In this document: one piece after another, positions 1-24,000 of the stretch
Layout of the letters: every line of letters starts with the position of its first letter
How positions within the stretch are numbered: the stretch's first letter is position 1
NCBI GenBank assembly: GCA_965212165.1
Contig: OZ243096.1
Span: 2,850,048 to 2,874,047 of the forward strand
Direction: 5' to 3'
DNA from: Balneolaceae bacterium
Lineage (GTDB): Bacteria > Bacteroidota > Rhodothermia > Balneolales > Balneolaceae
Length of the DNA: 24,000 nt
The notes under the pieces: generated by a model
Told to the model about the DNA's origin: nothing
What the model saw: the letters and a program-made list of their open reading frames with translations, nothing else
Database searches by the model: none
Program-made: the position numbers and the translations under genes

Positions 1-135
1 CCTACTCCTTTTTATGAAGGTTTTATTCCTGAAACAGAAAAAGCTTATCTTTATATTTACGGATCAATTGATGTTGGAATAAAAGATAGTGGTATCTATT
101 CCGGAGATATTACTATTACTGTTAACTATGACTAA
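1..135 (+). CDS. 3' end of a secreted pilin-like fibre subunit (DUF4402/SCPU-like paralog), truncated by the window edge
   Basis: Frame 1 is open from nt 1 to TAA at 133-135 (PTPFYEGFIPETEKAYLYIYGSIDVGIKDSGIYSGDITITVNYD*). The tail aligns with the C-termini of the next two genes (G-x-Y-x-G-x-[IV]-x-[IL]-x-V-x-Y-[DN]-stop). It is absent from the ORF track because there is no start in the window. Confidence 0.55.
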   Translation, partial: PTPFYEGFIPETEKAYLYIYGSIDVGIKDSGIYSGDITITVNYD

Positions 136-667
136 TTTAAAGTTCTTATATCCCTTTTTAATTTTACTTTTTATTTCCTTTTTAGGAACCAATAATAGAA
201 CAAGTGCTCAATTTATAAATATTCAAATTATTGTTGAACCTGAATTAACAGCTAAAGTAGAACAAGAACTAAGGTTTGGGAATATAGTAAGTAATTCAGG
301 ATTAACGGATGTAGATCTTGGAGATACGAATATGGGCATTTTCAGTATCAAAGCTTTATATACACAAAGTGTATACATAGAATTAAATTTCCCAGACTTT
401 TTAGAGAATACTGATCCAGCATTTGATGATACTATTCCTTTATTTTTAGAAATTGCATATAACAATTCTGGGGTTGAGAATATTAGATCATCTAAGTTTT
501 TAACAAATAATGAAGGTTTTATTTCTATTTACGAACCCAGTAATGAAGGGGCTCCTAAAATCATATGGCAAGATTTGTACCTATATATTTTTGGGTCACT
601 TGATATTGGAAATATTCCAAATGGGATATATGAAGGAGAGGTTCAATTAATTGTTTACTACGACTAG
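128..667 (+). CDS. Secreted pilin-like subunit, DUF4402/SCPU-like (probable minor subunit)
   Basis: The ORF track gives 89..667 from a GTG. The in-frame ATG at 128 yields a clean signal peptide (MTNLKFLYPFLILLFISFLGTNNRTSAQ) and overlaps the upstream stop (ATGACTAA), suggesting translational coupling. It has ELRFGN near the mature N-terminus and the C-terminal motif GIYEGEVQLIVYYD*, paralogous to 1..135 and 831..1352. Confidence 0.6.
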   Translation: MTNLKFLYPFLILLFISFLGTNNRTSAQFINIQIIVEPELTAKVEQELRFGNIVSNSGLTDVDLGDTNMGIFSIKALYTQSVYIELNFPDFLENTDPAFDDTIPLFLEIAYNNSGVENIRSSKFLTNNEGFISIYEPSNEGAPKIIWQDLYLYIFGSLDIGNIPNGIYEGEVQLIVYYD

Positions 668-728
668 TCCTAATAAGATAAATTAAATACAATGCTTTTC
701 TATAAGCTACTCATCAAAACTTAAAGAA

Positions 729-740
729 TCTTAATTAAGA
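729..740. promoter_or_regulatory. 12-bp perfect palindrome TCTTAATTAAGA upstream of the major subunit gene (candidate operator)
   Basis: Read directly from the sequence; it is its own reverse complement and lies about 90 nt upstream of the ATG at 831. AT-rich palindromes arise by chance fairly often in such DNA. Confidence 0.2.
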
Positions 741-772
741 GAATTTAACTAGGACTACTTTTGGATTCTCAA

Positions 773-780
773 TAAGTTTG
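773..780 (+). promoter_or_regulatory. Candidate Bacteroidota-type -7 promoter box (TAAGTTTG matches TAnnTTTG) for the major subunit gene
   Basis: Exact match to the TAnnTTTG consensus about 50 nt upstream of the ATG at 831. The only nearby TTTG (760-763) is too close to be a canonical -33 box, so support is partial. Confidence 0.3.
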
Positions 781-830
781 TATTAGAAATTAAAAAAGAA
801 AGATTTTCCACAAATAAAACAATCCCTATC

Positions 831-1352
831 ATGAAAAATTTAAAGAACATATTTACTCTTTTAGCAGTTTTAGGATTAGCTACAACAGCGAATGCACAAA
901 CTGCCAATATTACTGCTTCAGCAGAAGTATTAGCTATCGTAACTGTTGAAAACACTGCTGATCTTGACTTTGGAAGTTTCCTTGACGGTACTTCTTCTAC
1001 TCAAGCATTGACTACTGCAAATATTGCAAATCTAGGTCTAGTTACCGTTAGTGGTCAAAGTGCATCTGCAAATATTGACTTTGCGATTAACGCTCCAGAT
1101 TCTCTAACTGCCGCTGGTGCTTTTGACAATTTACCTTTTGCACCTACTGCAACTTTAGCACAAAGTTCAGATGTTGACGGCGGTACAGATTATACTTTTG
1201 ACGGTAGTAACGATGGGACAGTAAATGTTGCTTCTTCAAATGCATCTGATTACCAGGTATATGTTGGCGGTACTGTTGATGCTGGTACAGGCCTTGGTGA
1301 TTTCGGTGGCACATACTCTGGCACTATTGTTATAACAGTCAGTTATAATTAA
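831..1352 (+). CDS. Secreted pilin-like subunit, DUF4402/SCPU-like (probable major fibre subunit)
   Basis: Signal peptide MKNLKNIFTLLAVLGLATTANAQ. ADLDFGSF motif near the mature N-terminus. C-terminal GTYSGTIVITVSYN* with a penultimate Tyr and a Gly 14 residues from the end. Ala/Thr/Gly/Asp-rich; the mature part has no Lys, Arg, His or Cys. It has its own upstream intergenic region and a strong terminator directly downstream. Confidence 0.7.
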   Translation: MKNLKNIFTLLAVLGLATTANAQTANITASAEVLAIVTVENTADLDFGSFLDGTSSTQALTTANIANLGLVTVSGQSASANIDFAINAPDSLTAAGAFDNLPFAPTATLAQSSDVDGGTDYTFDGSNDGTVNVASSNASDYQVYVGGTVDAGTGLGDFGGTYSGTIVITVSYN

Positions 1353-1372
1353 TTTAAATCAATTTTTTAAAA

Positions 1373-1409
1373 TGCCTTGACATAATAAATGTCAGGGCAT
1401 TTTTTTTTC
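1373..1409 (+). terminator. Rho-independent terminator or attenuator after the major subunit gene
   Basis: Stem TGCCTTGACA (1373-1382), loop TAATAAA, stem TGTCAGGGCA (1390-1399). The stem has 10 bp including one G-T wobble and is followed by a run of 10 T (1400-1409). Confidence 0.75.
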
Positions 1410-1451
1410 TATTCATCGAGAAATAGTAAAAGTTCCGAACAATTGTTAATT

Positions 1452-1469
1452 TGAGTATTATCATACTCA
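1452..1469. promoter_or_regulatory. Inverted repeat TGAGTAT-tatc-ATACTCA between the terminator and the chaperone-like gene
   Basis: 7-bp perfect arms with a 4-nt spacer, 35 nt upstream of the ATG at 1504. It could be an operator or a small RNA hairpin. Confidence 0.25.
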
Positions 1470-1503
1470 GATATTTTAAGGCTAACAAACTTATTTAATA
1501 ATC

Positions 1504-2334
1504 ATGAAGAAGATTATTGCACTTACTTTTTTCTCTTTTCTAATTTTCATAGATTCTTTTGCTCAAGTAACTATAGCGCCAACAAACCTCTTTATAGACA
1601 GTAATTCTAGGTTTGGTACTTACATGGTTGTCAATGGATCTAATCAAGTTCAAGAAATATCAATTGATTTTTTCTTCGCATATAGTTCTACTGATGAATT
1701 TGGAAATAGAACCATCATTAGTGAGGATTCAGTAAAAGCTGTTCAATATTCCGTTGCTGAATCCATAAGAGCTTTTCCTCAAAATTTTTCACTTAGTCCT
1801 AATCAAAGACAGGTTGTTAGAATTAGAGTAAATATGCCAAATGATGTTCCTGATGGAACTTACTGGTCTCGTATAAGAACTGCATCTACACTACAAAGCC
1901 CTCCTATTGAATTGCAGAATTCTGATGCTGTATCAGCTAGTGTTGGTGTTAAAGTTGAACAAGTAACAGGTTTATTCTACAAAAAAGGAACTGTCTCTAC
2001 GGGTATTGAGATTGTAGATATAAATACAAATTTTGAAGAACCAGATAACATATTGGTTGTTCAAACACAGCATTTAAGAACTGGAAATTCTCCTTTTTTA
2101 GGGTCCATTTCTACATCGATTCTTAACAGTTCAGGAGAAGAAGTTCGAAGAGGGTTTGTATCTACAACGATTTATTTTGATGGAATTCATAAACAAGAAT
2201 TTGAAGTAGAAAATTTACCTTCAGGCACATATACTGCAAAAGTAACTTTTGAAACGAGTAGAAGTGATGTGTCAAATAACGATATTATTAAGGCCCCCAC
2301 TGTAACTAAATCTACAACTTTTACCATTAGGTGA
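1504..2334 (+). CDS. Periplasmic PapD-like pilus chaperone candidate (two-domain Ig-like protein)
   Basis: Signal peptide MKKIIALTFFSFLIFIDSFAQ. The mature N-terminus VTIAPTNLFIDSNSRFGTYMVVNGSNQVQEISIDFFF resembles the PapD_N pattern (v.l..tRvif......sl.v.N....p.l.q.w). A later SPNQRQVVRIRV resembles the P..re.l....v strand. The position between subunit genes and the large OM protein fits. The equivalent of the PapD Arg8 anchor appears to be Asn, so the protein is divergent. Confidence 0.5.
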   Translation: MKKIIALTFFSFLIFIDSFAQVTIAPTNLFIDSNSRFGTYMVVNGSNQVQEISIDFFFAYSSTDEFGNRTIISEDSVKAVQYSVAESIRAFPQNFSLSPNQRQVVRIRVNMPNDVPDGTYWSRIRTASTLQSPPIELQNSDAVSASVGVKVEQVTGLFYKKGTVSTGIEIVDINTNFEEPDNILVVQTQHLRTGNSPFLGSISTSILNSSGEEVRRGFVSTTIYFDGIHKQEFEVENLPSGTYTAKVTFETSRSDVSNNDIIKAPTVTKSTTFTIR

Positions 2335-5300
2335 TCTCCAAGTCTTTAAAGATATCCAATACATTAATCTCAATATTTTTCAGCCTCCTATTCTTATGTA
2401 CCCCTATATTTGCACAGAATAATGAAAATGATGAATTTGAGGTTTTCCTTTCTTTTCGTCATAGGGGAGTAATTGACAATCTTGTAGTCTCTTATTATAA
2501 AAGTGATGAATTTTTTCTACCACTTAATGAACTTTTCAATGTCTTTGAAATAGAGATTAATTCAAACGGTTTACAAACAAATGGTAATTTTTCTGCCAAT
2601 CAAATACCTTATTCTATTGATTTAGAAAAACAAATTATTCAATTTGGAAACGAAACATTCACACTCACTAAGGAAGATTTCTTAGTTAAAGAACTAGATA
2701 GCTATCTAAGAATTTCTCGTTTTAGTGAAGTTTTTGATCTTAATTTTGATGTTGACTTTAACAGCCTATCTCTTAGTCTACAAACAGATGTAGAACTACC
2801 TGCTGTAGCAAGAACTCTTCGAAATAGAACTAGAAGGATTACCGATAGATCAATAGATGAGGCGTTTCACCCTCTGCTTCAAAATTCATCGAAAAATTTT
2901 ATTGATCTAGGTTTCCTAGATTATAGTCTATCATCAAATATTAGGACGGATCAAACTAGCTATAATTACAATTCATCAATAGGAATGAAGATTGCAGGTG
3001 GTGATCTTCAAGGCTCATTTTTTGGAACATATACTAACCAATTTTCAACCTTTTCCACTAATAGATTTAGGTGGCAATTTATTAATAGGAATAGCAAACT
3101 ATTAAGTAGAGTAATTATTGGGCAAACATCAATGGATGGAGTTTTACCAAACTCTTATACAGGTATAAGAATTACAAATGAACCTATTGAAGCTAGACAA
3201 GTATTTGATGAATTTGAAATTGAAGGATCGACTTTTCCGGAGTCAGAAATTGAGCTTTATGTTAATAATTCATTAGTCGATTTCAGCACAGCTGATGATA
3301 TTGGGAACTACCGATTTCTAACCCCAATAAGCTATGGTTCATCACAACTCAGTCTTAAGATTTTTGGGCCAACTGGACAAGTTTTGGAGCAAAGAAAAAG
3401 AATTCAAGTCCCTTTTACATTTATTCCAGAAGGAGAGCTTAACTATGTAATAAATGCTGGTAGACTTGATAATCCAATTATAGGTTCAACAGTACGTAAT
3501 AATGTAATTCAAGCCAATACAGGTTATGGAATAACCAATTGGCTTACTACTAAAGTTGGAGTAGAGTATTATGAAAATTTAAATACTACAAATTCTACCA
3601 TTTTTACTTCATTGGTTTCAGCGAGATTTCTATATAACTATATTTTAAACCTGCAGGCAGTTTCTAATTCATTCTATCGCGCTTCAATTAATGCTGTTTA
3701 CCCAAATGCAGCAAGTGTTAATCTTGGTTATACCGATTATATCTCAAAAGCTTCATTACTTAATACTGCTGGAAATGATAAACAAATTAATGCAAGTTTA
3801 TTTTATCCATTAAAATTTTTAAAGATACCACTTAACTTTAGAGTTAGTAGTTTTTCACGTTATAGAGATAATAATGTATCAACAACTTTTAGAACAGATT
3901 TAAGTGTAAGACTTCAGAAATTCAATTTCAGATTTGGATATAGTGATAGACTTTTTGATTCTTATAACCCATTTAACTCAACAGATGCATCTGCTATTAT
4001 ATCTTCTGCTACATACAATGTGTCTAGAAATCCTACTATTCCTAGCATCTTAAGGGGAGCTTTTTTTAGAACTCAAATGAGATATTTTCCTAGTCGAAAT
4101 AGTATAGATTCATTTGAGTTTTTATACTCACGTAGCCTGTTAGGAAATGGAAGATTACAACTTGTTGCTGGTCGAAATTTTACAACTGGGCTAAATAATA
4201 TCCGTTTCAACCTTATTTTTGACTTTAAAAAAGTTAGAACTAATTCTACATTTATTAGAAATAATAACTCATTTAGCTCAACACAAAACATTAGAGGCTC
4301 TATTGGTTACGATTCAAATTATAGGAACTTTATTTTGACAAGCCGTGATCAAGTTGGAAGATCTGGAACTGCTATCAAGTTATTTGTAGATAATAATAAT
4401 AATAATGCTTTTGATGAAGGCGATGATTCAATAGATGATGGTGGTTTTAGAATAGGACGTTCAGGTTCTTCCTCCATAAAGAAAAATGGAATTATCTATT
4501 ATACACAAATGCAGCCATATTTTAGATATAATATGGATATGAATAAAGGGTCAATTCAAAACCCAATGCTCGTACCAAATCTTGATAAGTTCTCTATTGT
4601 TACTGAACCCAATAGTTTTAAACAAATAGAAATTCCATTTTACATGTCCGGAGTAATCGATGGGAATATCCAAAGAATTTTTTCTACTGGAAAGCAAGAA
4701 GGAATTGGAGGGTTAAAAGTAACTTTAAAATCAACAGACAATGATTTTATAAAAGAACTCAGAACTTTTTCAGATGGTAGTTTTTATGAATATGAAGTTC
4801 CTCCTGGTGATTATGAACTATTTGTCGATCAGAACCAATTAGACTTATTAGGTGTTAAATCAAATCCTGTTAAATTAAATTTCACAGTTAATGCTATACC
4901 TGAAGGTGATTTCGTAGAGGGCTTATCATTAATACTACTACCAACTGAGGAAACTGAAGAATCTGAATTAGATTCATTAATTATTCAACCTCTAACACTT
5001 TCTGAAGTTGGAATTGAAATACGTAATAGCCCGGAAATACTAGTTCTAGAACAAAAACTTAATGAAGATGTGAGCAGAGCACTTAGAATGTTGATCTTGG
5101 CTCAAAATGCATTCTATGCTCAAGATATTGAGGGTGCTTTGGATAATATTAATCGTTCATTAGAATTCTTTAAGACTGCTCAAGGATATGCTTTAAAGGG
5201 AAGTATACTGTATTTTAAGGGTGATAGAGTTGAGGCTGTAAATAGCTGGAGAATGGCATTACGCTACGATCCCGACATTTACATTCCAACCTTAGAAGAA

Positions 5301-5336
5301 TTGGATCAAAGAGTTACTATTAGTTCTTCAGACTAA
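2331..5336 (+). CDS. Large outer-membrane usher-like protein with two C-terminal beta-sandwich-like domains and a terminal TPR-like module
   Basis: GTG start overlaps the chaperone stop (GTGA at 2331-2334). Signal peptide MISKSLKISNTLISIFFSLLFLCTPIFAQ. About 650 aa are Asn/Ser/Tyr/Phe/Arg-rich with alternating patterns typical of a beta-barrel. An SdrD-B/prealbumin-like segment follows (FVDNNNNNAFDEGDDSIDDGGFRIG, about 4365-4500). A CarboxypepD_reg-like segment follows that (GVIDGNIQRIF...GLKVTLKS...TFSDGSFYEYEVPPGDYELFV, about 4650-4905). Then comes an acidic linker (PTEETEESELD) and a TPR-like end (5061-5333). The usher call rests on gene order and architecture, not on a recognised usher motif. 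Confidence 0.5.
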   Translation: MISKSLKISNTLISIFFSLLFLCTPIFAQNNENDEFEVFLSFRHRGVIDNLVVSYYKSDEFFLPLNELFNVFEIEINSNGLQTNGNFSANQIPYSIDLEKQIIQFGNETFTLTKEDFLVKELDSYLRISRFSEVFDLNFDVDFNSLSLSLQTDVELPAVARTLRNRTRRITDRSIDEAFHPLLQNSSKNFIDLGFLDYSLSSNIRTDQTSYNYNSSIGMKIAGGDLQGSFFGTYTNQFSTFSTNRFRWQFINRNSKLLSRVIIGQTSMDGVLPNSYTGIRITNEPIEARQVFDEFEIEGSTFPESEIELYVNNSLVDFSTADDIGNYRFLTPISYGSSQLSLKIFGPTGQVLEQRKRIQVPFTFIPEGELNYVINAGRLDNPIIGSTVRNNVIQANTGYGITNWLTTKVGVEYYENLNTTNSTIFTSLVSARFLYNYILNLQAVSNSFYRASINAVYPNAASVNLGYTDYISKASLLNTAGNDKQINASLFYPLKFLKIPLNFRVSSFSRYRDNNVSTTFRTDLSVRLQKFNFRFGYSDRLFDSYNPFNSTDASAIISSATYNVSRNPTIPSILRGAFFRTQMRYFPSRNSIDSFEFLYSRSLLGNGRLQLVAGRNFTTGLNNIRFNLIFDFKKVRTNSTFIRNNNSFSSTQNIRGSIGYDSNYRNFILTSRDQVGRSGTAIKLFVDNNNNNAFDEGDDSIDDGGFRIGRSGSSSIKKNGIIYYTQMQPYFRYNMDMNKGSIQNPMLVPNLDKFSIVTEPNSFKQIEIPFYMSGVIDGNIQRIFSTGKQEGIGGLKVTLKSTDNDFIKELRTFSDGSFYEYEVPPGDYELFVDQNQLDLLGVKSNPVKLNFTVNAIPEGDFVEGLSLILLPTEETEESELDSLIIQPLTLSEVGIEIRNSPEILVLEQKLNEDVSRALRMLILAQNAFYAQDIEGALDNINRSLEFFKTAQGYALKGSILYFKGDRVEAVNSWRMALRYDPDIYIPTLEELDQRVTISSSD
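4392..4406 (+). repeat. (AAT)5 trinucleotide repeat encoding Asn5 inside the usher-like gene
   Basis: Read directly: gat aat aat aat aat aat gct. It is in frame, so slippage would change the Asn count rather than the reading frame. Confidence 0.9.
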
Positions 5337-5405
5337 TTCTTTTTTCATCTTAATAACAAATTAAATACATCTACAGCACTTAGATTGGTAATAGCTGATA
5401 CTTTT

Positions 5406-7178
5406 ATGAAGCATATCTTTCATAGTATTATTGTTCTCCTCTTTATGTCTGCGAATTTATTTTCACAGTCTAACGCTTCAAATGCATCTAATTCTCAATC
5501 CTTAGAGCTTAAAATCTCTTCTCTTGAGCAAAGCTATGACTCTCAAGTTTATCTGCTTTTATCAAATTATTTTGATCGTAAAAAGTTTTTTGTTGATGTA
5601 AACATAAATGCTGAGTTTGTAGATGAAACCGTAGAGTCTACTCAAAACCAAGTTATTCAGAATAGACCTGATAACTTGATGATGCCGGGCCTCCCTTTTC
5701 TACCTCAAGAAAATATTAGAGCAAATACAGGTGCCCAATCTCCTCAAACAGTGGTAAATCAAAGTACCATTAGAACCCTGAGGCTTGTAAATATTAATAT
5801 TAGTATTTACGCCGATACTTCTTTTTCGGTACAAGAAATTCAATTTATGAGCTTATTAACTGGAATTGCTGCTAAGACCAATGACGCACGTGGTGATGAG
5901 GTAACAATAGCTCAAATTCCTATCCCTACTGTTGGTACTGTTGACCCTATTCCAATTATTCAAGCTCCCTCAGAGCCTGTAAGTATTCTCGCCTCTTTTA
6001 GATCTTATATACCAGGTTTTGTACTTTTAATGCTTTTTGGTGCGATCATGTTCTTATCAAGGATTTTTAACAAACCAGAAGATCAGGTGTCCTCTTTACA
6101 GCAAAGAGAAAGTATTAAACATGATATTTCGATAAGTGATTTTGGGCGCCCAATGGAACAAGTTCTTGTCAATAGTTCCGATGCTGGAAGAGATATCTCT
6201 ATAGAGATTGACGAATTGATCAATAGCTTCTTCAATAAATCACAAGAAATTGCTCTTTTATTTGAGTATTGGTTAGATGAAAACAAAGAAGAAGGTGCTT
6301 TTAAAGCTGCTGAAATAATCGCTTGTGTAGACAAACAATTATTGAGAGCCATTAAAAATGATCTCCAACCTGAGAACTTAGAATTAATTACTACAGCCTT
6401 AGAAGACCTTGCACCAATGATGTCGGAAAGAAAGAGTTCCGTAATAAGAAGCTTTAATTCTATTCTTAGAACTGGAAATAAAACCAGTCTTACTTCCAAG
6501 AAAAATGGCCATATAAATTTATTCAAATTTCTTGACCATATTTCAGATGCTCAGATCGTAGATTTATTAAATGATGAGGGTTATCAAACAGGGGCTTTAA
6601 TAGTAGATTATTTACCTGATGAAAAAGCAGCTCGTGTGTTAGATAGAATTGATAAAGTACGCAGTGCTAATATTATGTTTAAGATGACTACCATCAGTAG
6701 TATTCCTTATCAATTACAAAGTGAGATTTCTTCAAAGCTTTTTGATAAAGCGATGGACTTAAAAGACAAAGAGAAAGAACAACAATTAGGTGCTGAAAAT
6801 ATTCTTCCACTTCTTGATAAACTACCTCTAAGTGAACAACAAGCTTATATAGATCAATTAAAAGCTACCAATTCCGTTGTTGGTGAAGTTGTTCAACGAC
6901 AGTTTATTACCATTAATCAAGTGTTAACTTTAACAGATGATATTATAAAAGAGGCTATCCAAGATATTGATACTTCTACCCTCTTAGATGCTTTACTTGG
7001 CTTAGATCAAAAACTAGTTGATAAATTCCTTTCCGTACGTCCAAAAAGAGAGCAACGTCTTATTCGTTTAGAACTTGATGAATTAAAAGACAAGCCACAA
7101 AAAGATACGAATGAAGCGAAATCTGAAATTATGAAAAGAATTAGATTGACTGTTAAGAAAAGTCATTCTGCAACATAA
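5406..7178 (+). CDS. Membrane protein combining a FliF/YscJ-like periplasmic ring motif, a TM helix and a complete FliG-like (N/M/C) cytoplasmic region
   Basis: The ORF track gives 5385..7178 from a TTG; the ATG at 5406 yields MKHIFHSIIVLLFMSANLFSQ (signal or anchor). The periplasmic part ends IRTLRLVNINISIYADTSFSVQEIQFMSLLTGIAAKTNDARGDEVTIAQIP, like the FliF pre-TM2 motif (...RGD.v.V). TM helix IPGFVLLMLFGAIMFLSRIF lies at 6009-6068. LLNDEGYQTGALIVDYLPDEKAARVL resembles the FliG_M pattern EHPQTiAliLsyL.p..AA.vL. ALLGLDQKLVDKFLSVRPKREQRLIRLELDELKDKPQKDTNEAKSEIMKRIR resembles the FliG_C pattern ALKGasdELkeKifkNMSkRAa.ll.deLe.mGPVrlkDVEEAQ..I...iR. Confidence 0.75.
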   Translation: MKHIFHSIIVLLFMSANLFSQSNASNASNSQSLELKISSLEQSYDSQVYLLLSNYFDRKKFFVDVNINAEFVDETVESTQNQVIQNRPDNLMMPGLPFLPQENIRANTGAQSPQTVVNQSTIRTLRLVNINISIYADTSFSVQEIQFMSLLTGIAAKTNDARGDEVTIAQIPIPTVGTVDPIPIIQAPSEPVSILASFRSYIPGFVLLMLFGAIMFLSRIFNKPEDQVSSLQQRESIKHDISISDFGRPMEQVLVNSSDAGRDISIEIDELINSFFNKSQEIALLFEYWLDENKEEGAFKAAEIIACVDKQLLRAIKNDLQPENLELITTALEDLAPMMSERKSSVIRSFNSILRTGNKTSLTSKKNGHINLFKFLDHISDAQIVDLLNDEGYQTGALIVDYLPDEKAARVLDRIDKVRSANIMFKMTTISSIPYQLQSEISSKLFDKAMDLKDKEKEQQLGAENILPLLDKLPLSEQQAYIDQLKATNSVVGEVVQRQFITINQVLTLTDDIIKEAIQDIDTSTLLDALLGLDQKLVDKFLSVRPKREQRLIRLELDELKDKPQKDTNEAKSEIMKRIRLTVKKSHSAT

Positions 7179-7185
7179 CTTTAAG

Positions 7186-7710
7186 ATCGACCACAAAAGT
7201 TACATATTACTCCTTCTGCCGATTCTATTCATTTTTATAAGCTGTAGAGGATCGAATCAACTTTCACAATCAAACTCACAAGAACAAATTGCTTCTAACG
7301 AAGATGTAGCCAATTCTACAGAAGTTCCTGTTCAAACACGTGAAGATAGCGCTTTGGCTAGAAGAAATGCGTTAGTCGAAGTTTATAAAGATGAACTGAA
7401 CGAAATTTATAGAGCAGATGCTAATGGTATCATCTCCTATTATATACTAGCTCAACAACGCTTTTATAATGGAGATTATCAGAATGCACTTATTTACGCA
7501 AATAGGGCCGCAAATATCAAAGAAAATGCTGATATATTAGCTTTAAAAGGTAGTATTTACTTAGGATTAGGATTGAATGAAAACTTTGTTGCAAATTGGA
7601 GACAAGCTCTAGAGTTAGACCCTGACGTTCCTCTCCCAATTTCACCATATATTATTCAACAATTACAATTGAACGGATTAATTGATGCAAACCTAAAAAA
7701 AGCTTTTTAG
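7186..7710 (+). CDS. Lipoprotein with a TPR-like module paralogous to the C-terminus of the usher-like protein
   Basis: The ORF track gives 7354..7710 from a TTG, and that is the conservative call. The frame is open from 7150 and encodes a textbook lipoprotein signal (..KIDHKSYILLLLPILFIFISC|RGSNQ) followed by a low-complexity linker. There is no ATG, GTG or TTG before 7354. The start is tentatively placed at the ATC at 7186. The stop TAG at 7708-7710 is firm. The TPR-like part (7423-7653) is YILAQQRFYNGDYQNALIYANRA...ALKGSIYLGLG...ANWRQALELDPDVPLP. Confidence 0.55.
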   Translation: MDHKSYILLLLPILFIFISCRGSNQLSQSNSQEQIASNEDVANSTEVPVQTREDSALARRNALVEVYKDELNEIYRADANGIISYYILAQQRFYNGDYQNALIYANRAANIKENADILALKGSIYLGLGLNENFVANWRQALELDPDVPLPISPYIIQQLQLNGLIDANLKKAF

Positions 7711-7722
7711 GTAAGATTACTG

Positions 7723-8520
7723 ATGAAAACATCCATACTAAACATATTAAGCTTTCTAGTTTCTATTGTAATCCTTATATGGGGATCAGTGCTTGTGATG
7801 GGGTTTGCCGAATATAATCTAATCCCTCCTATTTATGACTTTTTGAATATCCCTAGTTTAGCTATTGTATTTGGCGGCATTTCAGCTAGTGTATTTATTA
7901 GCTATCCATTTAAACAAGTTGTAACTGCTTTAAGAGCGAGTATGCGTCTTTTTTCTCATAGTACCATCACCGATGAAGTACTTGAACGTGATATTGATTT
8001 AATTTTGGAGTGGCAAAAAAAAATTAATACCAATAAGATTCAAGCCGTGGCAACTCTTAGTCAGCAGTATGAAGATAAATTTGAGGGTTATCTATTTTCC
8101 GTACTTGATACCAATTATAGTAACGAAGAGCTTCGTGAGTTAGGAGAAATAAACATAACTGAGAATTACACTCGTCAACAACAAATTACTCAAATCATAT
8201 CAAGTATGGGTAAAACATCTCCTGTTTTTGGTATGCTTGGAACTCTATTTGGCTTAATTGTTATTCTCTCCGGTTTTAGTGAAGTAGAGTCTTTGTTAAC
8301 AGGATTAGGGGCTGCTTTAATGACCACTCTTTACGGTATTTTAATTGGGAACTTCGTTTTTACCCCAATGGCAAAAAAAATGGAAAGTACGGCTGCTTTA
8401 CAATATTTTAGAGAGAAACTTATTCTTGAAGGTATAATCCTAATTGAAGAACATAAAACTTCTCTACAGATATATGACCGCCTTCAAGCACATATGAGAA
8501 GAAATAAGTATACGATGTAG
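7723..8520 (+). CDS. MotA/PomA-like proton-channel stator subunit (4 TM helices)
   Basis: N-terminal pair of TM helices, including the MotA-like PSLAIVFGGISASVFISYP. A cytoplasmic loop of about 100 aa follows. Then comes the MotA/TolQ/ExbB signature SPVFGMLGTLFGLIVILSGF ... LGAALMTTLYGILIGNFVFTPMAKKME. The 12-nt gap to the upstream gene suggests co-transcription. Confidence 0.85.
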   Translation: MKTSILNILSFLVSIVILIWGSVLVMGFAEYNLIPPIYDFLNIPSLAIVFGGISASVFISYPFKQVVTALRASMRLFSHSTITDEVLERDIDLILEWQKKINTNKIQAVATLSQQYEDKFEGYLFSVLDTNYSNEELRELGEINITENYTRQQQITQIISSMGKTSPVFGMLGTLFGLIVILSGFSEVESLLTGLGAALMTTLYGILIGNFVFTPMAKKMESTAALQYFREKLILEGIILIEEHKTSLQIYDRLQAHMRRNKYTM

Positions 8521-8542
8521 ATCATTACTAGATACTTAAGAT

Positions 8543-10279
8543 TTGAAAGAAAACCGTATAAATAACTCCTATTCACTCTATCCAAAAGCCGCTGTTGAGG
8601 ATTTAGATGATGATAGTTGGCAAGTTAGCTACCTTGATATTATTACTATTATACTTGGCTTTCTTATAATACTTCTCTCCATTTCTCAAATTGCAAAACC
8701 TGAATTTTCCTCTCTTTCTACCGTATTTGGCAATTCTTCTGATAAAACTGAATTCATTACAACTCCTATTGAGGAAATTCAAGAGGAACTTGAATCTCTT
8801 TTACGAACGCAGATTGATGAAGGTAGATTAATTGTTTATAGAGATTTAAATGATATCCGAATCCGTTTAAAAGGCGATGATTTTTATAGTTCTGGTAGTG
8901 CCGATTTACAGGGTGAAGGATTAGATTTATTGAATCATGTGATACGAGCTTTTCAACAGACAGAGTACTCAGATTTTAATATCGAAGTTGAAGGACATAC
9001 AGATAATGTTCCTATTAGAACGGCCGGGTTTTCATCTAATTGGGAACTATCTACAGCAAGAGCATCAAACGTCGTCAAATATTTCGACCGCATGGGCCTA
9101 GAGCAAGAACGACTCAAAGCTTCAGGTTATGCAGATTCTAGACCCTTAGTTCAACTTGATTCATTCGGTAATCCTTTCGCTGCATCAAAAGAACAAAACA
9201 GAAGAATAGTTTTAAGATTGTACTACACTTCTGAAGGCCTAGAGAAAAGGGCAATTCAGCAAGCCCTTGCAGATAATCAAGAAGAGCTTATAAACGCCGA
9301 TGTTACTACTCCTGAACCTGACTCACAAACAGACCTAATTGCACAAGAATTACTTGCAATAAGTGCTTCTAACAATAATGAGAAGATTCCAGCTATTCCT
9401 GAAACAGTGGAAGAAGCTCCTACTCCTGTATTACAAGATGATCCAATTGAAGAAGTTGATCCAGTTCCAACTTCTGTTCCAGAACCTTTAAATTCAAATG
9501 AATTACCTAATATACCTTCCTTCCTAGATGGAAATATATCATGCAGTTTCATTATTCAAGTTGGTAGCTTCCAATCACTATCTTCTGGCTTTCAAGTTGC
9601 TAATAATGCAAAAATCCAAACAGGTTTAGATTTTGAGGTTGCTTCAAATGGCCGACTCTATTCAGTTCGATCAAACCCAACATCATCATTTTCTGAAGCT
9701 TTAACTTATCATAATGAAGTTAAAACGAAACTAAATGATTCAAATGTTGGGCTCATACATCAATGCTATGAAGGTGAACAAGAAATACCGTCAACACTAC
9801 AGTATCAAATTCAATTTGGAGCCTTCCAAAGTCAAGAAAATGCACTCAGCTATACAATTAGATTAGATAAGGAGTATCAGATTCAAACATATATGAATCG
9901 TCGATCCGAGACTTATAACATTGTAGCAGGTCCTTATGAAAGTAGAGAACGTGTATTGAGTCAACTTAGATCGTTTAAAGAAAAAGGTGTAAATGAAAAT
10001 ATCTTTATAAAACCGATTACTGAAAGTACATCCGACTATAAATATGCTTATCAATTACAACTGGATTCATTTAACTCAATTAATGAAGCACAAATTGTTT
10101 CAACACGAATAGCTGAAACATTAGGGATAGTTTCAACAGTTGCTAGATCTACTGATGGAACCTATCTTCTCTTAACAGATAGAACTTCTAATTGGGATGA
10201 AACCATTTCAAATTACGAACGATTTAAGTCTAGAGTACCTAGTTCAACTCCTGTCATCTATTTTCTAGAGTATATATAA
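8543..10279 (+). CDS. MotB-like stator subunit with an OmpA-type peptidoglycan-binding domain, a Pro/Glu linker and three C-terminal SPOR-like repeats
   Basis: TTG start. The TM segment SWQVSYLDIITIILGFLIILLS carries the conserved channel Asp (GAT at 8636-8638). OmpA_C motifs are present (VEGHTDNVPI...SNWELSTARASNVV...GYADSRP...NRRIVLRL, about 8825-9223). The linker TTPEPD...EAPTPVLQDDPIEEVDPVPTSVPEP follows. Three SPOR-like units lie at about 9542-10267 (FIIQVGSFQS...LYSVRSNP; YQIQFGAFQSQENA...YNIVAGPYESRE; YAYQLQLDSFNSINEA...YLLLTD). Confidence 0.85.
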   Translation: MKENRINNSYSLYPKAAVEDLDDDSWQVSYLDIITIILGFLIILLSISQIAKPEFSSLSTVFGNSSDKTEFITTPIEEIQEELESLLRTQIDEGRLIVYRDLNDIRIRLKGDDFYSSGSADLQGEGLDLLNHVIRAFQQTEYSDFNIEVEGHTDNVPIRTAGFSSNWELSTARASNVVKYFDRMGLEQERLKASGYADSRPLVQLDSFGNPFAASKEQNRRIVLRLYYTSEGLEKRAIQQALADNQEELINADVTTPEPDSQTDLIAQELLAISASNNNEKIPAIPETVEEAPTPVLQDDPIEEVDPVPTSVPEPLNSNELPNIPSFLDGNISCSFIIQVGSFQSLSSGFQVANNAKIQTGLDFEVASNGRLYSVRSNPTSSFSEALTYHNEVKTKLNDSNVGLIHQCYEGEQEIPSTLQYQIQFGAFQSQENALSYTIRLDKEYQIQTYMNRRSETYNIVAGPYESRERVLSQLRSFKEKGVNENIFIKPITESTSDYKYAYQLQLDSFNSINEAQIVSTRIAETLGIVSTVARSTDGTYLLLTDRTSNWDETISNYERFKSRVPSSTPVIYFLEYI

Positions 10280-10311
10280 AAAAAGCTTCCTGATATTCTC
10301 AAGAAGCTTTT
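10278..10311. terminator. Hairpin terminator shared by the convergent MotB-like and pdhC genes (stronger for the minus strand)
   Basis: AAAAGCTTCCTGA (10281-10293), loop TATTC, TCAAGAAGCTTTT (10299-10311), with one internal mismatch. On the minus strand the hairpin runs into a T7 tract (A run at 10278-10284 on the plus strand). On the plus strand only TTTT follows. Confidence 0.6.
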
Positions 10312-10331
10312 CATAAAATGTAGAAATTTCT

Positions 10332-11579
10332 TTAAAGTAGCATTGAAAGTGGATTTTCAATTAAATTCCTAACCGTGTTCAAAAATTGAGCTGCTTTTGC
10401 TCCATCTACAACTCTATGATCACTTGATAAAGTAACTTTCATTCTTTTACCCGGAACAATTTCACCATTCTCAATTACAGGTATATCTCTAATTGCACCA
10501 ACAGCAAGAATACAAGCATTTGGTGGATTAATTATTGCTGTAAACTCTTCAATCCCAAACATTCCAAGATTACTTATAGTAAATGTACTCCCTTCCATTT
10601 GGTCGGGTTGTAATTTTCGATCACGAGCAAGACCTGCTAGTTCACGTGTTTCTGCAGAAATTTGAGATAAGCCTTTTTTGTCAACATGATTTATAACAGG
10701 CGTCATTAAGCCTTCATCAATTGCTACTGCGATTGCAATATTTACGTCTCCATGCTCCATAATTACATCATCATGCCAAGAGCTATTAATTGCTTGATGT
10801 CGCGTTAGAGCAACAGCACAAGCTTTAACAACGATATCATTAAAACTGATCTTAACATCATTTGCATCATTCATTGATTTTCTAGCTTCAAAAGCAGCCT
10901 TCATATCAATGTCGATGGTTTCGTAAAAGTGAGGATTAGTAAATTTACTTTCTGAAAGTCTACGAGCAATAACTTTTCTCATTTGAGAAACCTTTATTTC
11001 TTTACTTTCAAGACTATCAAATGTTGGTGCTGGAGTAGATGCTGTTGCTACAGGTTTTGTTAGTCCAGAAGATGAACCTGCTTTGAAATCTTCAACATCT
11101 TTTTTAATAATTCTACCTTCAGGTCCTGAACCATTAACACCTGATAAATCAATACCTTTATCCTCAGCAATTTTCTTAGCTAGAGGTGATGCTTTTACTC
11201 TTCCATTATCTGATGAAGAGCTTGAAGAAGATGAACTTTCTTCCTTTACGGGTGCACTAGAAGTTTCCTGTTTAGTATTTTCAGTTTTTTCTGGCATAGA
11301 TGAAGCCTCATCTCCTTCAAGAAGTGCAGAGATATCTTCACCTTCTTCTCCAACTATAGCAATAATACCACCCAATGGAACGGCATCGCCTTCACCGGGA
11401 ACAATTTTTAAAATAGTTCCTCCATCAAAAACCTCAACATCCATAGTGGCTTTATCGGTTTCGACTTCCGCAATAATATCCCCAGCTTCTACTTTATCGC
11501 CTTCTTGTACATTCCATTTAGCAATAACCCCTTCTTCCATGGTATCGCTGAGTTTGGGCATTTCAATCTTAATTGCCAT
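10332..11579 (-). CDS. pdhC: Dihydrolipoamide acetyltransferase, E2 component of pyruvate dehydrogenase
   Basis: Lipoyl domain MPKLSDTMEEGVIAKWNVQEGDKV..AEVETDKATMDVE. Ser-rich linker. Subunit-binding domain SPLAKKIAEDKGIDLSGVNGSGPEGRIIKKDV. Catalytic DHRVVDG near the C-terminus. Confidence 0.95.
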   Translation of the reverse strand: MAIKIEMPKLSDTMEEGVIAKWNVQEGDKVEAGDIIAEVETDKATMDVEVFDGGTILKIVPGEGDAVPLGGIIAIVGEEGEDISALLEGDEASSMPEKTENTKQETSSAPVKEESSSSSSSSSDNGRVKASPLAKKIAEDKGIDLSGVNGSGPEGRIIKKDVEDFKAGSSSGLTKPVATASTPAPTFDSLESKEIKVSQMRKVIARRLSESKFTNPHFYETIDIDMKAAFEARKSMNDANDVKISFNDIVVKACAVALTRHQAINSSWHDDVIMEHGDVNIAIAVAIDEGLMTPVINHVDKKGLSQISAETRELAGLARDRKLQPDQMEGSTFTISNLGMFGIEEFTAIINPPNACILAVGAIRDIPVIENGEIVPGKRMKVTLSSDHRVVDGAKAAQFLNTVRNLIENPLSMLL

Positions 11580-11600
11580 AGTGTGCTTTATTGAGTGATT

Positions 11601-12584
11601 TTAATTTCTGTATGTAACTTGATTTACGGCATCAATAACCTGCTTAGTACTTGGGTACCAAGCATCAAATAATTTTTTTGAAAATGGGGCATTCACATCT
11701 GGAAGTGTCACCCTTTGTACTGGTGCATCCAAGTAATCAAATGCATCTCGCTGTATTAAAAATCCAACTTCAGATGCAAATCCAGCAAATGGATGAGCTT
11801 CATCAACTACTACACAGCGATTCGTTTTCTTGATGGATTCAATAATTAAAGGTAGATCAAGAGGTTTAACTGTTCTAGGGTCAATAATCTCACATTCAAT
11901 ACCATCTTTGGCAAGTTGCGTTGCTGCCTGAACTGCTAAATGATACATTTTACCATGTGCAACAATAGTAACATCACTACCTTCACGTTTGATTTTACCC
12001 TTCCCTATTGGGATGATGTAATCTTCATCATCAGATACTGTTCCTTTTAACCCATACATCTGCTCAGATTCCATAAATAGAACTGGACTGTCGTCACGTA
12101 TAGCAGATTTCATCAATCCTTTTGCGTCATCTGGTTCTGAAACGTATATAACTTTGAGTCCAGGAAATTGTGCATACATTGAATCGTATGCTACAGAGTG
12201 AGTTGCTCCCAATTGACCAGCAGAAGCATTTGGACCTCTAAAAACGATTGGGCAATCAGCTTGTCCACCTGTCATGTACTTTACTTTTGTAGCATGATTA
12301 ATGATCTGATCTGCAGCCAAGACTGCAAAGTTGAAAGTCATAAATTCTACAATCGGACGGAGACCTTGCATTGCAGCTCCAACAGCTATTCCAGCAAAAC
12401 CTAACTCTGATATGGGTGTGTCAATAACTCTCTTAAATCCATATTTATCGAGTAACCCTTCAGTTACTTTATAAGCGCCGTTATATTCAGCTACTTCTTC
12501 ACCCATCACAAGCACACGGTCATCACGACCCATTTCTTCGTCTATTGCGTGCTTTATTGCTTCTCTAAATTGTAATTCAGCCAT
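11601..12584 (-). CDS. pdhB: Pyruvate dehydrogenase E1 component, beta subunit
   Basis: Typical transketolase-like E1-beta sequence (EAIKHAIDEEM..D..V.VMGEEV..Y.GAYKVT.GL..KYG..RVIDTPISE.GFAGI.VGAA). It lies between the E1-alpha and E2 genes. Confidence 0.95.
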   Translation of the reverse strand: MAELQFREAIKHAIDEEMGRDDRVLVMGEEVAEYNGAYKVTEGLLDKYGFKRVIDTPISELGFAGIAVGAAMQGLRPIVEFMTFNFAVLAADQIINHATKVKYMTGGQADCPIVFRGPNASAGQLGATHSVAYDSMYAQFPGLKVIYVSEPDDAKGLMKSAIRDDSPVLFMESEQMYGLKGTVSDDEDYIIPIGKGKIKREGSDVTIVAHGKMYHLAVQAATQLAKDGIECEIIDPRTVKPLDLPLIIESIKKTNRCVVVDEAHPFAGFASEVGFLIQRDAFDYLDAPVQRVTLPDVNAPFSKKLFDAWYPSTKQVIDAVNQVTYRN

Positions 12585-12602
12585 CTATCTATCTCTAAAA
12601 TT

Positions 12603-13703
12603 TTAAACGTGGAAGTAAGGATTCTCTTCAGCAAACATATCGTCGTACATCTCTTCTATCTCAGGAAAAGGAGATTCGTCGGCAAATTTCACAGAATCTA
12701 ATACTTCAGTATCAATCCGATCCTCTGCTTCTTTGAAATAATCATCATCAGCAATCTTATTTGTAAGGATATAATCCTTCATCTTTAGAATAGGATCGAT
12801 GTTTTGATACAATTCTAACTCTTCTTTGGTTCTGTATTTTTGTGGATCAGACATTGAATGGCCACGATAGCGATATGTTCTAATCTCCACAAACCAAGGT
12901 TCTGAATTTTCGCGTATATCATCTGCAATCTCTTTCATTTTCTCATATACTGAAAATGTGTCCATTCCATTAATAACTGCGCTTTTCATTCCATAGCCTT
13001 TTGCTCTATCAACGATTTCAGCAACCGTATGACGTTTAGCAGCAGTACCCATAGAGTACCCGTTATTTTCTACAACAAAAACTACTGGTAGCTTCCAAAG
13101 TTGGGCCATATTCATAGTTTCATGTAAAGCACCTTGATCCACAGCTCCATCACCAAAAAATGTAGCTGATATATTGCCAGTACCTTTATATTTGTTTCCA
13201 AAAGCAAGACCAGCACCGATAGGAATATGTCCCCCTACAATTCCGTAGCCGCCCCAAAAATGGTTCTCTGACTTTGCAAAGTGCATTGAACCACCTTTTC
13301 CTTTTGAACAGCCAGTAGCTTTTCCAAAGAGTTCAGCCATACCTTCATTTGGTGTAATTCCACGACACAATCCCCACCCATGATCTCTATAACCGGTTAT
13401 GATATCATCATTATCATCGAAGGCAAATACTGTTCCTGTAGAAATAGCTTCTTGACCTATATATAAATGTAAGAAGCCACCAAATTTTCCTTTTTGGTAT
13501 TGCTGCATAGCACGTTCTTCAAAACGACGTTGCAAATACATTTGCTCATACATCGCTTTCAAATCATCTTCTGAAAGTCCGAGAGCTTTATGCTTCTTTT
13601 TTGTAGCCGGTGGTAAATCTACCCCTTTTTGAACTACTCCGTCGTTTTCATCTCCAATTCCCCTAGGGGCAAATACTATATCGTCTTTAATTTTTGTTGC
13701 CAT
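12603..13703 (-). CDS. pdhA: Pyruvate dehydrogenase E1 component, alpha subunit
   Basis: Motifs GGFLHLYIGQEA, YRDHG, GKGGSMH, GIVGGHIPIGAG, FFGDGA..QG and YRYRGHSMSDP are typical of the heterotetrameric (mitochondrial/alphaproteobacterial-type) E1-alpha. The ORF track extends to a TTG at 13730; the ATG at 13703 (MATKIKDD) is preferred. Confidence 0.93.
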   Translation of the reverse strand: MATKIKDDIVFAPRGIGDENDGVVQKGVDLPPATKKKHKALGLSEDDLKAMYEQMYLQRRFEERAMQQYQKGKFGGFLHLYIGQEAISTGTVFAFDDNDDIITGYRDHGWGLCRGITPNEGMAELFGKATGCSKGKGGSMHFAKSENHFWGGYGIVGGHIPIGAGLAFGNKYKGTGNISATFFGDGAVDQGALHETMNMAQLWKLPVVFVVENNGYSMGTAAKRHTVAEIVDRAKGYGMKSAVINGMDTFSVYEKMKEIADDIRENSEPWFVEIRTYRYRGHSMSDPQKYRTKEELELYQNIDPILKMKDYILTNKIADDDYFKEAEDRIDTEVLDSVKFADESPFPEIEEMYDDMFAEENPYFHV

Positions 13704-13790
13704 GCTTATTCTTTTATTATCATGAACCAATTTTCAAGGCTCAAAATATATCTATTTTTTTGGAAGTTTTCGTGAACAGATTGAATTGAT

Positions 13791-16460
13791 TTATTTAATG
13801 CTTTTAAGTAGAATTTCATTCACCATTTCTAATGCTTCTGTAAGTTTCTCTGGATTTCGTCCTCCTGCAGTTGCAAGATTGGGTTGGCCTCCACCTCCTC
13901 CGCCTACTAATCTACCCAATTGCCCAACTAGCGCGCCTGCTTTTAATCCTTTTCCCTTTATCAAATCATCAGTTACTGCGACCATTAGGAATACTTTTCC
14001 TTCAGATTCATCTTTAGACCCAAGCACAGTTACTGTGCTTTTTGAAGATTTTTGGAGAGCGTCATAACCTAATTGCTTAAGTACATTCATATCGGCGCCA
14101 GTAATTTCTCCTTTTACTAAAGTAACGTCAGCATTTATAATCTCTGAAGCATTTAACAATTCATCTAACTTTGCGCCAGTATTCTGTAGGTTTAGCTTCT
14201 CTAATTCCTTTTCTAATGCCTTTTTATCTTCTTGTAGTTTATGAATACTAGTAACGAGATCATCAGTTTGACCTATTAAAGATTTAATAGTTTGTAGTGT
14301 ATGTTTCTCATTTCTGATGAGTTTATCTGCTGCTTTTCCTACAACAGCTTCAATCCTTCTAATTCCAGCAGCAGCAGAGCTTTCGTGAATAAACCTGAAA
14401 TATCCGATTTCTCCTGTTGCACCAACATGAGTTCCACCACAAAGTTCAACTGAATAATCTTCATCAAAGGTGATAACTCGTACATAATCACCATATTTCT
14501 CACCAAACAACATCATGGCACCTTTTTCGCGAGCTTCCTCTATTGGCACATCTCGTTCTTCAGTAAGAGGAATATTCTCTTGTATCTTTGCATTTACTTG
14601 AGCTTCAACTTCTTCCAATTGCGTTGAACTCATTGCTTCATAATGTGAGAAATCAAATCTTAAGTGGTGCTCATTAACTAATGAACCTTTCTGTGCAACA
14701 TGATCTCCTAAAACATCTCGAAGGGCAGCATGAGCAATATGGGTAGCTGAGTGGTGTTTTTGAATCTCTAGTCTTCTGTTGATGTCGATTGTAGCCGTCC
14801 AACTTCCCTCTAAGTTATCTGGAAGCTTTTCAGTGTAATGTGAAAAACCAATTGAACCTTTTTTAACATCAACTATATGTATAAACTCATCACCATTAGT
14901 TAATAATCCAGTATCTGCAACCTGTCCACCGCTTTCAGCATAAAATGGAGTTTTTGTAAGTCTGAGAGCAAAAAGATTACCTTCTTTTCTATATGATGCG
15001 ATTTCAACTTCAGCTTCAAAATCATCATATCCAATAAACTCAAAGCTAAAATCTTTTTGTAACTGGATCCAATCTCCACTTTCATTATGATCAACTCCAA
15101 ATTTACCAGCAGCACGAGCTCTGTCTTTTTGCTCTTGCATATTCTTAGTGAATCCATCAACATCAACTTCGACACCTTTTTCACGCGCCATTAATTGTGT
15201 CAAATCTATTGGGAATCCATAGGTATCATGAAGTTTGAAAGCATCTTCACCGGATAGTGTTTTGCCACCTTTCAGCATTTCGTTGAAAATATCTATACCC
15301 TGCCCAAGAGTTTTGAGGAAACTTTTTTCTTCTGCTCGCACTACATTTGTGATGTATTCTTGTTGAGCCAGAACCTCAGGAAATACGTCCTTAAATTGAT
15401 TAGCTAGCACATCTACAAGCTTGTACATGAATGGTTCTTTAAAGCCCAATTTATCCCATCCATAGCGAATTGCTCTACGCTGTATTCGACGAATTACATA
15501 ACCTCTACCATCATTACCTGGTGAAGCACCATCTGCAATTGAAAATACGACAGCTCTTATATGATCAGCAATTACCCTAGTTGCAATATCTTTTTCTTCA
15601 TTATTTCCATACTTAACTTCTGCTAACTTCGATATCTCATTAAGTAGTGGAGTAAATACATCCGAATCATAATTGGAGGTTTTACCCTGTAATACAGCAC
15701 AAACACGTTCGAATCCCATTCCAGTGTCAACATGCTGTGCGGGAAGTGTTTTTAATGATGAATCTGAACCACGGTTGAATTGAATAAAAACAAGATTCCA
15801 GATTTCCATCACTCTTGGATCATCTTTATTTACAAGCGATGCACCGTCTTCTTTTTCTCGCTCTTCATCTGAGCGTAAATCGATATGAAGCTCAGAACAA
15901 GGCCCACATGGTCCAGTGTCACCCATTTCCCAAAAATTATCTTTCTTACCAAATTTGAGGATATGATCATGAGCAATAGAAGTTTCACTTTTCCAAAATT
16001 CTATTGCTTCTTCATCAACTGGCAATCCATCTTCATCATCGCCACCAAATACAGTAGCATATAATCGGTCAGGTTTCATACCCCAACGCTCAACCAATAA
16101 CTCCCAAGCCCATGCAATGGCATCTTTTTTGAAATAGTCTCCAAATGACCAATTACCTAGCATTTCGAATAAGGTATGATGATAAGTATCATGACCTACT
16201 TCTTCTAAGTCATTGTGTTTTCCGCTTACACGAATACATTTTTGGGTATCGGCCGCCCTATTCCATAATTTACCTTCATGATTTAATGCTTTCTCTTCGC
16301 CTAAAAAAATAGGCTTGAATTGATTCATTCCAGCATTGGTGAACAGTAATGTAGGATCATCATTGGGCACAACGGGTGCACTATCTACAATTGCGTGTTC
16401 TTTCTCTGCGAAGAATTCCAGAAATTCATTTCTGATTTGGGAAGAAGTCTTAATGGACAT
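13791..16460 (-). CDS. alaS: Alanine--tRNA ligase
   Basis: 889 aa. N-terminal IRNEFLEFF..K.H..V.S.P.VP.DDPTLLFTNAGMNQFK. Editing-domain HSATHIAHAALR and CGGTHV motifs. C-terminal DHHA1-type GGGGGGQPNLATAGG. Confidence 0.97.
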   Translation of the reverse strand: MSIKTSSQIRNEFLEFFAEKEHAIVDSAPVVPNDDPTLLFTNAGMNQFKPIFLGEEKALNHEGKLWNRAADTQKCIRVSGKHNDLEEVGHDTYHHTLFEMLGNWSFGDYFKKDAIAWAWELLVERWGMKPDRLYATVFGGDDEDGLPVDEEAIEFWKSETSIAHDHILKFGKKDNFWEMGDTGPCGPCSELHIDLRSDEEREKEDGASLVNKDDPRVMEIWNLVFIQFNRGSDSSLKTLPAQHVDTGMGFERVCAVLQGKTSNYDSDVFTPLLNEISKLAEVKYGNNEEKDIATRVIADHIRAVVFSIADGASPGNDGRGYVIRRIQRRAIRYGWDKLGFKEPFMYKLVDVLANQFKDVFPEVLAQQEYITNVVRAEEKSFLKTLGQGIDIFNEMLKGGKTLSGEDAFKLHDTYGFPIDLTQLMAREKGVEVDVDGFTKNMQEQKDRARAAGKFGVDHNESGDWIQLQKDFSFEFIGYDDFEAEVEIASYRKEGNLFALRLTKTPFYAESGGQVADTGLLTNGDEFIHIVDVKKGSIGFSHYTEKLPDNLEGSWTATIDINRRLEIQKHHSATHIAHAALRDVLGDHVAQKGSLVNEHHLRFDFSHYEAMSSTQLEEVEAQVNAKIQENIPLTEERDVPIEEAREKGAMMLFGEKYGDYVRVITFDEDYSVELCGGTHVGATGEIGYFRFIHESSAAAGIRRIEAVVGKAADKLIRNEKHTLQTIKSLIGQTDDLVTSIHKLQEDKKALEKELEKLNLQNTGAKLDELLNASEIINADVTLVKGEITGADMNVLKQLGYDALQKSSKSTVTVLGSKDESEGKVFLMVAVTDDLIKGKGLKAGALVGQLGRLVGGGGGGQPNLATAGGRNPEKLTEALEMVNEILLKSIK

Positions 16461-16577
16461 TAATTTGTGCTGTAGAAATTTTGAATTTTAGGGTTGTGAA
16501 GATAGAAAATTTCCAACTCTAACTCATGGAACTAATTGTGTTAGCTTAAGGTACCAACTAATAACAAACAAAAAGTG

Positions 16578-17153
16578 ATGAAAACGATACTAAATTATTT
16601 TTTAAGAGGAATGCTAATTGTATTTCCTCTTGGTGCTACCATTTATTTGGTAAGCATTACCATCAATTGGGTGAATAGTATTTTTAATGATTTATTTTTC
16701 AGTTGGTTTGAACTGGATATTCCTGGTTTAGGAATCCTTTCTGGTTTTATAATCATTTCTGTGATTGGCTTCTTATTTACTAGAGCATTTACAAAACCAA
16801 TTGTTAATCTATTCGAAAGTTTATTTACTAGAACCCCTCTAGTGAGTATAGTTTATACATCTTTAAAAGATTTAACAGAGGCATTTGTTGGTGATAAAAA
16901 GAAATTCACTGAACCAGTGAAGATTCAATTTGGTGAAATGGGAATAACTAGGTTTGGGTTTATCACACAAAAATCATTAGTAAATCTAGGAATTGAAGAT
17001 CAAGTAGCTGTTTACTGCCCTCATTCATATAACTTTTCTGGAAACCTTTATATAGTTCCAAAAGAAAGTGTAACTCCTATTGAAGTTGAACCTGCTGATT
17101 TTATGAGATTCATCGTATCAGGTGGTGTTACGGGTTTGTCCAAAAAGGGATAA
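16578..17153 (+). CDS. DUF502-family membrane protein
   Basis: N-terminal LNYFLRGMLIVFPLGATIYLV followed by a second TM helix, then a soluble C-terminal half. This matches my recollection of the DUF502 layout. The ATG at 16578 follows the GTG at 16575 used by the ORF track. Confidence 0.65.
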   Translation: MKTILNYFLRGMLIVFPLGATIYLVSITINWVNSIFNDLFFSWFELDIPGLGILSGFIIISVIGFLFTRAFTKPIVNLFESLFTRTPLVSIVYTSLKDLTEAFVGDKKKFTEPVKIQFGEMGITRFGFITQKSLVNLGIEDQVAVYCPHSYNFSGNLYIVPKESVTPIEVEPADFMRFIVSGGVTGLSKKG

Positions 17154-17224
17154 AGAAATGTCTTTTTGAATAAACAGTTTAACAGTATTATAATTCAAGC
17201 AAATTACTAACTATCCTTTCAGCT

Positions 17225-18952
17225 ATGAAAAAGCTTATTTCGTTAATTCTCTTTTTAATCATCAATTTTATATCTGAACCTCTTATGGCACAAATAGATC
17301 GAGAAGCTGGAAATATGATTTCAACCCGTTCTGAGGTAATTTCCCAGCGGGGAATGGTGGCAACTAGTCAACCATTAGCTACTCAGGTTGGACTCCAAAT
17401 CTTAAAGAATGGTGGAAACGCTATCGATGCTGCTATTGGTGCAAATGCAGCTATGGGACTAATGGAACCTACGGGGAATGGAATCGGAGGAGATCTATTC
17501 GCTATTATCTGGCATCAAGAAAGTGGACAATTATATGCGCTTAATGCAAGTGGACGCTCTCCATTGAGCCTTTCGTATGATCGTTTGATGCAAATTTTGG
17601 AAGAAAAAGGCGAAGATGATATTCCTGCTTATGATCTTCTTTCTGTTTCTGTACCCGGAGCAATAGATGGATGGTTTACCATGCATGAGCGATTTGGAAA
17701 AGCATCTATGGTGGATATTCTTTCTGAACCTATTTGGTATGCTGAAAATGGGTTCCCAGTCAGTGAGGCCATATCGGCATCCTGGAAAAGAAGTGCTCCC
17801 CTTCTTAGTAGTCAGGTCGGGGCTTTCAAAGAGACTTTTACATTTGATGGTCGTGGCCCTGAGAAAGGTGAAATCTTTAAAAATCCTGATCTTGGAAATA
17901 CCTTTAGACTTCTTGCTGAGCAAGGAAAAGATGCTTTTTATAGAGGTGAGATCACCCGAAAAATAGACACATGGATGAAGGAAAATAATGGTTATCTCCG
18001 ATATGAAGATTTTGATAATCACATTTCTAACTGGGTGGAACCTCAGACTGTTAATTATCGAGGATATGATGTATATCAAGTTGGTGGAAACGTGCAAGGG
18101 ACCGCTGTGCTTCAAATGCTAAACATTTTGGAAGGCTATGATCTAAAAGAAACTGGGTTTGCTACAGCCGAAACCTTCCACCTATTTATTGAAGCCAAAA
18201 AACTTGCATTCGAAGACCGTGCTAAGCACTACACAGACCCTACATTCTACGATATTCCATACGAAAAACTACTTTCTAAAGAATATGCCGATGAACGAAG
18301 AGAATTGATTGGTGAAACTGCCCGAAAAGATATTACTACAGGTGTTGATGTACTTGAAGATGGGGATACTATATACCTAACCACTGCTGATAGTGAAGGA
18401 AATATGGTTTCTTTGATTCAGAGTAACTTCAGAGGAATGGGAACTGGATTTGTGGTACCAGGAACAGGGTTTAGCTTTCAAAATCGAGGCGAATTATTTT
18501 CCTTGGATCCAAAACATCCGAACGTATATGAACCTGGTAAACGACCTTTCCACACTATCATTCCTGGATTTGTAATGAAAGACGGCGAACCATTTATGAC
18601 CCTAGGAAATATGGGAGGTGCATATCAACCAATGGGGCATGTAAGCTTAATAACTAATGTCATTGATTTTGGTATGAATATGCAGCAAGCTGGTGATGCT
18701 TTACGTTGGGAACACTCTGGTTCAACTCAACCCACTGATAGTTTTGATAAAAGCCTGACTGATGTCGGCTTGGTAAGTATTGAATCATCCATCGATTACC
18801 AAGTCGTTCGCGACCTTGAAGCTATGGGTCATAAGGTTCAGATTGGACATAGTTTTTTTGGGCGATTTCAAGCTATAATGAGAAACCTTGAAACAGGAGT
18901 GTATTATGGAGCATCTGAGTCTCGAGTGGATGGACAGGCCGCAGGATACTAA
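17225..18952 (+). CDS. ggt: Gamma-glutamyltransferase
   Basis: Signal peptide. GMVATSQPLATQVGLQILKNGGNAIDAAI. Autoprocessing/nucleophile region DGDTIYLTTADSEGNMVSLIQSN. Also PGKRPFHTIIP and GGAYQPMGH. Confidence 0.95.
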   Translation: MKKLISLILFLIINFISEPLMAQIDREAGNMISTRSEVISQRGMVATSQPLATQVGLQILKNGGNAIDAAIGANAAMGLMEPTGNGIGGDLFAIIWHQESGQLYALNASGRSPLSLSYDRLMQILEEKGEDDIPAYDLLSVSVPGAIDGWFTMHERFGKASMVDILSEPIWYAENGFPVSEAISASWKRSAPLLSSQVGAFKETFTFDGRGPEKGEIFKNPDLGNTFRLLAEQGKDAFYRGEITRKIDTWMKENNGYLRYEDFDNHISNWVEPQTVNYRGYDVYQVGGNVQGTAVLQMLNILEGYDLKETGFATAETFHLFIEAKKLAFEDRAKHYTDPTFYDIPYEKLLSKEYADERRELIGETARKDITTGVDVLEDGDTIYLTTADSEGNMVSLIQSNFRGMGTGFVVPGTGFSFQNRGELFSLDPKHPNVYEPGKRPFHTIIPGFVMKDGEPFMTLGNMGGAYQPMGHVSLITNVIDFGMNMQQAGDALRWEHSGSTQPTDSFDKSLTDVGLVSIESSIDYQVVRDLEAMGHKVQIGHSFFGRFQAIMRNLETGVYYGASESRVDGQAAGY

Positions 18953-19872
18953 TACACTTCTTCGAATGTCCTTGTTGAAGGTTTGATCAAGGTTTTCACT
19001 TCTTCCCAACTCCATTCTGAAGGTTCTTTAGTTGCTATTTCCCCTTTCAAAAGTAAATAATCAAGAAATCCTTTCTTTGCTAGATTGTGATAAATTCCTG
19101 ATTCCATCCCCTTCATTCCACATAAATATATGAGTGTGTTATCTTTACCAAGAATGGGACTTAAAATCTCTTCATGGTCATCAATCGCTGTTTGCACATA
19201 ATATTTACTGCCATCTGCTCTGCGATCTTCTCTTGAAATCATTTTGATATAATGGAAATTTTCATATTTCTCTTCCATTTCGTTAAAGTACTTTGGATAG
19301 ATTACATCGGTTCTGTAAGGACATCCAAAAACTAGAGCTACATCACCTTTAAAACCTGATTCGAACAATTCTATAATCATTCCTCTGAATGGAGCAATAC
19401 CTGTACCAGTAGCGAAAAATACATAATTGAAATCATCAACATTTTCAGGAAGTAAATATCTACGACCACTTGGCCCTGTTACTTTAACTTTATCTCCAGG
19501 CTTTAAATTACATATGTAATTTGAACACACTCCCATATAAAAAGTGCCATCAACTTCATCCATTGCTCTTTTTACTGTTGTAGAAACTAAGTGCTTTTTA
19601 CCTCCCTCTCCTGCAGAAGGTGAAGAAACTGAATACAATCTTAACTTATGAGGTCTTCCTTTTTCATTTTCTCCTGGAGGTAAAACTCCAATTGATTGCC
19701 CAACTCTAAACCTCCCTTCTAAGTCTGTTCCTGAAATATCAAAAGTAATATGTCGGATAATATTTGGACTACTTTCTGATGTACATACATAATTTTCAAC
19801 TATAGTAGCTTCTGCCGGCGATTTTGGCGAATAAATATTTAGTTCAACTTCGGGTAAAATTATTTCAGGCAT
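18949..19872 (-). CDS. Ferredoxin--NADP(+) reductase, plant type
   Basis: RLYSVSS (the RxYS FAD-binding motif), GVCSNYICNLKPGD, and FFATGTGIAPFRG (NADP-binding). The ORF track extends to a TTG at 19914; the ATG at 19872 (MPEIILPEV) is preferred. Its stop overlaps the ggt stop by 4 nt. Confidence 0.85.
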   Translation of the reverse strand: MPEIILPEVELNIYSPKSPAEATIVENYVCTSESSPNIIRHITFDISGTDLEGRFRVGQSIGVLPPGENEKGRPHKLRLYSVSSPSAGEGGKKHLVSTTVKRAMDEVDGTFYMGVCSNYICNLKPGDKVKVTGPSGRRYLLPENVDDFNYVFFATGTGIAPFRGMIIELFESGFKGDVALVFGCPYRTDVIYPKYFNEMEEKYENFHYIKMISREDRRADGSKYYVQTAIDDHEEILSPILGKDNTLIYLCGMKGMESGIYHNLAKKGFLDYLLLKGEIATKEPSEWSWEEVKTLIKPSTRTFEEVY

Positions 19873-19971
19873 GGGTTTGGTAATTGAGTTCAGATATAAA
19901 AAAATCTCAATCAAGCTAATGATTGAGATTCCTAAAATAAACAGTCTTTATTTAGTTTTTATGAAGAAAAA

Positions 19972-20748
19972 TTATTGATTGCTTATTCTGTATCTAACCA
20001 ATTCATCAATCGATGGTCTTTCTCTTCTTTCTTCAATCAAAGTTTCTGCAAGTCCATCCGTTACTTCTACACTTCTAAGTCTCATTAAGTTTTCTTTAGA
20101 AAGTTCTTCCAAAGTATAACCAAGATCCATCATTCTACTAGTAAAGTTTGCTGTCACTCCATTTCTTCGAGTTTCTGCAACTTCATCTGCAGTAAATGTA
20201 TACCCTAGTTCTTTCATCATTCTTGCATAAGTGGGACTTGCGTCTGCATTTTCTAATGCAATTAATTGTTCTACAGTAATATCTGAATATCCAATATCTT
20301 GAAATTGAGCGATTTCTGGGGCTCTAACTCCTGCTCTACTCAGTTCTCTCACTTCTTCTAGAGTAAGTGCGCTTAAACCAATGTCATGTAATCTTTGAGT
20401 TTCCGTTGCAGTCACACCATCATCGCGTAAGCTCGATAATTCTTCAACAGAAAGTGTTCCATATCCAAGTTCTTGCATCCACTCACCCATCCCTGCAATC
20501 AATTCTGGATCATACTCATTAAATGAATCAACCATTTCCGATATTGGGTTTTCGAAATCAGCAAAAAAGGTGCTCACTCTATTCCCAGCATAAAATAAAA
20601 GTGTAGCTAAAAAAGCAATTACCAAGATATAATTCGCTGTTTTGGAGCCGCCTGAAGTTGATTTAGATGTTACTCCTAGACCTGAATCTTCTGTCTCATT
20701 TTCAAGGTCTTTTAAGTCGTTTTTAAGATTTCTGAATTTAGTACTCAT
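19972..20748 (-). CDS. Membrane-anchored protein with five degenerate tandem repeats of about 30 aa; function unknown
   Basis: The ATG at 20748 (MSTKFRNLKND) is preferred to the TTG at 20769. One TM helix (YILVIAFLATLLFYAG). The repeat has the form x-[ED]-[LI]-G-[YL]-x(2-3)-[LIF]-[ST]-x-[ED]-[EQ]-[LV]-x(3-4)-R-x-x-G-V-[TR]-A and spans about 20035-20487. Confidence 0.6.
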   Translation of the reverse strand: MSTKFRNLKNDLKDLENETEDSGLGVTSKSTSGGSKTANYILVIAFLATLLFYAGNRVSTFFADFENPISEMVDSFNEYDPELIAGMGEWMQELGYGTLSVEELSSLRDDGVTATETQRLHDIGLSALTLEEVRELSRAGVRAPEIAQFQDIGYSDITVEQLIALENADASPTYARMMKELGYTFTADEVAETRRNGVTANFTSRMMDLGYTLEELSKENLMRLRSVEVTDGLAETLIEERRERPSIDELVRYRISNQ

Positions 20749-20817
20749 ATATAGCCCATAGATTTGCAAAACCGATACGTATTAATGAGTAGAAAGATGC
20801 ACAAATTGAAGCTAATT

Positions 20818-21192
20818 TTAAACTAAGTTTATTGAATTAGTAAGTTCAGCCATTGTAAATGGTTTTGTTATTAGATCAATAAACTCAGTAGCTTTTGCTC
20901 TTTCGTAATTTAGTTTATCAGAATTCCCCGTTATGTATATAACAGAAGTAGAAATATTCTTCTTGATAGCTGTTACTGCCTGAATCCCGTCCATTTCTCC
21001 TTTTAGCCTAACATCCATTAAGATTAGATCGGGTTTATGTGCCTCAGCTATTTCAATTGCTTCTTCACCAGATGTAGCTTTTCCTATAACTTCATGACCT
21101 AGTTTTAAAATCATACTTTCAATTACTAGTGAGATAATCATATCATCTTCACCAATCAATACTCGTTTTTTATCTTTTAATAATTCACTCAA
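20818..21192 (-). CDS. Response regulator, receiver domain only (CheY-like)
   Basis: KRVLIGEDD (acidic pocket), PDLILMDVRL (phospho-acceptor Asp), VIYITGN and KPF. There is no output domain. The start is a TTG. Confidence 0.85.
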   Translation of the reverse strand: MSELLKDKKRVLIGEDDMIISLVIESMILKLGHEVIGKATSGEEAIEIAEAHKPDLILMDVRLKGEMDGIQAVTAIKKNISTSVIYITGNSDKLNYERAKATEFIDLITKPFTMAELTNSINLV

Positions 21193-21304
21193 TGTAATAT
21201 CAATATACTTTTTGATTCTGAATTTAATTTAGACTTCATTAATGAGAGTGGAATTAGTGAATAGTTACAATTTCCTCCTGATAATAGAATTTAATTTGAT
21301 CTTT

Positions 21305-22162
21305 CTATAAATCTATATCTTCATTTATTGGTACAACTGAAAGCAGTAATCCATCAATTACATCAATATTTGCAAACCACCCTTCAAAAGAATCATTGGT
21401 ATATGAAATTGGAACTTTCCAAGTTTTTCTTAATTCTAGTGTCTGATCGTTAATAAAAGGTAAATATTCAAAAATTGGAGTTTTCTGTAAATGCATATCC
21501 GTTACTTCAAAAACAATATTTTCACCTGTGAAAGGGAGCATATCAATCTGCCAACCGATCATAATTTTTTGAGCTTCCAAATAACCTACATTGATAAGTC
21601 CTGGACTCTTAAAATCGGGATACCAGTTGCCCCAAATCCGATTAACCCCAACTGAGTCGATGAACACAGTAAGCTCTGTATCTCTAACTTCAGAATTCCC
21701 AATTTTTTGTATACCAAATGAAATTTTATACTCTAATGGAACACTATTCTCTTCAGGCCCTTCGCAAATAATACATCCGTATAAAGGAACAATATCTGTT
21801 ACTTCTAAAGCGCTAGTATCAGTTACATTTGTATAGATTTTATTTTTTAAGAGAGAACTTTTAGATTTTGTGATTAGAGAATCAGAATAAAAAATTTCCT
21901 TCCGAACAATCTCTCTACTTAAACAAGGGTTTTCATCATTTGGAAATAGAACTCGGCTAAAACCTGTGTATCCATATTCATTTAATGTGGAACAAATGTG
22001 ACCATCATTCTCAAGCTTATATGTTTCATTTAGCGCAACTAATTCTTCCAGTTCTAGTGGTTCAATTTTAACAGGATAGTTGGTAAAATCGGCTACTTCT
22101 AGCACGTCGCAAGAAGCTGCAACGTATGATATGAGAATAAAAGCGAAAATATATAGCTTCAA
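21305..22162 (-). CDS. Hypothetical lipoprotein
   Basis: TTG start. Signal with lipobox MKLYIFAFILISYVAASC|D. I recognise no family motif. Confidence 0.55.
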   Translation of the reverse strand: MKLYIFAFILISYVAASCDVLEVADFTNYPVKIEPLELEELVALNETYKLENDGHICSTLNEYGYTGFSRVLFPNDENPCLSREIVRKEIFYSDSLITKSKSSLLKNKIYTNVTDTSALEVTDIVPLYGCIICEGPEENSVPLEYKISFGIQKIGNSEVRDTELTVFIDSVGVNRIWGNWYPDFKSPGLINVGYLEAQKIMIGWQIDMLPFTGENIVFEVTDMHLQKTPIFEYLPFINDQTLELRKTWKVPISYTNDSFEGWFANIDVIDGLLLSVVPINEDIDL

Positions 22163-22308
22163 CTTTTTAAAAAAGGTTTATGTAAATAATATAGTAATTC
22201 TTGTAGCTTTACTATGTTAATAAGCATTCATATTCATTAATTTATTTTCATAAATAGTAGGATTTATAAGTTCTTTTTTCACTAAAGTTAGAAGTTTAAA
22301 AATTAATT

Positions 22309-23469
22309 TTGAGTAGCAAGAATAAGAAGATTTCAATTATAGGTGCAGGTGCTTCAGGTATTTCTTGTGCATTGATTTTAACGAAATTTGGGTACGATGT
22401 TACCATTTATACCAAGGATAAACCCTTTAGTAAATCAGTCTCCTCATTATTTGTAAGTCGGTATCCTGCTGCATCTATTATACCACATTCTGTTACGCAC
22501 CCTAATGTTAAAACTCTATTCAAGAGTAGTTTTTCCTATTTTAAGAAACTCTTTAATTCAGATTTTCCTGGTTTAAAAGTTCATAAGCATTATGAACTAT
22601 TCTCCAACAGAAAAGAAATACCATTCTATCATGATCAAATGTATAAGTTCCATCTAATAGAACGGTTTGATCAAATTGGAATACCAAAACACCCTGAAAT
22701 AACTCTTTTATCTGGTTGGGAATTTGAATGTTTTTTCGCTGATTGGAACATATATTTTCAAGCACTTATTAATGAATTTGAACAATTAGGTGGGGTTATC
22801 ATAGAGAAAGAAATTGATCATAAAGAAATTACTTCAATTGAATCTGATATTGTAATTAACTGTGCTGAAATAAATGGTCCAAAAATTGCCGGTGAAAATT
22901 TTAATCCAGTTTTATATAGAGGACACTTAATTCATATAAAAGACGCTCCTTATATTACCGATAATAATGGAATGCCCATTTCTTATAATTTAACTCCCCC
23001 TTTAAATTTGTATAAGTCAGAAAATGGAAATCCTCAAGACTTGTATTTATATCCAAGACAAGATGGATGGATATTAGGCGGAAGTAGACAAATAGGAACT
23101 TTATCAAATGATGGAAAATGGATCGGTGAAGAAGTGATTGAACGATCTCAAGATTTGAATGGTACTTCATTTCCAAAACAGATTCTTGCATTACAACAAC
23201 CAATTATCAAAGAAACTTTTGGATTTGATTTAGATTCGTTCCCTAAAATAACTCTTAACGTCGGTTATCGTTTTATGGGAAATAATAATGAAGGGTTAAG
23301 ATTAGAATCAGAAGAGAAGTTTGGCAAACTTTTAATTCATAATTATGGCCATGGTGGTTCTGGTGTTGCTCTTAGCTGGGGATGTGCTTTGGAAGTAGCT
23401 TCTTTAGTTAATAAGAAGACAATTAGTAGAGGTTTGGAACTAGAAAACGTTAGTTCATTCTTCAATTAA
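22309..23469 (+). CDS. FAD-dependent oxidoreductase of the D-amino-acid oxidase (DAO) family
   Basis: N-terminal Rossmann motif KISIIGAGASGISCAL. C-terminal HNYGHGGSGVALSWGCA, characteristic of DAAO-type enzymes. The start is a TTG. Confidence 0.8.
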   Translation: MSSKNKKISIIGAGASGISCALILTKFGYDVTIYTKDKPFSKSVSSLFVSRYPAASIIPHSVTHPNVKTLFKSSFSYFKKLFNSDFPGLKVHKHYELFSNRKEIPFYHDQMYKFHLIERFDQIGIPKHPEITLLSGWEFECFFADWNIYFQALINEFEQLGGVIIEKEIDHKEITSIESDIVINCAEINGPKIAGENFNPVLYRGHLIHIKDAPYITDNNGMPISYNLTPPLNLYKSENGNPQDLYLYPRQDGWILGGSRQIGTLSNDGKWIGEEVIERSQDLNGTSFPKQILALQQPIIKETFGFDLDSFPKITLNVGYRFMGNNNEGLRLESEEKFGKLLIHNYGHGGSGVALSWGCALEVASLVNKKTISRGLELENVSSFFN

Positions 23470-23867
23470 GAAGACGCTGTTTTTTTAAATTTGTAATTTA
23501 GCCAATGACCTCTGATCAGCATTAAACTACCAATTAATGTGATGCCTGCTTCACCATATTCACCAAGATTTTCATTAAAAAACCAGGCTAAAAAAATTAC
23601 TAATACTCCACCTACTAAGAAAAAAGTAATCATCCTTGAATCATGTCTTTTTCTTAATGAAAGTATAACTGTAGGCGCAATTGCTAGGAAGAAAAATAGA
23701 TGTGTATATCCATGGAGTTCTTCAAAAGCCGGCCAAAGAGGTATCAGAGAAACTATTACAGGTACTAGTAAACAATGAATAGCACAAATACCTGATAGTG
23801 CAATACCCACTCTATCCCAAAAACCGGGCTTGTTAATTTCTTGATCGTTTAGTTTCAGCTTATCCAT
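23466..23867 (-). CDS. MerC-domain-like small membrane protein
   Basis: 133 aa with about 4 TM helices. N-terminal DRVGIALSGICAIHCLLVPVI (a Cys-x-x-His-Cys segment). C-terminal GSLMLIRGHWLNYK, as I recall for MerC-domain proteins of Bacteroidota. The assignment is from memory only. Confidence 0.45.
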   Translation of the reverse strand: MDKLKLNDQEINKPGFWDRVGIALSGICAIHCLLVPVIVSLIPLWPAFEELHGYTHLFFFLAIAPTVILSLRKRHDSRMITFFLVGGVLVIFLAWFFNENLGEYGEAGITLIGSLMLIRGHWLNYKFKKTASS

Positions 23868-24000
23868 AGAAATTAATGATAGGCGTATTCCAAATTGGGT
23901 TCAACATAAAAGATATATATTTACCACTTCTATTAATCAATTGATGAGTTAAGTTCATCGTTATAAATTTTCCAATTGGGCATAAATTTGTCCATAAAAT

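Follow-up and report, generated by a model that had tools for sequence, protein, structure and literature searches.

Chaperone-usher pili and the flagellar motor are among the known systems closest to the locus analyzed here. The archaic (sigma) class of the former is exemplified by the Acinetobacter Csu pili and the Myxococcus spore-coat-protein-U systems. In the Chlamydiaceae, which have no flagellum, a shortened FliF is naturally fused to FliG sequence (Bergeron 2016, PMC4768692). The chlamydial protein of about 330 amino acids retains RBM2, lacks the RBM3/SpoIIIAG-like domain and carries only a FliG-M-like region; it has been discussed together with the injectisome in a paper that lists no stator genes among the retained flagellar genes (PMC4768692). 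Engineered FliF-FliG fusions of Salmonella and Vibrio are laboratory constructs with full-length FliF in complete flagella, and the covalent fusion is reported to assemble rings (PMC6079021, PMC11481574). A possible functional analogy is offered by TolQR-TolA-Pal/CpoB, ExbBD-TonB, GldLM-T9SS and AglRQS-Glt, in which an ion-driven inner-membrane motor is tied to an outer-membrane protein (PMC12204202). These 5:2 motors share TPR and peptidoglycan-binding accessory proteins with the locus, but they use extended periplasmic transducers (TolA, TonB, GldM) and no FliG ring. A combination of an usher with FliFG/MotAB was not found in the literature searched.

Gene content and organization of the locus

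The window, i.e. the whole 24,000-nt stretch of DNA analyzed (marine Balneolaceae bacterium, contig OZ243096.1, positions 2,850,048-2,874,047), carries nine co-directional genes on the + strand at 1-10279. They code for three DUF4402-type fibre subunits, a chaperone-like protein, an usher, a FliF/FliG fusion, a TPR lipoprotein, MotA and MotB-OmpA-SPOR, in this order. The following features were assigned.

1..135, + strand: fibre-subunit gene, 3' end only, with a DUF4402-like C-terminus ...GIYSGDITITVNYD (translation)
128..667, + strand: fibre subunit paralog of 179 aa with signal peptide and penultimate Tyr (ORF, ATGACTAA overlap)
831..1352, + strand: DUF4402 subunit (PF14352, 26.7 bits vs a cut-off of 25.2)
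1369..1403, + strand: terminator-like or attenuator hairpin, 15-bp stem and T run, 3' of the DUF4402 gene
1504..2334, + strand: periplasmic chaperone-like protein of 276 aa with signal peptide (assignment inferred)
2331..4997, + strand: body of the outer-membrane usher, with N-terminal domain, barrel with inserted middle domain and two C-terminal beta-sandwich domains (AF2 and Foldseek)
4998..5336, + strand: C-terminal TPR module fused to the usher, helices at residues 890-997 (AF2)
5406..7178, + strand: rotor protein FliFG, 590 aa (Pfam, AF2, Foldseek)
within 5406..7178, + strand: signal/N-terminal helix of FliFG
about 5484-5915, + strand: FliF RBM3/collar-like periplasmic domain (Foldseek)
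5679-5705, + strand: conserved MPGLPFLP loop in the FliF-like domain
6009-6068, + strand: single membrane helix of FliFG
6294-7148, + strand: FliG_N/M/C domains (Pfam, above cut-off)
7186..7710, + strand: TPR lipoprotein, lipobox LFIFISC, non-canonical start
7723..8520, + strand: MotA-type stator A subunit (PF01618)
8543..10279, + strand: MotB-type stator B subunit (Pfam; PDB matches to MotB/PomB)
8609-8731, + strand: MotB plug and membrane helix with conserved Asp
8885-9151, + strand: MotB OmpA peptidoglycan-binding domain, followed by a linker
about 9530-10276, + strand: SPOR-repeat tail of MotB
10280..10312, no strand assigned: bidirectional terminator-like hairpin at the end of the locus (hairpin search), with convergent pdh/alaS genes beyond

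With the flagellar motor core the locus shares FliG N/M/C and a FliF RBM3/beta-collar-like periplasmic domain, and with flagellar stators a MotA/MotB pair with plug, conserved Asp, conserved prolines and OmpA domain. Unlike in the flagellar motor, FliF and FliG are joined in a single polypeptide, which lacks RBM1 and RBM2 and has lost the EHPQR FliM-binding motif, and the partners are a TPR lipoprotein and an usher (or a small outer-membrane protein, OMP). The chlamydial protein is likewise a natural fusion, but here RBM3/collar and the full FliG are retained and MotAB is encoded alongside. As far as the class is generally known, chaperone-usher pili, especially the archaic ones, resemble the other half in their small secreted subunits, a periplasmic protein of ~275 aa, a large FimD/PapC-fold usher, a subunit end of the form Gly...Tyr-x and a terminator-like hairpin after the probable major subunit gene. 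Unlike in these pili, the usher has a C-terminal TPR extension (SPOR in relatives), the chaperone cannot be recognised as PapD-like from its sequence and the operon runs on into rotor and stator genes; relatives carry a giant T9SS-type adhesin upstream.

The preliminary description had correctly seen a co-directional run but counted ten genes. The overlaps it reported at 128-135 (ATGACTAA, where the partial subunit gene ending at 135 covers the next ATG) and at 2331-2334 (GTGA, 4 nt, between the chaperone-like gene and the usher start) are real, as are the gaps at 7711-7722 and 8521-8542 and, if FliFG starts at ATG 5406, the 69-nt gap at 5337-5405. No ATG, GTG or TTG lies ahead of the lipobox in the TPR lipoprotein gene, which probably starts at ATC 7186. 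The convergent terminator claimed before pdh/alaS corresponds to the hairpin at 10280-10312, and motB followed by this shared terminator is an operon signal. Downstream of the DUF4402 gene lies a strong terminator-like hairpin (1369-1403), which suggests that the subunit genes may form their own, attenuated transcription unit; hairpins of other sequence occupy the equivalent place in the related loci L001 (6028-6054) and L003 (6048-6075). A hairpin search detected no terminator-like site at the usher-FliFG junction (5337-5405), in line with the one apparent operon of the preliminary description, for which there is sequence evidence only and no transcript data. The usher-to-FliFG intervals of L001 (17 nt) and L003 (1 nt) were also free of terminator-like hairpins. 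The reported absence of other flagellar genes extends to the whole 24-kb window, in which Pfam and ORF analysis revealed no FliM/N, export gate, rod, hook or filament genes.

Protein folds and functional residues

All subunit paralogs, including the partial product of 1..135, have the C-terminal motif G-x-Y-x-G...Y-[DN] in common. The product of 128..667 has no Pfam match of its own; it aligns with DUF4402 paralogs and has orthologs of 45-47% identity in L001, L003 and L005. The DUF4402 protein encoded at 831..1352 is the probable major subunit. The chaperone-like gene always lies directly upstream of the usher, in motor-less loci too. Its 276-aa product matched no Pfam or PDB profile, and alignment to E. 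coli PapD-like chaperones with hhalign gave a probability of only 14.7% (E 0.0018, 124 collinear columns). The 'PapD-like chaperone' of the preliminary description is thus unconfirmed, and a function as fibre chaperone is inferred and unproven.

The usher-like protein of roughly 1000 aa proved to be 1001 aa long with a full FimD/PapC usher fold. The AF2 model has a pLDDT of 81, and the top 18 Foldseek matches in the PDB are all FimD/PapC (E 5e-29 to 3e-9), with alignments of up to about 900 columns. The TPR tail is 34% identical to the TPR lipoproteins of its own locus and of the stand-alone motor operon described below (E 1e-13 and 3e-14); the two TPR-like modules recognized earlier are hence homologs of one another and of the lipoprotein of that operon. 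An HMM trained on the lipoproteins alone and searched against 120 usher homologs matched the C-terminus of 63, which comprise the entire ~1000-aa class (901-1020 aa; 58/58) and five shorter proteins; it had no match among the 49 SPOR-tailed or the 8 short ushers. Every motor-linked usher examined falls in the ~1000-aa class; those of motor-less loci are SPOR-tailed or tail-less.

Pfam domains scoring above the gathering score are DUF4402, FliG_N/M/C, MotA_ExbB, MotB_plug, OmpA and SPOR. Foldseek searches with the FliFG model retrieved FliG (E 3e-8) and the RBM3/collar of the FliF MS-ring (E about 1e-5, TM 0.55-0.63 on target); confidence in this model is only moderate (pLDDT 69, pTM 0.31), and it represents a single protein, no ring. 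The best NCBIfam/PDB matches of MotA are flagellar MotP/MotA/PomA (8ucs, E 1e-23); ExbB/TolQ chains are absent from the PDB matches at E <= 1e-3, and NCBIfam yields only a weak match to ExbB. The assignments of the preliminary description hold in this respect: the FliF-like/FliG protein by Pfam and Foldseek, MotA and MotB-OmpA-SPOR by Pfam and by PDB/NCBIfam matches to flagellar stators. Equivalog scores are far under the cut-off (FliG 65.6 vs 226.7; MotA 115 vs 394). The functional-residue alignment revealed an invariant equivalent of FliG R281 and a Glu at the position of D289; the equivalents of K264, D288 and R297 are not conserved. The MotB D32 equivalent is invariant and the equivalents of MotA P173 and P222 are conserved, and the mapping of the charged MotA residues that contact FliG is ambiguous. 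The SPOR tail of MotB is collinear with that of the Gracilimonas usher (E 1e-14).

The two halves apart and together

Each half is found on its own in other genomes. The fibre module is found without the motor in Gracilimonas and Marinimicrobia, and fibre loci of relatives are preceded by a gene for a giant T9SS-type adhesin. A five-gene operon, FliFG-OMP-TPR-MotA-MotB, stands alone in 44 genomes; FliFG-OMP is kept in all 44 operons with a contig reaching beyond FliFG, and TPR-MotA-MotB wherever the contig covers it. The gene for this OMP of about 360 aa is absent from the linked loci, though invariant in the stand-alone operon. The TPR lipoprotein gene is present in all linked loci with readable DNA and in all stand-alone operons whose contig covers it. 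Linked and stand-alone motors are paralogs that coexist in the same Balneolaceae genomes. At 50% identity, 133 FliFG representatives score E < 1e-30, mostly full-length fusions, and the family extends over Balneolaceae, Rhodothermia, Bacteroidota and Fibrobacteres assemblies. The stand-alone operon is also carried by Gracilimonas tropica, which is non-motile (PMC5167729) and whose genome was reported to be without flagellar-assembly genes (PMC9909488). Judged from the sequences, coupling is obligatory for neither half, as both also exist alone. Classical usher assembly needs no energy and the modules are functional apart elsewhere; the motor is therefore unnecessary for fibre assembly as such.

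A survey proposed with the preliminary description found the pilin/usher and FliFG-MotAB halves syntenic in other genomes. Within Balneolaceae, FliFG follows the usher in the window, in L001/L002 and in L003/L004 (FliFG 40-47% identical); the pdh/alaS flank is conserved as well, so that these loci alone are no proof of selection for linkage. The P0405 contig, for which no DNA is on record, has the order DUF4402, 284 aa, 962 aa, FliFG, 156 aa, MotA, MotB between different flanks (PAS/histidine-kinase/sigma-54 genes), and its cluster representative P0276 shares <=24% identity with other non-Balneolaceae FliFG representatives. On L058, a 2.7-kb fragment of high-GC metagenome origin, a TPR-tailed usher (41% identity, E 1e-107) lies 87 nt upstream of a FliFG of only 22% identity. 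The adjacency is thus conserved in three deeply diverged lineages with FliFG only 22-24% identical, and unrelated flanks are documented in one of them (P0405). Among 31 usher/FliFG homolog pairs on equally long contigs, the locus tags were adjacent in two.

Possible coupling of the motor to the usher

We consider it fairly probable, though by no means established, that the locus specifies a machine of two modules that spans the envelope, in which a FliFG/MotAB motor is coupled via TPR adaptors to a fibre-secreting usher. In the first module, a chaperone-usher-type fibre system, DUF4402 subunits would be exported into the periplasm, where the 276-aa chaperone-like protein presumably holds them, and would then be polymerised and secreted via the FimD/PapC-fold usher in the outer membrane. 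In the second, a minimal flagellar-type motor, the FliF(RBM3/collar)-helix-FliG fusion would be expected to assemble into a ring in the inner membrane, with its cytoplasmic FliG C-domains opposite MotA/MotB stator units, which would be held to the peptidoglycan via their OmpA and SPOR domains. Proton or sodium flow through MotAB, where the Asp of the MotB helix is conserved, would turn this ring or exert a cyclic force on it. The work may be relayed across the periplasm to the usher by the two homologous TPR modules, namely the lipoprotein and the periplasmic C-terminus of the usher; the invariant LPGLPxxP loop, located at the collar tip of the FliF-like domain, is a possible docking site for both. 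The small OMP would be the output partner in the ancestral stand-alone operon, and the usher may have taken its place here. Likely outputs would be a moved or rotated fibre base, surface motility or gating of the usher. Folds and domains, TPR homology, recurrent adjacency and absence of the small OMP rest on direct evidence, whereas ring formation, rotation, all physical contacts and the output are inferred, and the lack of a periplasm-spanning rod or shaft in the locus speaks against the model. The coupled rotor/stator-usher machine put forward in the preliminary description is supported by comparative genomics, without transcript, interaction or phenotype data.

It is also conceivable, but in our view doubtful, that the coupling is not rotary and that FliFG/MotAB/TPR serves as an energised tether, of the Tol-Pal or TonB kind, for an outer-membrane protein. 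Ion flow would then pull, position or gate the small OMP (stand-alone) or the usher (linked), for instance by opening the usher plug, anchoring the usher to peptidoglycan or recruiting it to a cell site, and the fibre would not be turned. Tensile force is a common means by which 5:2 motors power processes at the outer membrane (PMC12204202), and the peptidoglycan-binding OmpA and SPOR domains together with the TPR lipoprotein recall Tol-Pal/CpoB. Where the motor is missing, the usher itself carries the SPOR tail, suggesting that attachment of the usher to the wall is the conserved need, and the missing rod fits a tether too. However, the stator partner is a full FliG N/M/C fused to the ring-building RBM3/collar of FliF, not a TonB/TolA-like extended transducer, and MotA and MotB are nearest to flagellar stators, not to ExbBD/TolQR. 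To our knowledge, FliG rings rotate in every studied case (flagellar motor).

Two independent systems, with the fibre and FliFG/MotAB operons being neighbours by shared chromosome ancestry without any functional link, seem improbable. The solitary occurrence of each half, the conserved downstream pdh/alaS flank in Balneolaceae and the 69-nt gap ahead of FliFG in the window would be in keeping with this explanation. They are opposed by an adjacency that persists at such low FliFG identity and between unrelated P0405 flanks, by a motor-type TPR on the ~1000-aa ushers that is absent from the SPOR-tailed motor-less ones, by linked motors that lack an OMP of their own, and by the 1-nt gap in L003 and a junction without a terminator-like site. 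The observed adjacency in distant lineages, the homology of the TPR tail and the lost OMP therefore make a coupled machine more likely than a chance neighbourhood of two systems. That FliG, MotA and MotB are the decaying remnant of a lost flagellum, as the automatic annotation 'flagellar motor switch protein FliG' and the interpretation of incomplete KEGG flagellar pathways in Balneolaceae as gradual loss (PMC9909488) might suggest, can hardly be upheld for intact genes with a conserved fusion, conserved partners (OMP or usher, TPR lipoprotein), invariant key residues, two paralogs per genome and a broad taxonomic range, of which the stand-alone type occurs in the non-motile G. tropica.

If the proposed coupling of the FliFG/MotAB motor to the usher is true, the locus would encode an ion-driven machine acting on an outer-membrane fibre pore.

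Gene layout and transcription signals

The locus occupies positions 1-10279 of the + strand, in a window of low GC content (29-40%). The preliminary description had counted ten co-directional + strand genes in it, whereas nine are counted at 1-10279. Its intergenic gaps were all correct on re-reading, and the 4-nt GTGA overlap between the 276-aa protein gene and the usher gene, the overlap (ATGACTAA) at the start of the second subunit gene and the end of the locus at a convergent terminator next to the pdh and alaS genes (hairpin 10280-10312) are all present.

Genes and hairpins of the locus
ends at 135, + strand: truncated subunit gene (ORF)
128-667, + strand: second subunit gene, with the ATG overlapping the preceding stop (ATGACTAA)
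831-1352, + strand: DUF4402 subunit gene (Pfam)
1369-1403: hairpin and T run 3' of the last DUF4402 gene
1504-2334, + strand: 276-aa secreted protein (ORF, signal peptide)
2331-5336, + strand: 1001-aa usher, 4-nt overlap (GTGA) with the gene before
5406 (ATG) to 7178, + strand: 590-aa FliF/FliG fusion, FliFG (ORF, Pfam)
7186 (probable ATC start) to 7710, + strand: TPR lipoprotein (ORF, lipobox)
7723-8520, + strand: MotA-like protein (Pfam)
8543-10279, + strand: MotB-like protein (Pfam)
10280-10312: bidirectional hairpin closing the locus before the convergent pdhC, pdhB, pdhA and alaS

From 7180 on, the frame of the TPR lipoprotein has no stop, and it specifies a good lipoprotein signal (KSYILLLLPILFIFISC; window 7180-7353). 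The ATC at 7186 is probably its start, because no ATG, GTG or TTG precedes this signal in the open frame from 7180. Gene callers would shorten the protein to the TTG at 7354, with loss of the lipobox.

The last DUF4402 gene has a strong hairpin behind it in the window and in two Balneolaceae loci with linked fibre and motor genes, L001 (6028-6054) and L003 (6048-6075), the position of the hairpin being kept and its sequence not. In none of these three loci does a terminator-like hairpin separate usher from FliFG. This arrangement suggests two units: one for the subunits, which is attenuated, and after it one for assembly plus motor, with its end at the motB terminator. The hairpin after the DUF4402 gene resembles the attenuator behind the major-subunit genes of classical pilus operons. 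In L003, a sigma-70-like site (11/12) lies 3' of it at 6082-6110, and a toxin-antitoxin-like pair of PIN-domain and DUF6364 genes (15101-15756) is placed between motB and pdhC. A sigma-70 promoter scan was uninformative (31 sites observed vs 45 expected).

The remainder of the window (10332-24000) is ordinary and encodes pdhC/B/A, alaS, DUF502, a gamma-glutamyltranspeptidase, a ferredoxin-reductase-like protein, a response regulator, a DAO-family oxidoreductase and MerC, together with two minus-strand proteins without a Pfam match (19972-20769 and 21305-22162). No tRNA was found in the 14 kb after the locus. A mobile-element or HGT island was rejected on account of a GC content (29-37%) close to that of the flanks and the absence of mobility genes.

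Fibre and motor proteins

In the AF2 model of the usher (pLDDT 81), the N-terminal domain is followed by a large barrel that has another domain inserted in it; next come two C-terminal beta-sandwiches and, last, a helical tail (890-997). A Foldseek search of the PDB with this model has FimD or PapC in each of the first 18 places (E 5e-29 to 3e-9, over as many as ~900 columns), and the usher-like outer-membrane protein proposed from the sequence thereby gains a FimD/PapC usher fold. In sequence the relation hardly shows, and only the fold search made it clear: the Pfam Usher family (PF00577) does not match the window usher above its gathering score and matches 3 of 24 usher homologs (best E 1.5e-5), and a profile of the homologs retrieved no usher chain from the PDB sequences.

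Hallmarks of chaperone-usher subunits are donor-strand complementation and a conserved C-terminal strand with a Gly ~14 residues from the end and a penultimate Tyr. The small secreted proteins have a signal peptide and an LDFG motif in common, and the C-terminal motif G-x-Y-x-G...Y-[D/N] is invariant in 16 paralogs. DUF4402 (PF14352) matches 831-1352 at 26.7 bits vs a gathering cut-off of 25.2 and is found in 8 of 10 subunit paralogs, in 2 of them above the cut-off; the 128-667 product has no DUF4402 match of its own. The pilin-like subunits of the preliminary description are thus backed by a DUF4402 match and a shared C-terminal motif. In secretion and C-terminal strand motif, the small proteins thus qualify as chaperone-usher subunits, as far as sequence can show.

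The 276-aa protein has no Pfam match (PapD_N or PapD_C) and no PDB profile match. Aligned by hhalign, it reaches a probability of 0.6% with FimC alone and only 14.7% (E 0.0018) with six E. coli PapD-like chaperones, over 124 columns of domain 1 that are collinear through the hallmark strands. Its position, size and signal peptide are compatible with a periplasmic chaperone. The PapD-like chaperone proposed earlier therefore fits the context, but PapD-like sequence is unsupported, and a chaperone role rests on gene context and remains unproven. The locus is like chaperone-usher pili in parts, and differs by the TPR or SPOR tail of the usher and by the unrecognisable chaperone.

In Balneola, Gracilimonas and Marinimicrobia, the gene immediately 5' of the subunit genes encodes a giant protein of 2100-2500 aa; Gracilimonas and Marinimicrobia are represented by loci with a fibre module and no motor.

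Giant protein genes
L001 (Balneolaceae), 1-3512
L005 (Gracilimonas), 1-269
L006 (Marinimicrobia), 195-6563
L007 (Marinimicrobia), 613-7044

The protein carries DUF2341, Laminin_G_3, Invasin_D3 and a T9SS C-terminal sorting domain; it may be a fibre-associated adhesin, and is probably also encoded upstream of window nt 1. Between its gene and the DUF4402 genes lie further small secreted proteins and a DUF4900 protein (L003 792-3685, L005 400-5776). Because of these extra genes in some relatives, the fibre module may be larger than the part visible in the window.

Each of the three FliG domains of FliFG passes its Pfam cut-off (FliG_N 28.2, FliG_M 41.4 and FliG_C 45.3 bits); together they span residues 304-588 of the 5385 ORF. 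The AF2 model of this ORF, which is of moderate quality (pLDDT 69, low pTM), runs from an N-terminal helix through a periplasmic unit of alpha-beta-beta-alpha-beta type, whose hairpin is very long, and a membrane helix (209-228) to the FliG helices. Foldseek matched the FliFG model to FliG (E 3e-8), to the RBM3/beta-collar of the FliF MS ring (~15 chains, E about 1e-5, TM 0.55-0.63 on target) and also to SpoIIIAG. On the strength of the separate FliG and RBM3/collar matches, the 590-aa protein is, in its predicted fold, a natural mini-FliF/FliG fusion. The FliF-like part of the preliminary description is upheld by this fold, the YscJ_FliF HMM of Pfam giving no match in FliFG. Membership of the FliF family is not met, since the protein has one domain (RBM3/collar) vs RBM1-3 between two membrane helices, nor is the cut-off of the FliG equivalog (TIGR00207) reached (65.6 vs 226.7 bits). 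The nearest precedent for the fusion is chlamydial FliF-FliG, but its domains are different, and no stator genes are listed among the flagellar genes that Chlamydia keeps (PMC4768692).

Pfam recognises MotA_ExbB in the MotA-like protein and MotB_plug, OmpA and SPOR in the MotB-like protein, all above the gathering score. The nearest NCBIfam models are MotP, MotA and PomA for the former (115 vs an equivalog cut-off of 394) and MotD, MotB and MotS for the latter (137 vs 283). Among PDB chains, flagellar MotA aligns with the MotA-like protein over the full length (8ucs, 6ysf; E 1e-23), and the MotB-like protein matches MotB and PomB. Pfam, NCBIfam, PDB and Foldseek searches thus agree on the FliG and MotAB assignments first made by reading alone. 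The features of a stator (a MotA_ExbB channel with prolines; MotB plug, Asp and OmpA; flagellar nearest relatives) are, as far as homology can tell, met, yet in a distinct subfamily, because the equivalog cut-offs are missed.

A non-rotary, Tol-like energised tether is a rival reading of the same proteins. ExbB is only a weak NCBIfam match to the MotA-like protein (E 0.003). No ExbB or TolQ chain is found for this protein in the PDB at E ≤ 1e-3, and likeness to the Tol/Ton/Gld 5:2 systems is not met: the protein is MotA-like, not ExbB/TolQ-like, and no TonB/TolA/GldM-type transducer-like gene is present in the locus. Such a tether is unlikely, although it cannot be set aside.

To judge whether the motor is likely to work, individual residues were compared between linked motors (FliFG-TPR-MotA-MotB beside an usher) and stand-alone ones (a five-gene operon without usher), with the numbering of the E. 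coli proteins from NC_000913.3. The membrane-helix Asp of MotB (D32), Pro173 and Pro222 of MotA and Arg281 of FliG are invariant in both forms. At FliG D289, linked and Balneolaceae stand-alone forms have Glu, and FliG K264, D288 and R297 are not conserved. HMMER and MAFFT alignments disagree on the charged loop of MotA (R90/E98 equivalents), for which no mapping is claimed. In the FliM-binding EHPQR motif of FliG, E125 alone survives from EHPQ and K mostly takes the place of R160, a loss that fits the absence of FliM and FliN.

Linkage of the two modules and their separate occurrence

The order subunits, chaperone-like protein, usher, FliFG, TPR, MotA, MotB-SPOR is kept in Balneolaceae loci, in which FliFG is 40-47% identical and the usher-FliFG gap measures 17 nt (L001) or 1 nt (L003). 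The neighbourhood survey proposed in the preliminary description therefore finds pilin, chaperone-like and usher genes syntenic with FliFG-MotAB in other genomes. In all, 31 usher/FliFG homolog pairs share contigs of equal length, two of them with consecutive locus tags. Because the Balneolaceae loci share the pdh/alaS flank, two independent lineages weigh more. The 74-kb P0405 contig, for which only a gene table without DNA is available, encodes DUF4402 (179 aa), proteins of 284 and 962 aa, FliFG (632 aa), a protein of 156 aa, MotA and MotB, with PAS, histidine-kinase and sigma-54 regulator genes on the flanks; P0276, the representative of its cluster, shows ≤24% identity to the other non-Balneolaceae representatives compared. 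L058, a 2.7-kb fragment of a high-GC metagenome contig and the sole locus returned by a metagenome scan (with a narrow FliFG alignment), contains the C-terminal 426 aa of an usher, 41% identical to the window usher (E 1e-107, TPR tail included), and a FliFG, 22% identical only, that starts 87 nt downstream. A rough neighbour-joining tree, indicative only, places linked FliFG in one large clade apart from the stand-alone clade. In the third linked lineage, the FliFG homologs P0257 and P0260 have a ~100-aa N-terminal extension that is LysM-like by eye (YFIHEVTERQTYFSIADAYRVPLQQV...); if so, it would be a further peptidoglycan-binding add-on.

The helical tail of the usher shows 34% identity (E 1e-13) to the TPR lipoprotein of its own locus and also matches that of the stand-alone operon (E 3e-14), and is homologous to both. 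An HMM built from the lipoproteins only has its match at the very C-terminal end of the protein in 63 of 120 usher homologs, namely all 58 of 901-1020 aa and five shorter, apparently truncated ones (E 1e-29 to 3e-27 in five representatives), and none of the 49 SPOR-tailed or 8 short ushers. All motor-linked ushers examined are TPR-tailed; those of the motor-less loci examined are SPOR-tailed or tail-less. The small outer-membrane protein gene that is invariant in the stand-alone operon is missing in linked loci, in which the usher directly precedes FliFG. In this partner replacement, the small outer-membrane protein is lost and another outer-membrane protein, the usher with the TPR module of the motor, is present. 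The SPOR tail of MotB (window 9386-10270) is collinear with that of the Gracilimonas usher P0186 (L005 10001-13516; E 1e-14), and one insertion or deletion apparently joined or separated motor genes and usher. Insertion of a motor cassette into an usher-SPOR gene and a deletion creating the Gracilimonas fusion both fit the collinear tails, and the direction is undecidable.

Each module also occurs on its own. Subunits, chaperone-like protein and usher are found without FliG or Mot genes in three loci: L005, where the usher has 1171 aa and a C-terminal SPOR tail and is followed by convergent rpoN, and L006 and L007, with ushers of 860-867 aa and no tail. A FliFG profile search yielded 133 representatives at 50% identity (E < 1e-30), mostly full-length with ~600 aa. 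Five of them with an inspected context (L008, L009, L010, L011, L057) belong to the stand-alone operon, the contexts of most others being unseen. This operon consists of FliFG, a ~360-aa protein, a TPR lipoprotein, MotA and a short MotB between housekeeping genes. The ~360-aa protein ends in an aromatic residue, has a weak OMP_b-brl match and is probably a small outer-membrane barrel. Among species-representative genomes, 44 stand-alone loci were retrieved, from Balneola, Gracilimonas tropica DSM 19535, other Balneolaceae, a Rhodothermia MAG, Bacteroidota MAGs and Fibrobacteres, with the same gene order in every contig that reaches past FliFG. The stand-alone operon is a widespread, uncharacterised system in its own right. 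In Balneola sp. L009 it sits just after rpoBC (10001-14996); in the metagenome contig L008, a CheR methyltransferase gene lies 3' of it (6180-7001), which may hint at chemosensory control or be a coincidence. Given such separate existence, the two halves of the locus might be independent neighbours; in view of the conserved order, the distant lineages and the shared TPR module, this is improbable.

Several Balneolaceae chromosomes (e.g. OZ244125.1, CP051242.1, OZ244932.1, OZ271839.1) carry both the stand-alone and the linked motor, as judged from homolog records on contigs of equal size. The linked motor is therefore a paralog and not the only copy of the organism. According to their descriptions, Gracilimonas species are for the most part non-motile (PMC5167729; PMC12162075), G. 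tropica and Balneola genomes are reported without flagellar-assembly genes, and the flagellar-type genes of Balneolaceae have been treated as a 'broken' flagellar pathway (PMC9909488). The locus resembles the flagellar motor core in its FliG domains and stator but is without export apparatus, rod, hook and filament. The preliminary description had seen no other flagellar gene in the locus; genes for FliM/FliN, the type III export gate, rod, hook and filament are likewise absent from the whole 24-kb window, and none occurs within 10 kb of the 44 stand-alone or the linked loci (the rest of these genomes was not covered). Lacking FliM/N, export gate and axial genes as well as RBM1/2, and missing the equivalog scores, the locus fails membership as a flagellum. 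That it is a flagellar relic, as the 'broken' pathway would have it, can hardly be maintained beside an operon of such constant order.

Possible coupling of motor and fibre

The evidence is all computational; domains, homologies and linkage are observed in it, and ring assembly, rotation, contacts and output are inferred. MotA/MotB complexes would be fixed to peptidoglycan via their OmpA and SPOR domains, and ion conduction would push the FliG C-domains in a ring of FliFG subunits. The periplasmic collar of this ring may engage the TPR lipoprotein and the TPR tail of the usher, so that motor work would reach the usher extruding the DUF4402 fibre. The most conserved periplasmic feature across the FliFG family, an LPGLP(F/V)xP motif in the loop that caps the collar hairpin and is modelled with low confidence, is proposed as docking site for the TPR modules, an inference without contact data. 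The fibre module persists in motor-less relatives, so what the motor contributes is probably an extra property, such as movement, rotation, gating or positioning, and not assembly as such.

It is also conceivable, if doubtful, that the fibre is a motor-driven organelle, in which FliFG/MotAB rotate or translocate the chaperone-usher filament, whether or not the giant T9SS adhesin takes part. If true, prokaryotes would have one more kind of rotary or motile appendage that needs no type III secretion for its assembly, and the stand-alone operon would be a minimal FliG/MotAB rotary motor, possibly like a pre-flagellar stage or a reduced derivative. Balneola vulgaris reportedly has 'flagella' and is motile (Urios 2006, cited in PMC5167729); a motor-driven fibre could account for them in a genus reported without flagellar-assembly genes (PMC9909488).

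The rotor/stator pair sits in a small conserved operon without type III export, rod, hook or filament. To our knowledge, FliG working with MotAB is otherwise found only inside flagella. A literature search, with a survey of MotAB relatives (PMC12505986) and one of periplasmic force transducers (PMC12204202), found no non-flagellar FliG/MotAB and no motor-linked usher; subscription journals were only partly covered and an earlier description is not excluded. Annotations as 'flagellar motor switch protein FliG', 'MotA' or 'MotB' in Balneolaceae, Fibrobacteres and related assemblies are not evidence of flagella, intact or decayed. With three proteins (FliFG, MotA, MotB), a TPR lipoprotein and an outer-membrane partner, the motor is naturally minimal and attractive for structural and single-molecule study of torque generation. 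Whether a rotor-stator module could exist, usefully, apart from the flagellar export machinery is now testable. In the window and at least two distant lineages, this module is genetically wired to a chaperone-usher fibre pore, and if the coupling is real, it would be a new way to deliver ion-motive energy to the outer membrane and the first energised chaperone-usher system.

Follow-up and report, generated by a model that had tools for sequence, protein, structure and literature searches.

Paralogous TPR modules of a pilus usher and a lipoprotein as candidate periplasmic docking units of a non-flagellar rotor/stator cassette in Balneolaceae

Introduction

Chaperone-usher pili are the textbook case of secretion that requires no energy source at the outer membrane. 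Their classical ushers, FimD and PapC, begin with an N-terminal domain, continue into a plugged barrel and stop at the second of two periplasmic C-terminal domains with a beta-sandwich fold. The pilotins PilF, PilW and Tgl are small TPR lipoproteins that serve type IV pilus secretins, the outer-membrane pores of another fibre system. In the Tol-Pal system, the periplasmic TPR protein CpoB (YbgF) regulates a peptidoglycan synthase; it is encoded alongside an ion-driven, MotAB-like motor (TolQR), a TolB-type protein and a cell-wall binder of the OmpA kind. In the Agl-Glt system of Myxococcus, periplasmic helical-repeat proteins belong to an envelope-spanning machine with a MotAB/TolQR-like motor; this system is not known to have a FliG-like rotor or an usher. 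In flagellar motors, TPR proteins bridge the E-ring and MotB (PMC13023049), and PflA/PflB, FlcA/FlcB, MotC/MotK and MotX are periplasmic helical-repeat proteins tied to MotAB-type stators and to the ring around FliF (PMC13023049).

Here we describe a locus of a marine Balneolaceae bacterium in which an usher and a small lipoprotein carry related TPR modules on either side of a FliF/FliG-like gene. A full-text literature search returned no paper that describes a FliG/MotAB cassette together with either an usher or such a TPR lipoprotein. The window, i.e., the whole stretch of DNA that was analyzed, is 24,000 nucleotides long, and all coordinates below refer to it unless stated otherwise.

Results

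The locus comprises the following features.

89..1352, + strand: two genes for pilin-like subunits, at 89-667 and at 831-1352, of which the latter matches Pfam DUF4402 (E 9.7e-6)
1369-1403: terminator-like hairpin after the second pilin-like gene
1504..2334, + strand: chaperone-like periplasmic protein of 276 aa, so called from its position
2331..5336, + strand: FimD/PapC-type outer-membrane usher of 1001 aa that carries an extra TPR tail at its C-terminus (AF2, Foldseek)
4950..4997, + strand: flexible linker from the last beta-sandwich domain to the TPR tail, aa 874-889 (AF2)
4998..5321, + strand: TPR tail of the usher, module copy U, aa 890-997 (AF2, module HMM)
5385..7178, + strand: FliF/FliG-like protein (Pfam FliG_N, FliG_M and FliG_C)
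7186..7710, + strand: small TPR lipoprotein L1 (signal peptide and Cys in orthologues, conserved start codon)
7396..7671, + strand: TPR module copy L1 inside the lipoprotein (module HMM, E 9.1e-46; Pfam TPR_8)
7723..8520, + strand: MotA/PomA-type stator channel subunit (Pfam MotA_ExbB)
8543..10279, + strand: MotB-type stator subunit that has a plug, an OmpA-like domain and, at the C-terminus, three SPOR repeats (Pfam MotB_plug, OmpA and SPOR)
10280-10312: hairpin closing the gene block

No terminator-like site was found on the + strand between 1403 and 10279. In every related locus, the pilin-like genes are kept upstream of chaperone and usher, and the chaperone-like gene lies directly upstream of the usher (53-61% identity). 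A Pfam search returned no chaperone match for its product, and its putative chaperone role is assigned from gene position. The FliF/FliG-like protein starts with a signal peptide and a periplasmic domain (aa ~30-215) that bears an LPGLPFLP loop, followed by a single transmembrane helix and the FliG N, M and C domains. Its periplasmic domain is conserved in loci of the present type (cluster 1), in another rotor/stator cluster of this genome (cluster 2), in the distant Bacteroidota family f34 and in reduced variants. The best NCBIfam matches of the MotA-type subunit, whose gene begins 12 nucleotides past the lipoprotein stop codon, are MotP, MotA and PomA. Since no match to FlhA/FHIPEP was found in the genome (98.7% complete, one contig), the bacterium appears to be without a flagellum. 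A neighbor in cluster 2, X367, was tentatively assigned a TolB-N/LpoB-like domain and a barrel (model pLDDT 66.7); Pfam, NCBIfam and PDB sequence searches placed it in no named family.

An earlier note on this DNA, made by eye, had labeled the two module-bearing proteins an usher-like protein and a lipoprotein, and both labels hold up. In the AF2 model of the usher (pLDDT 84.3), an N-terminal domain (residues 36-151), a barrel with plug (191-661) and two beta-sandwich C-terminal domains (666-871) are predicted in the same order as in FimD and PapC, which also account for the top 19 matches of a Foldseek search against the PDB (E 5.7e-29 to 8.5e-10, alignments of up to 944 columns). Sequence identity to FimD/PapC is only ~12%, however, and Pfam Usher (PF00577) does not match the window usher even at E 10, while the homologue P0117 scores 24.5 bits, below the cut-off of 27.1. 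The predicted membership in the FimD/PapC type is based on fold and gene context, which as in the FimD/PapC systems includes upstream pilin-like and chaperone-like genes, and not on sequence.

The same note had called the ending of the usher non-classical, in agreement with the AF2 model, the Foldseek matches and the conserved loci. Where FimD and PapC stop, the window usher adds the linker of ~16 aa, which is without secondary structure and modeled with pLDDT < 50, and then the TPR unit, which is thereby placed after the periplasmic C-terminal domains. In this tail, two lead-in helices, one short and one long, precede two TPR helix pairs, a DPDIYIP motif and a capping helix (six predicted helices, pLDDT mostly ~90), and the module HMM matches it with E 1.5e-45. 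Across 12 loci, identity averages 72% in the tail and 55% in the usher body. Some ushers bear two tandem modules, and the lipoprotein is still present there.

L1, encoded between the rotor gene and motA, has a probable ATC start at 7186. Its frame is open from 7150 and contains no ATG, GTG or TTG before 7354; orthologues share a conserved Ile codon (ATC, ATT or ATA) five codons before a YIS motif, and several of them have in-frame stops just upstream of this codon. The signal peptide in the window ends in ILFIFISC, with the lipobox Cys at 7243-7245, and is followed by a low-complexity tether of ~50 aa (7246-7395). In 23/23 orthologues read, a hydrophobic stretch leads into a small residue and then Cys, supporting the prediction that L1 is a lipoprotein. 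The TPR module is the sole folded part of the protein, and its mean identity among orthologues is 70%, compared with 34% in the preceding 60 aa.

Both modules are the most conserved stretches of their proteins and share one build, in which a lead-in helix and two canonical TPRs are followed by a conserved DPxIPxP turn and a capping helix. Residues AQ..FY, ALKGSI, W..A and DPxIP are shared by all three module classes of the genome. The TPR profile searches suggested earlier gave Pfam TPR_8 above its cut-off in the lipoprotein (29.6 bits, cut-off 25.7, E 6.1e-7) and TPR_2 below threshold in the usher tail (aa 950-982), where the AF2 helices form the pair 933-946/950-963, then 966-979 with the cap 988-997. 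A profile of 13 module sequences matches consensus TPR proteins in the PDB (best E 1.5e-31). The module is a bona fide TPR domain, and Pfam, NCBIfam and PDB sequence searches yielded no named family beyond generic TPR for either tail or lipoprotein. A search of 1.84 billion representatives was dominated by long multi-TPR proteins, so that only single-stretch matches of full module length are informative, and a search for relatives with a 3-sequence module alignment reaches close relatives only. All three module classes carry a net acidic charge, which offers no hint of charge complementarity between U and L1, and this idea was rejected.

The identity of roughly one third that had been estimated by eye proved accurate. 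The usher tail and the lipoprotein segment (5061-5336 vs. 7354-7710) align by BLASTP without gaps at 34% identity (30/87, E 3e-13). Their Smith-Waterman score of 114 lies far above those of 5000 shuffled controls (mean 25.0, sd 4.7, maximum 50; z = 19) and was reached by 0/5000 shuffles, which upholds the claim that both segments are homologous TPR modules. The extent given earlier was too short: the HMM delimits a somewhat longer homologous unit at ~5043-5321 and ~7396-7671, i.e., ~95 aa, and the similarity reaches into the non-TPR flanks. In a tblastn search of the whole genome (3.34 Mb), each segment significantly matched only the other one and a third copy, which lies in cluster 2 at C1:1236860-1237114; the next best TPR-like match had E 0.027. 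Specific matches are thus confined to the three copies, indicating that the similarity is specific rather than a generic TPR resemblance. In a tree of 38 modules, the classes U, L1 and L2 each form a single clade (support 98, 96 and 95), and these persist across families as separate orthologous clades. The tree indicates an old duplication without gene conversion, and the usher tail and the lipoprotein segment are, as judged from these comparisons, old paralogues of one ~95-aa module.

The modules flank the FliF/FliG-like gene, as had been described (U at 4998..5321, the FliF/FliG-like gene at 5385..7178, the L1 module at 7396..7671), and their linkage in homologous loci, which had been proposed as a check, is conserved. 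The order pilins, chaperone, usher-TPR, FliFG, L1, MotA, MotB-SPOR is the same in 10/10 congeners, recurs in other genera and families, and holds for each of the 10 cluster-1 loci taken from public genomes. The cultivable Gracilimonas tropica DSM 19535 carries the cluster in complete form. Among 151 genomes of the order, 51 of the 52 with a TPR-tailed usher have a FliF(/FliG)-like gene and L1 directly downstream (L1 at 1-3 kb), whereas FliFG or L1 is adjacent to SPOR-tailed or tail-less ushers in 0/53 genomes (one ambiguous), a contrast that overstates the number of events, since kin are non-independent. FliFG, L1 and MotAB are missing from 6/6 SPOR-tailed usher loci examined. Unlike FimD/PapC, the window usher is co-inherited with rotor/stator genes. 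In sister lineages, the usher continues into three SPOR repeats instead of the TPR module.

These stand-alone ushers carry the three SPOR (cell-wall-binding) repeats where the TPR tail would sit, and in a tree of usher bodies the two kinds of tail are interleaved, with at least 12 changes forced by well-supported branches. An in-frame deletion of the TPR locus, from the tail through the OmpA domain of MotB, was considered as the source of SPOR-tailed ushers and rejected for recent time, because the SPOR tails of ushers and of MotB share only 22-27% identity, compared with 54-79% between the usher bodies.

Evolutionary distances of the tail correlate with those of FliF-N (0.73), FliG-C (0.78), MotA (0.73), MotB (0.77) and L1 (0.66), compared with 0.53 for the chaperone and 0.32 for its own usher body. 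The divergence of the tail accordingly follows the motor cassette and not the usher that carries it, and the values of 0.66-0.78 single out neither FliF-N nor MotB nor MotA as its partner. Two reduced lineages (G384 and G331) keep the usher-TPR gene, L1 and an intact FliF-like periplasmic and transmembrane protein of 270-290 aa, with no FliG domains and no MotAB nearby in the locus; G384 has no other FliG-like match. Adjacent MotAB is also absent in G040. A TPR lipoprotein is encoded directly upstream of motA in cassettes without an usher as well, namely in cluster 2 and in family f34. The TPR lipoprotein belongs to the core of a rotor/stator cassette that is wider than the earlier note had described and exists also without an usher.

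Discussion

Our preferred interpretation, to which we assign a probability of about one half, is that paralogous periplasmic docking modules tie outer-membrane parts to a FliF-like ring. The module belongs to a non-flagellar FliF/FliG-MotA/MotB cassette. Both copies would dock on one common periplasmic partner, most likely the periplasmic domain with which the FliF-like protein forms its ring. The lipid anchor of L1 would tie this ring to a membrane, and the usher tail would fill an equivalent site and thereby hold the pilus pore over the rotor/stator complex. As SPOR repeats replace the TPR tail in stand-alone ushers, this position seems to be an exchangeable periplasmic anchoring slot, and the tail is the best candidate for a physical link from pore to motor. 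The earlier note had proposed a periplasmic adaptor between rotor and pore: strict co-occurrence, SPOR replacement, tracking of the motor and survival alongside the FliF-like protein all speak for the adaptor, while its partner is one that we infer. A further step, in which the modules form the mechanical coupling of a new envelope machine, between a chaperone-usher pore and a FliF/FliG ring turned or gated by MotAB, with ion flow driving, gating or rotating fibre secretion, is tentative, and we consider it possible rather than probable.

The modules might instead recruit or hold stators by binding MotB on its periplasmic side, the usher tail bringing the pore to the stators and not to the ring. 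The lipoprotein gene is always directly upstream of motA, in cluster 1 as in cluster 2 and family f34, the tail distances correlate with those of MotB (0.77), and bridges between E-ring and MotB have the flagellar precedent cited above, with the TPR- or Sel1-rich proteins PflA/PflB, FlcA/FlcB, MotC/MotK and MotX holding stators in elaborated flagellar motors. These scaffolds, however, are long multi-repeat proteins of true flagella, whereas the present genome lacks FlhA, and its two-repeat module sits on a lipid tether, with another copy fused to a pilus usher. Pfam and NCBIfam searches gave no family-specific match to PflA/PflB, FlcA/B or MotC/MotK, leaving no kinship beyond the generic TPR pattern; the likeness appears to be one of role and not of membership in a flagellar motor. 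As tail and L1 are retained in G384 and G331 with only the FliF-like periplasmic protein and no MotAB in the locus, and as G040 too lacks adjacent MotAB, we regard a stator scaffold as unlikely. Resemblance by chance, or as generic TPRs with no common function, is hardly credible at all: TPRs are common and the module profile also matches thousands of unrelated TPR proteins, but genome-wide specificity of the three copies, the z-score, similarity in the non-TPR flanks, separate orthologous clades across families and strict synteny rule it out.

Paralogous domains frequently retain an ancestral self-interface, and U and L1 could accordingly pair as a heterodimer derived from an ancestral homodimer, the lipoprotein acting as usher pilotin or anchor, as PilF, PilW and Tgl do for secretins. 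Their strict co-occurrence, the ushers with two tandem modules and a weak NCBIfam match to PilW would fit, but that match (TIGR02521) reaches 23.1 bits against a cut-off of 154, and both modules are net acidic. Pilotins moreover have about six TPRs, compared with two in L1, and no paralogue within the pore protein, and Pfam detected no secretin in the locus. An L1-type lipoprotein is also present where the usher-type pore gene is absent, and equally conserved there (cluster 2, family f34), so that piloting of an usher cannot be its ancestral job; such pairing seems quite unlikely. TPR grooves typically hold short extended peptides, and the modules might bind one from outside the rotor and stator, such as a pilin or chaperone terminus or a cell-wall enzyme, and tune fibre assembly with no mechanical coupling between pore and motor. 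CpoB, as a TPR regulator of a peptidoglycan synthase, offers a precedent, and the tentative TolB-N/LpoB-like domain of X367 recalls the TolB-type protein encoded with it. The present motor, however, is of the flagellar MotA/PomA kind with a FliG-like rotor protein, and neither Pfam nor further family searches gave a match to CpoB or TolA-binding families. Since the tail tracks the motor cassette (0.73-0.78) and neither usher body nor chaperone, and cassettes that lack pilins and chaperone have the module too, client binding of this kind is very unlikely. The comparison with Agl-Glt is best read as an analogy.

Ushers of a whole lineage have acquired a candidate docking domain that is gained and lost together with an ion-driven rotor/stator cassette. 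Were the coupling mechanical, this would be half a flagellar motor in an undescribed use, and the tail would be an evolutionary plug that connects any usher of the family to the motor or disconnects it. If the module is a physical link, it would provide a small, defined and deletable handle on whether a flagellar-type motor can power or control a pilus, and would show how domain fusion wires a motor module to new outputs. The TPR lipoprotein would then be a core accessory of the non-flagellar FliG-MotAB system, which occurs in marine Balneolales and in some other Bacteroidota.

The usher and its neighbouring lipoprotein share a TPR module

An earlier note had claimed that the same TPR-like module occurs at the end of the usher-like protein (5061-5333) and in the adjacent lipoprotein (7423-7653). 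The genes of this locus, cluster 1, are arranged as follows.

Genes of cluster 1
89-667, +: pilin-like protein 1
831-1352, +: pilin-like protein 2, DUF4402 match
1504-2334, +: chaperone-like protein
2331-5336, +: outer-membrane protein (usher), 1001 aa
5385-7178, +: FliF/FliG-like protein, 597 aa; periplasmic domain, one transmembrane helix, then FliG N, M and C domains
open frame from 7150, stop at 7710, +: small TPR protein (L1)
7723-8520, +: MotA
8543-10279, +: MotB, OmpA-like domain and SPOR (cell-wall-binding) repeats

The claim was confirmed by BLASTP, in which the usher end and the small protein align without gaps at 34% identity over 87 residues (E 3e-13), and by a local alignment score of 114 compared with a mean of 25 (sd 4.7) and a maximum of 50 in 5000 shuffles. 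When the whole genome was searched with both segments using tblastn, each segment recovered just the other one and a third copy at C1:1236860-1237114 (E 1e-8 to 1e-12), the next-best match having an E value of 0.027. The module extends over about 95 aa, at 5043-5321 in the usher and 7396-7671 in the lipoprotein. Since Pfam TPR_8 exceeds its cut-off in the lipoprotein and the module profile matches consensus TPR proteins in the PDB, the module is a real TPR, as had been proposed. Its flanks are conserved but are not TPR: they comprise a lead-in helix and a DPxIPxP turn that leads into a capping helix.

When 38 modules from 16 genomes were placed in a maximum-likelihood tree, the usher tails, the L1 modules and those of a second lipoprotein, L2, fell into one clade each (support 98/89, 96/89 and 95/82, respectively). 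The copies are old paralogues held apart and not recent conversion products. Across 12 related loci the usher tail shows 72% mean identity versus 55% for the usher body, and the L1 module 70% versus 34% for the tether preceding it.

Homology and a lipoprotein signal place both modules in the periplasm

The 1001-aa protein has no match to Pfam Usher. In an AlphaFold2 model built from 83 homologues (pLDDT 84.3), an N-terminal domain precedes a large barrel, into which a plug is inserted, and a pair of beta-sandwich domains (666-871); beyond these come a linker modelled at low confidence (874-889) and six helices (890-997). As FimD and PapC make up the 19 best PDB matches of this model (best E 5.7e-29), the label 'usher-like' is upheld by fold; the protein folds, and probably works, like these ushers but fails the sequence model. 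The C-terminal domains of FimD and PapC are periplasmic, and because the TPR tail follows these domains in the model, it is placed in the periplasm on a flexible leash.

In L1 and in all 23 orthologues read, the signal peptide closes with a lipobox cysteine; next come a variable, roughly 50-aa tether and the module, which this signal places in the periplasm as well. No ATG, GTG or TTG precedes the signal peptide (7150-7353), and an ATC is found at 7186. At 12 orthologous loci an isoleucine codon (ATC, ATT or ATA) lies exactly five codons ahead of a conserved 'YIS' motif, with in-frame stops one to four codons 5' of it in several of them, and other genera have ATG at this position. These observations point to a conserved non-canonical AUH start, located in the window 8 nt past the stop of the FliF/FliG-like gene. 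Every test run here for membership of the lipoprotein in PilW, CpoB, PflA or MotX was negative. Names given in databases are 'hypothetical' or 'TPR repeat protein'.

The TPR tail is inherited with the motor genes

The last five genes, from usher to MotB, are spaced by 8-70 nt, and no terminator-like site was found on the + strand between 1403 and 10279. A strong terminator-like hairpin (1369-1403; 15 pairs followed by a run of T) lies directly 3' of the DUF4402 subunit gene and 5' of the chaperone gene; in classical pilus operons, a hairpin so placed leads to an excess of the major subunit. The genome, a single 3.34-Mb contig that is 98.7% complete, has no match to FlhA, so the cassette genes are not flagellar in the usual sense.

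The full gene order from pilins to MotB-SPOR was retained in 10/10 congeners, in another genus and in two other families, as well as in 10 cluster-1 loci of named records including Gracilimonas tropica DSM 19535; names of related records are Balneolaceae, Balneola, Gracilimonas and Aliifodinibius. An usher is present in 107 of the 151 genomes of the order and carries the TPR tail in 52. In 51 of these 52, the exception being G355, the usher contig also encodes an L1-type module 1-3 kb further downstream, with a FliF(/FliG)-like gene in between. None of the 53 genomes with other usher endings has an adjacent module or FliF/FliG-like gene, G367 being ambiguous as its contig ends. The modules were thus neither absent nor unlinked in homologous loci; the opposite was found, and the TPR tail is strictly co-inherited with the FliF-like gene and the motor cassette.

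One locus in a record labelled Roseivirgaceae encodes a FliF/FliG-like protein and an usher tail 79% and 67% identical to those of the window, far closer than in the order's other families; the label probably reflects a binning error rather than presence of the system in Cytophagales.

SPOR repeats are the alternative usher ending: of 120 homologues taken from the protein database, 63 finish with the TPR module and 44 with three SPOR repeats, the remaining 13 having neither, and all six SPOR-tailed loci read stop after the usher. SPOR-tailed sister ushers (L095-L100, from Gracilimonas and related genomes) are 1170-1570 aa long and lack motor genes 3'. TPR-type loci have a triple SPOR on MotB, which is only 22-27% identical to the usher set.

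A tree of 112 usher bodies does not separate the TPR-tailed from the SPOR-tailed proteins: the two kinds are interleaved, and at least 12 changes are required by branches with good support. One SPOR-type body shares 79% identity with a same-genus TPR-type body but only 71% with another of SPOR type. Over 21 loci, correlating pairwise distances gave coefficients of 0.73 between the tail and the FliF-like periplasmic domain, 0.78 for the FliG part, 0.66 for L1, 0.73 for MotA and 0.77 for MotB, but only 0.32 for the tail's own usher body. The TPR tail therefore goes with the motor cassette and not with the usher, which is most simply read as repeated exchange, by recombination, of the 3' end of the locus together with the tail.

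The lipoprotein belongs to a wider rotor/stator cassette

The third module copy sits in an usher-less cluster 2 of the same genome (C1:1233616-1238665, or 7617-12666 of locus L005), which encodes a FliF/FliG-like protein (609 aa), a secreted 367-aa protein, L2 (204 aa, with an ordinary ATG start), MotA and MotB without SPOR. This order is retained in 24/24 cluster-2 loci of public genomes. A model of moderate confidence (pLDDT 66.7) suggests that the 367-aa protein has a TolB-N/LpoB/PelC-like domain and, after it, a small outer-membrane barrel that ends in ...VIRF. A distant Bacteroidota family has a different order: a counterpart of this protein (about 372-392 aa), a TPR protein, MotA, MotB and a FliF/FliG-like protein. 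Since it occupies the same place directly before motA in cluster 2 and the distant family, the TPR lipoprotein is a core component of a non-flagellar rotor/stator cassette, whether or not an usher is present.

The distant-family TPR proteins (238-329 aa; L090 1-13211, L091, L092) resemble L2, and differ from L1, in having a small additional segment at the N-terminus, and in L090 the cassette lies directly 3' of a 2,633-aa open frame.

The FliF-like domain is the favoured candidate partner

We propose that the modules would bind the FliF-like ring, and that this binding could couple the pore with the motor. Alternatively, MotB might be the partner and the modules a stator scaffold, for which PflA/MotC/FlcB-type proteins provide a precedent (PMC13023049). 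Two reduced lineages bear on this choice: G384 (L105 3847-8129) and G331 (L106 7261-11643) encode a TPR-tailed usher, an intact protein of 270-290 aa made up solely of the FliF-like periplasmic domain and a transmembrane helix, and L1, followed 3' by unrelated housekeeping genes with no MotAB nearby; the G384 genome has no other FliG-like match. Because the trio is retained where FliG is missing and no stator is adjacent, the FliF-like periplasmic domain is favoured over MotB as the common partner. Other explanations are that the modules pair with each other in a pilotin-like manner or bind an outside client.

The FliF-like periplasmic domain is conserved in cluster 1, cluster 2 and the distant family. 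Between variable stretches it carries an LPGLPF(L/V/I)P loop (about 5700-5725, aa 107-114), kept in cluster-1, cluster-2 and reduced proteins and replaced by LPGVKGF in the distant family; that this loop is a peptide ligand of the TPR modules is speculation. Searches of the literature turned up neither the cassette nor an usher with a TPR tail; here, an usher with an exchangeable putative docking tail is embedded in what could be a new machine.

Some ushers carry the module as a tandem pair, with the lipoprotein, FliF/FliG-like protein and MotAB still encoded at their loci, which fits multivalent docking on a repeating structure. These two-module ushers (1065-1133 aa; L115 9001-14870, L116 1-16229) follow a PATR-repeat protein of about 3,670 aa, small subunits and a chaperone, and precede the FliF/FliG-like protein, TPR lipoprotein, MotA and MotB; one record is labelled Sphingobacteriaceae.

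Follow-up and report, generated by a model that had tools for sequence, protein, structure and literature searches.

A natural single-chain FliF–FliG rotor protein encoded with MotA/MotB in a chaperone-usher-type operon of Balneolaceae

FliG and FliF are regarded as flagellum-specific. The window analysed here (the whole stretch of 24,000 nucleotides of Balneolaceae DNA) raises the question of what a protein resembling both of them in a single chain is doing beside genes of a chaperone-usher (CU) type. An initial annotation, made from the sequence alone, had read this 590-aa protein as a FliF–FliG-type fusion. The reading held when checked with Pfam, with Foldseek and with profiles built from relatives. 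What the annotation overlooked is the non-flagellar context, namely a CU fibre operon with its own MotAB, and the loss of the FliM-binding EHPQR motif. The open-access literature that we searched contains no description of this fusion or of its operon system.

The reading frame of the fusion is intact from an ATG at 5406, with an alternative TTG start at 5385. About 107 proteins match the product over its full length at 38–86% identity, and far more divergent relatives were found as well. A signal peptide occupies residues 1–20; it ends in A/S-Q, and the orthologs keep it. The transmembrane (TM) helix that had been proposed at 6009–6068 was confirmed exactly; R/K residues follow it directly, and the topology places the FliG-like part in the cytoplasm. 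A periplasmic FliG-like part, which would have refuted the initial annotation, was thus not borne out. The claimed FliG_M-like and FliG_C-like stretches also held: FliG_N (residues 297–377, 28.3 bits, cut-off 25), FliG_M (residues 382–452, 40.7 bits, cut-off 25) and FliG_C (residues 484–581, 45.3 bits, cut-off 23.3) all exceeded their Pfam thresholds. Thermotoga maritima FliG (1lkv) aligned with the fusion at E 1.6e-11, and the alignment to the FliG structure covers M, helix MC and C. The fusion scored 65.6 bits with the fliG equivalog model TIGR00207, under its cut-off of 226.7 bits.

The alignment to T. maritima FliG also gave the register of the torque helix. R548 of the fusion corresponds to R281, the arginine with which Escherichia coli FliG contacts the stator, and E556 to D289, while D288 is replaced by L555, K264 by L and R297 by Q. 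Only two of these five charges are therefore kept. Among 92 members of the broad family, 84 have R at the position of R548 and 7 have K; within Balneolaceae the residue is invariant. The MFXF-like and Gly hinge positions of FliG are kept. The EHPQR motif is degenerate, reading E-G-Y-Q...K in the window protein and varying across the family.

Could the FliG-like region be something other than a rotor domain? One rival explanation makes it a regulatory or sensory domain of the MgtE_N type, carried by a membrane scaffold that has nothing to do with torque, with MotAB serving another process. In its favour, MgtE_N matched 27 of 37 distant members and, weakly, the window protein. Against it, FliG_C is absent from MgtE and was present in all 37 of these members; three FliG domains scored above threshold with an alignment running through M, helix MC and C; and MotAB adjoins the fusion in every intact locus, distant ones included. 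We regard this explanation as very improbable.

A second rival is that the gene is a decaying, functionless remnant of a lost flagellum. The truncated FliF part and the loss of the FliM-binding motif and of several torque charges would fit. However, dN/dS relative to the ortholog of locus L002 was ≈ 0.04 for each of its three parts, which indicates purifying selection even though dS is close to saturation. The full-length conservation, extending to the more divergent relatives, and the retention of the operon partners likewise contradict decay, which leaves this rival all but excluded. We also rejected a pseudogene (dN/dS ≈ 0.04) and a gene-calling artefact (intact frame, full-length conservation in more than 100 proteins).

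The FliF half was identified by structure. In an AF2 model (pLDDT 70), the periplasmic domain has an alpha-beta-beta-alpha-beta topology with a long hairpin. Its best 18 Foldseek matches in the PDB were all RBM3/collar structures of the FliF S-ring (E 4e-6 to 4e-5, probability 1.0, TM 0.35–0.52); SpoIIIAG (5wc3, E 5e-3) and 2y9j_Y of the PrgK/EscJ class (E 2.7e-2) matched more weakly. The window fusion had no match to YscJ_FliF_C (PF08345) in Pfam at E ≤ 10, and a profile of the Balneolaceae periplasmic domain (A2) retrieved nothing significant or relevant from the PDB sequences. It thus takes structure, or more distant relatives, to reveal the FliF homology. PF08345 matched 14 of the 37 distant members (best E 7e-8). 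A profile of the distant relatives found genuine FliF with E 1.9e-12, and comparing the family profile with a genuine FliF by hhalign yielded 97.35% (E 1.6e-11) over residues 219–391 of the latter, from RBM3 through RGD. Lack of any match to FliG or FliF/YscJ would have refuted the initial annotation; FliG was found by profile, and FliF by structure and by the sequences of relatives. The FliF-like periplasmic motif it had quoted contains the RGD. Across 92 family members this triplet hardly varies (all have D, 90 have G and 82 have R), and PGLP is near-invariant too.

The mature periplasmic part (≈ 180 aa) comprises a single ring-building motif (RBM), and PF01514, which covers RBM1 and RBM2, matched neither the window fusion nor the distant members. 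RBM1 and RBM2 are absent, and RBM3 with a short collar is all that remains of the ring-building part of FliF, in line with the earlier estimate of at most one or two such motifs. Behind the TM helix, the cytoplasmic motif at residues 262–297 has invariant F275, E281, W289 and G297 among the orthologs. A profile of this motif had a single match in the whole PDB, residues 542–559 of the 560 of Salmonella FliF ('NDPRVVALVIRQWMSNDH'). At E 0.61, this resemblance to the FliF C-terminal helix is suggestive only. The protein is thus a natural one-chain fusion of the C-terminal third of FliF (RBM3 and short beta-collar, second TM helix and, if the suggestive match is right, FliG-binding tail) with a full three-domain FliG. 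The features are collected in Table 1.

Table 1. Positions in the window of the fusion gene, its parts and the surrounding operon
Feature	Positions	Strand	Basis or remark
Small secreted DUF4402-like protein, candidate fibre subunit	89..667	+	same position in 43/47 related loci
DUF4402 secreted protein, candidate major fibre subunit	831..1352	+	Pfam DUF4402, 26.7 bits (cut-off 25.2)
Terminator/attenuator-like hairpin, 15-bp stem and T-run	1369..1403	+	directly 3' of subunit gene 831..1352
276-aa periplasmic protein with two Ig-like domains, candidate PapD-type chaperone	1504..2334	+	always directly upstream of usher
Outer-membrane usher, FimD/PapC fold (residues ~35–870) with extra C-terminal TPR domain (residues ~890–995)	2331..5336	+	AF2, Foldseek
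FliF(RBM3-TM-C-helix)–FliG single-chain rotor protein, 590 aa	5406..7178	+	sequence, Pfam, structure
FliF RBM3/beta-collar-like periplasmic domain (residues ~30–170), PGLPFLP loop and RGD motif	5493..5915	+	AF2, Foldseek
Single TM helix (residues 202–221)	6009..6068	+	hydrophobic stretch 'IPGFVLLMLFGAIMFLSRIF'; position kept family-wide
Cytoplasmic motif FFxKPxEIALLFEYW...G (residues 262–297)	6189..6296	+	conserved; resembles FliF C-terminal FliG-binding helix
FliG_N (6294–6536), FliG_M (6549–6761), FliG_C (6855–7148)	6294..7148	+	Pfam
Torque-helix equivalent	7038–7082	+	alignment to T. maritima FliG
TPR lipoprotein, paralog of usher C-terminal TPR tail	7186..7710	+	Pfam TPR_8; canonical-start ORF only 7354–7710
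MotA, flagellar-stator type	7723..8520	+	Pfam MotA_ExbB
MotB: plug, TM helix, OmpA-like peptidoglycan-binding domain, long SPOR-containing tail	8543..10279	+	Pfam MotB_plug, OmpA, SPOR
Hairpin terminator at operon end, common with convergent 2-oxoacid dehydrogenase genes	10280..10312		hairpin

The genes of the operon are separated by anything from a 4-nt overlap to 70 nt, and the only terminators lie behind the subunit gene and behind motB. The usher is well supported by structure: its AF2 model (pLDDT 81) matched FimD (3rfz_E) in Foldseek with E 6.5e-30 over 907 columns and PapC (7lhg_C) with E 3.5e-25, and the comparison showed a plug domain like that of FimD. By sequence, Pfam Usher gave weak matches in 3 of 19 orthologs. 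The TPR lipoprotein is 33% identical to usher residues 890–1001 (E 2e-13). Its orthologs have lipoprotein signal peptides, and three distant relatives (P0119, P0140 and P0161) carry it as an in-frame C-terminal extension of the FliFG protein.

Assignment of the remaining CU components rests on weaker evidence. The product of the first gene probably begins, when mature, after the 'SAQ' that ends its signal peptide. It has no Pfam match of its own, and it aligns with DUF4402 proteins, with which it has a C-terminal G-x-Y...V-x-Y motif in common. The C-terminal motif of this family resembles that of CsuA/B; the hhalign comparison, for which the CsuA/B sequence was entered by hand, was not significant, and a profile of the family had no match in the PDB. 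Attenuators are known to follow major pilin genes in CU operons, and the hairpin behind the second subunit gene is similarly placed. The gene for the candidate chaperone overlaps the usher gene by 4 nt. PapD_N matched 7 of 20 orthologs of this 276-aa protein weakly (best E 0.0029), hhalign of the family against FimC (again entered by hand) was not significant, and the family profile had no PDB match. The chaperone and pilin roles are thus inferred, without statistically established homology.

The motA and motB genes lie 0.5 kb downstream of the fusion in every intact locus, distant ones included. The best NCBIfam matches of MotA were MotP, MotA and PomA, all under the equivalog cut-offs, and the protein aligned over its full length, cytoplasmic domain included, with PDB 6ysf (E 1.4e-23) and 8ucs (E ≈ 1e-23). 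The prolines of TM3 and TM4 are kept. In the HMMER register, R90 corresponds to Q98 (with an adjacent K99 conserved in > 90%) and E98 to I106, so the canonical pair is not conserved. In MotB, D32 of the TM helix is invariant across 44 orthologs. Since both the MotA pair and three of the five FliG torque charges are lost, a rotor–stator interface, if there is one, must be modified.

How widely is the arrangement conserved? The order DUF4402 subunits, chaperone-like protein, usher with TPR tail, fusion, TPR lipoprotein, MotA and MotB-OmpA-SPOR recurs in 46 Balneolaceae loci or genomes and in distant metagenomic relatives. Two distant loci (L050 and L051) have the same gene order, and their fusions match the A2 profile only at E 1e-20 and ≈ 1e-10. 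In a second locus type (L048 and L049), the fusion, a TPR protein and MotAB occur with a different, beta-barrel-like outer-membrane protein. Four CU loci lack the motor (L052, L053, L054 and L055), and their ushers lack the TPR tail; the tail thus tracks the motor, being found only in motor-associated ushers. The usher homologs named 'Candidatus Marinimicrobia' are motor-less. L055 (CP030887.1) is the orthologous chromosomal locus, in which the whole motor cassette is missing and the SPOR tail of MotB continues straight from the body of the usher; the tail of MotB is homologous to the C-terminus of such motor-less usher–SPOR proteins (E 6e-17). Because synteny among Balneolaceae also reaches unrelated housekeeping genes, only the distant loci and the contrast with L055 carry real weight.

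These data bear on the rival explanation that the fusion serves a streamlined Balneolaceae flagellum as its true MS-ring/C-ring protein, with MotAB as the stator and the CU genes merely adjacent. The homology to FliG and FliF, the adjoining flagellar-type MotAB and the known ability of engineered FliF–FliG fusions to form rings and function all speak for it. A flagellum is reported for Balneola vulgaris (PMC5167729), Balneolaeota are among the phyla with flagellin genes and some Balneolota carry them (PMC7018530); use of the fusion in a flagellum encoded elsewhere in the genome is therefore not formally excluded. Against it, RBM1 and RBM2, which surround the export gate in FliF, are missing, the FliM-binding motif is degenerate and the TIGR00207 score is low. 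We found no flagellar genes (fliM, fliN, flhA, fliI, flg or fliC) within ± 10 kb in any of more than 50 loci. Gracilimonas tropica DSM 19535, of a species described as non-motile (PMC5167729), carries the operon. Finally, some relatives have the TPR lipoprotein fused to the rotor, and the usher tail tracks the motor, both of which argue against mere adjacency. We consider a streamlined flagellum unlikely. The non-flagellar locus, the CU operon with its own MotAB and the lack of an EHPQR motif favour a repurposed rotor over a compact flagellar one.

Our preferred reading, which the evidence tips towards without settling, is that an ion-driven FliFG ring is coupled to a CU fibre. Beyond the identity of the domains, it rests on homology and gene neighbourhood; no ring, rotation or link to the usher has been shown. 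By analogy with FliF, in which RBM3 builds a 33–34-mer S-ring, many copies of the fusion may form a ring in the inner membrane. On the cytoplasmic side, this ring would display FliG as a second ring in 1:1 stoichiometry. MotA/MotB, co-transcribed with the fusion, would act as an ion-conducting stator of the flagellar type that is tied to peptidoglycan by OmpA and SPOR domains, and would push the torque helix of FliG_C (R548/E556) to exert torque on the ring. Since the locus contains no FliM/FliN switch, type III export gate, rod, hook or flagellin, such a ring would not be a flagellar basal body. The most likely link to the outer membrane would be the ring-attached TPR lipoprotein, pairing with the paralogous TPR tail of the usher. 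Ion-motive energy may then pass from the inner membrane to the usher and its fibre, to rotate, move, wind or gate the fibre. As the CU part can exist without the motor, the motor would add a function and not be required for fibre assembly.

A static version of this machine also remains possible. Here a wall-tethered ring would merely recruit and activate MotAB without rotating continuously, and the small rotary strokes of MotAB would act like TonB or TolA, either pulling the fibre or opening or unplugging a barrel in the outer membrane, be it the usher or another. In support, the known 5:2 motors ExbBD, TolQR and GldLM power processes at the outer membrane (PMC9389320), a plug domain is present in the usher as it is in FimD, the loci of the second type pair the motor with a small outer-membrane barrel instead of an usher, and the charge pairs between MotA and FliG are only partly kept. 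Some ring proteins carry a periplasmic LysM domain which, if it binds peptidoglycan, would oppose free rotation. However, only 2 of 37 distant members carry LysM, Balneolaceae lack it, and the complete FliG_N/M/C, the R281 equivalent, the MFXF-like and Gly hinge positions and the ring-forming RBM3 are rotor features.

A bolder form of the rotating-ring reading can be entertained, though with less confidence than the coupling itself. The locus may encode a third kind of bacterial rotary surface organelle, in which a C-ring-less FliF/FliG ring driven by MotAB acts through TPR adaptors and the usher to rotate, wind or translocate a fibre that the CU pathway, instead of type III secretion, has assembled. 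Such non-flagellar use of a rotor and stator would be either a pre-flagellar relic or a later exaptation of the motor core.

The locus presents a conserved, selected rotor–stator core without export apparatus, switch or filament, encoded together with a CU fibre system, and the proposed coupling is testable. If it is real, it would mark FliF(RBM3)–FliG–MotAB as a torque module that can be transferred between machines, offer a minimal one-gene rotor with 1:1 stoichiometry in which torque generation can be studied structurally and biophysically, and add a data point on the evolution of the flagellar motor core. The motor-plus window locus and the motor-minus locus of CP030887.1 are natural comparators.

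The closest known counterparts are the engineered or spontaneous FliF–FliG fusions of Salmonella and Vibrio alginolyticus, which likewise combine the periplasmic ring part of FliF, TM, FliG-binding tail and FliG in one chain and form MS-rings (PMC11481574; bioRxiv 10.1101/2023.02.06.527414). A single polypeptide forces a 1:1 stoichiometry of FliF and FliG. Those fusions contain full-length FliF (two TM helices, RBM1–3) and belong to a complete flagellum with FliM/FliN, export gate and rod. In contrast, the window fusion is natural, retains RBM3 only, has a cleavable signal peptide instead of TM1 and a degenerate FliM-binding motif, and lies in a non-flagellar operon. With the flagellar rotor–stator (FliF, FliG and MotA5B2) the locus has in common the RBM3/collar fold, FliG_N/M/C, the R281 equivalent, the MotA type and the D32, plug and OmpA features of MotB. 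It differs in lacking a C-ring, export apparatus, rod, hook and filament, in the lost R90/E98 register of MotA and in the SPOR tail of MotB. SpoIIIAG of the sporulation channel, with its beta insertion, and PrgK/EscJ of the injectisome have the same alpha-beta-beta-alpha-beta ring-building motif, but they match far less well than FliF and are neither fused to FliG nor associated with MotAB.

GldLM (T9SS/gliding), AglRQS-Glt, ExbBD-TonB and TolQR-TolA likewise combine an inner-membrane motor of the MotAB family with a genetically linked outer-membrane component, and such 5:2 motors transmit ion-motive energy across the periplasm (PMC9389320, PMC8986121). However, none of them drives a FliG/FliF ring and none is tied to a CU pathway. 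The archaic (sigma-type) CU fibres include Csu of Acinetobacter, CupE of Pseudomonas and Mcu of Myxococcus. In their operons, as in the window, genes for small secreted subunits whose C-terminus bears a G-x-Y...V-x-(Y/F) motif are followed by those for a two-Ig periplasmic protein and an usher of the FimD/PapC fold, although for subunits and chaperone this is a resemblance without statistical support for homology. Unlike theirs, the window usher has a TPR tail and shares its operon with a rotor–stator module. The CU pathways known so far are held to need no energy from the inner membrane, a view that the proposed coupling, if true, would challenge.

The ORF encoding the 590-aa fusion (FliFG) is intact. 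Residues 1–20 form a signal peptide ending in A/S-Q, an ending kept in the orthologs and shared by the operon's remaining secreted proteins; it is in line with the 'Q-rule' that holds in Bacteroidetes for substrates of signal peptidase I. One hydrophobic helix (residues 202–221, nt 6009–6068) is followed by basic residues. Therefore, in the mature fusion, a single TM helix separates ≈180 aa on the periplasmic side from ≈370 aa on the cytoplasmic side. A profile of residues 28–200 gave no match to PDB sequences. We built an AlphaFold2 model of the periplasmic domain on 19 orthologs (pLDDT 70). In the model, a helix is followed by two long strands with a loop between them, then by a second helix and a last strand, which is the ring-building-motif (RBM) topology with an extended hairpin. 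In a Foldseek search of the PDB, the top 18 matches were all FliF RBM3/collar (S-ring) of Salmonella and Vibrio (E 4e-6 to 4e-5, probability 1.0); lower ranks included SpoIIIAG (5e-3) and PrgK (2.7e-2), mixed with OsmC/Ohr-family proteins from E 4e-3. Exhaustive HMMER searching with the residue 28–200 profile yielded 138 cluster representatives, of which 18 (E ≤ 1e-30) resemble the Balneolaceae set or fragments thereof. Most others are 580–807 aa long, and all ten distant members whose full sequence was examined share the architecture of the fusion. A profile of 37 distant members matched genuine FliF (PF01514 plus PF08345, E 1.9e-12). By hhalign, the periplasmic domain of the family corresponds to FliF residues 219–391 of 508 (97.35% probability, E 1.6e-11), the alignment running through an RGD motif common to both; PGLP and RGD are near-invariant among 92 family members. 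Pfam YscJ_FliF_C matched 14 of the 37 distant members (best E 7e-8). The periplasmic domain is FliF RBM3. The initial annotation had proposed the TM helix and, before it, a FliF-like periplasmic part of about 180 aa, far smaller than FliF. Both held: the likeness was borne out by Foldseek, hhalign and YscJ_FliF_C in relatives, and RBM1 and RBM2 are missing. In the distant homologs P0119, P0164, P0120 and P0137, a periplasmic LysM domain lies N-terminal to the RBM3-like one. Binding of this LysM domain to peptidoglycan, if it occurs, would be at odds with free rotation of the ring.

Directly N-terminal to FliG_N is a conserved motif, FFxKPxEIALLFEYW...G, in which F275, E281, W289 and G297 are invariant. 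The sole match of its 34-position profile in the whole PDB was Salmonella FliF residues 542–559 of 560 (NDPRVVALVIRQWMSNDH; E 0.61), the C-terminal segment through which FliF binds FliG_N. At this E-value the resemblance to the FliG-binding tail of FliF is only suggestive; its position and the single match fit the wider picture. From the RBM3 identity and this linker, the fusion is thus a FliF that lacks TM1, RBM1 and RBM2 and continues head-to-tail into FliG. FliG_N (residues 297–377), FliG_M (382–452) and FliG_C (484–581) each exceeded the Pfam gathering threshold. The score for the NCBIfam fliG equivalog was 65.6 bits, far under the cut-off of 226.7, and the fusion is therefore a divergent relative of FliG, not an orthodox flagellar one. 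In a register set by alignment to Thermotoga maritima FliG, R548 corresponds to E. coli FliG R281 (invariant in Balneolaceae; in the wider family, 91 of 92 members have R or K) and E556 to D289; the equivalents of D288, K264 and R297 are L, L and Q. At the EHPQR motif for FliM binding, which is variable among family members, the fusion has E-G-Y-Q...K; it has QFIT at MFXF and G-A at the Gly-Gly hinge. Hence, from sequence alone, the three FliG-like domains had been recognized correctly, and the suggested Arg plus acidic residues as in R281/D288/D289 held in part. The fusion retains the architecture of ARM-M, helix MC and ARM-C/C-terminal bundle; it does not retain the switch interface. Each part of the gene is under purifying selection (dN/dS ≈ 0.04). 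An antisense ORF within it shows no sign of being a real gene. A serious rival to a rotating ring is a variant that serves as a static platform; the altered charge pairs speak for it, as does LysM on a few distant ring proteins.

The neighbors of the fusion are listed in the table. From 1504 to 10279, neighboring genes either overlap or leave gaps of no more than 70 nt, and the only strong hairpins follow a DUF4402 gene and motB. The former has a 15-bp stem plus a T-run. An attenuator at this place is typical for major-pilin genes of chaperone-usher operons; by analogy, the hairpin may hint at excess production of the 831–1352 subunit. The AlphaFold model of the 1001-aa protein (pLDDT 81) matched the FimD (E 6.5e-30) and PapC (3.5e-25) ushers over about 900 columns in Foldseek, and its TPR tail is 33% identical to the TPR lipoprotein (E 2e-13). 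The matches of MotA cover the whole protein, its cytoplasmic domain included. Conservation holds for the TM3/TM4 prolines; in register, it does not hold for R90/E98 (the window protein has Q98/K99 and I106). MotB D32 shows no variation among 44 orthologs. The TPR frame is open 5' of its first canonical start at 7354, and a lipoprotein signal, 'DHKSYILLLLPILFIFIS-C', lies in 7186–7353, a stretch without ATG, GTG or TTG. Orthologs have a canonical start and lipobox, but the gene of the close relative L002 is as odd as that of the window. The gene either uses a rare start codon (ATC 7186 or ATA 7204) or is truncated. A receiver-only response-regulator gene lies between ORFs of 265 and 285 aa without Pfam match (19972–22162, −). 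Two-component genes lie directly 3' of motB in the distant motor loci L050 and L051. A regulatory link to the motor operon is conceivable and untested.

Features in the window and in related loci
Feature	Location	Remarks
DUF4402-type small secreted proteins (two)	831–1352 (one gene)	upstream of fusion
Hairpin	1369–1403	directly 3' of DUF4402 gene
276-aa protein		upstream of fusion; two Ig-like domains; PapD_N weakly matched in 7/20 orthologs
1001-aa usher-fold protein		upstream of fusion; extra C-terminal TPR domain
FliFG	5406–7178 (+)	590 aa
Antisense ORF	6083–6526 (−)	147 aa
TPR lipoprotein	7186/7354–7710	downstream of fusion
MotA	7723–8520	downstream of fusion; best matches flagellar MotP, MotA, PomA
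MotB	8543–10279	downstream of fusion; plug, OmpA, SPOR domains
Hairpin	10280–10312	after motB
Response regulator	20818–21192	receiver only
Second-type locus protein, ≈380 aa	L048 11737–12870; L049 8339–9487	signal peptide; aromatic last residue; beta-barrel-like
Three pseudopilin-like proteins	L002 678–3184; L055 1986–4295	upstream of DUF4402 genes
Giant adhesin-like protein	L051 217–3423; L052 195–6563; L054 1–4142; L055 1–1839	overlaps next gene in L051, L052

The order subunits, 276-aa protein, usher, fusion, TPR, MotA, MotB was found in 46 genome loci, all from Balneolaceae bar a few MAGs whose names give another family or none. The housekeeping genes downstream are syntenic in most of them as well, so gene order within Balneolaceae is by itself weak evidence. 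The operon remains intact in differing flanks (L001/L043, L032, L037 and L045), and the same operon in the distant relatives L050 and L051 is stronger evidence. The fusions of these two relatives matched the Balneolaceae periplasmic-domain profile no better than E 1e-20 (P0119) and about 1e-10 (P0161, the cluster of P0242). In P0119, P0140 and P0161 the TPR lipoprotein is joined in-frame to the FliFG C-terminus via the former signal-peptide helix; from this we infer that the TPR module is a physical part of the ring. Loci of a second type (L048, L049) contain the fusion, an ≈380-aa protein, either a TPR protein or one of 241 aa, MotA and MotB, and no usher. The theme is again inner-membrane motor, TPR module and putative outer-membrane barrel.

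Some homologous ushers stand in loci that have no motor (L052–L055). Those of L052 and L054 (849–860 aa) lack the TPR tail; those of L053 and L055 (≈1170 aa) have a SPOR region at the C-terminus. L055 (CP030887.1) represents the orthologous site of the chromosome, with the upstream subunit genes and the downstream E2, E1 and AlaRS genes as in the window. Its usher (P0341) aligns with the window usher only to residue 884, just short of the TPR tail; beyond the alignment, residues 920–1172 are homologous to the SPOR tail of the window MotB (residues 328–576, E 6e-17). Therefore, the usher-TPR tail, FliFG, TPR lipoprotein, MotA and the N-terminal half of MotB behave as one insertion/deletion unit. 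The poorly conserved MotB tail (≈350 aa, residues ≈230–578; 9230–10279) has SPOR-like repeats, and MotB of distant relatives is only 220–235 aa. That this tail is the C-terminus of motor-less ushers (L055 8001–11528) implies that, at this locus, the whole motor cassette was deleted or inserted in-frame. The fibre pathway can thus exist without the motor cassette, and across loci the usher TPR tail tracks the motor. Three conserved proteins (about 139, 195 and 424–493 aa, the largest with DUF4900) each have one hydrophobic helix, at the N-terminus, and resemble pseudopilins; in L002 their genes lie in the region that corresponds to DNA beyond the left edge of the window. Motor-less L055 has them too, which places them in the fibre part of the system. 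In four related loci, the fibre gene cluster is headed by the gene of a giant protein that is adhesin-like and carries Por_Secre_tail, the C-terminal sorting domain of T9SS, a mere hint that a type IX-secreted adhesin may be displayed on or with the fibre.

Could the fusion serve a flagellum? No flagellar gene was present within 10 kb of it at any locus examined; whole genomes were not covered. The missing RBM1/2 and EHPQR motif, the TPR fusions and the usher linkage all argue against this. We regard a flagellar role as unlikely, and it is not formally excluded, the evidence being limited to loci ±10 kb. Gracilimonas tropica DSM 19535, described as non-motile (PMC5167729), carries the operon. 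Flagella are reported for the type species Balneola vulgaris (PMC5167729, Table 1); the 46 fusion-bearing genomes do not include it, which may reflect a miss of the pattern-based scan or true absence. Balneolaeota are among the phyla with flagellin genes (PMC7018530), and some species may have a canonical flagellum alongside the operon.

Domain identities, topology, operon structure, the co-variation of TPR tail and motor, and purifying selection are shown; how the parts work together is inferred. In the motor model, RBM3 would drive ring assembly, by analogy with the FliF S-ring. MotAB units, wall-anchored via OmpA and SPOR, would put torque on FliG_C, and the ring would engage the usher TPR tail through the TPR lipoprotein. 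Ion-motive energy would thereby reach the usher or its fibre. The output may be continuous rotation, winding, lateral movement or gating; the data do not discriminate between these. In the literature searched, we found only engineered FliF–FliG fusions and no natural one, nothing on DUF4402, and no report linking chaperone-usher systems to FliG/MotAB. A survey leaves open the role of rotor proteins in genomes without a filament (PMC12199754). We rate the fusion protein as a variant of the flagellar-type rotor; should its coupling to the fibre hold, the system would be a new class of envelope machine.

Follow-up and report, generated by a model that had tools for sequence, protein, structure and literature searches.

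A MotAB-type stator and a FliF-FliG fusion protein encoded beside an outer-membrane usher in Balneolaceae: a candidate rotary motor outside the flagellum

Introduction

The presence of FliG and of a flagellar-type MotAB pair is usually taken as diagnostic of flagella, and a recent classification of stators equates the architecture of plug, OmpA domain and torque loop with flagellar function (PMC12505986). A recent survey has asked what the purpose of "half a motor" may be in non-motile species (10.1101/2024.12.05.626484). The locus analyzed here raises this question directly: in the 24-kb window, which is the whole stretch of DNA under analysis and comes from a marine Balneolaceae bacterium, a MotAB-like pair lies next to a FliG-like gene, and there are no other flagellar genes. 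What, then, is the stator for? A preliminary description had proposed a torque generator that works outside a flagellum, and the present work, which draws on relatives (Gracilimonas tropica and Balneola) and on the literature as well as on the window, comes to the same view: a flagellar torque generator appears to have been reused for a non-flagellar job in the cell envelope. In the literature on FliG-like proteins and MotAB in non-flagellated bacteria, DUF4402, ushers and Bacteroidota, no description of a rotor-stator-usher system was found.

Layout of the locus

The window holds a single co-directional array which runs from DUF4402 subunits through a gene in the chaperone position, the usher, the rotor and a TPR lipoprotein to MotA and MotB. 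Its features are as follows.

89..667, + strand: DUF4402-like secreted small subunit with a signal peptide, third of four paralogues
831..1352, + strand: DUF4402 subunit, fourth small gene (Pfam DUF4402 9.7e-6, full profile), with a strong hairpin 3' of the gene
1369..1403, + strand: terminator-like hairpin after the DUF4402 gene (15-bp stem and T-run)
1504..2334, + strand: periplasmic protein in the chaperone position, 276 aa, with a signal peptide; its stop overlaps the usher start
2331..5336, + strand: outer-membrane usher, 1001 aa (AF2, Foldseek, Pfam)
5385..7178, + strand: FliF-FliG fusion rotor protein, 597 aa (Pfam, PDB, hhalign, AF2, Foldseek)
7183..7710, + strand: TPR lipoprotein (mechanical ORF from 7354; the frame is open from 7183)
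7723..8520, + strand: MotA/PomA-type stator A subunit, 265 aa, 4 TM, ATG start (Pfam, NCBIfam, PDB, hydropathy, hhalign)
8543..10279, + strand: MotB-type stator B subunit, 578 aa, TTG start (Pfam, NCBIfam, PDB, hydropathy)
10280..10312, - strand: terminator-like hairpin where the convergent motB-like and PDH E2 genes meet (terminator scan)

Because the genes between 1504 and 10279 overlap or are separated by small gaps, and no terminator-like site was found on the + strand in this interval, it has the structure of an operon. The hairpin at 10280..10312 marks its end, and the genes downstream of the array, on the opposite strand, encode pyruvate dehydrogenase and AlaRS.

The stator subunits

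The A subunit matches Pfam MotA_ExbB at 4.6e-17 and the NCBIfam models for MotP, MotA and PomA over its full length, at values from 3.8e-33 (MotP) to 8.4e-26, compared to 0.003 for ExbB and 0.026 for TolQ. In the PDB it matches MotA of Clostridium sporogenes and of Bacillus at 1e-23 (residues 4-244) and PomA at 2e-16, while TolQ reaches just 0.39 and ExbB, GldL and ZorA are absent from the matches; its PADLOC score for ZorA is 0.065. Hydropathy gives four hydrophobic segments (at about residues 8-26, 41-61, 168-186 and 191-213), with a loop of approximately 105 residues between TM2 and TM3. In the hhalign alignment of the family profile to E. coli MotA, 181 columns (95%, 2.5e-8) reach from TM2 across the loop as far as TM4, but the alignments to ExbB/TolQ cover only 54-56 columns, which are the two channel helices. 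The four-TM MotA/PomA layout with a long TM2-TM3 loop that had been claimed for this protein, in distinction from ExbB/TolQ, is borne out by these results, and NCBIfam, PDB and hhalign all favour MotA/PomA over the TolQ/ExbB-like protein with three TM segments to which it had been opposed.

Several other identities were considered for the A subunit and rejected. TolQ/ExbB, ZorA and GldL are ruled out by the NCBIfam, PDB, PADLOC and hhalign scores, and the three-TM layout of ExbB/TolQ by the four hydrophobic segments and the shortness of the ExbB/TolQ alignments. An anti-phage Zorya system was likewise rejected: there is only a generic ZorB/MotB similarity, and no ZorA.

P167 and P215, which are invariant in the family, correspond to the TM3 and TM4 prolines P173 and P222 of E. 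coli MotA. In the loop, where alignments are unreliable, E. coli MotA R90 aligns with K105 (Lys or Arg in the family), and E98 aligns with Ser113, with a Glu two residues further on in most members. Orthologues across Balneolaceae are 63-92% identical and nearly always 265 aa long.

In the B subunit, a MotB_plug match at residues 23-63 (Pfam 1.6e-6), which contains a TM helix at 33-51, is followed by an OmpA domain at about 115-225 (Pfam 2e-13, residues 115-203), and the PDB matches are to MotB and PomB (8e-19 to 1e-13). The Asp of the YLDIITI motif is residue 32, at the cytoplasmic end of the TM; its codon, GAT, lies exactly at 8636-8638, and it is invariant across the family. The single TM helix, the essential Asp at that position and the OmpA-type anchor are thus all as the preliminary description had them. 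Beyond the OmpA domain, an acidic, Pro-rich linker leads to a C-terminal tail of approximately three SPOR repeats (about 334-578), a part of the protein that had previously been overlooked. SPOR is missing in the divergent lineages L055-L057 described below and in the paralogous (type-2) cassettes, and it is therefore not a core feature.

The rotor protein

The gene at 5385-7178, two genes upstream of motA, encodes the FliG-like neighbour of the stator pair that had been noted earlier, and Pfam FliG_N, FliG_M and FliG_C all match its product, in order. The same identification is given by PDB FliG (4e-18), by hhalign against E. coli FliG (92%) and by a Foldseek search with the AF2 model, which returns full-length FliG (3hjl, 9e-10). 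The FliG domains occupy only the C-terminal part of the protein (about 271-596); they are preceded by a signal peptide, a periplasmic domain resembling the RBM3/beta-collar (about 36-177) and a TM helix (209-228).

This periplasmic part, whose FliF-like ring domain had also escaped earlier attention, is approximately 150 residues long, lacks RBM1 and RBM2, and is modelled by AF2 as a succession of alpha, long beta, loop, long beta, alpha and beta elements. Foldseek matches it to the FliF S-ring/RBM3-collar at 7e-5 to 9e-4 (probability 1.0), with target-normalised TM-scores of 0.5-0.59. hhalign of the N-domain against E. coli FliF gave nothing, and no canonical FliF was among the matches of the N-terminal region in an exhaustive search; Pfam YscJ_FliF_C matches one distant rotor member, weakly (0.0029). 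The relationship to FliF is one of predicted fold, not of sequence. Because a FliF RBM3/collar fold, a TM helix and FliG N/M/C are combined in one protein, it looks like a self-contained rotor with a predicted ring-forming fold.

Among the classical charges of the FliG torque helix (E. coli K264, R281, D288, D289 and R297), two of five are kept, namely R281 (R555 here) and D289 (as E563). Both residues are invariant and belong to the stretch with the strongest conservation in the family, RPKREQRLIRLEL. The FliM-binding EHPQ motif is degenerate (E398-x-x-Q401), and no FliM or FliN was found in any locus examined. The rotor has drifted to 40% identity within the family, where MotA remains at 63-92%. 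In two distant rotor proteins there is also a periplasmic LysM domain at the N-terminus.

The usher and the TPR lipoprotein

Two further components, the usher and the TPR lipoprotein, were not remarked on in the preliminary description. Pfam Usher matches only 2/18 members of the usher family, at best at 7e-4, and hhalign against FimD gives 0.079, which is below significance. With the AF2 model (pLDDT 79), Foldseek finds FimD (3rfz_B) at 5e-29 over approximately 900 columns and PapC at 8e-25, and this match of the predicted fold is decisive for assigning the protein as a FimD/PapC-fold usher. It ends in a TPR tail on the periplasmic side, at residues about 890-995 (nt about 4998-5315), which is homologous to the TPR protein of the cassette itself. 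The latter, encoded between the rotor and stator genes, has in the frame from 7183 a signal peptide with the lipobox LFIFISC; all of its orthologues (157-226 aa) have a lipobox, and in two distant lineages the rotor carries the TPR protein as a C-terminal fusion.

Distribution of the cluster

Relatives were sought in a metagenome scan for which the usher alignment was the query, and about 50 loci were informative about the usher tail and the motor cassette. Where the usher has a TPR tail, the rotor-TPR-MotAB cassette is present in 26/26 loci, and where the tail is missing it is present in 0/24. The order usher-TPR, rotor, (TPR), MotA, MotB is shared by Balneolaceae and three divergent lineages (L055, L056 and L057) which have unrelated flanks, a GC content of 45-55% and ushers approximately 32% identical to that of the window. 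The cluster is intact in 40/40 Balneolaceae species genomes recovered by a genome scan, an indication of selection; the full cluster is present in Gracilimonas tropica, and the cassette genes are intact in more than 60 loci.

The usher system also occurs without a motor, in many Gracilimonas and Marinimicrobia. Conversely, a paralogous cassette, itself a new observation, comprises a rotor, an outer-membrane-like protein of 355-387 aa, a TPR lipoprotein, MotA and a short MotB; this type-2 cassette lies in three different contexts with no usher nearby, is paired with the small outer-membrane-like protein in place of an usher, and would thus serve another outer-membrane partner. The motor cassette is optional and modular, and because the usher occurs without the motor and the type-2 motor without the usher, its coupling to the usher is facultative.

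Proposed function and competing explanations

The interpretation that we favour, to which we assign a probability of roughly 55%, is that the cassette is a non-flagellar rotary motor which energises the outer-membrane usher through TPR connectors. MotB, with its OmpA and SPOR domains, would tether units of the MotA5B2 type to peptidoglycan; these units would conduct H+ or Na+ past Asp32 and push against the FliG domains at their conserved torque helix. Through its RBM3-like domain, the fusion protein would oligomerise into an inner-membrane ring that is turned or cyclically strained, and the periplasmic collar of this ring would hand the work to the usher by way of the TPR lipoprotein and the TPR tail, where it might drive or gate a step by which DUF4402 fibres are exported, extended, retracted or moved. 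A coupling between usher and motor is suggested because tail and cassette co-occur so strictly, because divergent lineages share the gene order, and because TPR proteins are found fused to the rotor. A non-flagellar setting is supported by the cluster of the non-motile G. tropica, by the KEGG result for Balneola and G. tropica and by the proteome of Balneola vulgaris, all of which are taken up below.

Other considerations count against this interpretation. The payload of the motor is a guess, and, to our knowledge, the chaperone-usher pili described so far do not require energy at the outer membrane. Usher without motor and motor without usher both occur. The retention of only two of the five FliG torque charges would also weigh against it, as would, on the MotA side, the apparent lack of a counterpart to E98, although R90 is matched by the conserved basic K105; and the LysM domain of two distant rotors, if it binds peptidoglycan, is hard to square with a free-spinning ring. 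The tie of the rotor to FliF by fold and not by sequence, the putative status of the chaperone and of DUF4402 proteins as pilins, and the listing of Balneola vulgaris as flagellated in one taxonomy paper count on the same side.

A stronger form, which we put forward only tentatively, is that the FliF-FliG ring and MotAB make up a free-standing rotary motor that operates with no type III export and rotates, extrudes or retracts a chaperone-usher fibre.

It is also conceivable, if rather unlikely, that motor and usher adjoin yet act separately, and that the cassette is a general energiser of the envelope, serving for example outer-membrane stability or tethering in the manner of Tol-Pal, or a process of peptidoglycan or division in which SPOR and LysM would take part. 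Such separate action would account for the type-2 cassette in its three usher-less contexts and for the usher system with no motor, and SPOR and LysM do point to peptidoglycan; however, neither L055-L057 nor type 2 has SPOR, the TPR protein of the cassette is a homologue of the usher tail, and the 26/26 versus 0/24 co-occurrence of tail and cassette extends over four lineages with unrelated flanks.

A surface-motility engine, in which the ring works as a pinion and carries fibres or adhesins along the cell or around it, in the way that GldLM moves SprB, or which in the extreme case rotates a chaperone-usher fibre, seems improbable. The conservation of a giant Por_Secre_tail surface protein upstream in several lineages would fit such an engine, but the giant adhesin is also found beside motor-less ushers, and a beta-barrel usher would be a poor bearing for rotation. 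One taxonomy paper lists Balneola vulgaris as motile and flagellated, although KEGG shows no flagellar genes in the genus; on the other side, a study of the B. vulgaris proteome found no chemotaxis proteins and concluded that the strain is non-motile, and G. tropica, which has the whole cluster, is described as non-motile (PMC4642740).

That the pair is the ordinary stator, and the FliG-like protein the ordinary FliG, of a canonical flagellum whose remaining genes lie elsewhere in the genome is very unlikely. Annotation pipelines do name the proteins FliG and MotA, the related Aliifodinibius (Balneolaceae) keeps many flagellar genes (PMC9909488), and there is the single listing of B. vulgaris as flagellated. 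Against this, the FliG domains are fused to a secreted RBM3-like domain without RBM1/2 and their EHPQ motif is degenerate; the FliG-like gene always lies in a cassette with an usher or an outer-membrane protein; and, among relatives, flagellar-assembly genes are absent from Balneola and G. tropica in a KEGG survey (PMC9909488). Because of the fusion partner, the linkage to the usher in unrelated contexts, the non-motility of G. tropica and the KEGG survey, the pair is seemingly not the stator of a distant flagellum, a possibility which the preliminary description had itself raised against its proposal. Still less credible is a decaying leftover of a lost flagellum with no present function: flagellar loss is common in the superphylum and leftover rotor proteins have been reported in 11% of non-motile species (preprint 10.1101/2024.12.05.626484), but here more than 60 loci have all genes intact, MotA has stayed at 63-92% identity while the rotor has drifted to 40%, no variation is seen in Asp32, the two prolines or the torque helix, and two ancient paralogous cassettes have both been retained, which is qualitatively the opposite of a dN/dS near 1 or frequent frameshifts.

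Comparison with known systems

The locus shares with the core of the flagellar motor a four-TM A subunit with a cytoplasmic torque loop, a B subunit with the Asp, plug and OmpA domain, FliG N/M/C with a conserved torque helix, and the periplasmic RBM3/beta-collar fold of FliF. It differs in that a single polypeptide, with a signal peptide that looks cleavable, one TM and no RBM1/RBM2, takes the place of separate FliF and FliG, that EHPQ is degenerate and MotB carries SPOR repeats, and that FliM/FliN, export gate, rod, hook and filament are all missing from the locus, which sits inside a chaperone-usher operon.

The type IX secretion and gliding machinery consists of the PorLM/GldLM motor, the PorKN ring, the TPR lipoprotein PorW/SprE and the Sov translocon. 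It offers an analogy from the same superphylum, as it too combines an ion motor in the inner membrane with a ring in the periplasm, a TPR lipoprotein and a translocon in the outer membrane; in the window, however, the motor is MotAB/FliG and the translocon an usher, and no relation in sequence or fold to GldL/GldM is known to us. Chaperone-usher pili resemble the locus in the N-terminal domain, barrel/plug and C-terminal domains of the usher, as matched by Foldseek, and in the order of subunits, chaperone and usher with a hairpin after the last subunit gene; archaic Csu-type systems have a similar gene order. They are unlike it in that the usher here has a TPR (or SPOR) tail, the DUF4402 subunits have no detectable similarity to Fim/Pap or SCPU pilins, and the putative chaperone is unrecognisable by sequence. 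We know of no described chaperone-usher system to which an ion-driven motor is attached.

ExbBD-TonB, which acts on receptors of the outer membrane and resembles the proposed mechanism in its logic, and TolQR-TolA are likewise ion-driven motors of the 5:2 type that energise processes at the outer membrane across the periplasm, but their A subunits have three TM segments and a short loop, and they have no rotor ring. AglRQS, ZorAB and SiiAB are stator-like complexes in non-flagellar roles, none of them known to us to have a FliG/FliF rotor. In the scheme that divides stators into FIT and GIT, FIT (flagellar) stators are marked by a plug and linker, by a domain of the OmpA type and by a torque-generating loop, and GIT takes in AglRS and other non-flagellar homologs (PMC12505986); the pair in the window has FIT-type sequence features.

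If the favoured interpretation is true, the "half a motor" question would have a concrete answer in a minimal rotor (FliF RBM3 ring and FliG) with its stator, a motor which does without export gate and C-ring and whose genes are tied to that of an outer-membrane usher. Its confirmation would indicate that the torque module can be detached from the other flagellar parts, a point of relevance to scenarios of flagellar origin, and would provide the first energy source for chaperone-usher fibres, a far simpler rotor for structural and single-molecule work, and a caution, for Balneolota and groups related to them, against taking fliG/motAB annotations as a sign of motility. Should the more tentative free-standing motor be the true case, it would be living proof that the flagellar torque module can function alone, and could have evolved or been exapted alone, and it would represent a previously unknown class of motorised surface appendage.

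The upstream fibre genes

The first two of the four small paralogues lie outside the window, past its left edge. Orthologues of the 89..667 gene fill the third small-gene position in all related loci, and Pfam DUF4402 matches 24/36 of the pooled small subunits; a profile search of the DUF4402 subunits against the PDB gave no match. The fourth gene, with its full-profile match and the hairpin behind it, is a candidate for the major fibre subunit; in fim/pap operons, too, a hairpin follows the major-subunit gene. The product of 1504..2334 has the position, size and signal peptide of a PapD-like chaperone and its gene neighbours the usher in every locus, Marinimicrobia included; no similarity to FimC was found by hhalign, or to PDB chains by profile search, and the protein is, by its position, a putative chaperone. 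Just upstream of the small subunits, a giant surface protein with a Por_Secre_tail (DUF2341/LamG/Invasin_D3) is kept in several lineages.

Operon layout and the predicted usher

A run of co-directional genes extends from the left edge of the window (GC content 34.5%) to position 10279, where it is followed by convergent pyruvate dehydrogenase (PDH) and AlaRS genes. The run contains the following features:

89-667: secreted DUF4402-family protein
831-1352: secreted DUF4402-family protein
1369-1403: strong hairpin (15-bp stem and T-run) between the last DUF4402 gene and the chaperone-position gene
1504-2334: chaperone-position gene, encoding a 276-aa periplasmic protein and overlapping the next gene
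2331-5336: predicted usher, 1001 aa (AlphaFold model, pLDDT 79)
5385-7178: rotor protein, 597 aa, with FliG_N, FliG_M and FliG_C at residues 304-588
7183-7710: TPR protein, between the rotor and MotA genes
7723-8520: MotA-like protein, 265 aa, Pfam MotA_ExbB
8543-10279: MotB-like protein, 578 aa, with plug, single TM helix, Asp32 and OmpA domain

Related loci each have four DUF4402-type paralogues, and Pfam DUF4402 is matched in 24/36 of the pooled sequences. The hairpin could lift the transcripts of these subunits relative to those of the assembly genes; no terminator-like site was found within 1504-10279, and one follows motB. The model of the 1001-aa protein matches FimD at 5e-29 across ~900 columns, and also PapC, which identifies the protein, on its predicted fold, as an usher of the FimD/PapC fold family, with an extra C-terminal TPR domain at residues ~890-995.

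The first ATG, GTG or TTG codon of the TPR protein is at 7354, while the frame is open for a further 171 nt upstream, from 7183, and the stretch 7183-7353 encodes a lipoprotein signal peptide, YILLLLPILFIFISC, with the lipobox LFIFISC; a lipobox is present in all orthologues of the protein. Translation probably begins at a non-canonical codon (ATC, ATA or CTG), and automatic annotation would therefore shorten the protein, with loss of the lipobox.

The stator and the rotor

The preliminary description had proposed a FliG-like protein beside a stator in which the MotA-like subunit has the four-TM MotA layout with a long TM2-TM3 loop, as opposed to the three-TM layout of ExbB and TolQ, and the MotB-like subunit has a single TM helix with an Asp (codon 8636-8638) and an OmpA anchor, and all of these assignments are borne out. 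MotP, MotA and PomA in NCBIfam are matched by the MotA-like protein over the full length (3.8e-33 to 8.4e-26), compared with 0.003 for ExbB and 0.026 for TolQ. Among solved structures, MotA from C. sporogenes and Bacillus matches residues 4-244 at 1e-23 and PomA matches at 2e-16, against a TolQ score of 0.39 and no match to ExbB, GldL or ZorA. Hydropathy analysis gives four hydrophobic segments, with ~105 residues in the loop that joins TM2 to TM3. E. coli MotA aligns to the family profile over 181 columns (95%, 2.5e-8), while the alignments of ExbB and TolQ are confined to the last two helices. The prolines of TM3 and TM4 are invariant across the family. In the MotB-like protein, Asp32 is encoded by GAT, and the protein has in addition a long SPOR-repeat tail, a feature missing from the preliminary description.

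The FliG assignment of the rotor protein is supported by alignment to T. maritima FliG (4e-18) and E. coli FliG (92% by hhalign). Residues 1-230 begin with a signal peptide, which is followed by a conserved periplasmic domain and a single TM helix. In the AlphaFold model (domain pLDDT 70-85) the periplasmic part starts with a helix, continues with two long strands separated by a disordered loop, and closes with a helix and a strand. Foldseek finds more than 15 entries of the FliF RBM3/beta-collar S-ring that match it (target-normalised TM-score 0.5-0.59; 7e-5 to 9e-4; probability 1.0), along with a weaker match to SpoIIIAG; the cytoplasmic part of the model matches full-length FliG. At the sequence level no FliF signal was found in the rotor, the exception being a weak YscJ_FliF_C match in one distant member of the family. 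Because an RBM3-like fold, a TM helix and FliG domains occur in one protein, the modelled protein looks like a self-contained rotor subunit, in which a membrane anchor joins FliG to a periplasmic domain that would form a ring. There is no room in it for RBM1 and RBM2, the domains which in the flagellum surround the export gate.

The best-conserved stretch of the rotor family is the torque helix, RPKREQRLIRLEL, in which the invariant R555 and E563 correspond to R281 and D289 of E. coli FliG; the other three classical charges are lost, and of the EHPQ motif for FliM binding E-x-x-Q is left. An exhaustive HMMER search with the N-terminal 302 residues against 1.84 billion representatives returned just 86 clusters, nearly all of 590-810 aa, with FliG domains in those scanned and no canonical FliF among the 86. 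Some distant rotors, P0375 (5844-8267 of the compared locus L056) and P0416, have a periplasmic LysM domain at the N-terminus; such a domain should bind peptidoglycan, which fits poorly with free rotation of these two proteins.

Evidence for a probable non-flagellar role

Neither the window nor any examined flank contains a flagellar gene, in agreement with the proposal that the stator lies outside any flagellar gene context. The further proposal of a torque generator used outside the flagellum gains support from relatives. The full type-1 cluster, the kind seen in the window, is present in G. tropica, which is described as non-motile and has just 17 COG-N (cell motility) genes (PMC4642740). 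In a KEGG comparison, flagellar-assembly genes are absent in Balneola, Fodinibius salinus, Rhodohalobacter and G. tropica, and an incomplete set is kept in Aliifodinibius (PMC9909488). In the proteome of B. vulgaris a single "flagellar assembly" protein was found and chemotaxis proteins were not, and its authors conclude that the strain is non-motile (PMC9027524); against this, Hahnke et al. list flagella for B. vulgaris, citing the species description (PMC5167729). The non-flagellar assignment, which rests on the window, the examined flanks, the relatives and the literature, is thus well supported but not closed, and we put the probability that the system is a non-flagellar rotor-stator module at roughly 0.85.

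Association of the motor cassette with the usher

The rotor protein was found in 40 species-level genomes, every one from Balneolaceae, and the whole cluster is intact and collinear in every complete Balneolaceae locus, with identities of 63-92% for MotA, 40-85% for the rotor and 40-73% for MotB. Among the Balneolaceae genomes that contain the cluster are the complete chromosomes OZ252011.1 and CP051242.1 and the genome of G. tropica DSM 19535. This collinearity alone does not prove linkage, because the PDH flank is syntenic too. Three divergent loci (L055, L056 and L057), in unrelated contexts of 45-55% GC, have the order chaperone-position gene, usher (966-983 aa), rotor, (TPR), MotA and short MotB; their ushers are ~32% identical to that of the window, TPR tail included, and in L056 and L057 the end of the rotor carries the TPR protein, which is attached via its own signal/TM segment.

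The usher survey covered 67 loci from a metagenome scan with an usher alignment, together with earlier loci. Wherever the alignment reaches the TPR tail, rotor, TPR, MotA and MotB genes follow (26/26 loci), while the cassette is found with none of the 24 ushers that end at about residues 870-937, a count which took in loci with at least 4 kb of downstream sequence. Among the motor-less ushers are usher-SPOR fusions and those of Marinimicrobia.

In G. tropica the cassette separates the usher body from a SPOR tail, while another Gracilimonas, which shares the sigma-54/EPSP-synthase flank, lacks the cassette and has its usher fused directly to the SPOR tail. Two Gracilimonas genomes with a common downstream flank carry the following arrangements:

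L051, 10001-13516: 1171-aa usher-SPOR fusion
L053, 4545-12328: usher-TPR, rotor, TPR, MotA, MotB-SPOR

The behaviour of the motor cassette, between usher body and SPOR tail, is that of an in-frame indel; it is therefore a discrete, optional module, and the usher itself carries the mark of its presence.

Balneolaceae and related MAGs also have a type-2 cassette, which contains a second group of MotA proteins (36-44% identity) and has the order rotor, 355-387 aa protein, TPR lipoprotein, MotA and short MotB:

L044, 6392-11531: type-2 cassette
L046, 6277-11524: type-2 cassette
L048, 6476-11500: type-2 cassette

The contexts of these three cassettes differ, and no usher adjoins any of them. The type-2 rotor has 22% identity over its full length with unchanged architecture; the 355-387 aa protein has a signal peptide, a C-terminal Phe and no Pfam match, and is outer-membrane-barrel-like. 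Both types occur together in one MAG, F3-SA18-16. The conserved core therefore consists of the rotor, the TPR lipoprotein and MotAB, and has an outer-membrane protein as its partner.

Proposed mechanism and relation to known systems

The fusion protein would assemble into a ring through its RBM3-like domain, and MotA5B2 units, held on peptidoglycan via their OmpA and SPOR domains, would pass ions by way of Asp32 and act on the FliG torque helix; these steps follow established knowledge of MotAB/FliG and FliF. The periplasmic collar may then engage the TPR lipoprotein and the usher TPR tail and so deliver work to the usher, a step suggested by the co-occurrence and the fusions. Such work could serve to gate, extrude, retract or move the DUF4402 fibres. 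The analysis establishes the parts and their genetic coupling, and the full model, with TPR-mediated coupling to the usher, is slightly favoured. Four caveats apply: classical chaperone-usher assembly does not need energy; the usher system and the motor cassette each exist alone; the LysM domain of the two distant rotors fits poorly with free rotation; and the charges of the MotA loop are conserved only in part.

By sequence and fold the stator and rotor belong to flagellar families, but they depart from these in two respects, working in a flagellum and binding FliM. The closest working logic is that of T9SS or Ton, in which an inner-membrane motor acts via a periplasmic connector on an outer-membrane machine. 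In the FIT/GIT scheme an architecture of plug, OmpA and torque loop goes with flagella (PMC12505986), and according to a 2025 preprint, which asks about other functions, 11% of non-motile species have rotor proteins (10.1101/2024.12.05.626484). No description of a rotor-stator-usher system was found in the literature, coverage of which was incomplete, and an earlier account is possible; the system is rated as categorically new in its combination of parts.

Other genes of the window and of related loci

Two ORFs without a Pfam match (19972-20769, minus strand, 265 aa; 21305-22162, minus strand, 285 aa) flank a stand-alone response-regulator gene (20818-21192). A MerC-family mercury-transport gene (23466-23867, minus strand, 5.6e-20), which is unconnected with the rotor-stator finding, adjoins a DAO-family FAD oxidoreductase gene (22309-23469).

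Directly upstream of the DUF4402 genes, in motor-bearing and motor-less loci alike, lies a giant surface protein (2100-2500 aa; DUF2341, Laminin_G_3, Invasin_D3, Por_Secre_tail):

L001, 1-3512: giant surface protein
L050, 195-6563: giant surface protein
L052, 613-7044: giant surface protein
L109, 610-7107: giant surface protein

In L057 its place is taken by a smaller Por_Secre_tail protein (217-3423, 1068 aa, Gly_rich_2). The position of a Por_Secre_tail protein directly upstream of the DUF4402 genes suggests that the fibre system is linked to type IX secretion cargo. In L004 (693-3603) four conserved genes, of ~139, 195, 425-493 (DUF4900) and 129 aa, precede the DUF4402 genes, and the same four are found in L008, L012, L015, L018, L023, L026, L051 and L053; in the first three, hydrophobic segments at the N-terminus recall those of type IV minor pilins.
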